From positions 124,001-188,000 of IMG/VR virus record IMGVR_UViG_3300025009_000050: 64,000 nt of DNA. One strand, written 5' to 3'. Numbering within the stretch: the stretch's first letter is position 1; every line of letters starts with the position of its first letter. Both the position numbers and the translations under genes were made by a program. Of this stretch, positions 1-64,000 are shown one piece after another. The notes under the pieces are model-generated. The model searched no databases. It was not told where the DNA came from and saw only the letters and a program-made list of their open reading frames with translations.

Positions 1-1730
1 TGTGTACTTCTAATAAATCTTCCCCACATGCAATTAGCTTGGCCTGGTACTCCCCATGTAAAATAGTTATCTACATATGGTTCTGCAGTTCCATTATTTA
101 TGGTAGAATTCTTCCAACCAATAATACTAGCCATACGAAATACTATTGTGCCTTGAGAATAACTAAGAATATTGGAGGGAAGATCTAATGAGCTTGAGTA
201 GCGTATAGATTTAGTGAATGATGTTGTGTATGGCTTCTGCTCTAACTGTACATCAGTTAGATAGTACTTTGCTCTATTTGCGTCAGCATAGAAATAAAAA
301 TACTCACTTCCACCAGTGGCACCAGTCGTAAATGTATAACTATGTTTAACCCACTTTCCAATCTCTGGAGTTAAATTATAATTTGTATCCCAAGGTCCAT
401 TAGGATCAAAAATAACAACCCCAGATACCCTATATATTAAGAATGATATAGTGTATGTTGTATTGGCTATAAGAGTAAGAGTATAATATCTATAATCAGT
501 TTGAATCCAAATTCCAACGTCTTGGTATAAACACGTTTTACCATCATTTAGAGTAGTTGTATAGATTGTTGCATTACCCTTTCCTCCAGAAAGATCCCAT
601 CCAGTTAATCCACTAGAAAAGTCTCCGTTATTAATTAGATTCGTAGTTGGCTCTTCTATTGAAATGCCGTCATTATTAATTGTCGTATTAATATTAGTAC
701 ATACATTAACATCTGCGATAGAATTCTGTAACCCATAACAATGCATAGATGTGTCTACATAGACTGGAAATGTTGCGAATACTAAACTTGTATAGAATAA
801 GATATCGTTTCTATAATATCTTACGGTTGTATTTTTAATCTCAATTTTGAATGTATCGGTATCGGCATTACATGTTCCAAAGCTTCCAATGTTTGTACCA
901 TTTTCAAATACGTAAAAAGAACCATTAGTATCTATCGCATAATCTATATCTGTATAAGAGAATGTAGTATGATTACTATTGAACCCAAGCATTTCTGCTC
1001 CAGTGACTCCGTCAACGTATTTAACTTTCCATTGTAATGAAACGTCACCACTGAACTTTTCAGATGAGATAGCCCCTGAATCCCAAGCACCTGTTCCTGC
1101 TGTTTTAGTTAAGCTGTTATCTGTTCCAACCGTAACACCAGTAGCGTTTTGCCATGTTACAGGATGCCATCCAGGATTTGCTGTAATACCTAAACTATTC
1201 ATATAGTGTGTCTTACCACGTGATGTTTCCTGATATTCTCCTTCTACGCTACTATCAAATATTGTATACCAAGTAACTCCATCCCCTGAGACCTCTGTCT
1301 TAGTATTATGGTATGTTCTACCATCATTATAATAATGCCATACTTTAATTAGATCAATATTAAATAGATCACCAAGATCAACCTGCACCCAGAATGGAGT
1401 TGTTGTGGTACCCCAGTATGGAGAGGTAGTAGTTACACCGTCTGTTAGTACTGTATTCCAAGTTGCATCAATTGACGTACCACCTTTACTTAATGCTACA
1501 TTTACTCCGTCATAGTCTATAGCCTGTATTTCTACCCAATGATTAGATGCATTAGAAGTACTTCCATTTAACCAGTCTCTGATGTATCTAATTTTGCTAG
1601 GTATGTACTTCTGTACTGTTCCATCTAGGGGATAATGAGCGACTAACCCGTTAATTATAACAGGCAATCTCTCATTAACCTCACCAGTTATCATTAGATT
1701 ACCATTCTTAAGTCTCCCCAATACTGTCAT
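1..1730 (-). CDS. Lectin-like tail-fibre partner / receptor-binding protein (discoidin-like + ConA/SPRY-like + CBM-like modules); partial, runs off the left edge
   Basis: Not in the ORF track because it has no stop inside the window. I translated about 1730-1320 and the motif-bearing stretches near 640, 200-260 and 1-60 by hand and saw no stop there; the rest was read less carefully. ATG at 1730 is preceded by AGGAGAGG overlapping the TAG of the upstream gene. N-terminus MTVLGRLKNGNLMITGEVNERLPVIINGLVAHYPLD is paralogous to 12136..15063 (RLPVITDGLVAHYPMD). Also contains RYIRDWLNG...HWVEIQA, WVQVDLG...EVSGDGVTW and IEEPTTNL...VQLEQKPYTTSF. Confidence 0.85.
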   Translation of the reverse strand, partial: MTVLGRLKNGNLMITGEVNERLPVIINGLVAHYPLDGTVQKYIPSKIRYIRDWLNGSTSNASNHWVEIQAIDYDGVNVALSKGGTSIDATWNTVLTDGVTTTSPYWGTTTTPFWVQVDLGDLFNIDLIKVWHYYNDGRTYHNTKTEVSGDGVTWYTIFDSSVEGEYQETSRGKTHYMNSLGITANPGWHPVTWQNATGVTVGTDNSLTKTAGTGAWDSGAISSEKFSGDVSLQWKVKYVDGVTGAEMLGFNSNHTTFSYTDIDYAIDTNGSFYVFENGTNIGSFGTCNADTDTFKIEIKNTTVRYYRNDILFYTSLVFATFPVYVDTSMHCYGLQNSIADVNVCTNINTTINNDGISIEEPTTNLINNGDFSSGLTGWDLSGGKGNATIYTTTLNDGKTCLYQDVGIWIQTDYRYYTLTLIANTTYTISFLIYRVSGVVIFDPNGPWDTNYNLTPEIGKWVKHSYTFTTGATGGSEYFYFYADANRAKYYLTDVQLEQKPYTTSFTKSIRYSSSLDLPSNILSYSQGTIVFRMASIIGWKNSTINNGTAEPYVDNYFTWGVPGQANCMWGRFIRST

Positions 1731-1741
1731 ATTATCCTCTC

Positions 1742-4700
1742 CTAAGCTGTATAAATGAAATCAAGACTATCTTCTGTCTCATTAAATTCTATTGAGAACT
1801 TTTGAGTTGACGAATCAGATGCTACTAAGCTTAGCTTATTTTTAATTTTAACTTCTCCATCATTTTCTAATGACATTAACTTATCCCCTATAGCATCGCC
1901 TCCATACATCCATACAAATGCAGAAGCACCTACACCAGTAGAATATTCTGTAGTTCCGTCAGTTCTAAATACCATTTGTCTTGAATTACCATATATCTTG
2001 AATGTAGCGTTGTCTCCATTTTCCCTCAGCCAAGAGTCATTAACTTTATAATTACCTTGTGCAAATACCTGAGACGAAAAGTTAGCTAGAGAGTAGTATC
2101 TTAAAAATGCATCATCAGATGCATATACTCTTGTTATAGTTGTTGTCCCTCTATCACCAGATATAATATTTATCCATCCAGCATTTATATAACCATTAGC
2201 GTCAGTTCTCACAATCTGGTTAGCTACGTTATTTGTCCCTGTAGCTATATGTAACCCGTCAACCATATCCGCATTTAAATTAGTACACATAGTTGTAGAT
2301 GTGATTGTAAGCGGAGCAGTTCCCGATGCTATATTTAGCGTTAGTCTAGAAAATGTAGGAGTTCCCGTAGTAGTAACACTTTGGTCTATATAACTATGGC
2401 TAGCTCCCGTATCAGAAACATGAGACAATGGTGCTGCATCTGTGATGCCATATCCTGATAGTGTAGTAGGATTTGTTCCTGCAGTAACCCTTCCTTTTTC
2501 ATCAACAGTAACAGACCTGTATGTAGAAGCTGCGACTCCTGAGGATGGTAAATCGGACGATTGGATAGCTCCGAATGCGTATGTTGTCGCTGCTGTAGCA
2601 CGAATAACGTGGCCTGCTGTCAAACCTGCTACAGGGTGATTAGTCATGTTAATGAGGCCATGTATTGTTGGAGCAATGCCAGCCTCACTAAGAGTATTGT
2701 TAATCCACGCTGTACCACTCCATTTTAATATCTCTCCTGTAGAGTTTGAAGTGATTGTTGTATTTGAAAGAGCATCTAATGTAGGCATCACATGAACATG
2801 GTCTGAGCGAGAAACTGTTGTAGCTGTGCCAGGTACTGAGGTACCAAGTGCTGTGGCTGAGGTACCAAAGCCTGTAATATCAGCCCAAGCATAATCACCA
2901 CCAGTGGCTGCTGAAGTATGAGTGTGTGCAGGAAGGTTGGCTGCTGTAATACCAGAAACACCACCTGTAGCAGTAAGTATTCCAGGTAAAGATAGGTTAC
3001 CACTTGAATCATATACCATTTCTTTTCTTGCTGCATACCCAGTTTGGATATTAGACATAAATCTAATTACGTAATCAGAAGTAAGCCATAATTCCTCCGT
3101 AGAATAAGGTAAGTTAGAACAAATAGTTGAAGCAGATTCACCAGAACCAATAATTAAGGCTGCTCCTGAGTCAATATAAGCACCTAAGCCATTTGAATCT
3201 GAACCATAAGCTGTTATTAAAGGTCTTGAATAAGAACCATATTTCAGATTAAAACTACCGCTTAAAGTCATTGAACCAGCTATAGTTGTATTACCAGTAG
3301 TTCCATCAACAAAGAGTTTTTGAGTTGTTTCTGCATCTGAGTAGATATAAAAACCTGCTCCATTCTTAAGCTTAACATTTCCTGATCCATCTATTGTAAA
3401 CATATCTAAAGACGTGTCTAAATCATGAATTGTTAATGCACTCGATGAACCTTTATTCTTAATAAATAGTCCGTTACCAGGACCTCTTGAGATTAAAGTC
3501 TGAGCCCATGAACCAGTATCATTATAAATGTCATATGTCCATTTCCCTCTATCTACTGTTATGATGTCTCTAGTATCAGTTATATTGCCTGCTGGAATTA
3601 CACCAGATGCTGGAACAGTTACAGTAGCGAGATCAGCATAGTCGCCTGTAGGTGCTGTCGTTGAGTTAACAACCGCTCCTGATGAGTTTACATAAATGTA
3701 TTGTGTGGTACTAGCAGTAAGTATTCTATTTGTTAGTAAAATGGCGTAACGAACGCCAGCTACATAAGCTGTCCCTGCAGCTATATCTACTGTAAGTGAG
3801 CTAAGACTTGGAGTGACAGCTAATCCTATATATATATAATTATCAAGAAATTCATTCCGTACTGTATTGATTTCAGTTTTAGTATAATATGAGGAATCAT
3901 GGTTATGGGTACACAACTGGGTCGTTCCATGTGCATGTACGTGATCAGAACGAGAAATTGTTGTAGCTGTGCCAGCAGCCGAAGTTCCTAACGCGGCTGC
4001 TGATGCACCGAATCCAGTTATTGAATTGGCTGCATGAGTAGTTAGCATTAATCCTGTCGTTGGATGTACATGATTAGCCAATGCAACAGCACTGCCAGAA
4101 CCATTAGACGCTGTTCCTAGAGCTTGGGAAGTTCCGCCTAAGGCTGTAATGTCTGCCCAAACATAGTCGCCACCAGTGGCTGCTGAAGTGTGGGTGTGTG
4201 CAGGTAAATTCGCTGCTGTTATTCCTAAGAAAGATGTAGCTGTTATTGTTCCTACAGTTGTAATATTACCCGCACTAGTGATTGTAACTTTATCTGCTGT
4301 AGAGTAAAACTTTAAATCAGTAGAACTAGGAGGATTGTATATTTTCCATTGATCTACACTAGCTGATTGAAATTTAATTCCTGATTCATTAGCTGCTGGT
4401 GCGTCAGCTAAAAAATATGAATTAGTAGCTGTTACACTTATCGTCTTGATATCAAGATCTGCATTTATAGACCCTTTAGTTTTTATGTTTCCTCTGGAAA
4501 AAATACCATTAGTCTGTTTATTAGTATCCCCATCAGCCCAAGCATCTGTAACACACAATTCCTTAACGTATAGGGCTTGTGCTGAACTTCCATTAGCTAT
4601 CTTTACAGTAACAGTACTCTGAAGCTGTCCTGCACCTGTGAATGTGGCTGGCAAGGATATGTAGTCAGCCATGGTTAATGGTTCACTTATATATGCAGTA

Positions 4701-5377
4701 CCATCAACGTACAGATTATGTGACACGGCATTCGTCATGTCACCTATCTTAAGCGATTGAGCAACGTAACAGTTATCATATATCTTTACCTTGCGTAGGT
4801 ATGCATCGGCACTTGGATTATGACCATATAAAATTAACCCTTGAACTCCTTCTGCGCCAGTAGTAGTTTCTATTGTCCCAGCATCTATATCTGAGAGTGT
4901 TGTTATAATCTTTACTGGTTTTATAGTCTCAGTACTATGATTATGACCTACATATGAAGCTTCAGTGCCATCAGACTTCTTAAATGAAGCTGCCCTAACT
5001 TCAGCCCAAGTAGGAGTAGTAAATGATCTATATATTTCCCATCTAAAATCAGTATTGTTCCATCTTATATATGGATTAGTTGTACTACCACCAATAAGCA
5101 TGCCGCCTGTAGCTGTACCACTATTTGATAGTATAAAAGTACTATTAGTAGTTCCAGTGTCTGTATTCTGAGCATGAGTGCTATGACCAATGGTATAGTT
5201 GCCACTCACTGTGAGTGTATAAGCACTACTAGCAGTTAGAGTAACATTACCAAGCTTAGTAGTCCCGCTGATTCCCCCTGTCCCTATAGTAACACCATTG
5301 TAAGTACCGCCTAACTTTACATCATTGTTATTTAAGTTTAAGTCACCAAACATTACGGTATATCCAAGATTGGCCAC
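1742..5377 (-). CDS. Tail fibre protein (1211 aa)
   Basis: GTG start overlaps the upstream TAG. Thr/Gly/Ser-rich, with HxH motifs (HTH, RSDHVH, HNH), a KVTVDEKGRVTAG-type fibre repeat (YRSVTVDEKGRVTAGTNPTTLSGYGITDA), LNADMVDGLH, and C-terminal FSIEFNETEDSLDFIYTA. Confidence 0.88.
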   Translation of the reverse strand: MANLGYTVMFGDLNLNNNDVKLGGTYNGVTIGTGGISGTTKLGNVTLTASSAYTLTVSGNYTIGHSTHAQNTDTGTTNSTFILSNSGTATGGMLIGGSTTNPYIRWNNTDFRWEIYRSFTTPTWAEVRAASFKKSDGTEASYVGHNHSTETIKPVKIITTLSDIDAGTIETTTGAEGVQGLILYGHNPSADAYLRKVKIYDNCYVAQSLKIGDMTNAVSHNLYVDGTAYISEPLTMADYISLPATFTGAGQLQSTVTVKIANGSSAQALYVKELCVTDAWADGDTNKQTNGIFSRGNIKTKGSINADLDIKTISVTATNSYFLADAPAANESGIKFQSASVDQWKIYNPPSSTDLKFYSTADKVTITSAGNITTVGTITATSFLGITAANLPAHTHTSAATGGDYVWADITALGGTSQALGTASNGSGSAVALANHVHPTTGLMLTTHAANSITGFGASAAALGTSAAGTATTISRSDHVHAHGTTQLCTHNHDSSYYTKTEINTVRNEFLDNYIYIGLAVTPSLSSLTVDIAAGTAYVAGVRYAILLTNRILTASTTQYIYVNSSGAVVNSTTAPTGDYADLATVTVPASGVIPAGNITDTRDIITVDRGKWTYDIYNDTGSWAQTLISRGPGNGLFIKNKGSSSALTIHDLDTSLDMFTIDGSGNVKLKNGAGFYIYSDAETTQKLFVDGTTGNTTIAGSMTLSGSFNLKYGSYSRPLITAYGSDSNGLGAYIDSGAALIIGSGESASTICSNLPYSTEELWLTSDYVIRFMSNIQTGYAARKEMVYDSSGNLSLPGILTATGGVSGITAANLPAHTHTSAATGGDYAWADITGFGTSATALGTSVPGTATTVSRSDHVHVMPTLDALSNTTITSNSTGEILKWSGTAWINNTLSEAGIAPTIHGLINMTNHPVAGLTAGHVIRATAATTYAFGAIQSSDLPSSGVAASTYRSVTVDEKGRVTAGTNPTTLSGYGITDAAPLSHVSDTGASHSYIDQSVTTTGTPTFSRLTLNIASGTAPLTITSTTMCTNLNADMVDGLHIATGTNNVANQIVRTDANGYINAGWINIISGDRGTTTITRVYASDDAFLRYYSLANFSSQVFAQGNYKVNDSWLRENGDNATFKIYGNSRQMVFRTDGTTEYSTGVGASAFVWMYGGDAIGDKLMSLENDGEVKIKNKLSLVASDSSTQKFSIEFNETEDSLDFIYTA

Positions 5378-8300
5378 TATATCACCTCACTAATTTGACC
5401 CTTGATTAAAACCCTACCATCACTAGTAAATTTCATTCGGTTAGTTGACCCACTAGTTAACTCATACATCGTGTTGATTTCTTCTGGTATCAGCTCTCTA
5501 TTATATAATCTAAAATCATACATCTTACCTTTAAAGAAATCAGTCGGCGTGCTTCCATCCCAGTCTTGTCCAATGGCTAATGGGTTAGGATATATTCTAT
5601 CATTAATCTTGACTGTTAAATCCTGTTGCTTGTCGAGCTGTCCATTAATATACATTGCACAATTCAATTGTGTAGCATTGATATTCTTAATAACAAAACA
5701 AACATAATACCACTGTCCCACTGTTAAAACAGTATTGCCATCGAGTGATGCTCCATCACAGTAAAAGCGTAACTTTTTTATATCCATCAGTATTTGTGGA
5801 TTAAAATCATTGTCTCCAATCGTGCAAATATGAAATGATCCACTTAATGCGTCATCCAGGTTAATCCATACACAAAATGATATTGTATCAAATTGTGGTT
5901 TATACCCTGTGTTTATCCATCCATTGGCACCATTAAATATAGAGCATTGCCCTTCCGGGCCAGATGTATATGTTATGTTATTTTCTGTCCCATGATTTAG
6001 ATTACCTGACCTATCCTTAGCATCCCCATTTAAAGGCCACCATCCGACTAGGCCATCTATAATGCCAACCTCACTGATATCAAGCATATTCATTGTTCCT
6101 GTTTCTTTTAAATTAATAGGCTCACCATCTGTGATATCCTGTATCTTAAAGTTAGTAACATATAGATCTGTGCCCAAACTTCCAGTGCTAGTATACTGGA
6201 ATCCCCAGCACAAATCCCTATAGCAGTTATAAGACGTTCCAGCTACAAAAACACTATAGGTGGTAGTGCATACCTTCCAGATGTCATCAGTTATATTAAA
6301 AGTAGCATATATCTCTTTCCTGCCTTGGAAGTTTGATGGCAGAGTACTGTATTTAGATGCAGATACACTAGTTAGTCCGCCACCACCCCAACCCATTTGA
6401 TTAGAAAAATACATTGCGCCAATACCATTAGAACTTTGCCCTTCTATTATGAATGATATTCTATATTTGCAGCCTTTCTGTAGTATATTAGGATCTATAT
6501 TAAACAAGTTTACCTTTAATCCACCCCATACGGTATTACCACAATCTGGATAGATTAAATTAGGTGGTCTATATATTCTATAACCTCTTGTAGTCAGACT
6601 AACTTGACAATTGGATTGTGTATATGAAGATAATCCATTAGTAAATAAACGATTGATAATTGCGTTATTTGTTTCTTGAGCTATGTTTTCTAATTCATGT
6701 ATCTTCCGAACAAATAGATTCCCCTTATCATCTAGGCTAGCACGTTGTTGATAAAGCTCTTTGATATCATCTGCTGAGAGAGCAGTAGCATATATACGGA
6801 CATCATCAACAATGCCGTTGAACTGATAATTCATGCCATTTGAAGAAGACCCGAATCTCATCGGTGCTACTGAACCGCTGTATGATGTTAAAGAATATTG
6901 CTTAATATACTCACCATTTATATAAACTTTAACAACTGCACCATCCCAACTTGCTGCTAAGTGGTACCAAGTACCTAGAGTCGCTGTAACTGGAGTTTGT
7001 CCTGCTGACCAACCTACTCCAGTTACAGCTCCTATAGTAGCGGTTAAATAATCATTCAGATCGACACCCAACCAGTATTCAGTACTTCCTATAGAATTGT
7101 CGGGGCCTTTGTGTAAGACACATTCGTAATTACTTCCTTCACCTATCTTATTGAACCAAGACGATATTGTTAGTGACGTAGTGCCAGGTACGAAGTTTTC
7201 TATGCCCATGTAGTTATTAGTTCCATTGAACTTATAACATCCGCTACCTATCTTGCTATCGGGTATCCATTGAGGACAGTTAGCATCTAGCATTGTGTGA
7301 TTATTATATCCACTAGAATCATATGCCTTACCGTCTCTTGTCCCTTCTGTGAAAGGAGTTGCATGATCTTTAATCTCTATCTGCAAGTTGACAAGTTTAA
7401 TTGTATCCCCGATTAGAGCGCTACATAGGTCGCTATGTATTATCCATCCTGATGTACTAAATGTTTGAGTATACTCAAAGTAACCGTCATCTCTAGTTAT
7501 CTTATTTAAAGTATTCGTATGGTATGTTGATATACAAGGTACAGTTGTTTTGAAAGGCACATCATTTAAATACAGATATCCGCTAATGGTGTATATAGTA
7601 CCTGTAGTAACTGCTGATGTGAATGTACTACACTGTAGTGCTACTGTTTGTGACGTTGATCCAGATTGTCTATAGCAGGTATGTGTATTCCCATCTCTAC
7701 TATAGGTATAATAGGGAGTATAAGCTGTGATAGTATATTGAGCGTAGTTAATGGTATACTCTTGAAAATCATCAAATGTCCAATGCCCTACTAGTGCTTT
7801 ACTTAGTTCTTTAATCTCTTTGTCTGATAATGCATGGTTGTATACCCGAACATCATCTAGTTTACATAGAGGTCTATAACTAGAGCTGTCTAGATACCCA
7901 GTCGACCATGCAAATAAAGCTATCTTGTCAGGAGCACATTTCATAGTATACGTAACTGTATGTTCTTTGATGCCATCCACCCACAAAGTTATCTGCTTAA
8001 TGTTATCATCGTATCTCATAACTAGATGAGACCATTTATTATATATGTTAGAAGTTCCATAATACTCATTGTATGTTCTACCTGTCCCACTTCCAGTATT
8101 ACATGAAATTCTAAAATCAGTTGATGATATCTGTCTAACTGTTATACCAGCACCATAGTTAGTATTGTGATTATGGTTGGTAACTAAACCATTTGCAGAA
8201 GCTTCAGTCACAGTTACGAACGCCCATGTAGCCATAGTGAAGCTACCAGTCAAGTCAATATTCTCCGTTGTTGCTAAGTACTCAGATGTCTTAACTGTTC

Positions 8301-8436
8301 TCTCATAACACTGTCCAATCTTGCCACTACTACTTTGTACTATACTACTAGCCTGATTATAAGGATACAGATGCCTATTATTGCCACTACTATCTAATGT
8401 ATCCCCATTCAATTTATACCAAGCTACAAGACTCAC
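5377..8436 (-). CDS. Multi-LamG (concanavalin A-like lectin) tail-associated protein (1019 aa)
   Basis: Three LamG-like repeats, each opening with LVAWYKLNGD / LVGHWTFDD / LVGWWPLNGD and closing with LDDVRVYNHALS / VDDVRIYATALS / MYDFRLYNREL. W-H-L..W/Y core strands are present. Confidence 0.88.
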   Translation of the reverse strand: MSLVAWYKLNGDTLDSSGNNRHLYPYNQASSIVQSSSGKIGQCYERTVKTSEYLATTENIDLTGSFTMATWAFVTVTEASANGLVTNHNHNTNYGAGITVRQISSTDFRISCNTGSGTGRTYNEYYGTSNIYNKWSHLVMRYDDNIKQITLWVDGIKEHTVTYTMKCAPDKIALFAWSTGYLDSSSYRPLCKLDDVRVYNHALSDKEIKELSKALVGHWTFDDFQEYTINYAQYTITAYTPYYTYSRDGNTHTCYRQSGSTSQTVALQCSTFTSAVTTGTIYTISGYLYLNDVPFKTTVPCISTYHTNTLNKITRDDGYFEYTQTFSTSGWIIHSDLCSALIGDTIKLVNLQIEIKDHATPFTEGTRDGKAYDSSGYNNHTMLDANCPQWIPDSKIGSGCYKFNGTNNYMGIENFVPGTTSLTISSWFNKIGEGSNYECVLHKGPDNSIGSTEYWLGVDLNDYLTATIGAVTGVGWSAGQTPVTATLGTWYHLAASWDGAVVKVYINGEYIKQYSLTSYSGSVAPMRFGSSSNGMNYQFNGIVDDVRIYATALSADDIKELYQQRASLDDKGNLFVRKIHELENIAQETNNAIINRLFTNGLSSYTQSNCQVSLTTRGYRIYRPPNLIYPDCGNTVWGGLKVNLFNIDPNILQKGCKYRISFIIEGQSSNGIGAMYFSNQMGWGGGGLTSVSASKYSTLPSNFQGRKEIYATFNITDDIWKVCTTTYSVFVAGTSYNCYRDLCWGFQYTSTGSLGTDLYVTNFKIQDITDGEPINLKETGTMNMLDISEVGIIDGLVGWWPLNGDAKDRSGNLNHGTENNITYTSGPEGQCSIFNGANGWINTGYKPQFDTISFCVWINLDDALSGSFHICTIGDNDFNPQILMDIKKLRFYCDGASLDGNTVLTVGQWYYVCFVIKNINATQLNCAMYINGQLDKQQDLTVKINDRIYPNPLAIGQDWDGSTPTDFFKGKMYDFRLYNRELIPEEINTMYELTSGSTNRMKFTSDGRVLIKGQISEVI

Positions 8437-8447
8437 CTAGGCACCTC

Positions 8448-10505
8448 CTATCCAACGAAATTAAAATCTAAGCTGTTAGTTGTAGGGTTATACATCATCT
8501 CAAATTTATTACTTGCATTATACCCACCTTGTGAATATATCTTACCAGTACTATCTACCTGAGCTACTGGAGTGGTATTGTTTAGAAATACAAAGCCTCT
8601 ATTAGTTCCTGAAGCCATTCTTAAGTACATGTTATAATCTGAGGTAGAATCTAATCTACCACCCCATGTAGCATTACCTGATGACGACATATATATTTTG
8701 TAGATATCGTTATCCCAAAACCTTAATCCACGACCATCAGATGGACCAACTTTTACGTCCCCATTGTGAAGAACACTTGCAAATGTTGGACTTGATGTAG
8801 TAGTAACGCTCTGGTCTATATAACTGTGGTCTGCACCAGTACTAGATTTGTGAGTATACGCGGCATTAGCATTATCTGAATTACCACTCAACCAAGTAAT
8901 CTTACCATTAAGATCTATGTTCGCTTTCTCAGTAACGTTATTCATGAAGCTAACGATCTTAGGTGATGTGCCCGATGCAATCTTAGCAGCAATCTCTACC
9001 CATCCACCACGAATCCTAACTCTATCACTAGCTGCGTCATTCTCAGTTGCTATGAGCATAAGACCAGATTCTCCAGTAGTAGCTACTTCATTAACATCTG
9101 CACTATCATAATATCTAATTACACCCTTATCATCTGCTTTGTTTATCCCAGATGAGAATATGATTGAAGATGAAGCTCCAGATACGTTCTGTATATTAAG
9201 TGAAACATCTGTGTCTCCAGCTCCACCACTGACTGTACCATGACCTGTTATAGTAAGCCATCCTGGCATTATCGGAGCACCTGTAAATGGTACGTATGAG
9301 GAATCATGGTTATGAGTACAGAGTAATGCAGAGCCATGTGCATGCACGTGATCAGATCTAACTATAGTAGTTGCAGTACCAGCAGCATTCGCACTCCCTA
9401 TAGCACTTGGAGTAGTGAATGCTTCACGTGAGTGCTTATGGTCTGATCTAGCAAATGATGTTGCAGTGCCTTCAGCTGCACTATCCCCTACAGCAGATGC
9501 ACCAGCTACAGCAGTAGTTATAGCATGTTTATGATCAGATCTAGAGAGTGATGATGCTGTACCGACTGCCGCAGCATCATCAGGAGATATGCTACCAGCT
9601 GCTGCTGTAGAGACATTATGTTTATGGTCACTTCTAGCAAGTGATGTAGCCGTACCTTCTGCAGCAGTCTGTACTAAAATATCACTAGGTGTTCCTGTAG
9701 ATACACTATGAACATGATCTGATCTAGCAAATGATGTAGCAGTACCTACAGCTGCTGTAGTAACTGTAATCTGATTAGCTGCCGCTGTAGTTAAAGCATC
9801 AGAACCACCAGGTAAATGAGCAGATGCATGAGTTGCAGCTGCATAACCACTAAGACTAGTAATAGTAGCATACCTAGCATCACCACGAGTTTGGTTATAA
9901 TAATGGGTGTGATCATCATCATTAAGACCAGACATAGCCCCATGATCGTGCTTATGGATTGTGCAATCAGCAGTAGTTGTAGTGAGTGAAGTCTTCTGCG
10001 TAGAACTTAATATAGTATCAGTACTTATAGTAGCTGAGTTAACTGTTCCAGCTACGAATAAATCTCCCTTACCGGAAACAGATAATCTCCTCACCCATAC
10101 TGGCGTAGCTATGGAAGTGTCTGCGCAAACTTCCAGTAACATAATCATAGAATCGCTAGTAGCATCTGAGTCTCCAATCACTAAACGCTGCTCAGTATTA
10201 CCCTGTGTATTCGCGAATGAGACGTTAGTACTATGCTGTGATGCAAATGAAACGGTCCCAGTACCAGAATTAGGAACTGTTGCTATCCTTCCAACATACC
10301 CATTATCAATGTAACTGAAGTCAAGATAAGAAGTTAGTGAGACCCCACTAGTAACTCCAAGTGTTCCAGTTATGCTTATATTGGTATCTAACTTATCACT
10401 AGTGATATTACCATTAGCAATTTTTGCTGTGGTTACTGCACCGTCATCAATATTAGCAGTCTTGACTTGTTTACTGCGTATATCACTAGAAGCTATTGTA
10501 GTCAT
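8448..10505 (-). CDS. Tail fibre protein with His-rich repeats (685 aa)
   Basis: Five RSDH(V/K)H repeats, an N-terminal IDDGAVTTAKIANGNIT segment, and C-terminal FEMMYNPTTNSLDFNFVG. SD GGAGGTG lies upstream of the next gene. Confidence 0.85.
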   Translation of the reverse strand: MTTIASSDIRSKQVKTANIDDGAVTTAKIANGNITSDKLDTNISITGTLGVTSGVSLTSYLDFSYIDNGYVGRIATVPNSGTGTVSFASQHSTNVSFANTQGNTEQRLVIGDSDATSDSMIMLLEVCADTSIATPVWVRRLSVSGKGDLFVAGTVNSATISTDTILSSTQKTSLTTTTADCTIHKHDHGAMSGLNDDDHTHYYNQTRGDARYATITSLSGYAAATHASAHLPGGSDALTTAAANQITVTTAAVGTATSFARSDHVHSVSTGTPSDILVQTAAEGTATSLARSDHKHNVSTAAAGSISPDDAAAVGTASSLSRSDHKHAITTAVAGASAVGDSAAEGTATSFARSDHKHSREAFTTPSAIGSANAAGTATTIVRSDHVHAHGSALLCTHNHDSSYVPFTGAPIMPGWLTITGHGTVSGGAGDTDVSLNIQNVSGASSSIIFSSGINKADDKGVIRYYDSADVNEVATTGESGLMLIATENDAASDRVRIRGGWVEIAAKIASGTSPKIVSFMNNVTEKANIDLNGKITWLSGNSDNANAAYTHKSSTGADHSYIDQSVTTTSSPTFASVLHNGDVKVGPSDGRGLRFWDNDIYKIYMSSSGNATWGGRLDSTSDYNMYLRMASGTNRGFVFLNNTTPVAQVDSTGKIYSQGGYNASNKFEMMYNPTTNSLDFNFVG
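9290..9740 (-). repeat. Five degenerate tandem RSDH(V/K)H repeats (about 29 aa / 87 nt period)
   Basis: SFARSDHVH, SLARSDHKH, SLSRSDHKH, SFARSDHKH, TIVRSDHVH in the translation. Confidence 0.88.
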
Positions 10506-10516
10506 TTATACACCAC

Positions 10517-12136
10517 CTAACCTAAGTCGTAGTCTAATGCAATAGTGTCTGTAGCAATTGGTGCGGCAACAAATGTTATCGTCGCACTACTCACAGTATA
10601 ATCAGTAGTTAATTTTTGTCTTAGTCCATTCTTATATACTCTAACACTACTTGAATTGAGTGAGTGACCAGATGCTAACGTAAAGGCAACTCTTGCCCCA
10701 TCAGGAGTGTGTCCAACTGCAAATGCGGCATCATAATAGTGTGTGTGTTTCTTAGTTCCTGCTTCATCCCAAGTCTCAACCTTACTATAAGTTATATCCT
10801 GAATAGTAAGTGTTTCAGTTGAATCATAAAAGCTAATCTTATCAGTGTCTATAGTCATACTCTTAGTGCTTCCGTTAGCAGCAGGTACGTCGTTCATTAC
10901 GATCTTAGTTTTATCCCCGTCTTTATAGATCTCCATTCTATTAAATGGATTATGAGATGTTGATGCGATGGTAGCATTAGACTTATCAGACTTGAATATG
11001 ATTACTTTCTTATTAACATTATCAGTGATTATAGGAACAAACTCACGAGCTTCTTTAATATATGCATCTAATATTACCGATACACCAGCAGGGATTGTAA
11101 CTTTAGCTAGCAATATAGCACCCTGACTAGCTACAGGAGACCACTTATTTAAGATTAACGCGTCTTCACTAGGATCGCTTATGACCGCAAGTCCACCAAT
11201 TGTATAGATACCTGCCTCATAATGTCCAGAGATAAATACATAATGTATATATCCAGCAGTAAATGGACTCTCTGGAGTTGTCTCTTGTGTGAAGTTCTTA
11301 TACCCATAATTCTTGATATATAATTTACCATTTGCTACAGTAACTGTTTTACTAGTTAACCCAGCAGTAACCTCGCATCCAGATATTACTCCATACCCGC
11401 CAGCATTAATACTACAATTAAATATATCTGATGCATGATAGCCATCAAGTAGATCTGCATTCAAGTAATCGACTACAGTAGTAGCACAACCAGAGTTTAT
11501 GTCTAATGGTTTGCCAGAAGTTGCGCTACATTTAAACTGTGTAGCCGTGATATATCTTCCGGCAAAGTCACCATTACCATCTCGAACTACTACCTTGCTA
11601 ACCGTATTAGCAGATGTTGCATCAACTGCCCAGGTAGTTGCCGCACTTCCATTAAAGTTATTACCAGTTAGATAACTACCACGAGTTAATGTGTTAGTTG
11701 TATTAGCAGTAATGGTTATGTTGGCAGAACCATCAAAGTTAGTACCGTTGATAGTTACAGTAGATGCTAACTTAGTGGCTGTTGATGCATTGCCTGTTAG
11801 CGGGCCAGTGAACCCTACTGCAGTTATATTGCCAGCAGTTGTGATAGTCACTCTATCAACTGTGCTATAGAACCTTAAGTCATCAGAACTAGCTGGATTG
11901 TATATTTTCCATTTATCAACACCAGCAGCTTGTAACCTAATTCCAGCTTCTTGTATAGCTGGAGCGTCAGCTAAGAAGTACGAATTAGTAGATGTTAAAC
12001 TTAATGTTTTAATATCCTTAGATACATTAAGTACTCCACCTATACTGAAGTCACCAGCTAATGAAGCACTAGTTAAACCTGAATGGAGAGCTAAATACCC
12101 TCCGATAGTGCAACCGCCTCTGAGCTGATCTCCCAT
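10517..12136 (-). CDS. Tail fibre / adaptor protein (539 aa)
   Basis: ATG overlaps the upstream TAA (TAATG). Contains fibre motifs TINGTNFDGSANITI and LNADLLDGYH, and a C-terminal beta-sandwich module VYKNGLRQKLTTDYTVSSATITFVAAP. Confidence 0.8.
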   Translation of the reverse strand: MGDQLRGGCTIGGYLALHSGLTSASLAGDFSIGGVLNVSKDIKTLSLTSTNSYFLADAPAIQEAGIRLQAAGVDKWKIYNPASSDDLRFYSTVDRVTITTAGNITAVGFTGPLTGNASTATKLASTVTINGTNFDGSANITITANTTNTLTRGSYLTGNNFNGSAATTWAVDATSANTVSKVVVRDGNGDFAGRYITATQFKCSATSGKPLDINSGCATTVVDYLNADLLDGYHASDIFNCSINAGGYGVISGCEVTAGLTSKTVTVANGKLYIKNYGYKNFTQETTPESPFTAGYIHYVFISGHYEAGIYTIGGLAVISDPSEDALILNKWSPVASQGAILLAKVTIPAGVSVILDAYIKEAREFVPIITDNVNKKVIIFKSDKSNATIASTSHNPFNRMEIYKDGDKTKIVMNDVPAANGSTKSMTIDTDKISFYDSTETLTIQDITYSKVETWDEAGTKKHTHYYDAAFAVGHTPDGARVAFTLASGHSLNSSSVRVYKNGLRQKLTTDYTVSSATITFVAAPIATDTIALDYDLG

Positions 12137-15063
12137 TAAGTGATCACCTGCCCTGTCATAATAGAACCTTGAACTTGCAGTTTAGACTTCTCATCCATTT
12201 TAGTTTGGTAAATAGCTTTTATCTCATCATCCGTTAACGCTCTAGGAACATAAATTAGATCTTTATAATATGAGTTTGGATACATTCCGCCAAAAGAGCC
12301 CATACCAAAAAAGCTACCATTCCATGATGTTATCCCACCATTGATAGTTATAACATTGCTTTTGGTTTCATCTTTGAAAACATGGAAGGAATTTATAGTT
12401 CCACTAGATCCGCTAAGAACAATAGCATGCATGTGCCATTTCATGCGATCAGCCTCACCTGTATATGGTGTCATTGCACCACCGCCATAAGTCCAACCAC
12501 TGTCTACGTTGTTCTTTACATATGCACAAATATTAGTACCAGAATTAGATGGTCCAAAATTCCATAAGGTGAAAGAAGCATTTGAATAGTAGTTGCCTAT
12601 CTCAAACATATTTGGGTAGGTGGTTTGAGTTGCATCATATGCACTATTTGGCTGAAGGCTTTTCCTCCAAAATAGAAATGTTGCATTATCAGATAAGGTC
12701 AATGGCCACTTAATACTTCCAGCACTTCTAGTCCCGTTGGCAAATGGAGTAGGAAATGAACGTTGTTCTAGTTGCATTTCTGTCACCAAACACTCTAATG
12801 CTCCATCACCAATAAAGCCAACCCCAGCACATAAAGTTGTACCAACAATTTGTCCTACAGTATAGCATAAATACCAACCATCAGATAATACTTGATATAC
12901 TAATGAACCGCCAGTTCCACCACCAAAATGAGCACGTATTCTTTCAGAAACTGTCCCGCCACTAAGCATTTTAATTTTAAAACTTAATGTATAGTAAGTA
13001 TTAGCTAGACAGGTTCTGCAGTCTCTAAATGAAGCATGAGTAGAAGGAGTTCCAGCTATCTTCGTTACCTTAGCTATCTTACTCCTGTTATATCTAGTAG
13101 TATACTCGGCCCAGGATAATGTTCCGTTAGCGTCAACAACATTAATATTAGTTAACTCACTTTGAGGAGAAGCATAAATATTGGTTGTCGCGTTTCCAAC
13201 CCATACTGATCCATCCTCATACACCGTATTAGCTTCAGTAGACGGACTTATTAACTTATACTTATCTTTACTATCGCAACCAAGTGAGAAGTATTTAGCA
13301 TCACTAGGGATCTCATTAGGTTCAGTAACTACTTGAGATGCAATCAGGTTACCAGTAGGAGTAAATTGGAAAGAAGGATTGACAAGTTCTTTTGCTTCTG
13401 ATTCAGATAGTGCTCTATTATAGATTGATAGATTTTTAAATATCGCGTTACTTCTGTTCCAACCCCATCCTAAATATATAATAGGGACATTCGAACTGTT
13501 AGCGGAACCTACTGTAGCAAGAGTTCCAAGCAGAACTCCATCTGCATAGAAAAATTGAGTAGTATTGTCCCAGCTAATTGCTATGTTAATCCACTTATTC
13601 TTTTGTGGAATATAAGCTGGAGACGATGTTACCGATAAACCTCCACTACCTTCATGCATGTAAAATTGACCATTACTATTCAAATATATGCCCCACCATT
13701 TACTGTTATATTGCGCATTAGATATTACGGTTTCACTAATGCCATCTCCTTCTAAATAGTAATCAAAGGCTATCGTAGAATTACTGGATAGTTGAGTCGA
13801 AATACCGAATGTCCCATCTCCTCTACTTCCATTAACATAAGAAGTTGAGAAAGCCTTGTTTTCTATCTGGACAGCCATAATATCAGCCTTTGTTACTCCA
13901 CTAGCGTACAAGTGTCTACCACCACTAGTACCAGTTGACGCTTTCGTTATATATACCCATTTGCCTAATGGAGTGTTTGATGAATTCATAGTTATCTTGT
14001 AAGATGGGTTATTGAGATCCCCCCATTCTATTTGTCCGTAGTGAAGTTTAATCCATATAGAATAAGATATACTTCCTGAAGTGTTTCCTATGTTGCCAGC
14101 AACCCAGCCACCCCAGCCACCACCATAGGTCTCGATTCCTTGCGCTTTTGTTAAGCCTGGGACTGGAGAATCATATACAGGGACAATTTCTACCTTATAG
14201 TTACCTATCCCAAAACGTTCACTCCAATTATTGCCAAAACCACAAACATTGCCAGTGTATCCAATGGCGTAAGACTCCATATTAGAAATTACAATTTGAT
14301 TTATAGTAGCCTCTTCTACTGCTATACCATCATATGTTAGAGTAGTATTGGAGTTAGTTATATTACCCTTACTCTTGCCGAGTGTATATAATATAGCTTC
14401 CTTATGAAATGAGAGTACATTGGAATCGCCCTCTTGGTCGAAGAACAACACTGCTCCACTAAATGACTCATAGATATAGCCGGTTATTTGATTAGTATCA
14501 GATCTACGATAAAATGGAATAGCCCCATTCTGTAATTGATCGATCCCACCATATAGATCAGCGATACCAGCAGATGGATACATTAGACTGTCTGTATATA
14601 TTGGAATATTGGGTTCTATCAATATATCATGGGTAGCATGGGCTGTTGCAGTATATGTTTTAACAAACACATTAGTCCTTGTATCATTACCCTGGGCTAT
14701 CACAGAAACACCAGCATCAACGAACTGTTTTAACTTGTCCATTATATTACTAGAGAAACCCCAGACATAATAGTCACAGATTATCAAATCATACTGAAGT
14801 GCTGTCGCGACATCAACAGTTGTTAAGTCAGTAGAATTAGTGATAGTTGCTCCTTGTGATATAAGCCAATTATACCAATAGTGTGTGCTCTGATAATGGC
14901 CCAACACTTTAATCCCAGCCAGCGATCTAATTTTGTTGAGGGTTTCATCCATAGGATAGTGTGCAACTAGCCCGTCTGTTATAACGGGCAGTCGTGTGTT
15001 TATATCCCCAGATATGCGAAGGTCGCCATCTTTAGTAAGTTCCCCAGCTATGAATTCAGACAT
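12136..15063 (-). CDS. Lectin-like tail-fibre partner protein (LamG-like and CBM-like modules plus a GATase-like alpha/beta insert; 975 aa)
   Basis: RLPVITDGLVAHYPMD start, two EEATTN...Q(I/L)E...(S/P)F..G.R cassettes, and LamG-type WINIAISWD...FKNLSIYNRALS. Confidence 0.82.
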   Translation of the reverse strand: MSEFIAGELTKDGDLRISGDINTRLPVITDGLVAHYPMDETLNKIRSLAGIKVLGHYQSTHYWYNWLISQGATITNSTDLTTVDVATALQYDLIICDYYVWGFSSNIMDKLKQFVDAGVSVIAQGNDTRTNVFVKTYTATAHATHDILIEPNIPIYTDSLMYPSAGIADLYGGIDQLQNGAIPFYRRSDTNQITGYIYESFSGAVLFFDQEGDSNVLSFHKEAILYTLGKSKGNITNSNTTLTYDGIAVEEATINQIVISNMESYAIGYTGNVCGFGNNWSERFGIGNYKVEIVPVYDSPVPGLTKAQGIETYGGGWGGWVAGNIGNTSGSISYSIWIKLHYGQIEWGDLNNPSYKITMNSSNTPLGKWVYITKASTGTSGGRHLYASGVTKADIMAVQIENKAFSTSYVNGSRGDGTFGISTQLSSNSTIAFDYYLEGDGISETVISNAQYNSKWWGIYLNSNGQFYMHEGSGGLSVTSSPAYIPQKNKWINIAISWDNTTQFFYADGVLLGTLATVGSANSSNVPIIYLGWGWNRSNAIFKNLSIYNRALSESEAKELVNPSFQFTPTGNLIASQVVTEPNEIPSDAKYFSLGCDSKDKYKLISPSTEANTVYEDGSVWVGNATTNIYASPQSELTNINVVDANGTLSWAEYTTRYNRSKIAKVTKIAGTPSTHASFRDCRTCLANTYYTLSFKIKMLSGGTVSERIRAHFGGGTGGSLVYQVLSDGWYLCYTVGQIVGTTLCAGVGFIGDGALECLVTEMQLEQRSFPTPFANGTRSAGSIKWPLTLSDNATFLFWRKSLQPNSAYDATQTTYPNMFEIGNYYSNASFTLWNFGPSNSGTNICAYVKNNVDSGWTYGGGAMTPYTGEADRMKWHMHAIVLSGSSGTINSFHVFKDETKSNVITINGGITSWNGSFFGMGSFGGMYPNSYYKDLIYVPRALTDDEIKAIYQTKMDEKSKLQVQGSIMTGQVIT

Positions 15064-15073
15064 ATGAATCCTC

Positions 15074-18000
15074 CTATGTTACGAATACAAACTTAAGTGA
15101 CTGAGTAGTTGCATCCTGTTTAATATCCCAGTTACCAGCCTTATGAACTGTTGCAGTTACTGTGCCAGTTGCTGTTACGCTAGCAGCCGATACTCCATTA
15201 GTAATGGCTGCTGATGAAGCAGTTACAGATGTGGTAGAAGTCACAGCATTAAATGTTACACCGTCAGTTGTCTTAACATTCTGGTCCATCAAGTATACTT
15301 CTGTTGCACCTTGACCAGTGTTAATCGTTTCTATATTCACTAAGTTCCTTGAAGCGTCGATAACAACAGTTGCATTAACTTGGTATCCGTATGGCGCATC
15401 AACACCAGCGTCATCATAAATTCTGAAATGAATTCTGTCATTATCTTCTGGTTCATAAAAATCCAATCCTTCTGGAGTAGCCTTTATAGACATGTCAATG
15501 CCAGTATCAGAGGAACCATTAAAATGAATTACAGGTGTAGTTGAAGCTAATGTTAGTGGCCCGGTTAGTGTTTGACCAGCAAAGGTTGGGGAGCTAGTTG
15601 TCTTAACGTTCTGGTCCATTAAATATAATTCTGTAGCGCCTTGTCCTGTGTCAATAGTTCCACCAACTTTAAGGTTACCTTTGAAGTAACCATGACCACC
15701 AGATAGATTTATATAAGAAGCTAGCGAGTTACCACCAATGAAAGCGATTGAATTAGAAAGTAATGTTTCGTTTCCAGCAACGACTAAGTTACTATCAATC
15801 TGTCTGTGATATATTCCATACTGACCATTTACGCCATCACAGAATATCCAGCCATCCTCTGCGCCCCCTCTAGACACTATAGAAGCGTCGTTCCATGCAC
15901 TAGGAGTATGGCTATACCATGTAGTCTGAGCTACAGGAATATAATTATTGTGATTAGTCGGTAGATCAGAAGCAGTTAGGTCCGCACCAGCAGTTACTAA
16001 GCCTTTAGAATCATAAGTAATCTTACACTTGGTTGCGCCTGTAATAGCAGTGTTTGCAGCCACCTTGGTGGCCAGTCCATCATATACAGCATCACATGAT
16101 GGAGAAGAATTTTGTTCTCCATCAGTTATTGTGCTAGAGATATATGCTAACTGTTTCGGAGTTCCCCAAGTGGTATCTGCTTGCGCTGCCTGGTAATGTC
16201 TAATTTTCATTTCAGACTTATCAAATATTAGAGCGTTAACATTGCCTCCTGATGCATCTATATAGCTATTAAGCACCAACATGTCTTGATAATCTTGGTT
16301 CTCAGTGCCTGTCATACCGCCTAGAGAAGTAAAAACTAATTCTAAGTACCCTTTGGAGGTATTAACTGGTTTTCTATCTCTGTCATCTATATTCTGTAGA
16401 TTGCTATGATAGTGAGTAGATGGAGTAAATGAGCTGGGCTTGCTAGTTAGCTCTCCCCAATCAACATTCCCCCATGCCATAACACCAGCAGTTGAACCTG
16501 CTTTTAAAACCTTTAGATTATTGGTCGTACTAGTTGCTGGGACATGTAAATTACCATCATTTGTTGGGTGAGTATAATTATTTGCACTAGTAGCAATACC
16601 AGACAGCTTCGTACGTTCTGTATCTGTAAAGAATCTATGAGTAGCATCCTCTGTAATAATGCTTGCTGGGTGATTTGCTGGGTGTGTGTATACAGTATCA
16701 GTGAACACAGCACCAGTAGGCACAGCAGTTAATACAGTCAGACTATTTACTGTATCAGCATTGGTAGCTGCGTTAACTTTAATACCTTGAATAGTTGTTG
16801 CACTGTATGTCCATTTACCATTAGCTAAATCATAAGCTGACTTAACAGCAACAGCTGTTGCAGCCAATGTTGTAGAATCACTATCAATTGCACTACTTAA
16901 TTGAACTATACCAGATGCAGTAGTACTAGCAGAAGGAATACTACTAAGTCTAGCCCAAGGAATTATACCAGCAGTAACTGTGCCAGTAGTGTCTACGGTA
17001 AATTTAGCAGATGTATTATCCCATATATTAAAACTACCTTTAACTATAATGTTATCTGTAGTAGCATCGTCACCTAATGTAGTATTACCATTAACTATCA
17101 TGTTACCTTGAACTGTGAAATCACCCTGAACATCACTTTCTTGACTATTCTGTGAAGATGAGAGAAGTACTGACATTGACTTCCCATACATGTTCCCACG
17201 ATTATCAATACTGAAATAAGTGTATGAATCGTCATTCTTATTGATTCTTAATAGAATAACTGTTTGATAAAAACTTACATATACAGTAGCTCCATTTGAT
17301 ATAGAGCTATCAGTATGTCTCTTAATCTTACCAGCATAATAATCTATATCATAATCTATACCTCTAGTATATTGTGTCCCTGTTTTCCCGGATGCTGACC
17401 ATACTTCTTCAGTCATTGCGTCAATCGGATTGTACCCAATGTTACTGAATACATCTCCAATAACAACCGCTATACTATTACGTGCAGTATAAGTGTCTGT
17501 GGTAGGCTTGATCTTGATTGATTCACTGTTTGCAGTAAAGACATTACTACTAGATAGGGTAGGAAATGTATTATGGTCTGAATCATTGTGGGTGTAGGTC
17601 ACTGTCTTGCCTGATATAGATGCTTGAATATCACCACTAGCTGCGAAAGTTAATGTATCATCATTAATATTTGCAGAAGAAGTAGTTCCTCCTACGGTAA
17701 CATTTTTAAAGATATACTGACTAGAACCCTTATCCGAGTTGACTAAACCATTAGCATCGGCAGTAAGACCAGGACTAGTTCCAAGTTTAACACTAAACTC
17801 GGTTGTTAATAATTGTAATCCATTGCTAGCAGTATATGTAGTATTAGTAGAAGATATGGTTATCGTACTACTAGATCTGGATATGGTAGTCGCTCCGCTA
17901 CTCTTAATATCTACGATAGCTCCAGATGTAATACTCACTCCAGTATCAGTATTTGCCTTCAATAGCCAACTTTGATAGTTATCGTATGGGTGGGTATGTG

Positions 18001-19021
18001 TAGGTGCTTTACTATCTAATGCAGTTTGGAGCCCATCTACGTTACTAATAATATGGTTATGACTATCATCTACTACAGTCACAATACCAGTAGCGTCTAT
18101 AGTTATATCTCCACCAGTTTTGATATGACCAAGCGAAACATTAGCAATAACGGTTGGGTGGGTATCTGGAGTATATGGATGTGTATGTGCATCAGACTTT
18201 GCATTCCAAGTACTTATCAAGGTATCCGTTACAAATCTATTACTAGCATCTTGCGTAATAATACTTGGCGAATGGTTAGCTGGATGAGTATAACTGTAAG
18301 TATTAGCTATAGTTATTGCACTAGCAGATCGTGTTATACTGATATTGGAACCATTCTTAAAATCAACTATTGATCCAGTAGTAACATTCTGTCCAGTGCC
18401 TTCTGTGTTTTGCTTTAATATCCAGTTTTGATAATTATCATAAGGGTGGGTGTGCGCATCTGCTTTCGCATTCCATGTAACCTTCTCCGTGTCTGCAACA
18501 AATCTATGAGTAGTATCTTCAGTAATCATAGTAGCTGCGTGAGAAGATGGATGTGTATAAGTATTGGCAATAGTCATAGCTGTTCCGGTTCTTGTAATGC
18601 TAATATTAGAACCATTTTTAAAATCAACTATCGTTCCGGTAATAACATCAGCACCAGTTTCTTCTGTGTTTTGTTTGAGAATCCACTTGACGTAGTTATC
18701 ATACGTTGGTTTGTCAGTAATATTATTCCAGTGGACAGAGGCTTGACCATTAGTTTGAAGATTCGTCTTAGTGTAGTATTGACTTAAATCAACTCCAGTG
18801 ATAGTACCACTAACAGTAAGGTCACCGCTGATAGTAACGTTACCGCTTACTGTTCCACCGGCAGATGCAAACTTATCGTTAATAGCTGATACAATGTCGG
18901 AGACGTTACCAGCCGCTAACGTGCCAGATACAGTTAAGTTACTTGCAAAGGTGGAAGCCTGACTCACGGTCAGACCCCCATTAATCCTTGTGTTATAATC
19001 TATATCTCTATATACAGCCAT
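15074..19021 (-). CDS. Long tail fibre protein with internal repeats (1315 aa)
   Basis: Phage tail-fibre repeat ASTTASGIVQLSSAIDSDSTTLAATAVAVKSAYD (Phage_fiber_2-like), three YDNY..W.LK.NT repeats, KITYDSKGLVTAG, and C-terminal WDIKQDATTQSLKFVFVT. Confidence 0.88.
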   Translation of the reverse strand: MAVYRDIDYNTRINGGLTVSQASTFASNLTVSGTLAAGNVSDIVSAINDKFASAGGTVSGNVTISGDLTVSGTITGVDLSQYYTKTNLQTNGQASVHWNNITDKPTYDNYVKWILKQNTEETGADVITGTIVDFKNGSNISITRTGTAMTIANTYTHPSSHAATMITEDTTHRFVADTEKVTWNAKADAHTHPYDNYQNWILKQNTEGTGQNVTTGSIVDFKNGSNISITRSASAITIANTYSYTHPANHSPSIITQDASNRFVTDTLISTWNAKSDAHTHPYTPDTHPTVIANVSLGHIKTGGDITIDATGIVTVVDDSHNHIISNVDGLQTALDSKAPTHTHPYDNYQSWLLKANTDTGVSITSGAIVDIKSSGATTISRSSSTITISSTNTTYTASNGLQLLTTEFSVKLGTSPGLTADANGLVNSDKGSSQYIFKNVTVGGTTSSANINDDTLTFAASGDIQASISGKTVTYTHNDSDHNTFPTLSSSNVFTANSESIKIKPTTDTYTARNSIAVVIGDVFSNIGYNPIDAMTEEVWSASGKTGTQYTRGIDYDIDYYAGKIKRHTDSSISNGATVYVSFYQTVILLRINKNDDSYTYFSIDNRGNMYGKSMSVLLSSSQNSQESDVQGDFTVQGNMIVNGNTTLGDDATTDNIIVKGSFNIWDNTSAKFTVDTTGTVTAGIIPWARLSSIPSASTTASGIVQLSSAIDSDSTTLAATAVAVKSAYDLANGKWTYSATTIQGIKVNAATNADTVNSLTVLTAVPTGAVFTDTVYTHPANHPASIITEDATHRFFTDTERTKLSGIATSANNYTHPTNDGNLHVPATSTTNNLKVLKAGSTAGVMAWGNVDWGELTSKPSSFTPSTHYHSNLQNIDDRDRKPVNTSKGYLELVFTSLGGMTGTENQDYQDMLVLNSYIDASGGNVNALIFDKSEMKIRHYQAAQADTTWGTPKQLAYISSTITDGEQNSSPSCDAVYDGLATKVAANTAITGATKCKITYDSKGLVTAGADLTASDLPTNHNNYIPVAQTTWYSHTPSAWNDASIVSRGGAEDGWIFCDGVNGQYGIYHRQIDSNLVVAGNETLLSNSIAFIGGNSLASYINLSGGHGYFKGNLKVGGTIDTGQGATELYLMDQNVKTTSSPTFAGQTLTGPLTLASTTPVIHFNGSSDTGIDMSIKATPEGLDFYEPEDNDRIHFRIYDDAGVDAPYGYQVNATVVIDASRNLVNIETINTGQGATEVYLMDQNVKTTDGVTFNAVTSTTSVTASSAAITNGVSAASVTATGTVTATVHKAGNWDIKQDATTQSLKFVFVT
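17830..18770 (-). repeat. Three dispersed YDNY..W.LK.NT...IVD.K...I.R repeats with THP..H linkers
   Basis: YDNYVKWILKQNTEETG, YDNYQNWILKQNTEGTG, YDNYQSWLLKANTDTG. Confidence 0.88.
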
Positions 19022-19033
19022 AGGTTATTCCTC

Positions 19034-22000
19034 CTAGAATACATCGTAAGCTATTAACTCTAAATATTTAATACCAACTGATTTTCCACCAGCAGCATAG
19101 TTACAAGCATCATTTTGTATTCTTACTTTAACATTACAATGATCCCCGCTAGTAAGGCCAGACACTTGGAAGTAAGAACTATATGCATCTCTCTGATCGT
19201 TCACAGCACCATAGGTGTGCGGCATTTTCCACTCGTATACTAATATAGTATCGCTCGCAAGCTCTACCCTCACTCTAGGAGCTATGGTCGCGCTAGCGTC
19301 AGTGTTGGTTATATCATCGCTATAAATAGCATATAGCCTATAGTATCTATTAGCACTGGTTTGCACAGATGGCAATGCGTACCCAAATGGTCCATACGCA
19401 AAAACCATGGTTTCCCATGTTGTACTATCTGTCTGGAACTGTAAGTCACCAGCTATCCCATACAGAGGTCTACGATGAACTATTTCATATTGACCTTGCT
19501 GCTTAACTTTACCGTCTACTAATATACCTCCATCAGATAACATTATCTTATCCAAGGCAGCCAAGTCTTCGTGTGGATGGGTTGCATAATTCAATGATAA
19601 CTTAGATTCCTGAATCTTGGCGTTACTAGCTATGTGTTCATCTATGATGGAGAATGCCTTAATCTTATCAGCTGTTATAGCTCCATTAGCTATATGGCTA
19701 GTCTGTATACCAGTGTGTTTAGGCTCTTGTGAATCCCAAGATTCAATTGCAAAACCAGTATACTTGTCAGCAGCAGGAGCCATGCGCCAATAAGTTGGGT
19801 TAACACCCTTCTCCATAGTAACGTTAGTAACCATAGCAGCACCTTGCTCAAATCTCCATTTCCTATCTCCAATCTCTCCACCTGTACCACCTTCACCATC
19901 AACAGCGTCTGCTCGTCCTTCAAGTGTAGTTTGAAATCTTAATCTATACCTGACAGGAACTTGGTTGTTCGGAATACCTAAATCCTTATCTACTCGGAGT
20001 GAATCATAAGCTCCAGATAGGACCTGTGTACCACGACCAAGATATTTGCGAGCCTTATATGGTGAAATCTTAGCAGTGTACCAAGTAAATAACTCTACTG
20101 GATTCAATGAAGGAGACGCAACAATTTGACTATTCATCTGTAATAACTGCAAGTCTTCAAGCTTAATGACGTCGAAGTTTACACGACCTTGCTGTTGTAC
20201 AAGCTTGATAGTATGTTCTCCTGGTAATAGATCTTGAGAGATCTGTGAGAAGCGCTCTACCTTAGTAGACATTTGTGAGATAGAATGGGTAAGGTTGTTA
20301 TCCAAATAGATATTTACATTACCTAATCCAATGTCAGCAATCCAACCTATATACCAATCGCAACGATAATCGTTAGTAAATGTCCATTGAATCCAAGCAC
20401 CAGTTACATCGCTTTCTGCAACAGATGCATCCATATCGGCAATACCAGTATTGGGATTCCTGTGAGCTATACAAAGTGGTAAACTTGAAAGATCCTCTTG
20501 AACGAACTTATAAACAATGCGTACTTCTTCGCCATCAGCAATTGTAGAATCGGCAGTTCTCCATAAGATGTTGGCCATATAGTCATACACATAGTCGTAA
20601 CCAGTTGTGTCTAATACGGCATAAGGCAGATGGGTTGTTACATTCCTATAACCTACGCCTTTATACAATGTATTTTCATAAGCATTGTACACCGAAACTT
20701 CTCCACGGAGATCGTGACTACCATCTGTACCTGAGTAATATAATCTGTATCTTACTCTTTCTGATGGTCTTGTAGTTGGATTGAGTGGATCTATATTAGT
20801 GATTGAAGGATCGTCAAAACGTTTAGCTGTAGTGCCACCTAGAGTTACGAAAGTTTCACGTTTACTTTCTGAATCCCATATTGTATTTGATGCAAACGTA
20901 TAGCTTCCAACTTTCCAGTCTCCCATTACTTTGATCTGTTTCCACTGGTTAGTTGTATTGTCAAGAGTACTACGTATATATCTAACTCTTTTCGGCCCTT
21001 CGTAGTCACTATTATAGGTCTTCTGGAATGTTATTTGATAACTTGGACCAACAGCCAGAAGTCCATTGAATACTTCTACCCATGCCACATTATCCTCAGA
21101 GATCTCAACCTTTGCGTTATTTACTAATATACCATGATCTATGGTTATATTATTGGCATAGTATACAGCTCCTAAATCGATAGTGAGATTTTGAGAACCC
21201 ACTGGCAATACTACTGTAGAACCATCTGTCTTCTTGACGTTATCAGTTTCACCACTAATCGGTATAGCACTTGGAGTTATTGACGCTACTGGAACCCTAT
21301 CTGAATAAGCAGAATATACTAATCCCTTGACCTCTGGAACTTGATACAGTTTAGTATTATCTTGTTTAAGCCAATAAGGAGTAGCATCTTCGTACAAAGG
21401 TTTACCATAGTCGTGTATTGGTCTCCAAGGATCTATGTTATCATTGTCAACATAAATAAACTTAGGAACTAATTCATCTAATTGCATACGAACCCACTGG
21501 TTCTCTGGACGTGGCCACTTCCAGAAGAAGTCTGCAGACACTACAGAGTCACTGTAGTTACGCTTATTAGGGTGATAATAATATCTCACTTTCAAACAAT
21601 GACGGTATTTAACAGTAACACTATTGCCGCTTGGGATAGCGCTATTGACAGTTCTTGCAATGGTATTATTGACACGATCAATAATATAGTCTGTGTTTTC
21701 AATATATTCTCCAGCTGTCTGCCCAAGAGGATATACGGTAATAGTGTTATAGTTCTTACCATTGGCTATCATAGTAACAGCAGTGGTATCAACTAATACG
21801 GTATTCTCTATCTTCCCAGATGCGGGGATCGTGTCACCCAATCTACTGACCTCGTTTACATCATAGTTGACTACATAATGAACGCCTTCTATATAGATGA
21901 TGCTAACATCAGTAGCCGATATAAGCTGGATACGTCTTTTCTCTTGTCCGGTTATGTCTTTAAAATCAGCTACGTCCTCAGTAAGCTTTAGTGGGATACC

Positions 22001-25000
22001 TTGTTGCAATTCAATCAGTTCTGTATAATACTCACATGCTCCATCAGAATTATTAACAAATTGATATATATCCTGCTCTATCCTAGCGTAAGCATTATAC
22101 ATGCCCATTACAGTTAACTGTGCGTATCCTTGTTTTCCTTGTAATTTACTAGAAGGCCAGAATTCAACACTTGAGAAACTAGTGAGTGTTTTATCAGCAC
22201 CACGAGTCCAATTAGATCTGGTTGGCATCCAATATTCAGCGCCGTACTTATGTGTTATTCCGCTATTATCAAGATATGCATCACCAGTAAATGGGTTTCC
22301 TTCTCCATAAGCATAAATGCCTTCTGGTCCATGTGCAGACGTATACCATTTTTCACCATCAGCAGATACCGCGATGTGGTATGGATTGTGACCAGTCATA
22401 GCCCAGTCTACTACGGTATCTGTAGTAGAATTAATAATAGCTACTGTTCCTTCTCCAGAGCATCCTACGTATATGAAACCATACACAGGATTATAAGCTA
22501 TCGGTCTTGGGCCAGAGCCCACATCAATTCGTTTTTCAATTGTATTAGTAGCTATATTAACAATGAGTACTGTATCGGAGCTATAGTTAGTCACATACAA
22601 TTTACTACCTACGTTTACCATTTGTAACGGGCCTTCATCACAAGAAATAATTTGTATTATATCTAACGTATTAGCGTCAATTACATACAGCTCGTCTGTA
22701 TCAGAGCATGTAGCATACAATGTACTTCCAACTAGCTTTAGATATTTCGGCTTACCGTTAAGATAAGCTGAATTAACCACTATATGATCAGCTACACTAG
22801 CCTTCTGTACCATCTTACCATCATAACAAGCCGCATATACATATTTATCATCGCTAGATATCTCTATACCCATTGGTCTATCAGCAACATGTATATGGCC
22901 TTCAACTAATTTAGTGCCAACATCTATAATAGTAATAAAGTCTGGAGTGTTCTGATCATCCTCATCATCGTTAGACACAAAAACTTTAGTCTTAGCGTTA
23001 TTGATTTTGATATCGAATGGTTTATTCCCTACGTCCTCTATCTTTTCCCACACCAATTCATTAGACCAATTATTTGTATCCCTGATTGTGATATCATTAG
23101 TAGCTCTATTCACAATCCAAACATATCTGTTATCAGTTATAATTATGCCAGATGGATTATAATGATAGAACTTTTGTGTAGTATCAAATGTATCATCCGT
23201 AGCATAAAAGTTATCAGATGAGTTATAGCCCCAGATTCTATTAGCACCTAATGGGTATGTGTGGTAGTGGTGATTGGGTACATATAGTTTAGTGCCATCA
23301 GTACTTATAGACACACCAGATGGGTTAGAGCCAGCTTCTATTCTTTGAATCTCTATGAGTTCACCAGTTTGATAACTAAGGACGGATACCACGCAACGAG
23401 CTGTGCATGTTACATATATGATTGGTTGAGTTGGGTGAGGACACAATGTAGTTGATCCATAGAAGTTTTGTCTTCCTACCTCCATTGCTAACGTCTGAGC
23501 GGAAAGCTTATCTGTCATTGTCTTATCAATGTATGTCATCATGACACCAGTGTCTTTATTCAGAATAGCAATATAACCATCAGTTTCAGAAGCAGAAGAG
23601 AAGCAAATATTCCCATCGGGCAGAGTTCTTAAATCGTGAATAATACCCCTATTGCCATCGTATGGTAGAATACTGAACTTTCTACATGAAGCAAATGGAG
23701 TAGCAAAATCAGCTGGAATCTCGTAGACATAATCAGATACTACGCCACCTACATAGATTTTACTGTAGTCTTGAGAAATCCAAATTGGTTGAGGAATGAC
23801 AGGAATACCACGAACATCAGTTAACATCATAATAGCTACTACTCTCATATTAACTATATCTATCTTATAAACATTATCATCAAGAGAGATAGTTACGTAT
23901 GCATAACCTTTATCGTCACATATTACCTTAGATGGGAATTCACCTACATCAATGACACCAATTCTAGTCCAGTTTGCTGGATCTGAATCTGATGTATCAA
24001 ATACAACCATATCCCATGGAGCACGTTTACGGTCAATGTCATCACCGCATACTACAAGCCTAGCTCCCATAGGAGCATTAGGTAGTAACGAGGTAGCCGA
24101 TTGAGCAGGAGTAAATGCAGCTCCAAATAGGCCACCTTTCCATGATTTCAAATTACGTACTAGATTCCCATCCTTATTAATCACAGTCACAAAGTTATCG
24201 GCATCATTAGGGATTACGCAATGTCCAGTTATGGGATGTACTGCACTCCATTGTGGGTTAAACGATACACGAGTTATATTAGGCCAATTAGGATCACTTA
24301 GATTCTCTGGGTCATACAAATTTAAAGTCCCATCAGGATTAACGTTATACGTATATACAGTATGAGGATTTCTAGTAGGATAGTCAGGCCATCCAGCATA
24401 GTGATATGTGGGGTTAGATACTGCACCACCAGATGATTGAGCACGTCCAAGAAATACTTCGTCCTGATTTAACTGCTTAAGTCCATATCTATCAGATGCC
24501 ATATTAAAGTTACCATTACCAACATAGTTATTAGATGTAACAACACCCATATCTAAGCCTTTAACGCGAAGATACCCTCCGCCTATTAACACTTCACCAG
24601 TCTTATCACTGTGTACGGTGATAGCACCATTATATACATCAATGCCACCTGGGTTAATTGAAACGTTATCAACATAACCATTAAGAGTCTCGTTCCATTG
24701 TTTGATTACGATACCAGATGCTCCACCGCCATGGTCTGCAATAGTTAATTGTCCATCATTGATCACGTTAGCGTTAAGACCTGTACCTGTTAATGCAGGA
24801 TCATATGTCACACCACTATCTGTAGATATATATAGACCAAGGTTGTTAAGGCGGACTACTCTATCGTTATATTCATCGGTATTGTCATATAAGTAAATAG
24901 CATTCGATGTACCGTCAAGGTACACATTACTTGATGCACCTACTGACAAGTTACCAAGTATAGTACCACTAGTAGCTGTAATATCACCATATAGCTTAGC

Positions 25001-28000
25001 CCCAGTTCTATCTACCTTGAAAAACTCTGTTAATACGCTGTATGAATCATAACCCCAGCAAGATATATACCCGCCTGCTGCTTCGTTGTATGTCATTTCA
25101 ACACGAGCAGAATTTCTTGAACCAGCAATAACACTACCTTCACTAATGACAAGGTCTGATCCACTACTAATAAATGAATCAGCCTCTACGACAATACTAC
25201 CCTTAAAATAAGCATCACCAGGATTGATTGTAGTCCCATCGGCACCAATAAACTGTGGTTTGGAACTGATCCAAAACACACTACCAGAAACCCCAACCCC
25301 AGGACCAGCCCAGATACCATCGTTACTAGCATTAATTCTTCCAGATCCAACACCAAATTCTCCACTAGTAGCCTTCACACTTCCTGTTAAGTTAACATTT
25401 CCTGCTTCTAATAAACCATTATCTGAAATCTTGAACCCTGTTCCACCGGATATAAATCCATTTGTTTGTATATGGTGGTCGCCAATTGTCAAGCCACCTA
25501 TGGTTCCTTGATTAGCAGCAATACCTGAGCTATTCAAAATAGTATTACCAGCTTTAAGACCATAGCTAAGTCCGTCATATTTACCAAAGATAACTTCTGC
25601 AGTATCCACATTATATACCGAAATTGTTTCTGCTGTTGGATTAAGTCTTATAACATTATTGACACTATGAAGATCTGTATTCACAACCCAGCTACCAACA
25701 CTACCACTAGTAGCTGTAATCTTTCCAGTCAAATCAACATTAGTAGCAGTTATAGTTCCAGTAGTTGTGGTACCATCAAGTGTAATGTTAGTGCCAATCC
25801 TAATTTTCCCAGTATTATCAAGTACAAGATTAGAAGCTTTTAAGTCAGTTGAACTAATAATCCATCCACCAATATCACCTGCTACTGCCTTAATACCATA
25901 ATTAGTAGTATCATATTTACCTAGTATAGCTTGGGCAGTTGTTCCATTCTTAACCTCTATTCTATCGCTATAGGTTGTTACGTATCCAGCAACAATTGTT
26001 CCTGTGCCAGTCACAGCTATCCCGCTTGTTCCAGCTACTCCTATACCAGAGCTGTTCAATGTTACATTACCGAAAGTAACACTAGTTGATTCAACGGTTA
26101 GTCCTCCAATAGTACCACTAGTAGCTGAGATAGAACCAGAAATAGTAGCACTGCTAGCAGTCAATGTTCCATCAGTACTAACAGAAAACTTCGTACCAAG
26201 GGTAATAGACCCTTGAGTCATGTTAAGTCCAGTACTATCTAATTTAGTAGTACCGGCGAATATACCGTAGCTAGTTCCATTATATCCTAGTGTCACTTGG
26301 AGTATATCTGATGCATTATTCACAACTATTCTATCGTTCTTAACAATTACTTTTCCAGATACGATAGTCCCAGTACCACTTACAGTAAGGCCAGTAGAGT
26401 TGACTGTTATTCCGTTTGTTGAGCTTCCAAAGTATCCAGACGTTGCATTGATTGCACCAGTCACGGTAGCAGAAGTGGCTGTCAAAGCTCCAGCAGAAGT
26501 TACTGCGAATACACCTGAGTTTATACTTATTGAACCCTGATTCATTGTTATTCCACTGCTATTAAGAATAGTGTTCCCAGCTTTAATTCCAAAGTTACCA
26601 GTTGTATATTGGCCAACTATGACTTCTGGGGTAGTACCGTTCAGCACCTTAAGTGTTCCAGTACTGATTGTAATACCATCTATTCCAGTAACGGTAATAC
26701 CAGATGATCCACTGACTGTAATCCCTGTACTACCTAACACTACATTACCACCTGACACAGACATCCCAGTACCTACTGTAAGTGTTCCAGTAGTAATAGT
26801 TGAAGCGTTAATTCCATTACCATCTATTGCAGTTGATCCATCAGTTGTCTGAACAGATATGGCTCCACCTGTAATGGTTAATCCAGTGCTGTCTAACTGG
26901 ACAACTTTAGTTGGAGATATCAGCGCATTGGCAGTTCTTATGTAATTACTAGTAGATGATGATTTAATAGTAACGAGTCCATTATCGCTTGTGAGAGTAT
27001 CAGTACTTAGAGTCCAACCACCTACTGTACCAGCAGTAGCTGTTAGTGTGCCATCACTTGCTACGATGAACTTACCAGAATTAAGATTAATGCTGGCTCC
27101 TGAACCTGTGATTGTTAAGCCTGAACTACTTAATACTGCTGTACCTGAAGTTATTGTTCCGCTTCCAACTACATCTAAACCAGTAGATCCAACACTAATA
27201 CCATCAACACTACCGCCGAAATAACCACTAGTTGCATTGACTGCACCTGTGATGGTTGCACTTGTAGCAGTAAGAATACCTGTATTTGTTACTGTAAATA
27301 CACCACTACCTATGTCTATAGAACCTTGCCCTATTGTAATACCACTTGAATCTAATGTGGTGCTACCAGCTTTTATTCCATACTGGCCTGTGGTATACTG
27401 ACCTATAGTTACTTGGGTTATATTTTCGTTATTATCTACCTTGAGAGTGCCCTCTTTAATCCTAATACCGCCAGCACCTGATACGTAGATACCAGAATCT
27501 CCACTAATAGTTACCCCTGAACTACTTAACACTACATTTCCACCTGATACAGACATAGATCCTGTAACACTTAGCGTACCAGTAGTAATCTTCCCAGCAT
27601 CCAATGAAGCTATCTCAGCACTAGTAACTGATAATCCAAGGCCAGTAATCTTGTTAGTCCAGATACTTCCACCATCACTTGAAATAGAAAGTCCACTACT
27701 GTCAATTCTCACCATGTTAGTGGTGCCATCTATAGTATCTTTATCTTGTACGCTTAATCCATTTGTATCAATAAAGAATCTATTCCCAGTGCCTCCAGCT
27801 TTCGTAGCAATGCTAACTGAGTTAGCATCTATTGTGCCAGCACTTATTACTGAAGCATTAAGACCGTCTGTCGAAATCATAGAAGTTGTGATCGTCTCTG
27901 CTGCTATATTACCATTATTAATTGTCACAGTACCAGTAGGGTCCACTACTGTTAATTTACCGCCAGTGATAATAATCCCCTCAGAAGTAATGAGTACATT

Positions 28001-31000
28001 ATTCTGAGCACCATTCATTTCTTCTGGGTTTCTAGTCCATGCTGTAGCTATATCACCTTCTTCTAATTGGACGCATGTAGCTGAAAATTCTCCAGCACAT
28101 TCATTAAGGTAAACTCTAACCTTAATAAAATTTACAGTCCAGTTAGGAGCTAGTGGAGTAAGAGACATGATTTTCTGTACACGCTCAAATTCACTCTCTA
28201 CAGTGCAACTTCCGACTAATGATATCCTTTCAAACTGGTCTACATCACTAACACCATTATTGTACTGATAATGCAGTTCAACCAATAGTTTGTTAGATGA
28301 GGTTGTTCCCATCACTACGTTTTTCCATTTTACCCAGGCGCTTAGTGCAAGAGTTTTTCCAGCATAATCGTTACTTATTGTCTGCTCGTAACCTCTAGTA
28401 ACTGCTGTAACATCATTAACATAAAAGCATTTTCTGCTCCAACGGAACCCATAAGTACTTGGTCTAGTTGGTTCTGTCCCAATTGCTGTCCAGTTAAGAC
28501 ATGATCCCTCTACATCATTAAAGAAGAAGTCACTATTTTTTAAGACGTTATACCCACCAAAACCTACATTAAGTTTATCAGCACTGATAGAAGTAATCTT
28601 AGAGCTGTTAATAAATAGAGTATCTGCTGTCGCATTAATAGCTTGTATCACTGTGGACTTAAGTATATCTGTACTTATAGAACCTGCAGTAATGACAGCT
28701 GCATCTAAATTTGTTATGACAGCTCCATCAATATATGCTTCTCCAAATCGTGCGTTGATTGCATCAATAACTCCTGCTTTCATTCTGTCGGCATTAATGT
28801 ATCCAGCATTAATCTTTTCAGCACTTAGATCACTTATCTTAGCATTTGTTATTGAAGCATCAGCAATGAGAGCAGTACTAATTTGAGCTGTACCAATCTT
28901 AGCTGTGGTGATTGCTGCGTCCTTAATGTTAGCTGTATCGATCTGAGCTGTGCCTACTTTAGCAGTAGTTATGGCCGCATCAGCTATCTGTGCTGTTCCG
29001 ATAGTAGCATCTGCTATATTAGCATTAGTTATTGTTGCTAATGCAATTTTTGCACTAGTGATAGTAGCATCGGCTATGTTAGCAGAAGTGATTGTTGAGA
29101 AAGCTATATTTGCATTGGTAATTGTGGCATCAGCTATTTGAGCATTAGTGATTGTAGCGAGCTGTATATTAGCGGCTGTTATGGTAGCATTAGCGATATT
29201 GGCGCTAGTAATAGTGGCAAGCGCTATGTTAGCACTTGTTATGGTAGCATTGGCGATATTAGCATTTGTGATTGTAGCATCCGCTATGTGTGCACTAGTA
29301 ATAGCCGCATCAGCAATATTAGCAGACGTAATAGCAGCAATTCCTATAATAGCTGAATCCGCAGTTATCGTGCCAGCAGCCAACATATTGGCAGTAATAC
29401 TTCCTGCCTCAATTCTACCTGCACCCAAATATCCAGTTGTAATCTTTCCGGCATCTAAGCTAACAACATGAGCATTTGTTATTGAAGCATCAGCAATTAA
29501 TGCTGATGTTATAGATGCATTTTGTATGTTGGATGTCATTATAGTTGCTGTTGCTATTTGCGCATTGGTTATAGCTCCATTAGCAATGTTCGCTGTATTT
29601 ATTGCTGCATTTGATATGTGGGCATTAATTATTGCAGCATCCTGAATATTGGCAGTACCAATAGCTGCTGTTGCTATTTGTGCGGAAGTAATAGTAGCCA
29701 GTGCTATATTGGCCGAAGTTATGGTAGCACTAGCAATTTGTGCGGAAGTAATAGTCGCATTCCTGATTACAGCCCCATCTATGGTTGCTGTACCGAGATT
29801 AGCGTTAATTGCATCTACAACATTAGTCTGAATCCTATCAGCTGATATATCTCCAGCTGTAATATGACTAGCATTTAGATCACCTATATGAGCCTGATCT
29901 ATTACTGCACTACCTATATTCGCGTTAATAGCATCAACTACGCTTGCACTGATTGCGTTAGCATTAATAACACCAGCATTTATCTGCTCAACAGTCAAAC
30001 TTTGTACGTATGCATTAATAGCTTGTATTATATTAGCCTGAATCCTACCGGCTGCTATATCGCCAGCAACTATATGACTAGCATTCAAGTCTCCAATTCT
30101 AGCATCATTGATCGTTAACCCAGAGTTACATGAATCATTTATAGCTTGGATAACGATATCCTTAATATTGCTCACCAAAAGTGGTGCTATCTTTTCAGGA
30201 TCTATTATAGAATCTGGATTAGCGTTAATGGCATCTATCACAGAATCAACAATTGTAGCGTAATTAATAGTACCAGTAATGTTTTCCCCAGGTATTGATA
30301 TACCCTCAAGAGTATAAGAATGATTAACTGTGTTTACTGTTATTTTGCCGAAGCTTCCAACTCTAGTATACGTACCAGCAACTTCGGATATTTGCGGATT
30401 CTTGTCATAGTAATTACCCACTAAAGACAAGTTACGATACAGTTTGAGTGCATTACTATTAATACCGTAATCCTCTGTCACAGCATAAAAAGCATCATAG
30501 CTACAAAGTATAGCTACTGATTGTGCATAATCGAAATATGACTGAGCCACTTCTTGTGTCTGATTATGGTCTATAGTCGCTACACCAAATATCTTGGTGC
30601 CTAAGTTATTACGATATGTGATTAAGCTCTTTGCGTATTCAATTGAATTGATATACGCATTCACTGATGTAGTATCAACTGCTATATTTTCATGAAGATA
30701 TATATCTCTTTTATCAATCAGTGAATTAGTATAGTCAGGATTGTATTGTGCATTGTAGGCACTTCCGAATGTATCTACAGCATGAGTAGATTGTACAAAT
30801 GCTGACAGTTCACGACTATGCAAGAAATTGATAATATCATTTTGACGAGCTCTTGACACTCCAAAATCATATCCAAAGTTGTATAAGAATACGCCATCAA
30901 CACCAAGAACATCCCATGCAGATATCTTAGTTTCTATTTGAGTTAGGTTAAAGTTAGATGTAATAACGCCTACATCAATATATCCATATAATTTAATATC

Positions 31001-31402
31001 GCGGCTCGCTCTAATGTAGGCAATCAACTCTTTAAAATTATTGTAATCTGGATTAGCTGAGTTCTCCAAGTTGGGTCCGAATACTACATGGTCATAGTAT
31101 AAGAATTCGTTAGCCGCTTGTGCCTTTGAAACAGCTCCATTGAATATGATAGGATTACCAAGAAATATACATACGGAGGGAGTTTTCAGTGCCTTAGAGC
31201 TTTCAAGACTAGCTATCCTATCCCTTACTGTCAAGCTGCTTCCTTGTGGTGTCTTGCCTAATGTTTGTTCTATAGAAATAACTACGTCCTGGAGATCATT
31301 TATGTGCTCAGCATCTACCCAATCTCCAGTAGTATCTTCCATACCGGGAATAGCATTCTGTTTCCTAGTAAAATTGTCTAGGTCATCTGGATAATTAGCC
31401 AT
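19034..31402 (-). CDS. Giant tail / host-recognition protein (4122 aa): GH/spherulin-like TIM barrel, pentapeptide-like repeats, CBM, Gly/Thr beta-rich shaft, YVTN beta-propellers, discoidin-like domain
   Basis: Single uninterrupted ORF with ATG and AGGTG/GAGG SD. A(N/Q)IA.ATIT 10-mers; NVLKNSDF...VQLEEGDIATAW CBM cassette; many YVTN-type blades (LYVTNYSSDTVLIVNIATNTIEKRIDVGSGPRPIAY); TIDLGAVY...VEISEDNVAW...RYIR. Confidence 0.85.
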   Translation of the reverse strand: MANYPDDLDNFTRKQNAIPGMEDTTGDWVDAEHINDLQDVVISIEQTLGKTPQGSSLTVRDRIASLESSKALKTPSVCIFLGNPIIFNGAVSKAQAANEFLYYDHVVFGPNLENSANPDYNNFKELIAYIRASRDIKLYGYIDVGVITSNFNLTQIETKISAWDVLGVDGVFLYNFGYDFGVSRARQNDIINFLHSRELSAFVQSTHAVDTFGSAYNAQYNPDYTNSLIDKRDIYLHENIAVDTTSVNAYINSIEYAKSLITYRNNLGTKIFGVATIDHNQTQEVAQSYFDYAQSVAILCSYDAFYAVTEDYGINSNALKLYRNLSLVGNYYDKNPQISEVAGTYTRVGSFGKITVNTVNHSYTLEGISIPGENITGTINYATIVDSVIDAINANPDSIIDPEKIAPLLVSNIKDIVIQAINDSCNSGLTINDARIGDLNASHIVAGDIAAGRIQANIIQAINAYVQSLTVEQINAGVINANAISASVVDAINANIGSAVIDQAHIGDLNASHITAGDISADRIQTNVVDAINANLGTATIDGAVIRNATITSAQIASATITSANIALATITSAQIATAAIGTANIQDAAIINAHISNAAINTANIANGAITNAQIATATIMTSNIQNASITSALIADASITNAHVVSLDAGKITTGYLGAGRIEAGSITANMLAAGTITADSAIIGIAAITSANIADAAITSAHIADATITNANIANATITSANIALATITSANIANATITAANIQLATITNAQIADATITNANIAFSTITSANIADATITSAKIALATITNANIADATIGTAQIADAAITTAKVGTAQIDTANIKDAAITTAKIGTAQISTALIADASITNAKISDLSAEKINAGYINADRMKAGVIDAINARFGEAYIDGAVITNLDAAVITAGSISTDILKSTVIQAINATADTLFINSSKITSISADKLNVGFGGYNVLKNSDFFFNDVEGSCLNWTAIGTEPTRPSTYGFRWSRKCFYVNDVTAVTRGYEQTISNDYAGKTLALSAWVKWKNVVMGTTSSNKLLVELHYQYNNGVSDVDQFERISLVGSCTVESEFERVQKIMSLTPLAPNWTVNFIKVRVYLNECAGEFSATCVQLEEGDIATAWTRNPEEMNGAQNNVLITSEGIIITGGKLTVVDPTGTVTINNGNIAAETITTSMISTDGLNASVISAGTIDANSVSIATKAGGTGNRFFIDTNGLSVQDKDTIDGTTNMVRIDSSGLSISSDGGSIWTNKITGLGLSVTSAEIASLDAGKITTGTLSVTGSMSVSGGNVVLSSSGVTISGDSGIYVSGAGGIRIKEGTLKVDNNENITQVTIGQYTTGQYGIKAGSTTLDSSGITIGQGSIDIGSGVFTVTNTGILTATSATITGAVNATSGYFGGSVDGISVGSTGLDVVGSGTITSGTAVLSSSGLTITGSGASINLNSGKFIVASDGTLTATAGTVGGWTLSTDTLTSDNGLVTIKSSSTSNYIRTANALISPTKVVQLDSTGLTITGGAISVQTTDGSTAIDGNGINASTITTGTLTVGTGMSVSGGNVVLGSTGITVSGSSGITVTGIDGITISTGTLKVLNGTTPEVIVGQYTTGNFGIKAGNTILNSSGITMNQGSISINSGVFAVTSAGALTATSATVTGAINATSGYFGSSTNGITVNSTGLTVSGTGTIVSGKVIVKNDRIVVNNASDILQVTLGYNGTSYGIFAGTTKLDSTGLNMTQGSITLGTKFSVSTDGTLTASSATISGSISATSGTIGGLTVESTSVTFGNVTLNSSGIGVAGTSGIAVTGTGTIVAGYVTTYSDRIEVKNGTTAQAILGKYDTTNYGIKAVAGDIGGWIISSTDLKASNLVLDNTGKIRIGTNITLDGTTTTGTITATNVDLTGKITATSGSVGSWVVNTDLHSVNNVIRLNPTAETISVYNVDTAEVIFGKYDGLSYGLKAGNTILNSSGIAANQGTIGGLTIGDHHIQTNGFISGGTGFKISDNGLLEAGNVNLTGSVKATSGEFGVGSGRINASNDGIWAGPGVGVSGSVFWISSKPQFIGADGTTINPGDAYFKGSIVVEADSFISSGSDLVISEGSVIAGSRNSARVEMTYNEAAGGYISCWGYDSYSVLTEFFKVDRTGAKLYGDITATSGTILGNLSVGASSNVYLDGTSNAIYLYDNTDEYNDRVVRLNNLGLYISTDSGVTYDPALTGTGLNANVINDGQLTIADHGGGASGIVIKQWNETLNGYVDNVSINPGGIDVYNGAITVHSDKTGEVLIGGGYLRVKGLDMGVVTSNNYVGNGNFNMASDRYGLKQLNQDEVFLGRAQSSGGAVSNPTYHYAGWPDYPTRNPHTVYTYNVNPDGTLNLYDPENLSDPNWPNITRVSFNPQWSAVHPITGHCVIPNDADNFVTVINKDGNLVRNLKSWKGGLFGAAFTPAQSATSLLPNAPMGARLVVCGDDIDRKRAPWDMVVFDTSDSDPANWTRIGVIDVGEFPSKVICDDKGYAYVTISLDDNVYKIDIVNMRVVAIMMLTDVRGIPVIPQPIWISQDYSKIYVGGVVSDYVYEIPADFATPFASCRKFSILPYDGNRGIIHDLRTLPDGNICFSSASETDGYIAILNKDTGVMMTYIDKTMTDKLSAQTLAMEVGRQNFYGSTTLCPHPTQPIIYVTCTARCVVSVLSYQTGELIEIQRIEAGSNPSGVSISTDGTKLYVPNHHYHTYPLGANRIWGYNSSDNFYATDDTFDTTQKFYHYNPSGIIITDNRYVWIVNRATNDITIRDTNNWSNELVWEKIEDVGNKPFDIKINNAKTKVFVSNDDEDDQNTPDFITIIDVGTKLVEGHIHVADRPMGIEISSDDKYVYAACYDGKMVQKASVADHIVVNSAYLNGKPKYLKLVGSTLYATCSDTDELYVIDANTLDIIQIISCDEGPLQMVNVGSKLYVTNYSSDTVLIVNIATNTIEKRIDVGSGPRPIAYNPVYGFIYVGCSGEGTVAIINSTTDTVVDWAMTGHNPYHIAVSADGEKWYTSAHGPEGIYAYGEGNPFTGDAYLDNSGITHKYGAEYWMPTRSNWTRGADKTLTSFSSVEFWPSSKLQGKQGYAQLTVMGMYNAYARIEQDIYQFVNNSDGACEYYTELIELQQGIPLKLTEDVADFKDITGQEKRRIQLISATDVSIIYIEGVHYVVNYDVNEVSRLGDTIPASGKIENTVLVDTTAVTMIANGKNYNTITVYPLGQTAGEYIENTDYIIDRVNNTIARTVNSAIPSGNSVTVKYRHCLKVRYYYHPNKRNYSDSVVSADFFWKWPRPENQWVRMQLDELVPKFIYVDNDNIDPWRPIHDYGKPLYEDATPYWLKQDNTKLYQVPEVKGLVYSAYSDRVPVASITPSAIPISGETDNVKKTDGSTVVLPVGSQNLTIDLGAVYYANNITIDHGILVNNAKVEISEDNVAWVEVFNGLLAVGPSYQITFQKTYNSDYEGPKRVRYIRSTLDNTTNQWKQIKVMGDWKVGSYTFASNTIWDSESKRETFVTLGGTTAKRFDDPSITNIDPLNPTTRPSERVRYRLYYSGTDGSHDLRGEVSVYNAYENTLYKGVGYRNVTTHLPYAVLDTTGYDYVYDYMANILWRTADSTIADGEEVRIVYKFVQEDLSSLPLCIAHRNPNTGIADMDASVAESDVTGAWIQWTFTNDYRCDWYIGWIADIGLGNVNIYLDNNLTHSISQMSTKVERFSQISQDLLPGEHTIKLVQQQGRVNFDVIKLEDLQLLQMNSQIVASPSLNPVELFTWYTAKISPYKARKYLGRGTQVLSGAYDSLRVDKDLGIPNNQVPVRYRLRFQTTLEGRADAVDGEGGTGGEIGDRKWRFEQGAAMVTNVTMEKGVNPTYWRMAPAADKYTGFAIESWDSQEPKHTGIQTSHIANGAITADKIKAFSIIDEHIASNAKIQESKLSLNYATHPHEDLAALDKIMLSDGGILVDGKVKQQGQYEIVHRRPLYGIAGDLQFQTDSTTWETMVFAYGPFGYALPSVQTSANRYYRLYAIYSDDITNTDASATIAPRVRVELASDTILVYEWKMPHTYGAVNDQRDAYSSYFQVSGLTSGDHCNVKVRIQNDACNYAAGGKSVGIKYLELIAYDVF
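28850..30100 (-). repeat. Degenerate 30-nt / 10-aa tandem coding repeat (A[NQ]IA[DNL]ATITS)
   Basis: Many consecutive units such as ANIANATITS, AQIADATITN and ANIALATITS in the translation. Periodic gctatattagc / gtagcatc motifs are visible in the DNA. Confidence 0.9.
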
Positions 31403-31415
31403 TGAATCTCACCTC

Positions 31416-31607
31416 TTATATTTTACTCCTAGGTATTATACCATATCTACCGTCATATGCTTTAAATTTGCGTTCATCATCATTCCAGTATTCTAGAATA
31501 AAATGAGTCGTATCCGAATCCTGTAGGTATGACCAACATATTTCTGTCTTATTGGTTTCTGCATTGTATTTATATGTTAAGCCAAGAGGTGTATTGACTG
31601 GAATCAT
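31416..31607 (-). CDS. Small hypothetical protein (63 aa)
   Basis: Fills the gap between two large genes on the same strand; ATG preceded by GGAGAGAG. Confidence 0.7.
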   Translation of the reverse strand: MIPVNTPLGLTYKYNAETNKTEICWSYLQDSDTTHFILEYWNDDERKFKAYDGRYGIIPRSKI

Positions 31608-31621
31608 ATTGTCTCTCTCCT

Positions 31622-34600
31622 CTATACATACTCAATTATTGGGAAGGTTCCGTACGGTAAGTACTTACCAACCATTTCCTTAATCTGCGAGTCGGTCATC
31701 GGTGCTCTTCCGTTATCGCCATCTAACAATCTTTTTGGTATTTTAATTATTATTACTCCATTACTTTGGTATGCTAATCCATCCCACGATCCTATATCCC
31801 AATAGTGTTGCGCAAGTGGTTGAGTTTGATATATTTTACTATTAGTAATAGTACTCTTTATTCCTCCGCCTCTAGTTCTTGTATCCATGACCATGACATC
31901 ATCTACGGTTGCATTCTCACGTATTTGTATGATAGCTAGTAACAATACCCTAGGTTCGACAGAGCATATAGAACTAAATAGTTCACTAGAGAAGGTATGT
32001 CTTACTGTCCATTTGCTTATCTCTCTTCCGTCAACTTCGTATGGTAAAAGATATATATAGATTGATTTGTTTATTATTTCTGATGTGGGGATGAGTGAAT
32101 TAATTACTAAGTTATCTTTGACAAGCGGATACCTAGTTACGTGGCCTTCTGAAGGATTAAGGTCTAGATACCAAAACTCATTACCATCCCAGTAGCCTTT
32201 GTACGTATAAAAGTTTTCCTCATAAAAATAATCAGCATATATCTCATCAGTATAGTCTATTTCTTCTGCTACTATTATGATACCGTTACAAGTATCTATA
32301 TCCAATATAGTTAGCTCATCTTCCTCGCAATATCTATATGTAGCATATATGTTATTGCCATGTTGTCTTATCATAGTAACTGAACCATTTTCGTAATCAA
32401 TTGAATACTCATTGGAACTCAAAGGTGTGTATCCACTATTAGGTGTATACTCTAGTATTATTGGAAGTGGAATACTCAACCAGTTAGTATGATCACTAGT
32501 AAAATGAGTATTATCACTAGTGATTAACTTCTCTCTGAACATAGGATTGTTAGAATACTTTCTACGAATTAGCTTTATAGGAGTTAGATCGTCAACCTTT
32601 AAACCACCATTATTAATTTTAACTTTATGATTATCGATATATACTGTCTTATCGTCGTTCACACTTATAAATGGAATAGCAGGATTAAAATGTTGTCTTT
32701 CATATTCTGGAATCTTGTATACACATTTCTCAGGAGTAGTTGTGCGATTACCGTCAGAATAGAAATCACGATTAAACTTGCTAAACCTACCATTAACTCT
32801 GAGAAACCAGCAATCTCTCTCATCTTCTGTACTAGGATAATCCACATATATGTTACCGTTATTATTTTGCTTAACAGAGAATGTTCTCTTAGACGCCCTC
32901 AAGGTATAGTAATCTGTCCAAGCATGTATGAATATATTCTCTAACTCGTCCATTGTGAATAAGTAATTATACGCTATCTTGTTTTCTCCGCTTAAATCAT
33001 AGATATATTCACCAGTATTCCTATTGTAGAAAGCAATGTTAACTGGAGATACAGACTCTTCTTGAACTCCATTAACTACTTTACCCAACCATAGTTTATA
33101 AAATATCCTATTAGGATTATTCCATATCGTTCCACTTGGCGTTCCAGGCAGAACAGATCTGAGACTGCTAAGAACAACCTTACCGTCTACTTTGCTGATA
33201 GAGTCTATTTTAGTATATGAGGTGTTACCCCATACATAACGATAGTTTCCTACGTTGTCCCACTCATATGTGTATGGTGTTATAGACCACGTAAACTCAA
33301 CGTTAGGATGAAAAATAGTTATATCCGTATCTACCATGTCACTACTGGTAAAGTCTAAATCATTGTTTCCAGGTACTAAGGAGTAAGCCCATAATTTTAC
33401 TGAGCCATTATTAGACTCGGTCATTCGTATATTATCTTGGATAGTAGTGAAAACATTATTACTATATATGCTTGGCGTTACAATAAATGTTCCAACACCA
33501 TTATGATATTTGTGTGGCATATATGGAAGCATAGCTTCTCTACATGTAGTTGATATTATCTTACGGGCAACTATGGTGGTAGATGATTGATCAATAGCTC
33601 CGACTTCATATATTGTTCTTCCATTTTGTATATATTCTTGTGAAAATAGGTTGTCTATATGAATAGCCTGATCTATTAATTGAGGAGTCTTAATCCAAAT
33701 GTCCTCAGATAAGGCAAGTAAAGTATTAATACAGAACTTGGTCGATACTTCATTGCTCACACTAATAGATCTCATTATTCCGCAATTAGATATTAATAAT
33801 GTTCCATTCCCTATCTTCCTATAAGCAATACCAATATCGTTAACATCATCGCTCCAAATAACAATAGGTGTCCAAGTTTCATTGCTGGGTATGTTTATAT
33901 ATGCACCTACGTATCCATTGTTAGAATAGCCGATATCAATTCTATTATTATCGCCAATTGGTATATTGTGATATCTATTAAAATATTTTGAGTTAGGAGT
34001 AACGGCTTTCAAATATCCAGTAGATGTTGATGTAGTGTCAAATGTTACGGACGTGTCATTTCCTTGTGGCCAGTTCCTTAAATTAAGAGCTCCTGGACCG
34101 CTAGAACAACTATCTATCCATACCTTACCGCCGTTCTTAATGTAATACATTAGCTCATGACCATAATAAGTTAAGTCTAATGGACCGTAGCCTGTTATGA
34201 TAATAATATCATATAGCTTTAATACGTCTGCTGGCTGACTTATGTCTACATACCAGTACCTATAGTCTGCTGTATTAGTTGGGGAATAAGGATTGTTGAA
34301 GGTAACGTAACTAGGAACTAACTGGGAGTTAGCTATATTTTGAAGGCATTGTCCAACTGATTCATAGGATGAATCATGGTAGGCGTTATTATAATACACA
34401 CCTATATTCATTCCTGTAGGATTTTCTGTATTATAATTTACGTTGAGATTAGCTTCGACTTGATACCTAAAGGTTTGTATTGGTCTATCTGCAGAATCTT
34501 TAACTATGACTTGACTAGGAGCATACACTCTATATTTATCAGCGTTACCTACTTGTTCAACATAATATACTTTGTTATTTAGTTCTGGTAACCATTCTCC

Positions 34601-35353
34601 ATCTCCGTCTGTAGGGTTTAAAGCTAATTCCTTTAAATCTTCAAATTCACCTTTATCTAACTTACCAAAGAACAATGAAGCATTAAGAATTTCTGTTGTA
34701 GATGCAATATCATCATTATACTTTTGATATGTTATTGTATAGGTCTCATTATCTGTATTCCTAAAATTAGTGTATATCTCAATTTGGAATTCATTCTCCA
34801 TACCATCTTGAACTGGTATTAGTATAACCTTGTATTTATGAGTAATTGATAACTCGACCCCATCTGATCTACCTATAGATATCTTATTGCCTATATACAC
34901 TAGCTTCTTAGTTTTGTCTATTGTTCCATTGCTAAGCTCATATGTAGGGATTGTAACATAGCCTCCATTGTATGGCAATAGCTCACTAATCCCGTCTATA
35001 TTAAAATTTTGAGTAGTTACAGACTTATAATATAGTGGTTGAGGCTCATAATTATAATTCTCAATTAATGAGAATTCATCAGTGATTTCTATATTGTCAG
35101 ATGTGAATTCAGTTTCTCCATTACAGTATAGAAGGAAGCTAGCATCAGGACGAGCTAAAAAGTTTATAGTTTCTCCATTACTAACATTCTCAGGGATTTG
35201 TCCCGAATAGTCCTCTATTATGATATTAGCTTGTGGTGATATAGAGGGCGAATGAACGTAGGCAAGATTAACAGCACTTGGAGGTACCTTCTTGCCTACG
35301 CGTAATGAATATACTCCAGGAGATAATTCTTCTTTATAGGGTATTGTCTTCAT
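31622..35353 (-). CDS. Large virion structural (baseplate-associated) protein (1243 aa)
   Basis: In the baseplate operon, Tyr/Asn-rich beta-type composition. C-terminal DTRTRGGG...WDIGSWDG...IIIKIP region resembles large-phage structural proteins (from recall, not searched). Confidence 0.7.
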   Translation of the reverse strand: MKTIPYKEELSPGVYSLRVGKKVPPSAVNLAYVHSPSISPQANIIIEDYSGQIPENVSNGETINFLARPDASFLLYCNGETEFTSDNIEITDEFSLIENYNYEPQPLYYKSVTTQNFNIDGISELLPYNGGYVTIPTYELSNGTIDKTKKLVYIGNKISIGRSDGVELSITHKYKVILIPVQDGMENEFQIEIYTNFRNTDNETYTITYQKYNDDIASTTEILNASLFFGKLDKGEFEDLKELALNPTDGDGEWLPELNNKVYYVEQVGNADKYRVYAPSQVIVKDSADRPIQTFRYQVEANLNVNYNTENPTGMNIGVYYNNAYHDSSYESVGQCLQNIANSQLVPSYVTFNNPYSPTNTADYRYWYVDISQPADVLKLYDIIIITGYGPLDLTYYGHELMYYIKNGGKVWIDSCSSGPGALNLRNWPQGNDTSVTFDTTSTSTGYLKAVTPNSKYFNRYHNIPIGDNNRIDIGYSNNGYVGAYINIPSNETWTPIVIWSDDVNDIGIAYRKIGNGTLLISNCGIMRSISVSNEVSTKFCINTLLALSEDIWIKTPQLIDQAIHIDNLFSQEYIQNGRTIYEVGAIDQSSTTIVARKIISTTCREAMLPYMPHKYHNGVGTFIVTPSIYSNNVFTTIQDNIRMTESNNGSVKLWAYSLVPGNNDLDFTSSDMVDTDITIFHPNVEFTWSITPYTYEWDNVGNYRYVWGNTSYTKIDSISKVDGKVVLSSLRSVLPGTPSGTIWNNPNRIFYKLWLGKVVNGVQEESVSPVNIAFYNRNTGEYIYDLSGENKIAYNYLFTMDELENIFIHAWTDYYTLRASKRTFSVKQNNNGNIYVDYPSTEDERDCWFLRVNGRFSKFNRDFYSDGNRTTTPEKCVYKIPEYERQHFNPAIPFISVNDDKTVYIDNHKVKINNGGLKVDDLTPIKLIRRKYSNNPMFREKLITSDNTHFTSDHTNWLSIPLPIILEYTPNSGYTPLSSNEYSIDYENGSVTMIRQHGNNIYATYRYCEEDELTILDIDTCNGIIIVAEEIDYTDEIYADYFYEENFYTYKGYWDGNEFWYLDLNPSEGHVTRYPLVKDNLVINSLIPTSEIINKSIYIYLLPYEVDGREISKWTVRHTFSSELFSSICSVEPRVLLLAIIQIRENATVDDVMVMDTRTRGGGIKSTITNSKIYQTQPLAQHYWDIGSWDGLAYQSNGVIIIKIPKRLLDGDNGRAPMTDSQIKEMVGKYLPYGTFPIIEYV

Positions 35354-35362
35354 GTATTACCC

Positions 35363-38300
35363 TCACATTCCATATTCATTAATAGTCATTAACCTTATTT
35401 TGATTTCTGTTCCAAGACCACTAATAGAATCGTATATTGTTATCTTGTTATACGTTGCGTCTGGAAGTTCTTCATGACTTATCTTAGGCGCTGTATACAT
35501 GTAGATATGCCTACCAGCTACACTATTGGTTGAATAAGATGAGCCTGTGTTCTTTAGCTCAACGGTATCTCCAACAATGTATTTAATAAGTCCTCCAGTG
35601 ATCCGATTACCAGATACAAGTGCTATCTTATTCATAGACAGCTCTAAGTCTACATTATTAGTAGGATTACCGTGTTTATCAACTGTTTCTATTATGATAG
35701 TAGACATATCTACTCCATTACACAATAGATTACTTGGGCTTAGATTTACTCTGAAATGACTTAATTCGCTTAAGTCATTTGTTATATACATGAATCCATT
35801 ATGATTAGGATTATAGAGTGGGTTTAGCTCTGCTGTGTTCGCTAGAGAGTAATTGAGAGAGTTTTTCTCGTAAGTTATAGTGAGTGGTTCGCCTGTATTC
35901 TGACCTAGGCGAATATATGCGGCTCCATATTTTCCGTTAGAATCCCATATATAACAGTCTCTCAACTGGTATATAACCTTTAACCTCTTTCCTTTTAATG
36001 CTTCAGCCTCATCGGAAGTTAATGTCATTGTTACTTCACTACCATTTATGGACAAGGGATCTCCTATTATACTGTTCTTATCATTATACACTACTGTTCT
36101 AAACTTGTCAACCTCTAGATCAGAAAAAGTTAAAATAATCTTATTGGTTCCATCACTGATGAATTCCTCTGTATTATATGTTGTATATTCACCAGTTGTT
36201 TCATCAGAAAAAGATACCTTGCGTAGTGGAGTACCATCTTGTTTCTGTATCACTAAGGGTGCTCTTTGTTGAGGAGCTGGATTAATAGCTACGAATGACC
36301 CATCGAAGGTTTCATTTATGTTCCCCTCAAATCCACATTTCATAGTCATAAGATTGGAATCAAAGTCTAATGTAGTAGAGGTGTATATACTACTGATGGT
36401 CTCTGTGGAGGGAGCGTACTTAAACATTACTAAGTCATCTAGGATACAGTTACAGTTATCTCCGAGTGAGTTTCTAGAATTTCCAATACATAATGATTTC
36501 GTCTTATGTGTGCCATCGCTGTTCCTACCATCAAATAACGATATAGACATGGGGCTACTGCTATGAATATCGTTAACATACATGTTGACATTACCAGTTA
36601 AATTATTCCATGTCACAGCTAAATGGTTCCACGCACTCAGTGAATCTGAGAAAGTATAGGAGATATCCTGTAATAATGAGTCATTCATAGAAACAAACTT
36701 TATTGATCCATTCTCATATTTAAGAACAATATAATTACTCGCGTCTTCCCATACTTCAAAGAATACAGGACTGGATGTCATAGCCCCATCCATTGTTGTA
36801 TTAGACTTAAACCATAATGATATTCCACCAGGATTAGAATAATTGTAATGCATGGGATAAGTTATGATAGCATTTTCATGGTCGGTATTAGCACCCTTCT
36901 CATATCTTCCATCCACATAACTAATATCGCTAGACAAAGGCATATGTTCATCACCAATAATAATTATTTCTGGTTCTGCATACATAAAGTATCTTTGCTT
37001 GTTAATATAATAGAACCCATTATGTACCTGAGGTAACCAATTGTCCTTAGGGTTTAGGTTGTTGAGCGTACCAACTACATTGCCATCTTTAATGTATGTC
37101 TTAACCCAAATGTTGTTACTGTCTACTATATATACTAAGGTGTCTGTATTTATATTGTCTGGAATTTCAATATCAGGTATAGCTTCTATCATGTCGTTGC
37201 CAGAAGATACCTTCTTACCGCTACAAGTTACTACATTACTAACCCATATATCGTTCTGTATTATAGGTTCTGTGTAATCGCAAGAGAATACTACGTTAGC
37301 ATACCTATAATCTGTATACTTATATGAGATATAATACTTTGCTTCGGCTGCTGGTTTCCTTTCATTTAACGACCAATCGATGTAATTTCCGTTCTGAGTA
37401 TAATCGATATCCTTTATATAGTCTACGAATAACGGATCTGATACATAGGGCGAATCATATACTCCGTCTATACTGGTAATAAAGTTATTCGGAAGAACAT
37501 CGGTGTCTCCAGAACCTCTAGTCATAAGATGCATTATCTCTAATGTGTTATCAAATTTTACAATTGTCAGAGTATGTGGTAGTCTTGGTGAGTCACCATT
37601 GACTATGTCATCAGAAATGGTAAAGTTATTGCACCTGACACTACCTTCTACTATTTCCAACACATATGGTTGATTTGATAATATAGCTTCTGGGTCTAGT
37701 TCAGGTAGAATTATACCATTCAAGACATAGTTGTTCTTTATAGAATTGGCATTGACAAATGCTCCTTGTATTATTTTAGACTCAGATACCCATGGGGTAG
37801 GAGCAGCTGCTGTTGGAGCGTATATCTTCGCACAGATATTGTCTCCTTCAAGACTTGAAACCATATTCCACGTAGATGGATTACCGCTTGGTGTGTCAGT
37901 ACTTAAACTATTCCAAAATATATCTATTACTCTATCATCTTCATTCACATTTCCTTCTATAGGATAGCCTGGACTGTCCCATCCCATTTCTAAAAAGTAC
38001 TTATACAACTTATTTCCATTCATTATCACATTAGAGTTACCTGGGCAGATAAAGTAAGTATACATTGGTATCTCACTGGTAAGTGGATATACTACTGACG
38101 CTGCTCCGTATTGATAAAATCTCTTATTCTGCGAGTTGCTTGTTTCAGAACAGTATATCCTCAAGGAATCCGTTTGACTTAGTGTAGTTGATTCGCCAGA
38201 TCCATATCCTTTGCTATTCCAATAAAGGGTTACATAAGGTAATCCTGTCCTATTTATGTGCGTGTACGCAGGATACAAACTTCTTCCAGCCACACACTCT

Positions 38301-39742
38301 TGTTCTAACCCTTGAGGTATTGTGAGTTTACCATCGTGATGTGGCTGGTTGTCTGAACTAGCAAGTACCAATATATCAACCAAATTAACTAATTCTTTAT
38401 CGCCAGTATTATTTGAATCCACAGAAGATGTATCACCAGGTATTATCACATTCTCTTCATAAGTTGACTTACAGCGTAATTCAAATTCACTTACGTATGG
38501 TGTTGGATATGAGGATGAGCTTCTAGACAATATAGCCTTAATCTTAATCGGTACTGTTATAGGATTGCTAGCCATTTGAGTAATATCAGCCCAATTACTT
38601 GCTCCTTGATATGGAAGTCCACTGTAATAATCAACCCACTGCCCATCGATACTAGCTAGTATTTGATATCTGACTTTCATATTCTCTGTAATATTACCGT
38701 GAATATCATTATTGACAGTTCCGCTCCAATCTATAGTCCGATACTTTTCCCATACTGTGAGATTTTCAGGAGTGATAGCATTAGATACTACTTCTCCATA
38801 CGAGCTTCCTTCCTTTAATCTTATCTGATTAGTGTCATCTTGCGTATATGGTGCACTTAGGATTGTCCAAACACTACCATTATTTGAAGATTGAGTTTGA
38901 ACATATATCCTAGTACTACTAGGAGTAGTAGTAGTGTAAATTATATCTGTATATTCTTTAAATGATGGACCGAATCTAAACGTAGCAAAGTACTTACCAG
39001 TATTCGTATGATTAGCAACGTTGCCCGAATTAAGTTCGAACCTAGATACTTCAGGAGTAAGAAGATTATCAGAACTAGCTAAATGTATCTTAGCCTTTAT
39101 TCTATTCTTACTTGAATATGATGACGATGTAGCAGATACTGTCCATTGGTTGCCGGTAACATGTGTGTATACTGGCGTACATAGTTCCCAATTTGACCAT
39201 ACGGATTCATCTATATATAGAGTGCTTTCGTCATCGTAAGCTGCACTAGTTTCGACAGATATATCTGTAACAACACAAACGAAGTTACTTATGTTTATAG
39301 AGTTCGTATCCGTGTTCGTTATTTCAACTTCGTATTGAGCATAAGAACTTGTATATGATGATAAATCATACGAGGCTCCAGTTGTCATAGGCACAGTTAC
39401 AACATCAGTATTAACAACAGAACCATTAACTAGCTTCTTGACAGTAACTTGAGCGGTGCCAGATGCAGTATTATAATTTAAAATTATATTTCTAGCTGCA
39501 ACACTTAGAGTGGCTTTTGCGTTAAGGACGCTGGTCGAACCACCAACCCAATTGTCACTATATATTATGTTGCTACTATTGTAGAGATAAGTAGCAGTTG
39601 GTAATATAGTATTTAGAACTATATTAACAGACCCATTTAATACATTACCAGTATTGAATATATTAGTTATGTATTGACCAGAGTAAGCAGAGGTGACTCC
39701 GAAATATGAAGTTCCGTATATATTCTTGCCATATTGTGCCAT
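35363..39742 (-). CDS. Large virion structural protein with LamG-like and Ig-like domains (1459 aa)
   Basis: LamG-like GGISLWFK...WNHLAVTW...ILDDLVMF near 36400-36850. C-terminal invasin/Big_1-like segment LSPSNLLCNGVDMSTIIIETVDKHGNP. Confidence 0.75.
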   Translation of the reverse strand: MAQYGKNIYGTSYFGVTSAYSGQYITNIFNTGNVLNGSVNIVLNTILPTATYLYNSSNIIYSDNWVGGSTSVLNAKATLSVAARNIILNYNTASGTAQVTVKKLVNGSVVNTDVVTVPMTTGASYDLSSYTSSYAQYEVEITNTDTNSINISNFVCVVTDISVETSAAYDDESTLYIDESVWSNWELCTPVYTHVTGNQWTVSATSSSYSSKNRIKAKIHLASSDNLLTPEVSRFELNSGNVANHTNTGKYFATFRFGPSFKEYTDIIYTTTTPSSTRIYVQTQSSNNGSVWTILSAPYTQDDTNQIRLKEGSSYGEVVSNAITPENLTVWEKYRTIDWSGTVNNDIHGNITENMKVRYQILASIDGQWVDYYSGLPYQGASNWADITQMASNPITVPIKIKAILSRSSSSYPTPYVSEFELRCKSTYEENVIIPGDTSSVDSNNTGDKELVNLVDILVLASSDNQPHHDGKLTIPQGLEQECVAGRSLYPAYTHINRTGLPYVTLYWNSKGYGSGESTTLSQTDSLRIYCSETSNSQNKRFYQYGAASVVYPLTSEIPMYTYFICPGNSNVIMNGNKLYKYFLEMGWDSPGYPIEGNVNEDDRVIDIFWNSLSTDTPSGNPSTWNMVSSLEGDNICAKIYAPTAAAPTPWVSESKIIQGAFVNANSIKNNYVLNGIILPELDPEAILSNQPYVLEIVEGSVRCNNFTISDDIVNGDSPRLPHTLTIVKFDNTLEIMHLMTRGSGDTDVLPNNFITSIDGVYDSPYVSDPLFVDYIKDIDYTQNGNYIDWSLNERKPAAEAKYYISYKYTDYRYANVVFSCDYTEPIIQNDIWVSNVVTCSGKKVSSGNDMIEAIPDIEIPDNINTDTLVYIVDSNNIWVKTYIKDGNVVGTLNNLNPKDNWLPQVHNGFYYINKQRYFMYAEPEIIIIGDEHMPLSSDISYVDGRYEKGANTDHENAIITYPMHYNYSNPGGISLWFKSNTTMDGAMTSSPVFFEVWEDASNYIVLKYENGSIKFVSMNDSLLQDISYTFSDSLSAWNHLAVTWNNLTGNVNMYVNDIHSSSPMSISLFDGRNSDGTHKTKSLCIGNSRNSLGDNCNCILDDLVMFKYAPSTETISSIYTSTTLDFDSNLMTMKCGFEGNINETFDGSFVAINPAPQQRAPLVIQKQDGTPLRKVSFSDETTGEYTTYNTEEFISDGTNKIILTFSDLEVDKFRTVVYNDKNSIIGDPLSINGSEVTMTLTSDEAEALKGKRLKVIYQLRDCYIWDSNGKYGAAYIRLGQNTGEPLTITYEKNSLNYSLANTAELNPLYNPNHNGFMYITNDLSELSHFRVNLSPSNLLCNGVDMSTIIIETVDKHGNPTNNVDLELSMNKIALVSGNRITGGLIKYIVGDTVELKNTGSSYSTNSVAGRHIYMYTAPKISHEELPDATYNKITIYDSISGLGTEIKIRLMTINEYGM

Positions 39743-39747
39743 CTAAC

Positions 39748-41031
39748 TTATCTCCTTCTTAGTTCTAATTTTAAATCAGCGACTTCAAGACGTAGGTTGT
39801 TATTAGTATTTTCTAAGTTTATTAACCTTTCCATCAAACTATCTACCGATGGGGTTATGCTATTAAATAAATCCTCTGTATTCTTTTGTCTGCTTATTAT
39901 ACTGGAGAGCTTATTATTCATTCCATCAATTAAAGTTGAAAGCTTCTCTTGTTGTAAATTGTCTATGTTCAGTCTATCTCGAAGTTGTTTACCAATTATA
40001 CTATCAACCTTTACGGTTTTACAATGTTCTGAAGGACTTACAAACATGTCTCCGCACACCTCAAGATTACAGGCTAAACACCTATCACAATATGAATCGT
40101 GTTCACACTCATAACACTTCTCTAAACTACTTCTATTATAACTACGGAATATACTAGATTTGTCTAAGTTAATACCCGTATGAATGCTACCCATTTTATA
40201 GTCTTCTGTTCCTCTGTTTCTGTCGTAAGTATAGAACCTAAGGCATGGATATATGTCTCCATTAGGAGTTATCCCAATTGATTTATGTCCAGCTCCACAT
40301 GTCTTATCTGGGTTGATGTAAGGTGGTAAACCAAGATAATGACTAAGTGGATCGAAAGTAAAAGACTTCCCAGACCTATGAAGCCCATACATATAGTCAC
40401 TTATCATCCTCAACTGTCTTTGATATTCCTTAACTTCCTTCTCTGACCAGGTAGTTTCTTGTACGCATTGTGTCTTAATGTTATTAATACCATACTTATT
40501 ATGATAAAATATGACACTTTCAGCTAAGTACTTAACGTTATCTGGTTGTATCGTTATGCGAACAGAATAGTTAATTGATGGTCGAGCAACCTTTGGTAGG
40601 TTGACATCGACCATATCAAATGAATCTTTACCGTTAGCCATTGGTCTGTTCTTATTCTGCACCTTAGCAATACCGTCGATACTAAATTGGATATCGTCTA
40701 TTTCTTCTATTACATCTATCATATCGTCTGTTAATAATGTTAGGTTAGTAGACATACCAATTTTACATTGCTTCCCAGTTTCTTCTTCCTTAGATCTTAT
40801 ATATGGGATAATATGTTTGATAACATCAAAGTTTAGTAGTGGTTCCCCACCAAATAGTTCCACTAGCAGTTTATTGCTACCAGAAGTAAATAGCATATCT
40901 ACAGAAGACTTAGCTAAGTTTAAGGTCATAACACTGCTAGCCTTACTCTGCTCATAGCAATAAACACAACGCAGATTGCAATTCTCTGTAAGCATTAAAT
41001 ATATACAATCTATCTTTGTATTAGATAACAC
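39748..41031 (-). CDS. Radical SAM / SPASM domain protein (427 aa)
   Basis: CxxxCxxC (NCNLRCVYC, 40957-40980), FGGEPLL, STN.TLL, FSIDG..KVQNKNR. SPASM cysteines CGAG...GDIYPC...CYEC...CDRCLAC...C...C. GTG start with GGAGG SD. Confidence 0.95.
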   Translation of the reverse strand: MLSNTKIDCIYLMLTENCNLRCVYCYEQSKASSVMTLNLAKSSVDMLFTSGSNKLLVELFGGEPLLNFDVIKHIIPYIRSKEEETGKQCKIGMSTNLTLLTDDMIDVIEEIDDIQFSIDGIAKVQNKNRPMANGKDSFDMVDVNLPKVARPSINYSVRITIQPDNVKYLAESVIFYHNKYGINNIKTQCVQETTWSEKEVKEYQRQLRMISDYMYGLHRSGKSFTFDPLSHYLGLPPYINPDKTCGAGHKSIGITPNGDIYPCLRFYTYDRNRGTEDYKMGSIHTGINLDKSSIFRSYNRSSLEKCYECEHDSYCDRCLACNLEVCGDMFVSPSEHCKTVKVDSIIGKQLRDRLNIDNLQQEKLSTLIDGMNNKLSSIISRQKNTEDLFNSITPSVDSLMERLINLENTNNNLRLEVADLKLELRRR

Positions 41032-41038
41032 AATGATT

Positions 41039-41043
41039 CCTCC
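41039..41043 (-). promoter_or_regulatory. Shine-Dalgarno GGAGG for the radical SAM gene, abutting the TAG of the upstream Cys-tail gene
   Basis: The minus strand reads TAGGGAGGAATCATTGTG, consistent with translational coupling. Similar GGAGG/GAGGTG sites precede most genes in the window. Confidence 0.8.
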
Positions 41044-43149
41044 CTATTCGCTATAAGAGTGATTTCCACAATGTCCATAGCATCCACAATAATATGTGTT
41101 GGCTGAAGTTTGCACCCAATCACTAGCTACTTCATTTCCATCTACTGAGCGAATACGATACTGATAGTAACCTAGCTCGTTAATAGTATGAGTATAAGAC
41201 GTTGCTTTACTCATACTACCATTATTATATTCTCTAGTGATAGACAAATTATTTATAGCCATACCCCAAGTTCCACTACTTTGCCAGTATCTTGGTACGA
41301 CAATAAATTTGGCTACCACACTACTAGTTATTGTGGTATTAAAAGAATAAGTAGTATCGTATTGGGATGCAGTTATATAAGTACTAGTTGGTAACCAATT
41401 ATTTGTCTCTTCGTTATAATACACTATCATCCATTCGAGACCAAGAGTTCCAGAAGACACGTAGAATCCACATGATATATTGGTGACTCCAGAAAGCATA
41501 TCGAATGTTACAGGGTTTTCATAGAACCAACGATTGCTATCATAATAGTAGTAACATTGAGAGCCCAAATACCATGTAATAGCTTTAGTTTCGATAACAG
41601 GAGATCCACCGAGTCCATTCCATACTACTTTATTATTAAGTTTATAATTTAACTCGTAGTGGTCAAGAAGATTACTGGCTTGTGGAGATAAAGGATACAT
41701 AGAGTCCGTCTTATTTCCGAACTTATCTATAGTACATATATTGACATATCCATTCCATGTTACATCCCACTCATGAGATATCTCATAATAGGCTTTTCCT
41801 GTATTGCTAATAATAGTATACAACCAGTAGTCAGTTCCATTTGAATACCATACCTCATAAGCAGCAACATCTTTTGAATAGCTTGGATACCAGCTATATT
41901 CAAGATTAGGATTAGTAGATGTTGCTGCTATCCAGCTAACATCTATTGTATTGTCTGATTGAGAAGAGGAGCTAGAACTAATAGAGCCTGGAGGGTTAAG
42001 AGATAGATAAGTAAAGTACGGTAGTTGCCTCATCGATGGAGCTACAGGAGCTATATCAACGATACTAACAAGTTTCTCTTGTAATTCAATAAGATGATCA
42101 ACGTTTATAACAGTAGTTCCACCTTGTTTAATGTAAGAGGAATTCCAGGTTGTGTTGTCTTCATTTATAGAAATACTTTTAATAGCTGATGCTATCTCTA
42201 TAAAATCAGTATCCCTGATGTTATTAACTTGATTACCTGTTATAGATGTTGTTATAACAGGTAATCCGTATTTAGGAAGCATGTTGTTTATTGCATCACG
42301 AAGTTCAGTTATTTCTGAAGACCTAATTGTACCACGTCGTCTTGTAGGGGTAGTTATCACAGGTTCGTCATGAGTTATAATATTTATTGATGATAGTATT
42401 GGAGTTATACTATCATCAATAGTTGTTAAAGTAGCTCTTACCTGAATACGATCAAAATTGTTATCTGGACTATGGATATATCCTGTGTAAGGTATACTGA
42501 CCCAGTCACTCCAAGAATTATTTCTACTCGTTCTAGCTTCTATTGTACAAGTAGTGCCTGTTGGAATATATGCTAACCAGCTAATTCTTACATTACTAGA
42601 ATTCATAGAGGTATACGTATTCGATGTATATGTTCCATTAGTGTAATATCCTTCTCTATAAAATGGACCCCACCTGATATGATCTATCCATGCGTAATCA
42701 GTTTTTCCATAATTGTTATATTTAAAGTAGCCTATAAATATATAATCATTAGTTATACCGTCATTTAATGTTACAGTCTCTTCTTTCCAATCAGATGAAG
42801 AACCAGTGTATAAAATATTGTTTCCTGCGCCTTTGACATACATATATCCATCTAGTGTTTGGCGTTGAGTTTTATATTTGAATATAAGTTTGCCACCTGC
42901 TGGTATATTTAAAGTTCTATAGACAAAGTTATCGGTAGAATAGTATGGCGCAGAATTAATAAGGAATGAATCATTACTTATATCCCAATTATAGTAGCCT
43001 CCATGTGTAAGCCACTCACCAAACGAACTGCAATCCCATTGTTCGTACCATTCTGTAGAATGCCTACTCAGCTTGGCTGAAACAGCATCAACTGTTAAGT
43101 TCGTGATGTCAGCATTTATTCTGAAATCAGAAACTCCGAAATAAGCCAT
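41044..43149 (-). CDS. Virion-type protein with beta-sandwich/FN3-like modules and Cys/His-rich C-terminal tail (701 aa)
   Basis: TIRSSEITELRDAIN and DHLIELQEKL helices, FN3-like YQYRIRSVDG..SDWV, and terminus YYCGCYGHCGNHSYSE. Confidence 0.75.
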   Translation of the reverse strand: MAYFGVSDFRINADITNLTVDAVSAKLSRHSTEWYEQWDCSSFGEWLTHGGYYNWDISNDSFLINSAPYYSTDNFVYRTLNIPAGGKLIFKYKTQRQTLDGYMYVKGAGNNILYTGSSSDWKEETVTLNDGITNDYIFIGYFKYNNYGKTDYAWIDHIRWGPFYREGYYTNGTYTSNTYTSMNSSNVRISWLAYIPTGTTCTIEARTSRNNSWSDWVSIPYTGYIHSPDNNFDRIQVRATLTTIDDSITPILSSINIITHDEPVITTPTRRRGTIRSSEITELRDAINNMLPKYGLPVITTSITGNQVNNIRDTDFIEIASAIKSISINEDNTTWNSSYIKQGGTTVINVDHLIELQEKLVSIVDIAPVAPSMRQLPYFTYLSLNPPGSISSSSSSQSDNTIDVSWIAATSTNPNLEYSWYPSYSKDVAAYEVWYSNGTDYWLYTIISNTGKAYYEISHEWDVTWNGYVNICTIDKFGNKTDSMYPLSPQASNLLDHYELNYKLNNKVVWNGLGGSPVIETKAITWYLGSQCYYYYDSNRWFYENPVTFDMLSGVTNISCGFYVSSGTLGLEWMIVYYNEETNNWLPTSTYITASQYDTTYSFNTTITSSVVAKFIVVPRYWQSSGTWGMAINNLSITREYNNGSMSKATSYTHTINELGYYQYRIRSVDGNEVASDWVQTSANTYYCGCYGHCGNHSYSE

Positions 43150-43161
43150 TATTTAACCCTC

Positions 43162-44247
43162 CTAGTCATCATATACTGAAGTATGAGAAGGCATTATAAT
43201 TATACTATCTATATATAGATAACCCACTGCTGCGTTATGACGCCATACACCGAAATAGAATCTATTAAGGTTATCTGATGTTGGTGTGTGATCAAATGTT
43301 ATATATAACATTTCATAATTACCAGGGTTCTCAAAGTCTTTAGCATATATATTTCTAACGTTTTGTTCTAAAACGTTTCCAACTGATAACTGGCATACCA
43401 TTGCTTCTGCATCTGGAGGATCAGTTATTTTTATTCTAAATCCTACTACAAATTTACCATATCGTAATTTCTGATATCCACCAGTAGGTCCAATTATCAT
43501 AAATTCATTTGTAGTACCACTCTTAACAGAGTATCCAGAGTATGCTTTATCATCACTAACTTTGGTAGAACTTATCCCTTCGATATGGTCTTGTGCATCC
43601 CATTCTCCATATAACCCACCAAAGAACTTATTATCAAGATATAAGTCACCAGTTATCGGATAACTTGTTCCTGCTGTACGTGGGAATTGTGCATCAATAG
43701 AATCTTTAATCGTTCTATTGTCTGTACTAGACATTTTTATGTCAGTAGCCATTAAAGAACTATTGGTAACGCCAAGTTCTATAGCTGTTTTTGGTAATAG
43801 TCCCTGTACTTCACTTGCTAAATCAACTTTAGATGGTGAAGCAGTTCCACCAAGATGCTTATGGGCATACAATGTATCTCTAGCAGAATCATACGTCCAT
43901 CCCACACTATTAGCTGTAATATACCTAATGTCATAGTCCTTATCCTCTAAGTTTTCTATACGAGCCTTTACTGTTTTAAAGTCACCTTGCGGCATTATAC
44001 CTAACGTTCTTTCAACACATAACATAGCTTCCTGTAAAACATTTATATGTGCAGCCATTATATAGGTGGTATAATCTGTTTCAGGATTCATATCTGTATT
44101 TTCATGTTGTTCTCCAATAGTATATACTAAGTTAGCATTGTCAGCAGAAGGAAAACGCAAGTCTGTAACAGCAGCGACAGGGTATCTTGAATCTATTTGT
44201 GCTGGATATTGTGTCTTAGTTAAGTCAGAATATAAAGTATTTGCCAT
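43162..44247 (-). CDS. Baseplate-attached protein with C-terminal carbohydrate-binding-like beta-sandwich (361 aa)
   Basis: N-terminal AAHINVLQEAMLCVERTLGIMPQG motif is shared with the 4122-aa protein. C-terminal GP..YQKL.YGKF.VGFRIK...YIDSIII. Confidence 0.7.
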   Translation of the reverse strand: MANTLYSDLTKTQYPAQIDSRYPVAAVTDLRFPSADNANLVYTIGEQHENTDMNPETDYTTYIMAAHINVLQEAMLCVERTLGIMPQGDFKTVKARIENLEDKDYDIRYITANSVGWTYDSARDTLYAHKHLGGTASPSKVDLASEVQGLLPKTAIELGVTNSSLMATDIKMSSTDNRTIKDSIDAQFPRTAGTSYPITGDLYLDNKFFGGLYGEWDAQDHIEGISSTKVSDDKAYSGYSVKSGTTNEFMIIGPTGGYQKLRYGKFVVGFRIKITDPPDAEAMVCQLSVGNVLEQNVRNIYAKDFENPGNYEMLYITFDHTPTSDNLNRFYFGVWRHNAAVGYLYIDSIIIMPSHTSVYDD

Positions 44248-44248
44248 C

Positions 44249-45892
44249 TTATATCACTCCTACGTTGAGTTTTAAACTATTACCGCTCACTACACAGTTG
44301 TTCATTTCGCCATTTCTCCAGTCACTATCATTGTCAATGATTTGTTGAAAGTCTCCATAACTAAGCTCTACATGATTGTTAACAACTTCAGTGTTTTCTT
44401 TAGTGATATGTATCAATGGAAAAGGACCAGAGTCATTTGAAAGGTCATCTGTTCTCTCGAATAATAATCCTGAATTAAGAGTAGTAGTGTGTTCAATATC
44501 AGATGTGTCTTTCCAGCCAACAGTAATAGAATTCAGTAATGGAGTGTCGTTAGTATCATTTTCCATTGTTACTATAACTTTAAGATATGGTCTAGGAGTT
44601 ATTCCATCAACACTTGGACTCATTATTTTATTACTATTAACTACCTCAAGGGTTGTAGACATACTTTCTACTGTGTCCCAGGATATGATGGGCCATTGAT
44701 TATACTCACGTTTCCCATTGATAACTATGTTATCCTGTAGATCTATGTTCTCTGCGGCCACTATGGTGTACTTGAACTCCTCGACATTGGGGGTGTTCTC
44801 TATCTTGGTTCCCTTTGCCAATATCCTATAGCTGAAAGTGTGCTCTGGATACCTCACTTCACTGCTATCAATAGCAGCTTGTGCTTGAACGTAGTATTCA
44901 AATTCTTGTTCACTACTTTCATTCTTAGGCGAATTGACGTATAAGTCAAGGCCACAACCTACTCCACTCTGGAAGTCTTCATCCACCCATCCTTCAGTAG
45001 AAGCATTCCAAACATGTGGTAAGTAATCAAATCCTAACTTTGTATGCTCAAGAGACCTCCAATATGCTTTATCCCAACTCATGTTATCCCATGTATTAGC
45101 AATCTGATCATTTATTATTCTTGCATATTTCTTAAGCTTGTCACTAGCACTACCGTCCTCGTTAAGTAGTGAGTCACGAAATGCTATATCACATAATTCC
45201 TTTATCTCAACATCGCTAGTACCCAAGAGTCCAGTAATACCATTCTTTAGTCCTACTAAAGTAGGACCACCACGTAATAAGAATACGTTCTTTAACCTGT
45301 CTCTATATCTTTGATTATCTTCTTTAAATAATCTTGGAGTACCTAATAATAATCCAATTTCATCAAAAGAGTTCCAGATATGATGGATTGCAAATTCGCT
45401 AATGTATAATCCTCCATCATCATCTTCTCCATCATATGCATCAACGTGTAAATATTCAAATTCTATTGAACAATCACTTGGTCTACGGATGTAACATATG
45501 CCTGTATCATAATCAACCATACAGAAATCAGTATTACCAAGATAGAAGTCTTCATAGCTCGTCACTTCTTTTACATCAAATGGTTCGTATATGTTAGTGT
45601 CATTATCTTTATATTTAGCTCTGAAAGATAACTTCTTCCAACCATCAAGCAAGATAGGATATAGATCTGTTTTCCATACATAGTCTATCTTGCTTATATC
45701 AGCAGTATCTAGATATTGACTATTAATCATATCGAGTATATATTCTTCTACTTGCTCAAACTCTAATCCAGGTGAGTTAATGAATTGTGTACCTAATGAA
45801 TTCTCATTGGTTCTCATTGTCATCCAGCTAGGAAGATATCTGAGCATCTTCTTCGTTACATTACTTAAAGGAAAACTATCGTTATATGACAT
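44249..45892 (-). CDS. Putative baseplate wedge protein (547 aa)
   Basis: Directly downstream of the J-like gene. Motif FDEIGLLLGTPRLFKEDNQRYRDRL...RGGPTLVGLKNGI resembles wedge (tail protein I / gp7-like) subunits. Confidence 0.65.
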   Translation of the reverse strand: MSYNDSFPLSNVTKKMLRYLPSWMTMRTNENSLGTQFINSPGLEFEQVEEYILDMINSQYLDTADISKIDYVWKTDLYPILLDGWKKLSFRAKYKDNDTNIYEPFDVKEVTSYEDFYLGNTDFCMVDYDTGICYIRRPSDCSIEFEYLHVDAYDGEDDDGGLYISEFAIHHIWNSFDEIGLLLGTPRLFKEDNQRYRDRLKNVFLLRGGPTLVGLKNGITGLLGTSDVEIKELCDIAFRDSLLNEDGSASDKLKKYARIINDQIANTWDNMSWDKAYWRSLEHTKLGFDYLPHVWNASTEGWVDEDFQSGVGCGLDLYVNSPKNESSEQEFEYYVQAQAAIDSSEVRYPEHTFSYRILAKGTKIENTPNVEEFKYTIVAAENIDLQDNIVINGKREYNQWPIISWDTVESMSTTLEVVNSNKIMSPSVDGITPRPYLKVIVTMENDTNDTPLLNSITVGWKDTSDIEHTTTLNSGLLFERTDDLSNDSGPFPLIHITKENTEVVNNHVELSYGDFQQIIDNDSDWRNGEMNNCVVSGNSLKLNVGVI

Positions 45893-45903
45893 CAGAAACC
45901 CTC

Positions 45904-46710
45904 CTACTTGATAATAACATTTCCTGGAGTTATCTTTTCATCCCACATTGAATAGTAAGTTGCAAGATATGTTTTCTTATTATTTATCTTAAATTCTAAA
46001 ACTTCTCCATTTATGATTTTGTCACTCACACTAAGTGCCTTACTCATAATTACATTGATAGATAATGCTTCTCCCATGGATATATTATCTATATAATACT
46101 TGATTGCTGAACGTGCAGAATAAGATAGACTACTTGCCTCCACGGAGCTTACACTTGGATGCATAACTAATTTCACACTAACATCAACAGTCGTGATATT
46201 CGGTTTCATAGCAACTGCTTTTATACCGTATGCTTTCTCTCTGTCTAACACTGCTTGTACTGAGTTTATAATAGTATCAGAGGTATTAGGATCGTCTACC
46301 ATTACATATACAGAAAAACTTCCTATCCCATATGTGTAAGGAACTAATACTACGTCTTTGACATCTGCTACTGATAGACTTTTTAGTCTAATAGTAGTCT
46401 CGTTAGCTCCTGCTGAAGAATACACTTGTTGACTAATCAAGTATCTATAATTGTCATCTGTATCTCCACTCTTGCGTGGACAGTTTAACATAGCCCCCAT
46501 CAAGTCTAAAAACTTACCAGATGCCGTGCTTATGTATGCCATAGATATGTATCTGTCAAGAGTGGTATAACATTCTTCTAGCTCTTCATTTATTATGTCA
46601 AGAAAGGTTCTTGCTATTGTTCCAGGAGAAAAGTCTGTTATATCAGTATTGTTAGCTAAAGCATCCATCATTCTTTGCATTCTTACTTTCTTATTAGAGT
46701 ACACTATCAT
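45904..46710 (-). CDS. Baseplate J-like wedge protein, short form (268 aa)
   Basis: ITDFSPGTIART...ISTASGKFLDLMG...R...DTDDNYR...GSFSVYV. ATGA overlap with the upstream gene. Confidence 0.8.
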   Translation of the reverse strand: MIVYSNKKVRMQRMMDALANNTDITDFSPGTIARTFLDIINEELEECYTTLDRYISMAYISTASGKFLDLMGAMLNCPRKSGDTDDNYRYLISQQVYSSAGANETTIRLKSLSVADVKDVVLVPYTYGIGSFSVYVMVDDPNTSDTIINSVQAVLDREKAYGIKAVAMKPNITTVDVSVKLVMHPSVSSVEASSLSYSARSAIKYYIDNISMGEALSINVIMSKALSVSDKIINGEVLEFKINNKKTYLATYYSMWDEKITPGNVIIK

Positions 46711-47285
46711 ACTACACCAAACTCCTTAATCCCATCTTCATATCCAAACGAAGCATATAACGTAATAGTATATGGATTAGATATGCGTATGAAATATATT
46801 ATGTTATTAGAATCAACTGGTACAGACCTTATATTCGCATCTTTAGGATTAATAAAACCATCATATGTTAGTGACTTTAATATATTGTATGAACCAATGT
46901 CAGCATTAGCCCTTGTATTCTGTTCGCCAATCAAATCTTCAAGATTAGCTCCGATAGTAGGATGGTGATACCAATCTGGATTTTGTGTCTTTATCCTGTT
47001 GTACACGACTTGTTTAAACCAGCTTATGTCTGATATTAATGCTATATCCTTCATTTCCTTCAACACTTGATTACCATTATCGTCAATACCACAATCTACA
47101 TAAATCTTATTCCCCTCATCATCAACTCGGCAAGGCGTAGTAATGATATCTCCTTCAACTGAGACAAATGTGCCGATACATCCATTTATCAAACAAGCTT
47201 GCCCTTCTTTGGCGTCAATAGGAACGTAATGAGTATCATCTTCAGAGCAGATAACTTTCCCAGCGCGTATATCAAAGTCTCTCAT
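46707..47285 (-). CDS. gp25-like / DUF2634-like baseplate wedge (sheath-initiator) protein (192 aa)
   Basis: KQVVYNRIKTQNPDWYHHPTIGANLEDLIG...ILKSLTYDG. Position next to the J-like gene; TAATG overlap. Confidence 0.75.
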   Translation of the reverse strand: MRDFDIRAGKVICSEDDTHYVPIDAKEGQACLINGCIGTFVSVEGDIITTPCRVDDEGNKIYVDCGIDDNGNQVLKEMKDIALISDISWFKQVVYNRIKTQNPDWYHHPTIGANLEDLIGEQNTRANADIGSYNILKSLTYDGFINPKDANIRSVPVDSNNIIYFIRISNPYTITLYASFGYEDGIKEFGVV

Positions 47286-47827
47286 TATTCATCACCATCC
47301 GGTAGTGGTAATCCTAATCCACTGATTATATTCTTTATGTCTGTACTATACTTAACAGGATTATTGTCCTTAAGATATGGAGGCAATAGGATTTGAACAT
47401 GTTCCCATCCCTTTGCAGTTTTTACTTCATAATCACACATTAACTTAAAATTACGTGGACTTGTACTAACTCCAAGAGGAGCAATACCGCACCATTCATA
47501 TATTGAGGGATTGAATTTCCATGAGTTCCATATAAGTCCATCTGGATTAGTCAGTAGATTAACTCGATTGCCAAATACATTTACCTTAGGGGAGAAGATG
47601 TTAGCAGACTGTGCAGTAGGGTCTAGTCTTATTCCAATGGTTTCGCCAACGAAAGAGTCTATGCAGCCGTCATCACATATCCTAACTACTGAATTGTTAT
47701 CCCAGTGATGAATTCCTACTTCTTCTTTCTGGAAATATTCAATCGTATCTCTATCACTAACATCTATATGCCCATTATCAATGTTGTCTAACTTCCTCTT
47801 ATATAAGCTTTTGCTAGGTCCTTGCAT
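47285..47827 (-). CDS. Hypothetical baseplate protein, possibly the beta-helical half of the central spike (180 aa)
   Basis: Short beta-strand repeats EVGIHH...SVVRICDDGCIDSFVG...GIRLD; lies between the OB-fold-like gene and gp25-like gene. Confidence 0.5.
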   Translation of the reverse strand: MQGPSKSLYKRKLDNIDNGHIDVSDRDTIEYFQKEEVGIHHWDNNSVVRICDDGCIDSFVGETIGIRLDPTAQSANIFSPKVNVFGNRVNLLTNPDGLIWNSWKFNPSIYEWCGIAPLGVSTSPRNFKLMCDYEVKTAKGWEHVQILLPPYLKDNNPVKYSTDIKNIISGLGLPLPDGDE

Positions 47828-47829
47828 AA

Positions 47830-48201
47830 TTATCCTCCAATACGTCCTAGATATTTAGGTACTTGTGGTCCATGGTGCACCTTAAGATCTTCTTTTTCTT
47901 TCTTCTCTGTGAATATTGTTGTGATGATTGGTGTTGTAGGGCTATTAAAAGTTACCCATACTTCAGTGCCAACGTTAAGAGCTACTAATTTAGTTCCACG
48001 TCCATGATCCTCAACTGGAACATCATAAAACATTACCGGAACACCAGAGTTTGGTTCCATCATATTTATTGCAGCCAGTTTCTTTATATAATCATAATGA
48101 AGTACTACACCTGGTCCTCCATTATTATTATGTTTCATAGAAGGATCTACCAATTTGTCATATATAGCTCTTCCAAGCGGATTCATGTGTTGCTTAAGCA
48201 T
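47830..48201 (-). CDS. Putative spike (gpV/gp5) OB-fold-like protein (123 aa)
   Basis: GVVLHYD...DVPV...LNVGTEVWVTF...PIIT pattern typical of gpV N-terminal OB folds, in the expected position. Confidence 0.55.
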   Translation of the reverse strand: MLKQHMNPLGRAIYDKLVDPSMKHNNNGGPGVVLHYDYIKKLAAINMMEPNSGVPVMFYDVPVEDHGRGTKLVALNVGTEVWVTFNSPTTPIITTIFTEKKEKEDLKVHHGPQVPKYLGRIGG

Positions 48202-48213
48202 ATTAGATCCCTC

Positions 48214-48885
48214 CTAATAATTCCACGTTCTGCCCGGTCCAAAATCAATGTGAACGAATCCAGAGCCAACCTCTATCCCACCAAATCCATATGCTCTAGC
48301 AGCATTAGCTAAGTCTTCAGCTACCTTTCCACTATATGAAGCATCCACAGCTCCACCAGCTAGATGCATACTCCATGGAGCTGCATTCTTTATCGAGTCA
48401 TTATACGCTCTTGACCTAAAGCCAGAGCTTATCTTAAAAGTATTCCATCCGAGGTACGCAACAAAACTAGTTAGATATTGTGCGTATGCAGGGTGGAAAT
48501 TGTTCCACCCTGCAAAAACATTATCGCTACTCTTAAATATACTAGTGTCTAGGCTGACGTAACCAGAGAAGTTTGAGGACATACACTTCTTAATAAATGC
48601 CACTTGACTTCCTGTAACTATCTGTACCTTCCCTATACCACGTGGATTAGTAAAGCCAGATATAGTACTAGCAGCAGCCGCTTCAGAAGTAGGAAGATTA
48701 GAGTTATCACTATCTTCAGAGCTTCCACTATTCTCTTGAACATTTCCATTTACGTTTTGGATATACTTCCAGTAGTTTAATAAAGACAATGAGTACTTAG
48801 AGTCAGCAAGTTCTTGATTACGATTAAGGGTTTCTTGAGGAGTTGAGTCCCCAGTTAAATAAGCTAATATGTCTAAATAGGACAT
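48214..48885 (-). CDS. Peptidase M15A-family Zn peptidoglycan peptidase (223 aa)
   Basis: ISSGFRS...SMHLAGGAVD (SxHxxGxAxD) and GFVHIDFG in the C-terminal ~110 aa. Confidence 0.9.
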   Translation of the reverse strand: MSYLDILAYLTGDSTPQETLNRNQELADSKYSLSLLNYWKYIQNVNGNVQENSGSSEDSDNSNLPTSEAAAASTISGFTNPRGIGKVQIVTGSQVAFIKKCMSSNFSGYVSLDTSIFKSSDNVFAGWNNFHPAYAQYLTSFVAYLGWNTFKISSGFRSRAYNDSIKNAAPWSMHLAGGAVDASYSGKVAEDLANAARAYGFGGIEVGSGFVHIDFGPGRTWNY

Positions 48886-48896
48886 GCAATCTCCTC

Positions 48897-51800
48897 CTAC
48901 ATATGATCTTCAGTATTGTGAGAAAACTTGTAGTCATCTCCGGTTAGTTCATTAAACAACCGTGGTATTCCAGAACCAGCACCCTTACCTTTGCCTTCCC
49001 AGAATAAATCCATTTTGCTTGGCTTATCTCCAATTACACACCCTTGATGGCCATTAAGTCCTGCAACAAGATTCTTGCCATGCGATCTGAGTGGTACAAC
49101 AATAATGGCTTGTCTATTCCTCTTCTGTCTTTTATAGGCTTCGAATATGCTATCAGCAAGAATCGTCAATCCAACTTCAGCTATTGTAGCGATGCCAAAT
49201 GGTGACAATGCCAGCCTAGCCACCATTGCTATGGATCTTCCAGAAAAAGCTAAAGCCCTACCCGTCTTTGCTGTTTGTAAGAATGTTTTCATCTTATCAT
49301 AGCCTTCAACTACATTTCCATACTTGCCGCTATAAGCAGCACTTCTTAATGATCTATTTATTTTAACATTCTTAAAGTACTCATATACTTTAGACCAATT
49401 CTTCTCCATCTTATATATATCTGCTCCCTCAGCCATAATATCATTAAGAACCCAATTATTCCCTGTAGCTTTCACAAGCATTTCAAGTCCTAACTCACCG
49501 AAGCTACTAGTTGTTCTTCTAGCAAATGCACCAAGTGAACTACCAGTTAGTTTCCTCCAAGCTCCTATTGCTGCCCAGTGTCCAGCAATATTAGCTGTAC
49601 TACCAGCTACGATTGTAGATGCCCAGTTAACATAATTTAAGAACATCTTATCATCTACTATTACGATAGCATCTGGACATATATTAGTAACAAATCCTGT
49701 ATCGTGACTTAGATGGTGAACGACTTGCTTCACGCCACACATGCCATGCATTTCATTTACTTCATCAGCAATATAACACATATCATGCGGCTTTATGGAT
49801 GGGTCTCCAATTACAGTAAGCTCTCCCTTATACATGTCCTTAACGAAGTCACGTAGTGTTTGTGCTGCAGCTGTATTGGCAAATCTCTTAGCATTTGTAT
49901 CCCCAAAATTGAAATAAGAATGTTCAAGGAAGTCTACATTAATTACGGCTGTTTTCTGCTTTTCTGGGTATATATCCTCGTCTGCATGTACGACCATAGA
50001 TGATTTAGGCACTCCACTCTTTGTCTTATACGAGGCTATAACGTTAGTGTAGACTCCTTCTTCTGAAGCTTTAATATTATTAGCTATAATATCACACCAA
50101 CTAAAGTATGTATGTATTTGGCAGAGTGGTTTACTAATCATCTCAGTAGCTGTTCGATCATATTTCTTATTGACCGGGTCCCATTTGTAGTTCCAAGCAT
50201 ATCTATCACATATTGGCCAGTGTGGTCTACCATAGAATAGCGTACTTCTAAACTCCATCGGTACCACGGTGGCTATATAGTCAGGGAATGCTACCGCTAA
50301 TGTTTGTGCTACGTCCCATACAGTTTTACCGAATAAAGGTACTACTATATTATCCTCATCACCTTTAGGGAATGGTACTCCCCAATGAAGATACCATCCC
50401 TGGTATAAATCATTCTTTGCATCTTCAGTTAAACTATCCTGTGCTACCAACGAATAAGGGTCCCAGATCCATTGACTATGGACACCAGTACCAGTTGAAG
50501 TATATATATTAGCAGCTATCTCACCTAGTTTTTCATCCCTTTTCCATGGCAATAGCGAATCTAATTTACCTTCTGGAAATGGAAAATCACGGGGATTACC
50601 AAAGTGAGTTATGCCAAGTGGGTTTTCTGGCCTATCAAATAAATTCCATAACCATTGCTTATCAGGTTCTTTCTGGTTTATCACCTGTTCTATCCAATTC
50701 CATACCGGATTGTTGTGTCTTGCCATAAGATAACATAGAGTACTTCTAGCCTCACTGTTCATATGAGAGCCGTCATTCAGTTTGTCTGGTTCTCCACCAA
50801 TCTGGTTGCATAACTCAAGACCGTCACCTTGAGCTACTATTTCAATAATATCTCCACCAGAATCAAGTTCTGTTATAGAGCCATTAAACATTATAGGTAG
50901 AGCTTGAGCATTAGATCCATATCCCATTCTTAAATGTATCCTAGCTCCTGTTTGTAGGTATAACGCAGACACATATTCCTTCCTGGCGTCAATCAATGAT
51001 TGATGATTGAATTGACCAAAGAATAGCTCATTCCATTCATACTTCTGATCGTACTTAGGATATTCAAGATTCATATCATATCTAGTCAAGTTATCATATA
51101 CATTAGTCATCCTAATGACACAAGTATCAGCGGCTATCTTCCTAGACTTGATTATGTCTATAGATTGAATAGAGTTAAATCCGTAGAAGTTATCCCACAG
51201 TTTAATCCAACTAACCCAACGACCTTCATCTATGAGTAGCATTTGGAATGATGGGAACGCTCTGAGTAGTCTTCCTCTGTGATCAGTTTCTAGCATGTCA
51301 GTAAATGAATCTCTAACTATCTTATTGTTATCAATCTGCGGTTCATGTGGACTAAAATTAATTTTAGTTGGTGAATTAGCTGCAGACATCTTTCCTTCTG
51401 TTTGATCTTCAACTTCAGATGGATAATCTGCATGGACTCCAGTTGTAGGAGGAGTATATTTCGTACCAAGCATTTCAGATCTAGTAGAACTAGAACCAGC
51501 CGATTTAAACTTCTCATACCATTTCTTAACCTTTGTGTAATAATCCCATGAACTTGGAGCGGTCAAATCATCTACATTTCCTTTGTTGTAAGCAACTACA
51601 GCCCAACCATATATATCTTCAGAATACTTAGGATTCTTTAATTTAGTTACTGCTATTATCTTTTCTATATAATATTTAGTACATACGTGAATATTATATT
51701 TCCAATCCCATGCTATTCTTCTAGCAGTTTCCAAGGTTAAACCATGTTGATCTAGCATATATTGTCCAAGTCCTACAGCAGATGAACCCTCTTCGTTCCA

Positions 51801-54800
51801 ATATGGCTTTTTATTTATAAATTGTAACCAAGATCTACTTTCTTGTGTTATGATAGCTTTCATCCATAATACAGCTGGCTCTTTAAGCATATCAGTACCT
51901 GTTAGCAAATGATCTACTTCTGATTCAATTGCTCTAGCAACAGCTTCCTCGTCTGGATTAACACCAATATGACTAGCAAAGTACTCTCCTTCTTCCTCGT
52001 GTCCTTTAAACCATCTATTTATTTCATTTTCAGTTGGTGAATAATTTATCATTGATTTATTACTTACATTCGGTTCGCTAACAGCCCTGTATTGCATAAT
52101 ATCAACATTAATCGCACTTTCACTTGAATCCCCATTTATCTTAACTGGAGGCTTTTCATCGGCATCAATATTAGATATATCATTCTTATATTGCTCTTGC
52201 TTTGCCTTCCCATATTTCTTATTAAGCTCTAGGTCTTCTTTAATCTTAGCCTCTGAGTACTTCTTTAGTTCATCACTCACTTTATATAATGGTTGATATG
52301 TTTCATTCTCATTAAGAGTAAGACTTGTAGGTACTCTGAGAGATGCTGTTCCTATCCTACATTTTATATCCATACCAGCTTTCTTCTCATCCTTCTCCTG
52401 TTCTTCCTTGTTTATCATATCACGCAAGTCTTTTCTGAGTGTATGCGGAGTATATATGAAGAAATCAGGATCAACAAACTTACCTGCTGACCAACCAGCC
52501 TCCTGAGGAAAGATATAGTTTATATTCGCTTTAGTAGTAAAGGTCTTAAGCTCGTCCCATGTAGGAAGTTCTAAGTCTGGATATACTTCAATATTTTTAA
52601 GTCTTTCTTCAACTATAACTTCTTCCATGCCGTAGAAAGATTTTACATTATTGAGATTGACTCCTTCTCCAGTGTTTAATGACTTCAGTCTTTCAGACCT
52701 ACGCTGAGTTTTATCAAAGCCAATCAGAGTAAGCACTATTTCATATCTATCTGGGAAACCACGTACGGTATTCACTGTTACATTTTCTACTAGTGTATAT
52801 CGAACTCCGAATAAATTTACTATTGGGTTATTAATCCCAAGATATCCACACACCATACCGAACTTGTAATCCCTAGTATATCTCTCAGCATCCCTGATCA
52901 TTTTAACAAGGTTCTTAACTGGCTCCTTACCTACCGAAGTCATGCTTATTTGTATGTAGGCATCCTGAGAGCCTAAATATTGATGAGTAGAGGCTTCACA
53001 TTGTTGTATCTGCATTGAACTAATTATATTTTCTAGACCAACATGGATGGATTCCACAACGAGACCCTTTATTCGTAACTCATCCATTAAAATGTTTTCT
53101 TCTGCGTTCTCAATCCTTTGTTGTCGTTGTTTCAAGTCATCTAATTTCTCAGCAAAATCATCTTGCTGAGTTTCATATCTATCTGCAATTGTATCTAATA
53201 GATGTTTGTCTTCTACATCAATCACATACCAACCATTTGATGGTTCGCCATAACCGTTAGCCTTCAGTAACTCAATATTTTGGTATGCGGTAATATTTAC
53301 ACGATACCTGCGTTTAGTATAATACATGGGATCACGTTTTACATATACTCCTGGAGCTTGGAATCTAATATCTTCCATCTTAGAATCTTGTATTCCAGTC
53401 AATTCATCTACTGAGACATCTTTGATTACTCCACTTGGCCAAGTCTCAGCTATCTTCTCGTATGCTTCTTGTTGCATAAATGCTTCTTCGCATCCTTCTC
53501 CATCACTATTAATCTTACTCCAAAGAGTATTAGAATCTGGGTATGTCATATCAAGCTTGCTCTTAGACTTTAGTAGCTCAGCTACCTCTTGTTTAATCTG
53601 CATCAAGTTAGATTCATTAGCTAATCTAAAAACTAAATCAGTACTACTGCCGTCTAATGGCTTAAGGTATATTCTATCTGCAGATCGCTCATTCATTGGC
53701 CCTTGGCAATACCACCTGAATAGTGGCCAACAGAAGGAGTCATAGAAGTCGTCCGTATAAGGCATATATGCTTGATGGTCAAACTTTAACATAGTTATAT
53801 TAACAACTATACAATCAGGGAATCCTGGTACAGTTTGAGCAGTCATATTGACTAATGTTACAGATTCTACCCCATGTACTTCTTCAAGGTAATCATTTTG
53901 GATAGGAACGAATGGGCTCTTCTTGAATTGAGATACTAGAGGTCTTAAGCCATTTACGTAGAATGTTGAACCATCGTTACCCTTAACTGGATAACCATTA
54001 ATATAGTCTTTATTATGGAAGAACAGTTCAACTTGTACTGCTATATCAGAGAACCCTGTCTTAGTTTGGATACTGCTCTTACTGCGTAATACAGGTACTT
54101 TATTGATCTTAGACTGTCTTGTTACTGTTATAGCCTGTGGAGGTATAGCTAATTCTACATCTCCTATTAGCATATAGCCAGGAGGTCTATTATCGCGCGG
54201 CATACGCTCATTCTCCATAGGTTCAACGAGATTTAGATTAGAGTTATAACCGACTTGTGGTCTATAATTTATGCTTGTTACGGTGGGATCTACTACTTCA
54301 GGTTTCCTCTTTTTATGAGTAGTCCATGATGATACGGAGACATGCCCGCTATTCATATTCATTACATCGCCAAGATTACTCTCGATCAAGCTTCTATTCA
54401 CATTCACAGAATTATACTCATCTGTGTATACTACGGCAAGTCTACGATTATAAATGTCTGTAGCAAATACTATTTCACCATCAGTCTTACTTAATACAGA
54501 TAAATCTAAGACTACAATACTACCCTCTTCTAGTATGCTTTTTGTAAACTCTTTAGCTTTTTCACCAATAGCACGTGCCTCATCTAAACTAAGGCCCTCA
54601 GTTATTGAGTAAGCGCTGGAATGAGTCTCTTGATACTGGTTACCAGATGTTTCAGGACAATTCACTCCTATGAAGCGCACATTAAAAGATGTATCTTCTG
54701 GTTCTAAGCCACATGCTTCGATAGTATCTCCGTCAATAACCCTAATTACCGAAGCTCTCATTATGTGATTCTGTAGCGTATCTATTGTAGGTTTATCCTC

Positions 54801-54815
54801 ATAATAAAGAGCCAT
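48897..54815 (-). CDS. Baseplate hub-like protein fused to an N-terminal thermonuclease (SNase) domain and a central SLT lytic transglycosylase
   Basis: SNase motifs VIDGDT, VRFIGVNCPE, DIYNRRLAVVY. SLT motifs AIITQES, AVGLGQ, AVVAYNKG. Hub-like ADTCVIRMTN...RIHLRMGYGS...FNGSITE. Start placed at ATG 54815 (TAATG overlap, GGGAGG upstream) rather than the track's TTG at 54830. Confidence 0.82.
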   Translation of the reverse strand: MALYYEDKPTIDTLQNHIMRASVIRVIDGDTIEACGLEPEDTSFNVRFIGVNCPETSGNQYQETHSSAYSITEGLSLDEARAIGEKAKEFTKSILEEGSIVVLDLSVLSKTDGEIVFATDIYNRRLAVVYTDEYNSVNVNRSLIESNLGDVMNMNSGHVSVSSWTTHKKRKPEVVDPTVTSINYRPQVGYNSNLNLVEPMENERMPRDNRPPGYMLIGDVELAIPPQAITVTRQSKINKVPVLRSKSSIQTKTGFSDIAVQVELFFHNKDYINGYPVKGNDGSTFYVNGLRPLVSQFKKSPFVPIQNDYLEEVHGVESVTLVNMTAQTVPGFPDCIVVNITMLKFDHQAYMPYTDDFYDSFCWPLFRWYCQGPMNERSADRIYLKPLDGSSTDLVFRLANESNLMQIKQEVAELLKSKSKLDMTYPDSNTLWSKINSDGEGCEEAFMQQEAYEKIAETWPSGVIKDVSVDELTGIQDSKMEDIRFQAPGVYVKRDPMYYTKRRYRVNITAYQNIELLKANGYGEPSNGWYVIDVEDKHLLDTIADRYETQQDDFAEKLDDLKQRQQRIENAEENILMDELRIKGLVVESIHVGLENIISSMQIQQCEASTHQYLGSQDAYIQISMTSVGKEPVKNLVKMIRDAERYTRDYKFGMVCGYLGINNPIVNLFGVRYTLVENVTVNTVRGFPDRYEIVLTLIGFDKTQRRSERLKSLNTGEGVNLNNVKSFYGMEEVIVEERLKNIEVYPDLELPTWDELKTFTTKANINYIFPQEAGWSAGKFVDPDFFIYTPHTLRKDLRDMINKEEQEKDEKKAGMDIKCRIGTASLRVPTSLTLNENETYQPLYKVSDELKKYSEAKIKEDLELNKKYGKAKQEQYKNDISNIDADEKPPVKINGDSSESAINVDIMQYRAVSEPNVSNKSMINYSPTENEINRWFKGHEEEGEYFASHIGVNPDEEAVARAIESEVDHLLTGTDMLKEPAVLWMKAIITQESRSWLQFINKKPYWNEEGSSAVGLGQYMLDQHGLTLETARRIAWDWKYNIHVCTKYYIEKIIAVTKLKNPKYSEDIYGWAVVAYNKGNVDDLTAPSSWDYYTKVKKWYEKFKSAGSSSTRSEMLGTKYTPPTTGVHADYPSEVEDQTEGKMSAANSPTKINFSPHEPQIDNNKIVRDSFTDMLETDHRGRLLRAFPSFQMLLIDEGRWVSWIKLWDNFYGFNSIQSIDIIKSRKIAADTCVIRMTNVYDNLTRYDMNLEYPKYDQKYEWNELFFGQFNHQSLIDARKEYVSALYLQTGARIHLRMGYGSNAQALPIMFNGSITELDSGGDIIEIVAQGDGLELCNQIGGEPDKLNDGSHMNSEARSTLCYLMARHNNPVWNWIEQVINQKEPDKQWLWNLFDRPENPLGITHFGNPRDFPFPEGKLDSLLPWKRDEKLGEIAANIYTSTGTGVHSQWIWDPYSLVAQDSLTEDAKNDLYQGWYLHWGVPFPKGDEDNIVVPLFGKTVWDVAQTLAVAFPDYIATVVPMEFRSTLFYGRPHWPICDRYAWNYKWDPVNKKYDRTATEMISKPLCQIHTYFSWCDIIANNIKASEEGVYTNVIASYKTKSGVPKSSMVVHADEDIYPEKQKTAVINVDFLEHSYFNFGDTNAKRFANTAAAQTLRDFVKDMYKGELTVIGDPSIKPHDMCYIADEVNEMHGMCGVKQVVHHLSHDTGFVTNICPDAIVIVDDKMFLNYVNWASTIVAGSTANIAGHWAAIGAWRKLTGSSLGAFARRTTSSFGELGLEMLVKATGNNWVLNDIMAEGADIYKMEKNWSKVYEYFKNVKINRSLRSAAYSGKYGNVVEGYDKMKTFLQTAKTGRALAFSGRSIAMVARLALSPFGIATIAEVGLTILADSIFEAYKRQKRNRQAIIVVPLRSHGKNLVAGLNGHQGCVIGDKPSKMDLFWEGKGKGAGSGIPRLFNELTGDDYKFSHNTEDHM

Positions 54816-55099
54816 TATCTTCCCTCCCAATTAGCTAACTCTATATACATAATCGATTCATCAATATATTCAACATAAACATCGGCCCTAAATAGTTTCT
54901 TAGGAGTATTGTCTATAGGTTTGAATGGACCTAGCGTACTCATTAAGTTGTATAATTTAGGACCGATAGTATTGCTATCTGCTGGTTGTGGATTAGAATA
55001 TGTGTGAACATATTTCCCATCTACCCTTGCAGCTATATCCCACCTATCATAATCAGAATAGGATACACCTATTAACTTTCCACTAGATCTTATGATCAT
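54815..55099 (-). CDS. Small hypothetical protein (94 aa)
   Basis: GGAGG SD at 55108-55112; its TAA overlaps the ATG of the hub gene. Confidence 0.75.
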   Translation of the reverse strand: MIIRSSGKLIGVSYSDYDRWDIAARVDGKYVHTYSNPQPADSNTIGPKLYNLMSTLGPFKPIDNTPKKLFRADVYVEYIDESIMYIELANWEGR

Positions 55100-55111
55100 T
55101 CACGTATCCTC

Positions 55112-58100
55112 CTAGAATGCTTGGCCCTTGGTCAAGGCATTAGTTACAACGCTTTGCACCCACATATTATCTATCCTCTGAGTGTTATCATTAGACGTAA
55201 TATTCATATTCATATTAACTGGCATTGCAGATGATATCTGTCCTTGTACTAATTGTCCGATCTGCTCATTAGACAAGCCATTAGCATCCCTAGCTCTAAT
55301 CATAACCTGTAGGTTTTCGTAACCTTCTCCACTCTGTGTTATCCTAGCTACTGGTCCTCCAGGAGAAGCATCAGGAGTAGGTATATAACCACCGCCATCT
55401 ATGGGTGGAGCTTGGTCCGGCTGAGGCATCATGTCTTTAGGTAGAGGGTCTGCAAACATATTACCTACCATCATTAGTCCTGCAAATGCTCCAGCTCCCC
55501 ATCCTGCACCAGCTAATTTAGAGCCACCAGCGACATGTTCAACATCCCTGAATATATTTCGCATTGTTTGTTCGCCAACAGTAACCATGTCCGGCCTAGT
55601 TCTCTGGTCAGCATAGGCACTATTTAGAACCATATTAGATGAAGCCCTCTCATCTAATGCCCACTTGGTTCGTTGTTCAGCACGTTCAAATGCCTTTCTC
55701 TCTAGTTCCTCAGCCTTCTGCTCACCGTGCAATATCCTCCATACGTTTGTTACTGAGGAGGTTGGTGCTTCTCCAGAAAGGTTTCCATTTAACACATCGA
55801 CCAGGGTGTTAAGATTTTTAATCCCTGAACTTACGCCCATTCTATTTGTTGCGCTGTGTATTACCCCTTCTAGATCTCCACCCATAACAGTCTTTAGATC
55901 ATTGACAGCGCCAAACCCTTCATACACAGTAGCGATCTGACGAACTGCAAATTTAGAACTACCCTTTATTCCTCCACTATAGGCTTGTCTGCGGTACTCT
56001 TCCATGTCTGTAGCGTCTACATCCATAGCTCCTACTATCTTCGCATGTTCAATGAAGGTTTCTCTATCTCCACGAATCATTGCATTGACCATTTCGGATG
56101 AAGAACTTATTCTCTTATCAAGTAGCTTATTCCTCTCTGCTTCTTGTCCTGCAGAATCTATTCCAGCCCATTCATCAATTGTTTTTGCTAGATGATCATC
56201 AAGTGCAGATTTCGAGAAGTGTTTAGACGAGATAGAAGACTGTGTTACCAATTCACCGAGGGCTGTTACAGCTTGTGCTTTCTTCAAGTCAAACGACTGA
56301 GGATTTATTCTCATAGCAATCTCTGCCATCTTACGCATTGAAGTAGCTACGTTCGAAGAGTAACCAATATATGAGCGGCCAAGTCTTGCTTCTAATTCGG
56401 CTCTTGCGACGCTTCCTACGGTTTGTAGCTCTGCCTTTGGTAGATCTATATTTTCACCCGTATAAGCCTTCACCCAATCTCCGTATGATGCACTGCTACT
56501 CTTTCTATTGTCTGCTTCATATAGCTTAGATACTAATTCATCATAGAACTGTCTTCTAGGTTCTATCTCTCTTATATGCGCTGCTATTTCACCTATTGCA
56601 CCTGTGCCAGACCGTAGTTGAGATTCAATCTGCCATCTGGTTTTGCCTTTGAAGTGTGCAAGCAGAGTGGACATAAAATCACCATCGTTGTCTGCTGCAT
56701 AAGCTACGGCATCACCAACAGTTACTTGAATTGCATGAGGAGCTAGCCTATCTAATGCCTCGTTAACTCTGAGCCAGGTAGGTTCTATAGACCTTAAGCC
56801 TTCTGTAGGATAACGACCTACTATACCAGGCAGACCTTTAACTCCATACTTCTCCTGAAGTTCTCTAGTGTCTCCGAGTGCTAATTCTTCTAATAGCTCA
56901 GGAACACCTTTCTTCATACCCTTAGTCATTTCTCTTAATCTACCAAGGGATATTTCAGCAGTAGCTGCTGCTTTCTTTTGTCCAGGAGAGAATGTTTGAA
57001 CTAAGAATTGTCCGCTATGTTGGAGTCTAGCAGATTCTATACTGTTATAAACAAGACCTTTAGAATCGCTGACACCTCTGATGTTTACGTTGGTGAAATG
57101 ATCCATTGCCTTTTGTAGGCTTGTGCTTGCTTCTTTCCCTGTTAGGTCAAGCGTAGCTATGTCTTGGAGCGTTCTAATCACTCTACCACTTGCTGCTAAT
57201 AATTCATTAGCCTGTGGCATTTGAGCAACCCCTAGTTTCCTAGGCTGTCCTATAGGTAGAAAGACTTTATTGATTATATTATCACCAGCAGTTACATAGA
57301 ACGGTAACTCAAATACCGCTCCACCACGGGACAATATTTTCTCTGCCTTCTTTGGAGTAAGAGCTCCAGGTTCTCCAGAATGTACTTGGTTATTAGCTAT
57401 CTTCTCTATGTCGTCATACCACGTACCGGTATAGTCGATATCACTCTTGACATCTCCAGAACGTAGGAATCTTTTAAATGATGATAATGATACTCTGCCT
57501 TCTCCAGTTTCTCCTATAGGAGTCTGAGAATGTATTACTGTGTCTCTACTGTCTATCATTCCAGTTAGACTATTAATTGACCTTTCATACTTTCTTAACT
57601 GTGACTTTACTTCCTTCTTCCCAGCTTCTATGCGTCCATTTTCGCTAAGCTTGTCTGCAACTGCGCCATCTAATAGATCTACTCCAGCTTGTTCTCTAAC
57701 CATCTTCTCGTATTCTTTAGCTGTTGCAGTTAACCCATTAAGTCGAAACATGCCTATTTCCTTGGGTCCTATCTTGTATATACCACCCTCACTACCTACT
57801 GCTTTGAACCATGGTTCAATAGGTTGTGCTCCTACATTCTCATAACCAGTCATTATATTACCAACACCAGCAACATTAATTAATAACTTGTCCGTTAAGT
57901 TGCTTCCTATAATGTCACTTACTTTATCAAGCACTTGCGTCTTGAATAGCTTGTGATCTATTACTTGGTTCTTAGGATTATTGATCATCACAAGCATTTT
58001 ATTCTTGCTTCCTGGTACGTCTTCAAACTTGAACCCGCTATTGCCGAAGAAGTTATTGAGAACTTTGATTACATCATCTTCTACTTTGTTTCTTACTAGA

Positions 58101-61100
58101 TTCTTTGTAGTAATCTGATTCTGTACTTCATTAACCATAGCCCTTACTTGGCTACTTATGATGTCTCCATGTCCGCCGTGCTTGAGTGCTTGCGAGCCCA
58201 TTACAAGATGAAGCTTATCGGCCTCTGCTCCGAACAAACTGTTCCATCTATCGTTCTCAACCAGAGTCAAAGTCATCTTATCACCGCTAGAGGTTATAAG
58301 TTTAAGACCATTTGCTGCTGGTAGTGTTCTTTCTACTGAAACTTTATATTTGTTTTCTCCAAGTTTCGTTATAGCATTTACTACACCAGGCTGTTTCTTA
58401 TTATACCTTGCATCTCCCTGAAGTACGCCGAAAGTATTACCTTCGCCATCTACTATCTTAGACTCTACCAATTGACCAATGGTGAATGGCTTTTCAGAGG
58501 GAGCGATAGTATAAGGGTCGCCCTTCTCTATCGAAGCTAGTATCTCCTTATTAATGTCACTAACTACATACTCGTTAACCATCTTCATCTTGAGAAGATC
58601 ATTAGCTATATCGCCACGCATAAATGCTCTGGCGTCATACGTCGATTCTACTAATCCGGTTAAAGGAGCTCCAGTCCTCTCAGCCTCAGCAATCATCTTC
58701 TGTACTTGGTTATCATCCATGTAAGCTGTCTTAACAGTAACCCATGGTGCTAAGTTATTACCTGTGACTCCATATCTAGCTTTCCCTGCTTCAGTCATGA
58801 GTAGGGGGTTAGCTAGTTCACTATACTTCGTTCTAAGTGCTTCTGCTGATTTAGGGTGGAATGGATGGATATTCTCTGCCTGTGTCATCCTCATTGTTGC
58901 TGCAGATGAATGGTATCCAAATGGAATGAACTGACGTATGTCATTGACACTACGACTGATTCTTCCATTCTTACCAGTAAACTGAGCTTCCTTGAGTGTG
59001 TGAGGATTTAATACGTCATTTATAACATCGATAGGAGTACCAAGTTTTACACTTAATCTCTCTGCAATGGTTCTATTCAGGTTTACAGAGTCAGTTAAGT
59101 TCAAACCTGAGATGTCCTTCCCAGCTAGGAATTCTTTTATTCCTTCAAAGTAGATTACTTCACTACGCTGTCTTATACTAGCATGACTTAGGTTGCGTAT
59201 CTTCCTAGTATCCATTACTTCATCGGAGTCAAGGAAATTGGCACCAGATAAGTCTTTAAGTACTTTGTTCTGAGCCCAGTTGACAAGTGCCTGTGCTTGT
59301 GCATAGTCTCCTTTCAACATTGCTTCTTTAACTCGTTTAGATATACCAACCTGAGATTGTAGAATCTTATCGAAGCTTGTTTCAACACCAATGTTCTTAC
59401 CATCAAGTGTGAAGTCCATCTGGTTAATTCTCATAACCCTACCAACAGTAAGAATCCTTCTTTCATCCACCAATGGGATGTTAACCTTAACTACATCGCT
59501 ATTATTCATTATCTGTTCTACTGTCTGCTTACCTACTGTTGCTGCTTTCTTCTCATCATATAGAGCAAAGATAAAACCCTTATTGTCAGGTGATGACAAT
59601 ATAGTCCCATCTATATTTGCATCTGTAAGATACCTTGATAGTAGCTTCTTTATTGGTTCTTCTGCTTTCCTATTAAGCCCGAATAAAGGCCCTAGTCTTT
59701 TTAGTGGAGAAAGCTGTTCATGAATAATAGCATTATGCGCTTCTAACATCTTAGCAAACTCTTGGTTTGCCGCTAGGTTAGGAACAAAAGCTTTATCTAT
59801 CTTCTGCCATGCACTACTACCACGTCTTTGTCCTTCATCTAGCGCATGATTAGCTACCAACCGCATTTGATCAGGGGTAAGCTTTTCCCATATGCCTCCA
59901 TTATTGGCATCAACATGGGCAACCTTATATGACAAGAACTCATTAGCTAAGTTCTTAGCTTGTATGTCGTCTATCTTCATACCAGAAACAATATCATTAG
60001 CTATCCTAGTCCTATCAAAAAGCTTTGCTGCTATTTGCTTAAGTACAAAGTTACTTTCTCTCGGACCTTGCTTCTGGATCTCTGATAGTCTTAGAAAGTT
60101 AGTAACTTCAGTACGATCTAATATATGCTTACCACCTAACTTATTTATTAGCACTGGTAGTTCGATTTTGTCGATGGGTCTTTTGGTGATTTGCCTTAGC
60201 TGTGACACTATACCTTTATAACTACCAAGATTAAGAACTATATTATCTGATAGTTGTAACATTCTATTGTTAGTTGTAGTCTTAATAACTTTCTTAGCTG
60301 GACTAATCCCACCAGTAGCTTTACGTAAGTCAGGTATTTGGACCCTACCTTCCATTATGTCTTGTAGGGCAGTAAGGGCAAAGTCCTTCTGTACTCCTTT
60401 AAGACTTTGGAATGTTCCGCTACTAATGACAGCATTAATCATTCCTCTCTCAGCTCTTAGCCTATCTTGCATATAGTAGAAGTTTCTAGCTTGTTGCTCA
60501 GAATTGAATAGATCTTTAAATTGTCCCTTAGTTAAATCATCCATAGAAGCTCTATTGACTCCAGCTTTATCAATTGCATCAAGAGCTCTCATGTATCTCT
60601 CCGCTCTTACATGGCCTCCATCGGTATCAAAGATTCTATAATATGCACGTAGAGCTCTGTCCTTCATTCTCTCTGTCCTAGTTTCTTCACCACTGACACC
60701 AGTAATATGTTCAGCATTATATGGTACTAAATGAGAGAATATACTACGTATACTATCGAACCCAGTACCACTAATATTCTCAGGTCTAACAAAGGTATGG
60801 TATAATCCTTCATCTACATTACGTAGGGTTAATGCCCATCCACCATGTTCAAAACCTTCAAGAGCGCCCTTCTCTATCTGCTTAAAGCTATGAATTCTGT
60901 ACTCGGTATTCTTATATAGGTTCCCACTAGATATAGGCTTATCGGGGTTGTCTGAGTAAGCATCTATGAATTTGCCTGTATCATCAAGTTTATATATCCC
61001 ATCGTACTTATTCTTTTCATAAGGACTTAATCCGGAAATTGAGAATAGACTACTATCAGACTTTATTGTCTTGTTGTCTATAGCAAGTACTCCACCACTT

Positions 61101-62470
61101 ATAGCATTCCAGTCTAATGATATGCTAGCCCCAGCTGCTATTCTTCTAGCACTAGCTATCTTACTATTAATATTACCTCCAATGGAGTTGAGTAACATAG
61201 GTACTGCTTCAGCATCTCCACCAGCAAAGTGTTCAATTCTATTATTGAAGGCATTAGACAATACCTCTAATGTAGTTAGACCTTGTTTCCCTCTTATCCC
61301 ACCACTTAATGTCTTGTAGTGTTCCCTCATTTTCTTGTCACCAATTAGCGGTGCTATCTGTCCGATAGGGTCATGATATGCAAGGTCAATAAGTCTATTA
61401 ACATCCAACGCTCTATGAGTACTATTAATGATATGTAGGTTCTTCATTAGGGTTTCAATGCTACTACTAATAGGACTCTGTGGTCCAAGAGCAGTCCTAG
61501 TCTGATTAAAGTATTCCATCATGGCAGGGATATCGTGTTCTAAGAAGTTATACCCCATGAGGTTACCGCCATTCTTAGCTATGTTCTCTACATGATGATT
61601 TATAGCTTTAATCATGCCATCAAGATAGCTACCTGAGTTTCCATTGCCATATAAATTTTTTAAGCCATTTCTCATCTGTGAAGTGTATGCTTTCAAATTA
61701 GTAAATGTAGATCTGTCTGGTAACTCAGATGGTGACTTAAGCTTATCTTTATTGACAAGTCTTACATCTCCTATGCCTGGGATTGTCTCTGTCTTAAATA
61801 CCTCAGAATCTTGATACCTCATTAACCACCACAGTGTACGTCTATGATCATCTGTTAATCCAGCCATTCCTGTGCTCTCTACTTGTTTGATTAAATTTTT
61901 TAGTTCTACCTTCTGCTTTTCATCTACGAAGCCAGCTAATGTCATAGTATTCATTTTATCTAGCATTGGAGAGCCACTCTTGAGGCCATTGAACTGCCAA
62001 CTAGACAAACCTACCTCAGTCATAGCAAATAGATTCATGCTCTGATTCTTTGCAAGTGGACTGACACCGAGGTTTTCAATATCTAAGCTTAAGTGAGTCA
62101 TGCCTACATTTTTAACCATGTTCTCCCATGCGGTTATTGTTCTTTGCGCTCTAGTAGCTCCCCTGGTATTTATGTAATTAAACACACTAGTGCTTGGGTT
62201 ACTAAGTACCCCATTTATTTCAGCGTTTAGTGCCCTACTAACTTTAGATCTCTCTACTACGCCACCAATGTTTCTAGGTGCACCAATGAAGTCTGGGATA
62301 TTCTTAGAACGTATTATCTGTTCTTTAGTCGGTTCTGAATTAGGGTCGTAGTAATTCCTACCTGAACCACCAAAGTTCATAAGAACTTTTGGAGTACCTA
62401 TACTATTAATAATACCTTTCTGTTCCAATACACTAGGTATACTAAAGAGTTCGCTATCATTAAACTTCAT
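55112..62470 (-). CDS. Single-chain two-barrel (double-psi beta-barrel) DNA-dependent RNA polymerase with N-terminal DEDDh 3'-5' exonuclease; probable virion RNAP (2452 aa)
   Basis: RpoB-like, in order: IPFGYHSSA..MRMTQA, VKTAYMD...TYDARAFM, GLKLITSSGDK. RpoC-like, in order: RLQHSGQF, IVGRYPT, AIQVTVGDAVAYAADNDGDFM, ALGELVTQSSISSKH. Exonuclease: LDIE, GYNFLEHD, HFAGGD. Confidence 0.88.
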   Translation of the reverse strand: MKFNDSELFSIPSVLEQKGIINSIGTPKVLMNFGGSGRNYYDPNSEPTKEQIIRSKNIPDFIGAPRNIGGVVERSKVSRALNAEINGVLSNPSTSVFNYINTRGATRAQRTITAWENMVKNVGMTHLSLDIENLGVSPLAKNQSMNLFAMTEVGLSSWQFNGLKSGSPMLDKMNTMTLAGFVDEKQKVELKNLIKQVESTGMAGLTDDHRRTLWWLMRYQDSEVFKTETIPGIGDVRLVNKDKLKSPSELPDRSTFTNLKAYTSQMRNGLKNLYGNGNSGSYLDGMIKAINHHVENIAKNGGNLMGYNFLEHDIPAMMEYFNQTRTALGPQSPISSSIETLMKNLHIINSTHRALDVNRLIDLAYHDPIGQIAPLIGDKKMREHYKTLSGGIRGKQGLTTLEVLSNAFNNRIEHFAGGDAEAVPMLLNSIGGNINSKIASARRIAAGASISLDWNAISGGVLAIDNKTIKSDSSLFSISGLSPYEKNKYDGIYKLDDTGKFIDAYSDNPDKPISSGNLYKNTEYRIHSFKQIEKGALEGFEHGGWALTLRNVDEGLYHTFVRPENISGTGFDSIRSIFSHLVPYNAEHITGVSGEETRTERMKDRALRAYYRIFDTDGGHVRAERYMRALDAIDKAGVNRASMDDLTKGQFKDLFNSEQQARNFYYMQDRLRAERGMINAVISSGTFQSLKGVQKDFALTALQDIMEGRVQIPDLRKATGGISPAKKVIKTTTNNRMLQLSDNIVLNLGSYKGIVSQLRQITKRPIDKIELPVLINKLGGKHILDRTEVTNFLRLSEIQKQGPRESNFVLKQIAAKLFDRTRIANDIVSGMKIDDIQAKNLANEFLSYKVAHVDANNGGIWEKLTPDQMRLVANHALDEGQRRGSSAWQKIDKAFVPNLAANQEFAKMLEAHNAIIHEQLSPLKRLGPLFGLNRKAEEPIKKLLSRYLTDANIDGTILSSPDNKGFIFALYDEKKAATVGKQTVEQIMNNSDVVKVNIPLVDERRILTVGRVMRINQMDFTLDGKNIGVETSFDKILQSQVGISKRVKEAMLKGDYAQAQALVNWAQNKVLKDLSGANFLDSDEVMDTRKIRNLSHASIRQRSEVIYFEGIKEFLAGKDISGLNLTDSVNLNRTIAERLSVKLGTPIDVINDVLNPHTLKEAQFTGKNGRISRSVNDIRQFIPFGYHSSAATMRMTQAENIHPFHPKSAEALRTKYSELANPLLMTEAGKARYGVTGNNLAPWVTVKTAYMDDNQVQKMIAEAERTGAPLTGLVESTYDARAFMRGDIANDLLKMKMVNEYVVSDINKEILASIEKGDPYTIAPSEKPFTIGQLVESKIVDGEGNTFGVLQGDARYNKKQPGVVNAITKLGENKYKVSVERTLPAANGLKLITSSGDKMTLTLVENDRWNSLFGAEADKLHLVMGSQALKHGGHGDIISSQVRAMVNEVQNQITTKNLVRNKVEDDVIKVLNNFFGNSGFKFEDVPGSKNKMLVMINNPKNQVIDHKLFKTQVLDKVSDIIGSNLTDKLLINVAGVGNIMTGYENVGAQPIEPWFKAVGSEGGIYKIGPKEIGMFRLNGLTATAKEYEKMVREQAGVDLLDGAVADKLSENGRIEAGKKEVKSQLRKYERSINSLTGMIDSRDTVIHSQTPIGETGEGRVSLSSFKRFLRSGDVKSDIDYTGTWYDDIEKIANNQVHSGEPGALTPKKAEKILSRGGAVFELPFYVTAGDNIINKVFLPIGQPRKLGVAQMPQANELLAASGRVIRTLQDIATLDLTGKEASTSLQKAMDHFTNVNIRGVSDSKGLVYNSIESARLQHSGQFLVQTFSPGQKKAAATAEISLGRLREMTKGMKKGVPELLEELALGDTRELQEKYGVKGLPGIVGRYPTEGLRSIEPTWLRVNEALDRLAPHAIQVTVGDAVAYAADNDGDFMSTLLAHFKGKTRWQIESQLRSGTGAIGEIAAHIREIEPRRQFYDELVSKLYEADNRKSSSASYGDWVKAYTGENIDLPKAELQTVGSVARAELEARLGRSYIGYSSNVATSMRKMAEIAMRINPQSFDLKKAQAVTALGELVTQSSISSKHFSKSALDDHLAKTIDEWAGIDSAGQEAERNKLLDKRISSSSEMVNAMIRGDRETFIEHAKIVGAMDVDATDMEEYRRQAYSGGIKGSSKFAVRQIATVYEGFGAVNDLKTVMGGDLEGVIHSATNRMGVSSGIKNLNTLVDVLNGNLSGEAPTSSVTNVWRILHGEQKAEELERKAFERAEQRTKWALDERASSNMVLNSAYADQRTRPDMVTVGEQTMRNIFRDVEHVAGGSKLAGAGWGAGAFAGLMMVGNMFADPLPKDMMPQPDQAPPIDGGGYIPTPDASPGGPVARITQSGEGYENLQVMIRARDANGLSNEQIGQLVQGQISSAMPVNMNMNITSNDNTQRIDNMWVQSVVTNALTKGQAF

Positions 62471-62482
62471 TGGTGTCCCACC

Positions 62483-64000
62483 TTAAACATTGATTATATT
62501 TCCAGGATCTCTATTCATAACATTGATTATCTCATTGGTTCTATCCTTGTCTATTGATACATTAACATTCATTGAATGGGCTTCCGCAGCTGGACCATGA
62601 GATATTTGCACATCTATATCAGACAGTCCCGCTCCACGTAGTACTTGACTTAGCCTAGTTTGTATACTTCCTATGTAACTACTAGGCTTGAAGGGATCTA
62701 CATCAGGAGCAGCTTCAGCATATGCCTCATCATCGGGCCAGTATCCGAATTCAGACATATCTAGTGCTTCGTTCTTTATTACCTTGAGTTTAATGTCCTC
62801 CAAACTTACGTTAGCTTTCCAGCCTTCCCAGTTAGCAGTTGGGAGATAATGACCACGGAAGTAATCAGTGATACCGACCTTCTCATTTTGTTCCATTCCC
62901 CATCTTGCCTGGTATAGTCTACGTTGGTTCTTAGGAACTAGACTGAGAATTTCCTTCCTCTCACTTTGGTCTGCGCTCATGAAGTACTGATAAAATTCTC
63001 TATCCTTCTTAGGTAAGGCACGATATATGTTTACCATATCTCCAAGTGGATCAACGCCATATAATGTTGACTTCGCTTGTAGATTGTAGTATAGAGCTTG
63101 GATTGCATCAGGACCTAGTTGAGTGAGTCTTCTATCCTCGTCTATAGCAGTTAGCTCTCTATTGATATCTTTAAGCTTAGACTTGTTCAGGTCTGTATCA
63201 AGTTGTCCATCAACATCTTGTAACTTAAGCCATCTCTTAAGTGACTTAAGGGTGTTTCTCCTAGCCTTATTAATTCTTCCGCGCTTAGTCTCATCAGCAA
63301 TTATATCCTCTACATCTACGCCTTCTGTAGCTATAGCTTGCTTTCTAGCTTTCTCGTAGAGTCCCTTATATTTAACGTACTTGAGCATATCGAAGTATTC
63401 GTTGATCTCACGTTCTTTACGACGACGCTTGGGTATCCATACTTCACCTGATGAGTCTGTAGTCTCCCCAAGTACACGAGCTGTTGATAAGCCACCAGCA
63501 GTTACAGCACCGGTAAATGTGCCAAGCTTTCTACCGAGTACATTAGAGCCGAATAGCCTACCTAGTACTGCACCATATAAAGCAGCAATTGGTGGTGACT
63601 TGGCAGCGAATGCCTCTAGTGTTGGCTTCATAATTCCGCTCCAGGGATCGTACCATGGTTGCCATGCTTTACCGTGTACTTCCGTACGCTTATACATTTC
63701 AAGCGGAGATCTCACTTGTAAGAACTTTGTATGGAAAGCTGTATCAAGGTGAGCAAACCATTCCCACCACTTACCTACTGTTATCTCCTCAGGATAGAAT
63801 CTAGCGTTAACTCCAACAGCGCTGAAATCAGTCTCCTTCTCAGTAACCTGATCTCCAACTGTTCTGAGTAATTTAGCTTGTAGTGGACCACCTTCTGGAG
63901 TATATACTACGGCATGCATGGTGCTCAGTACGTCCTTCCGGACTCTATTAAGCGGGTCCTTGTCTATACCTATCTGTACTTTAGCTCCAGGGTATATTAT
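62483..64000 (-). CDS. C-terminal part of a large tape-measure-like / ejection protein; partial, open to the right edge
   Basis: The frame stays open from 63919 to 64000 (IIYPGAKVQIGIDKDPLNRVRKDVLST precedes the track's MHAVVY). Helical, charged composition with an Ala/Gly hydrophobic stretch (IAALYGAVLGRLFGS...GTFTGAVTAGGL). Confidence 0.6.
   Translation of the reverse strand: MIYPGAKVQIGIDKDPLNRVRKDVLSTMHAVVYTPEGGPLQAKLLRTVGDQVTEKETDFSAVGVNARFYPEEITVGKWWEWFAHLDTAFHTKFLQVRSPLEMYKRTEVHGKAWQPWYDPWSGIMKPTLEAFAAKSPPIAALYGAVLGRLFGSNVLGRKLGTFTGAVTAGGLSTARVLGETTDSSGEVWIPKRRRKEREINEYFDMLKYVKYKGLYEKARKQAIATEGVDVEDIIADETKRGRINKARRNTLKSLKRWLKLQDVDGQLDTDLNKSKLKDINRELTAIDEDRRLTQLGPDAIQALYYNLQAKSTLYGVDPLGDMVNIYRALPKKDREFYQYFMSADQSERKEILSLVPKNQRRLYQARWGMEQNEKVGITDYFRGHYLPTANWEGWKANVSLEDIKLKVIKNEALDMSEFGYWPDDEAYAEAAPDVDPFKPSSYIGSIQTRLSQVLRGAGLSDIDVQISHGPAAEAHSMNVNVSIDKDRTNEIINVMNRDPGNIINV

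Follow-up and report, generated by a model that had tools for sequence, protein, structure and literature searches.

The tail module and its giant gene

The window, by which we mean the whole 64,000-nucleotide stretch analysed here, comes from an uncultured, contractile-tailed jumbo phage of about 244 kb, which belongs to the 0305phi8-36 / KLEB27-3 / WH1 lineage. An ORF of 2452 aa, intact and free of internal stops, lies on its minus strand among other tail genes.

48897..54830, minus strand: downstream baseplate-hub-like giant protein with an N-terminal SNase domain (Pfam SNase, phrog_20474, NCBIfam EcnA)
55112..62470, minus strand: complete gene for the giant tail protein (2452 aa) at the tape-measure position (intact ORF, full-length homologues)
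55115..55423, minus strand: C-terminal conserved domain, aa ~2350-2452 (conservation profile, hhalign)
55454..55510, minus strand: Gly-rich hydrophobic segment, aa 2321-2339 (consensus GGxxxxGxxxGAxxFxGL)
62483..64000, minus strand: C-terminal part of an upstream 1991-aa protein whose gene exceeds the window (full gene L003:4013-9988 on the 244-kb contig)

Full-length homologues are found in the Bacillus phages KLEB27-3 (gp034, labelled 'structural protein') and WH1 (gp095, 'virion structural protein'), where the records do not state the basis for the labels, and 'Minor tail protein' is a further annotation among the homologues in the BFVD matches. The family is small and divergent, with only 19 cluster representatives in 1.84 billion proteins, nearly all of 2260-2450 aa and sharing only 20-30% identity.

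Conservation within the family peaks in the C-terminal domain, which is also the sole part that aligns with gp146 of 0305phi8-36, a 'hypothetical tape measure protein' (hhalign E 6e-4) annotated as virion-detected by mass spectrometry. Since gp146 is also the positional counterpart and the last ~100 residues are common to both, the 2452-aa protein itself occupies the tape-measure position; the sequence-only reading, which had placed the gene between a tape measure gene and the hub, has to be corrected on this point. Gly-rich hydrophobic segments are common in tape measure proteins, and the one found here passed a Kyte-Doolittle threshold of 1.4 in five relatives, but not in the 2452-aa protein. 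The downstream protein is the positional equivalent of the gp147 hub of 0305phi8-36. The order of sheath, tubes, two chaperone-like genes, ~2000-aa protein, 2452-aa protein and hub is common to the window's contig, two distant relatives (L012 and L013) and the Bacillus phages. The two tail-chaperone-like genes directly precede the gene of the 1991-aa protein, and this first protein after them, rather than the 2452-aa protein, could be the true length ruler.

A beta-prime-type barrel is supported at the sequence level

The sequence-only reading had proposed that the ORF hides a single-chain RNA polymerase (RNAP), from short motifs resembling both catalytic halves of the cellular enzyme. All ten quoted motifs were located in the ORF where it had placed them, with a small slip for IVGRYPT, which ends at 56824 and not at 56818, and the E. 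coli motifs cited for comparison proved correct. The proposed span of 56200-59000 was too narrow for the RNAP-like module.

56171..59623, minus strand: single-chain two-barrel RNAP core, aa ~950-2100, predicted beta-like half followed by beta-prime-like half (AF2, Foldseek)
56651..57058, minus strand: beta-prime-type double-psi barrel, aa 1805-1940 (hhalign, shuffle control, 7ogp_A, PF00623)
57005..57028, minus strand: beta-prime-like motif RLQHSGQF, aa 1815-1822
56804..56824, minus strand: beta-prime-like motif IVGRYPT, aa 1883-1889
56678..56692, minus strand: beta-prime-like motif DNDGD, aa 1927-1931, with the metal-binding Asp triad D1927, D1929 and D1931 (family conservation)

When the 19-member family profile was aligned with E. 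coli RpoC by hhalign, it matched residues 317-471 (E 6e-4, P 2.2e-4) with SGxF (aa 1819-1822), RxPT (RYPT, aa 1886-1889) and ADxDGD (ADNDGD, aa 1926-1931) all in register. The family block scored 41.8 against RpoC 250-600, compared with a mean of 14.0 (sd 2.4, maximum 25.2) for 200 shuffles, giving a z of ~11. In addition, the profile matched phiKZ gp55 in the PDB (7ogp_A), where these three motifs again fell in register. PF00623 was the Pfam family with the most member matches (4 of the 19), and none of the Pfam RNAP models reached its own threshold. These sequence comparisons support the assignment of the beta-prime half as an RNAP homologue, beyond chance.

The beta-like half resembles RNAP by predicted fold

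58877..58927, minus strand: beta-like motif IPFGYHSSAATMRMTQA, aa 1182-1198
aa 1239-1252, minus strand: beta-like motif NLAPWVTVKTAYMD
aa 1277-1284, minus strand: beta-like motif TYDARAFM
58277..58309, minus strand: beta-like motif GLKLITSSGDK, aa 1388-1398
58271..58309, minus strand: beta-type barrel basic pair, aa 1388-1400, G-x-K1390-x5-G-x-K1398-x-T (conservation, pattern)
59378..59614, minus strand: beta-sheet segment, aa 953-1031, conserved IPLxxxxGxxxxGxQxR (weak hhalign match, conservation, strand prediction)

The motif matches claimed for this half did not hold up in the same way: their hhalign alignments to RpoB did not reach significance at the sequence level, and the best match to RpoB (P=0.056) fell elsewhere. 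The segment at aa 953-1031 matched RpoB 100-151 / 117-144 weakly (E 0.16, P 0.056) and may, as a lead only, be the counterpart of RpoB's conserved N-terminal region (IPLMTDNGTFVINGTERV).

The predicted fold was more informative. The AF2 model of aa 1100-2150 (pLDDT 76, pTM 0.69), the structural check suggested by the sequence-only reading, matched 750 PDB chains at E<=1e-3 in Foldseek, and the best 50 of these were all RNAP second-largest subunits (Rpb2/beta; best E 5.6e-7). Among the BFVD matches listed were two members of the family itself and a few entries that lacked a name or were uncharacterised; all others were Rpb2-like or Rpb1-like RNAP subunits, including cowpox Rpo147. The TM-scores to RNAP subunits were low, about 0.2-0.27, because the alignment covers parts only. 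The beta half is thus supported as RNAP-like by modelled fold, without sequence-level support.

Short motifs are easily found in 2452 residues, and the beta-like ones fail the sequence significance test, so that all of the matches might reflect chance resemblance in a very long protein. We assign this a negligible probability and reject it on the shuffle control of the beta-prime block, the PDB matches, in which the best 50 of the 750 are all RNAP chains, and the BFVD matches; the family-wide invariance of the catalytic residues, described below, also argues against it.

The catalytic residues are kept across the family

56321..56389, minus strand: bridge-helix-like segment, aa 2028-2050, A-R-x-G ... 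N2040 ... R2046 (conservation, predicted helices)
56219..56263, minus strand: trigger-loop-like segment, aa 2070-2084, ALGELVTQSSISSKH (conservation, resemblance by eye)

The D-x-D-x-D of the triad was invariant in 19/19 sequences, and the signature [RK]xPx{20,100}DxDxD occurred exactly once per protein in all 18 aligned full-length members. The positions of K1390 and K1398 were K or R in 18/18 aligned members; the pattern GxKx5GxK, which occurs once in the 2452-aa protein and fits RpoB 1063 GDKMAGRHGNK, falls on predicted strands in the Rpb2/beta-matching part (AF2, Foldseek). The bridge-helix-like segment, assigned by eye and not detected by hhalign, is located inside long predicted helices (AF2); A2028, R2029, G2036 and N2040 are invariant across the family, and its N-x5-R spacing equals that of RpoC N792..R798. 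The trigger-loop-like segment resembles RpoC 924-936 (GEPGTQLTMRTFH) by eye only, with Q2077, S2081 and K2083 invariant and H2084 not conserved. R1886 and P1888 are kept across the family alongside all of these residues.

The RNAP-like core might instead have lost its catalytic function and been co-opted as a scaffold in a tape-measure or ejection protein that is purely structural. The gene resides in a structural operon, its homologues are labelled structural only, and the equivalent gp146 of 0305phi8-36 lacks the whole module, DxDxD and RxPT included, so the tape-measure slot tolerates its absence. However, the catalytic residues are kept despite the 20-30% identity of the family, and dead domains normally lose exactly such residues; we consider a dead scaffold improbable.

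Taken together, the profiles, the AF2 and Foldseek results and the invariance of the catalytic residues bear out the proposal that both two-barrel halves reside in one polypeptide, beta before beta-prime, within the tail/baseplate operon. The RNAP core in this tail protein is a real and so far unannotated feature, and the polypeptide apparently comprises a complete single-chain RNAP core of the cellular (beta/beta-prime) type that is predicted to be active.

An N-terminal exonuclease-like domain precedes the core

61133..62158, minus strand: DEDDh (DnaQ-like) 3'-5' exonuclease-like domain, aa ~105-446 (motifs, profile matches)

The ExoI (D130-x-E132), ExoII (N308..D313) and ExoIII (H414..D419) motifs of this domain were invariant in 16 sequences. 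The family profile matched DEDDh exonuclease chains in the PDB (9l8b_A, E 3.7e-4) as well as the exonuclease domains of DNA Pol II and PolC, Pfam RNase_T was matched by two family members, and the AF2 secondary structure positions the motifs as in the DnaQ fold; neither Foldseek nor hhalign against DnaQ confirmed the domain. Its candidate functions are 3'-end trimming, RNA processing and an attack on host nucleic acid. Both this domain and the bridge-helix-like AR..G..N..R motif had been missed by the sequence-only reading.

An alternative is that the RNAP is active, mainly as a motor or a primer-maker and not as an early-gene transcriptase. As a motor, it would draw the 244-kb genome inward by transcription; as a primer-maker, it would synthesise primers or other short RNAs where the DNA enters, with the exonuclease domain processing the products. 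A DEDDh domain in cis is unusual for a plain transcriptase. The structural and sequence evidence is the same as for early transcription, and the fusion to an envelope-anchoring C-terminus suits a stationary motor. RNAP-assisted injection had been raised for 0305phi8-36, but was judged too slow at such a genome size (Hardies et al., PMC2147016). On the other hand, the core matches DNA-dependent transcriptases best, rather than primases, PolD or RNA-dependent enzymes. We regard a mainly motor or primer-making role as rather unlikely; it does not exclude early transcription, and the present evidence fits both.

Proposed delivery and early transcription

Since this complete RNAP core resides in a tail protein, it is probable that the phage delivers a transcription enzyme of its own via the tail. 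We infer virion delivery and activity, and consider it fairly likely that this tail-lumen protein in the tape-measure slot carries a virion-delivered single-chain RNAP that transcribes the early genes. The protein would consist of the DEDDh exonuclease-like domain, the beta-like module, the beta-prime-like barrel, the bridge/trigger-like helices and a tape-measure C-terminus, in this order. The beta-like barrel would supply the two basic residues (K1390 and K1398) and the beta-prime-like barrel the Mg-binding triad (D1927/D1929/D1931), and the C-terminal anchoring domain and the Gly-rich segment would have been retained from a tape measure protein. Built into the tail, the protein would be expelled through the tube upon sheath contraction, ahead of or with the DNA, and would stay tethered at the envelope via its C-terminal part. 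The tethered RNAP would then transcribe the (pre-early/early) genes that enter first, without relying on the host enzyme, and might thereby assist genome entry. Transcription of the later genes would fall to the host RNAP under the direction of phage sigma factors; two sigma factors are annotated in the cultured relative KLEB27-3, in which no second recognisable RNAP was found. A point against the proposal is that a folded ~1000-aa polymerase plus an exonuclease would have to be accommodated in, or pass through, a tail tube.

The core could also be an ordinary non-virion phage RNAP, fused among the tail genes by chance and freed by proteolysis in the infected cell. Its late-operon location implies that it is made late, and our literature search found no virion proteomics for this family. 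Yet a late-made enzyme could not start an infection unless packaged, the core is fused in frame to a conserved C-terminal domain that also occurs in a virion protein detected by mass spectrometry, and the synteny from the chaperone-like genes to the hub is strictly conserved, all of which render this origin decidedly improbable.

Comparison with known systems

To our knowledge, a tail-injected RNAP has so far been known for one phage only, an unrelated Thermus phage. The precedent is P23-45 gp96, a virion RNAP fused to a tape measure protein (Chaban et al. 2024, PMC10770324). Like gp96, the protein described here belongs to a long-tailed phage, is a giant tail protein at the tape-measure position and embeds a two-barrel RNAP, with a DxDGD signature and a hydrophobic/membrane segment elsewhere in the chain, and its proposed role is likewise delivery with the DNA followed by transcription of the first genes. 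No sequence relationship between the two was detected (hhalign E 0.49 and 0.14). The RNAP is N-terminal in gp96 (aa 1-~1100 of 5002), whereas it is central here (aa ~950-2100 of 2452); P23-45 is a siphovirus, as opposed to the contractile tail and jumbo genome here; and a DEDDh exonuclease-like domain is added here, while a metallopeptidase was not detected. P23-45 also has a second, paralogous non-virion RNAP, in contrast to KLEB27-3.

The enzyme shares its single-polypeptide two-barrel architecture with phi14:2 gp66, SPbeta YonO and 0305phi8-36 orf99, which are phage RNAPs of the RdRP-like clade. These three were absent among the best 50 PDB fold matches, all of multisubunit type (Foldseek). 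Direct sequence searches, made with orf99, found nothing in KLEB27-3, gp034 included (phmmer), and no homologue in WH1, Edson or KLEB27-3 (tblastn). In the crAss-like phage phi14:2, gp66 likewise forms a virion-delivered part of a giant protein (see also the discussion in PMC10770324).

0305phi8-36 gp146 (2537 aa) has a similar length, the homologous C-terminal ~100 aa and the same gene order (chaperonins, giant protein, counterpart, hub), and nothing in it was detectably similar to the RNAP or exonuclease parts; 0305phi8-36 instead has a YonO-like enzyme, orf99, encoded separately.

The best structural and sequence matches of the core are the catalytic subunits of multisubunit RNAPs (compared: bacterial beta/beta-prime, archaeal/eukaryotic Rpb2/Rpb1, poxvirus, giant-virus, phiKZ and AR9 enzymes), in agreement with the earlier impression that it looks nearer to the RpoB/RpoC of cells than to the other single-chain enzymes of phages. 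They have SG(R)x, NRxPT, ADxDGD and GxKx5GxK in common, in the same beta-then-beta-prime order. Unlike them, the 2452-aa enzyme has no known accompanying RNAP subunit genes, and one chain of ~1150 aa stands in place of two subunits with a combined ~2400-2750 aa. Its linkers are much shorter: ~100 aa, for example, separate the Asp triad from the bridge-helix-like motif, versus ~320 aa in E. coli.

A beta-prime half of RNA polymerase in a 2452-residue protein

All genes of the 64-kb window lie on the minus strand (G+C 34-42%), and the RNA polymerase (RNAP)-bearing protein is encoded by a single, uninterrupted ORF of 2452 a.a. at 55112..62470 (-). Each motif quoted in the sequence-only reading was located in this ORF at its reported position, apart from the end of IVGRYPT, which starts as described but stops at 56824 instead of 56818. 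The RpoB and RpoC motifs given there for E. coli agreed with the MG1655 sequences. Whole-protein scans with Pfam, PHROGs and NCBIfam gave no match, and phmmer against PDB sequences returned nothing. A megablast of 24 kb against phage genomes was likewise empty, a word-indexed homologue search returned only the query itself, and a single-protein search for related loci in IMG/VR found only the same phage. Scanned exhaustively with HMMER, 1.84 billion cluster representatives yielded just 19 family members, nearly all of 2260-2450 a.a. and 19-33% identical to the query. The named sources are all annotated as "hypothetical protein".

The family profile was aligned by hhalign with residues 317-471 of E. 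coli RpoC over 143 columns (E 6e-4), and a trimmed family block also matched RpoC (P 2.2e-4). Against RpoC 250-600, the block scored 41.8, compared with a mean of 14.0 (sd 2.4, maximum 25.2) in 200 shuffles; this control on the beta-prime block ruled out chance motifs. Among PDB sequences, phiKZ gp55 was weakly matched by the family profile (E 0.43), with SGR, NRxPT and ADxDGD collinear and in register. The Pfam family matched by the largest number of members was RNA_pol_Rpb1_2 (4/19, best E 0.0023).

The protein carries a beta-prime-type barrel with the metal-binding DxDxD after [RK]xP. This signature is the filter used by Chaban et al. (PMC10770324, Supplementary Data 4), and [RK]xPx{20,100}DxDxD occurs exactly once in each of the 18 aligned full-length members. 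D1927, D1929 and D1931 are invariant across the family. In 18-19 sequences these three and G1820, R1886, P1888, A2028, R2029, G2036, N2040, Q2077, S2081 and K2083 are invariant or nearly so. The catalytic residues of the core are under purifying selection. From these sequence comparisons, we consider the beta-prime half of the core to be real.

A predicted structure with the fold of the beta subunit

We built an AlphaFold2 (AF2) model of aa 1100-2150 on the 19-sequence alignment (mean pLDDT 76, pTM 0.69). Foldseek of this model against the PDB returned 750 chains at E<=1e-3, the best 50 of which were all second-largest RNAP subunits (beta/Rpb2; E 5.6e-7 to 7.6e-6), with 366-649 aligned columns each.

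PDB chains matched by the model of aa 1100-2150 in Foldseek
vaccinia Rpo132: E 5.6e-7
Rpb2-type subunits of Pol I, II and III: among the best 50
archaeal B: among the best 50
E. coli beta: among the best 50, 634 columns
AR9 nvRNAP chain: among the best 50

A PolD-like DNA polymerase or a primase was also considered and was rejected, no such structures being present among the best 50 PDB fold matches.

The two best matches among predicted viral structures (BFVD) belong to the family, with TMq values of 0.55 and 0.51; one is named "Minor tail protein". Next came RNAP subunits of either kind, cowpox Rpo147 among them, together with some unnamed or uncharacterised entries. Two "uncharacterized" BFVD entries of ~800 aa each from the Acinetobacter jumbo phage vB_AbaM_ME3, A0A172Q021_2 and A0A172Q0S6, could be aligned to the RNAP model across 720-780 columns (E 2e-6 and 1.7e-5), and may be unannotated RNAP polypeptides.

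At the sequence level, hhalign of the family against RpoB gave the beta half no support, and none of the beta-like alignments proposed in the sequence-only reading was recovered. The sole RpoB match was a weak one, of IPLxxxxGxxxxGxQxR (aa ~997-1015) to the conserved RpoB 117-144. G-x-K-x5-G-x-K occurs once in the RNAP-bearing protein and once in RpoB (GDKMAGRHGNK at 1063), and positions 1390 and 1398 are K or R in every aligned family member. The fold match, taken at the level of whole chains, and this residue pattern indicate a second, beta/Rpb2-type barrel with two basic residues. Judged from the predicted structure, the beta half is real.

The long helices after the barrels carry AR..G..N..R with, by eye, the spacing of the RpoC bridge helix, and the following Q..S.K segment resembles, also by eye, the trigger loop; these likenesses to RpoC 779-799 and 924-936 were not recovered by hhalign. 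Taken together, the protein holds a homologue of the beta and of the beta-prime catalytic half of a two-barrel RNAP, so that the earlier proposal of one chain with both halves is borne out, on the beta-prime side by hhalign and the shuffle control and on the beta side by AF2 and Foldseek. The core is very probably a true two-barrel RNAP homologue, and is predicted, with good probability, to be catalytically active.

A probable exonuclease domain at the N-terminus

The sequence-only reading made no mention of a further domain at the N-terminus:

61133-62158 (-): DEDDh exonuclease-like domain, aa 105-446 in the AF2 model

The motifs DxE, NxxxxD and HxxxxD are all present, and their residues (ExoI D130-x-E132, ExoII N308..D313, ExoIII H414..D419) are invariant in 16 sequences. 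The family profile matched PDB chains of DEDDh exonucleases (E 3.7e-4); its matches to the exonuclease domains of Pol II and PolC were weak. In a second AF2 model, covering aa 1-1150 (pLDDT 71.5), aa 105-446 formed a confident alpha/beta domain in which the Exo motifs fall in the expected elements and the order of secondary structures is compatible with a DEDDh exonuclease. Foldseek of the multi-domain aa 1-1150 model against the PDB gave no significant match, leaving the RNase H-like fold without Foldseek support, and hhalign against E. coli DnaQ aligned the ExoIII region alone, at a non-significant E of 0.22. Because of these two results, we grade the N-terminal domain as a probable DEDDh 3'-5' exonuclease.

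At the opposite end, the C-terminus carries a hydrophobic, Gly-rich segment and a stretch of ~100 residues that is the best conserved in the family.

The polymerase lies in the slot of a tape-measure candidate

The RNAP-bearing protein is also encoded on 244-kb metagenomic contigs, such as JGI 3300001242 C687J13896_1000008 / IMGVR_UViG_3300025009_000050. Upstream of it there lie a sheath gene, three tube-like and two small chaperone-like genes, and the gene of a 1991-aa protein. The surrounding features are as follows.

62483-64000 (-): end of the 1991-aa protein, whose full gene, on the 244-kb contig, is at L003:4013-9988, directly after the two chaperone-like genes
54815-55099 (-): 94-aa ORF between the RNAP-bearing gene and the hub, without a family match
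48897-54830 (-): hub-like 1977-aa protein; SNase domain at the N-terminus, large PHROG match of the "endolysin" type
39748-41031 (-): 427-aa radical SAM/SPASM protein, encoded amid the baseplate/fibre genes
19034-31402 (-): 4122-aa ORF among the giant fibre-like proteins

The 478-aa ORF at the window edge is merely the C-terminal end of the 1991-aa protein. The latter has no family match. Several of its stretches are hydrophobic and rich in Gly, one near aa 1400 looks nuclease-like by eye only, and the protein could be the real length ruler. The 94-aa ORF, a called gene on the metagenomic contigs, overlaps the hub ORF when the latter is read from its TTG start.

The order of chaperone-like pair, ~2000-aa protein, RNAP-bearing protein and hub recurs in two distant relatives, and again in two Bacillus phages, KLEB27-3 and WH1, whose counterparts are gp034 ("structural protein") and gp095 ("virion structural protein"), respectively. 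The gene of the RNAP-bearing protein is a conserved component of the tail module. The hub-like gene is followed further downstream by genes for an M15 peptidase, baseplate wedge and Baseplate_J proteins, the radical-SAM protein and the giant fibre-like proteins, in that order. The location of the radical SAM/SPASM enzyme within a baseplate/fibre module is unusual. The 4122-aa ORF showed tail-fibre-like repeat matches at aa ~340-1200 and a weak match to a lactonase-type beta-propeller at aa ~2750-2815; its remaining sequence had no match.

In the hub-like protein, aa ~24-155 are of the staphylococcal-nuclease type (Pfam SNase 8e-6; NCBIfam Ca-activated nuclease EcnA 4e-11) and precede the large "endolysin" region; therefore, the tail tip may deliver a second nuclease. 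Together with this neighbouring hub, the exonuclease-like domain fused to the RNAP suggests that a set of nucleic-acid enzymes is delivered by the tails of these phages.

The polymerase had been placed between a tape measure and the hub. Instead, the gene itself sits in the slot of a tape-measure candidate: in Bacillus phage 0305phi8-36, this slot is occupied by gp146, a virion protein by mass spectrometry according to its record, for which the tape-measure annotation is hypothetical (PMC2147016). The family profile aligned with gp146 over the last ~100 residues alone (E 6e-4). The gp146 counterpart lacks the RNAP, and its sequence has no DxDxD or RxPT motif. As the two proteins share both the slot and the C-terminal domain, the RNAP-bearing protein is the positional counterpart of this tape-measure candidate, yet the 1991-aa protein separates it from the chaperone-like genes.

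Phage 0305phi8-36 encodes a free-standing YonO-like RNAP, orf99, and a slot protein without a polymerase (L007:22624-30237 and L011:12027-15683, both loci of this phage), whereas in KLEB27-3 (L001, L016-L020), in WH1 and in the window phage it is the slot protein that contains the polymerase. Such a pattern, drawn from few genomes and from sequence searches only, is suggestive of an either/or choice between a separate YonO-like RNAP and a polymerase in the slot protein. In a survey of jumbo phages (PMC7824862), the YonO-like enzyme is the only one credited to the 0305phi8-36 group.

Other RNA polymerases in the relatives

We scanned the whole KLEB27-3 genome, retrieved as loci, taking every six-frame ORF of at least 120 aa. 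The only ORF matching the family HMMs or carrying the DxD[G..]D signature was gp034, and none matched orf99, RpoB, RpoC or gp96 of phage P23-45. In the phage collection, a tblastn with part of RpoC as the query had phiKZ-type phages among its listed matches. The KLEB27-3 record annotates two sigma factors (gp089 and gp210) and no RNAP, and Pfam found nothing RNAP-like in the large unannotated proteins near the genome end (gp276, gp277, gp001, gp197).

No similarity to the YonO/RdRP-like single-chain RNAPs (PF05183 clade) was found: phmmer of orf99 had no match among the KLEB27-3 ORFs, gp034 included, tblastn with orf99 found no homologue in WH1, Edson or KLEB27-3, and PF05183 was absent from the Pfam matches of the 19 family members. 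The best 50 PDB fold matches of the core were multisubunit-type chains. Sequence homology to the P23-45 gp96 type was likewise not detected: hhalign of the family against the gp96 N-terminus aligned non-corresponding regions (E 0.49 and 0.14) and phmmer of this N-terminus against the KLEB27-3 ORFs returned nothing.

Discussion

Homologues carry the labels "structural protein", "virion structural protein" and "Minor tail protein", and gp146, the counterpart without an RNAP, is the one recorded in virions by mass spectrometry. By analogy with P23-45 gp96 (PMC10770324), the RNAP-bearing protein would be assembled into the tail and expelled on tail contraction, kept anchored via its C-terminal part. 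The injected RNAP would then transcribe the first genes to enter, before handing over to the host RNAP working with phage sigma factors. We lean towards this delivery scheme as a whole and regard it as fairly likely.

A broader reading is tentative and, taken whole, rather unlikely: that the ~20-cluster family is a separate, unrecognised lineage of single-chain beta-beta-prime RNAPs in the multisubunit (cellular-type) clade, branching apart from the YonO, crAss and P23-45 phage enzymes, and that its members are the sole RNAPs of their phages, delivered through the contractile tail in a tape-measure-position protein and coupled to a DEDDh exonuclease. If it were true, the injected protein would make up a transcription machine complete in itself, with a 3'-5' nuclease in cis; such a combination has been described for no RNAP. 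The core itself, with ~1150 residues and recognisable cellular-type motifs, is a compact beta-beta-prime fusion that could help to model how RNAPs evolved and what a minimal multisubunit-type active site requires. Its homologues escape the Pfam, PHROG and NCBIfam models and are at present labelled only as "structural", "minor tail" or "hypothetical" proteins.

Our literature search on tape-measure-fused two-barrel RNAPs found the P23-45 work alone, and nothing was found on KLEB27-3 and WH1. Cultured family members on non-pathogenic Bacillus hosts, such as KLEB27-3 on Bacillus australimaris, make the idea directly testable. The one described tape-measure-fused virion RNAP is that of P23-45, a siphovirus (PMC10770324). 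Were contractile-tailed jumbo phages to provide a second, unrelated case, tail-loaded two-barrel polymerases would have had more than one origin, and it would become more pressing to ask how a tail tube can store a large folded enzyme and let it pass. The exonuclease domain is without precedent in tail-fused virion RNAPs. Compared with the P23-45 enzyme, we rate the RNAP-bearing protein as a probable version of the tail-fused virion RNAP that is unrelated in sequence, cellular-type-like, exonuclease-coupled and found in contractile-tailed jumbo phages.
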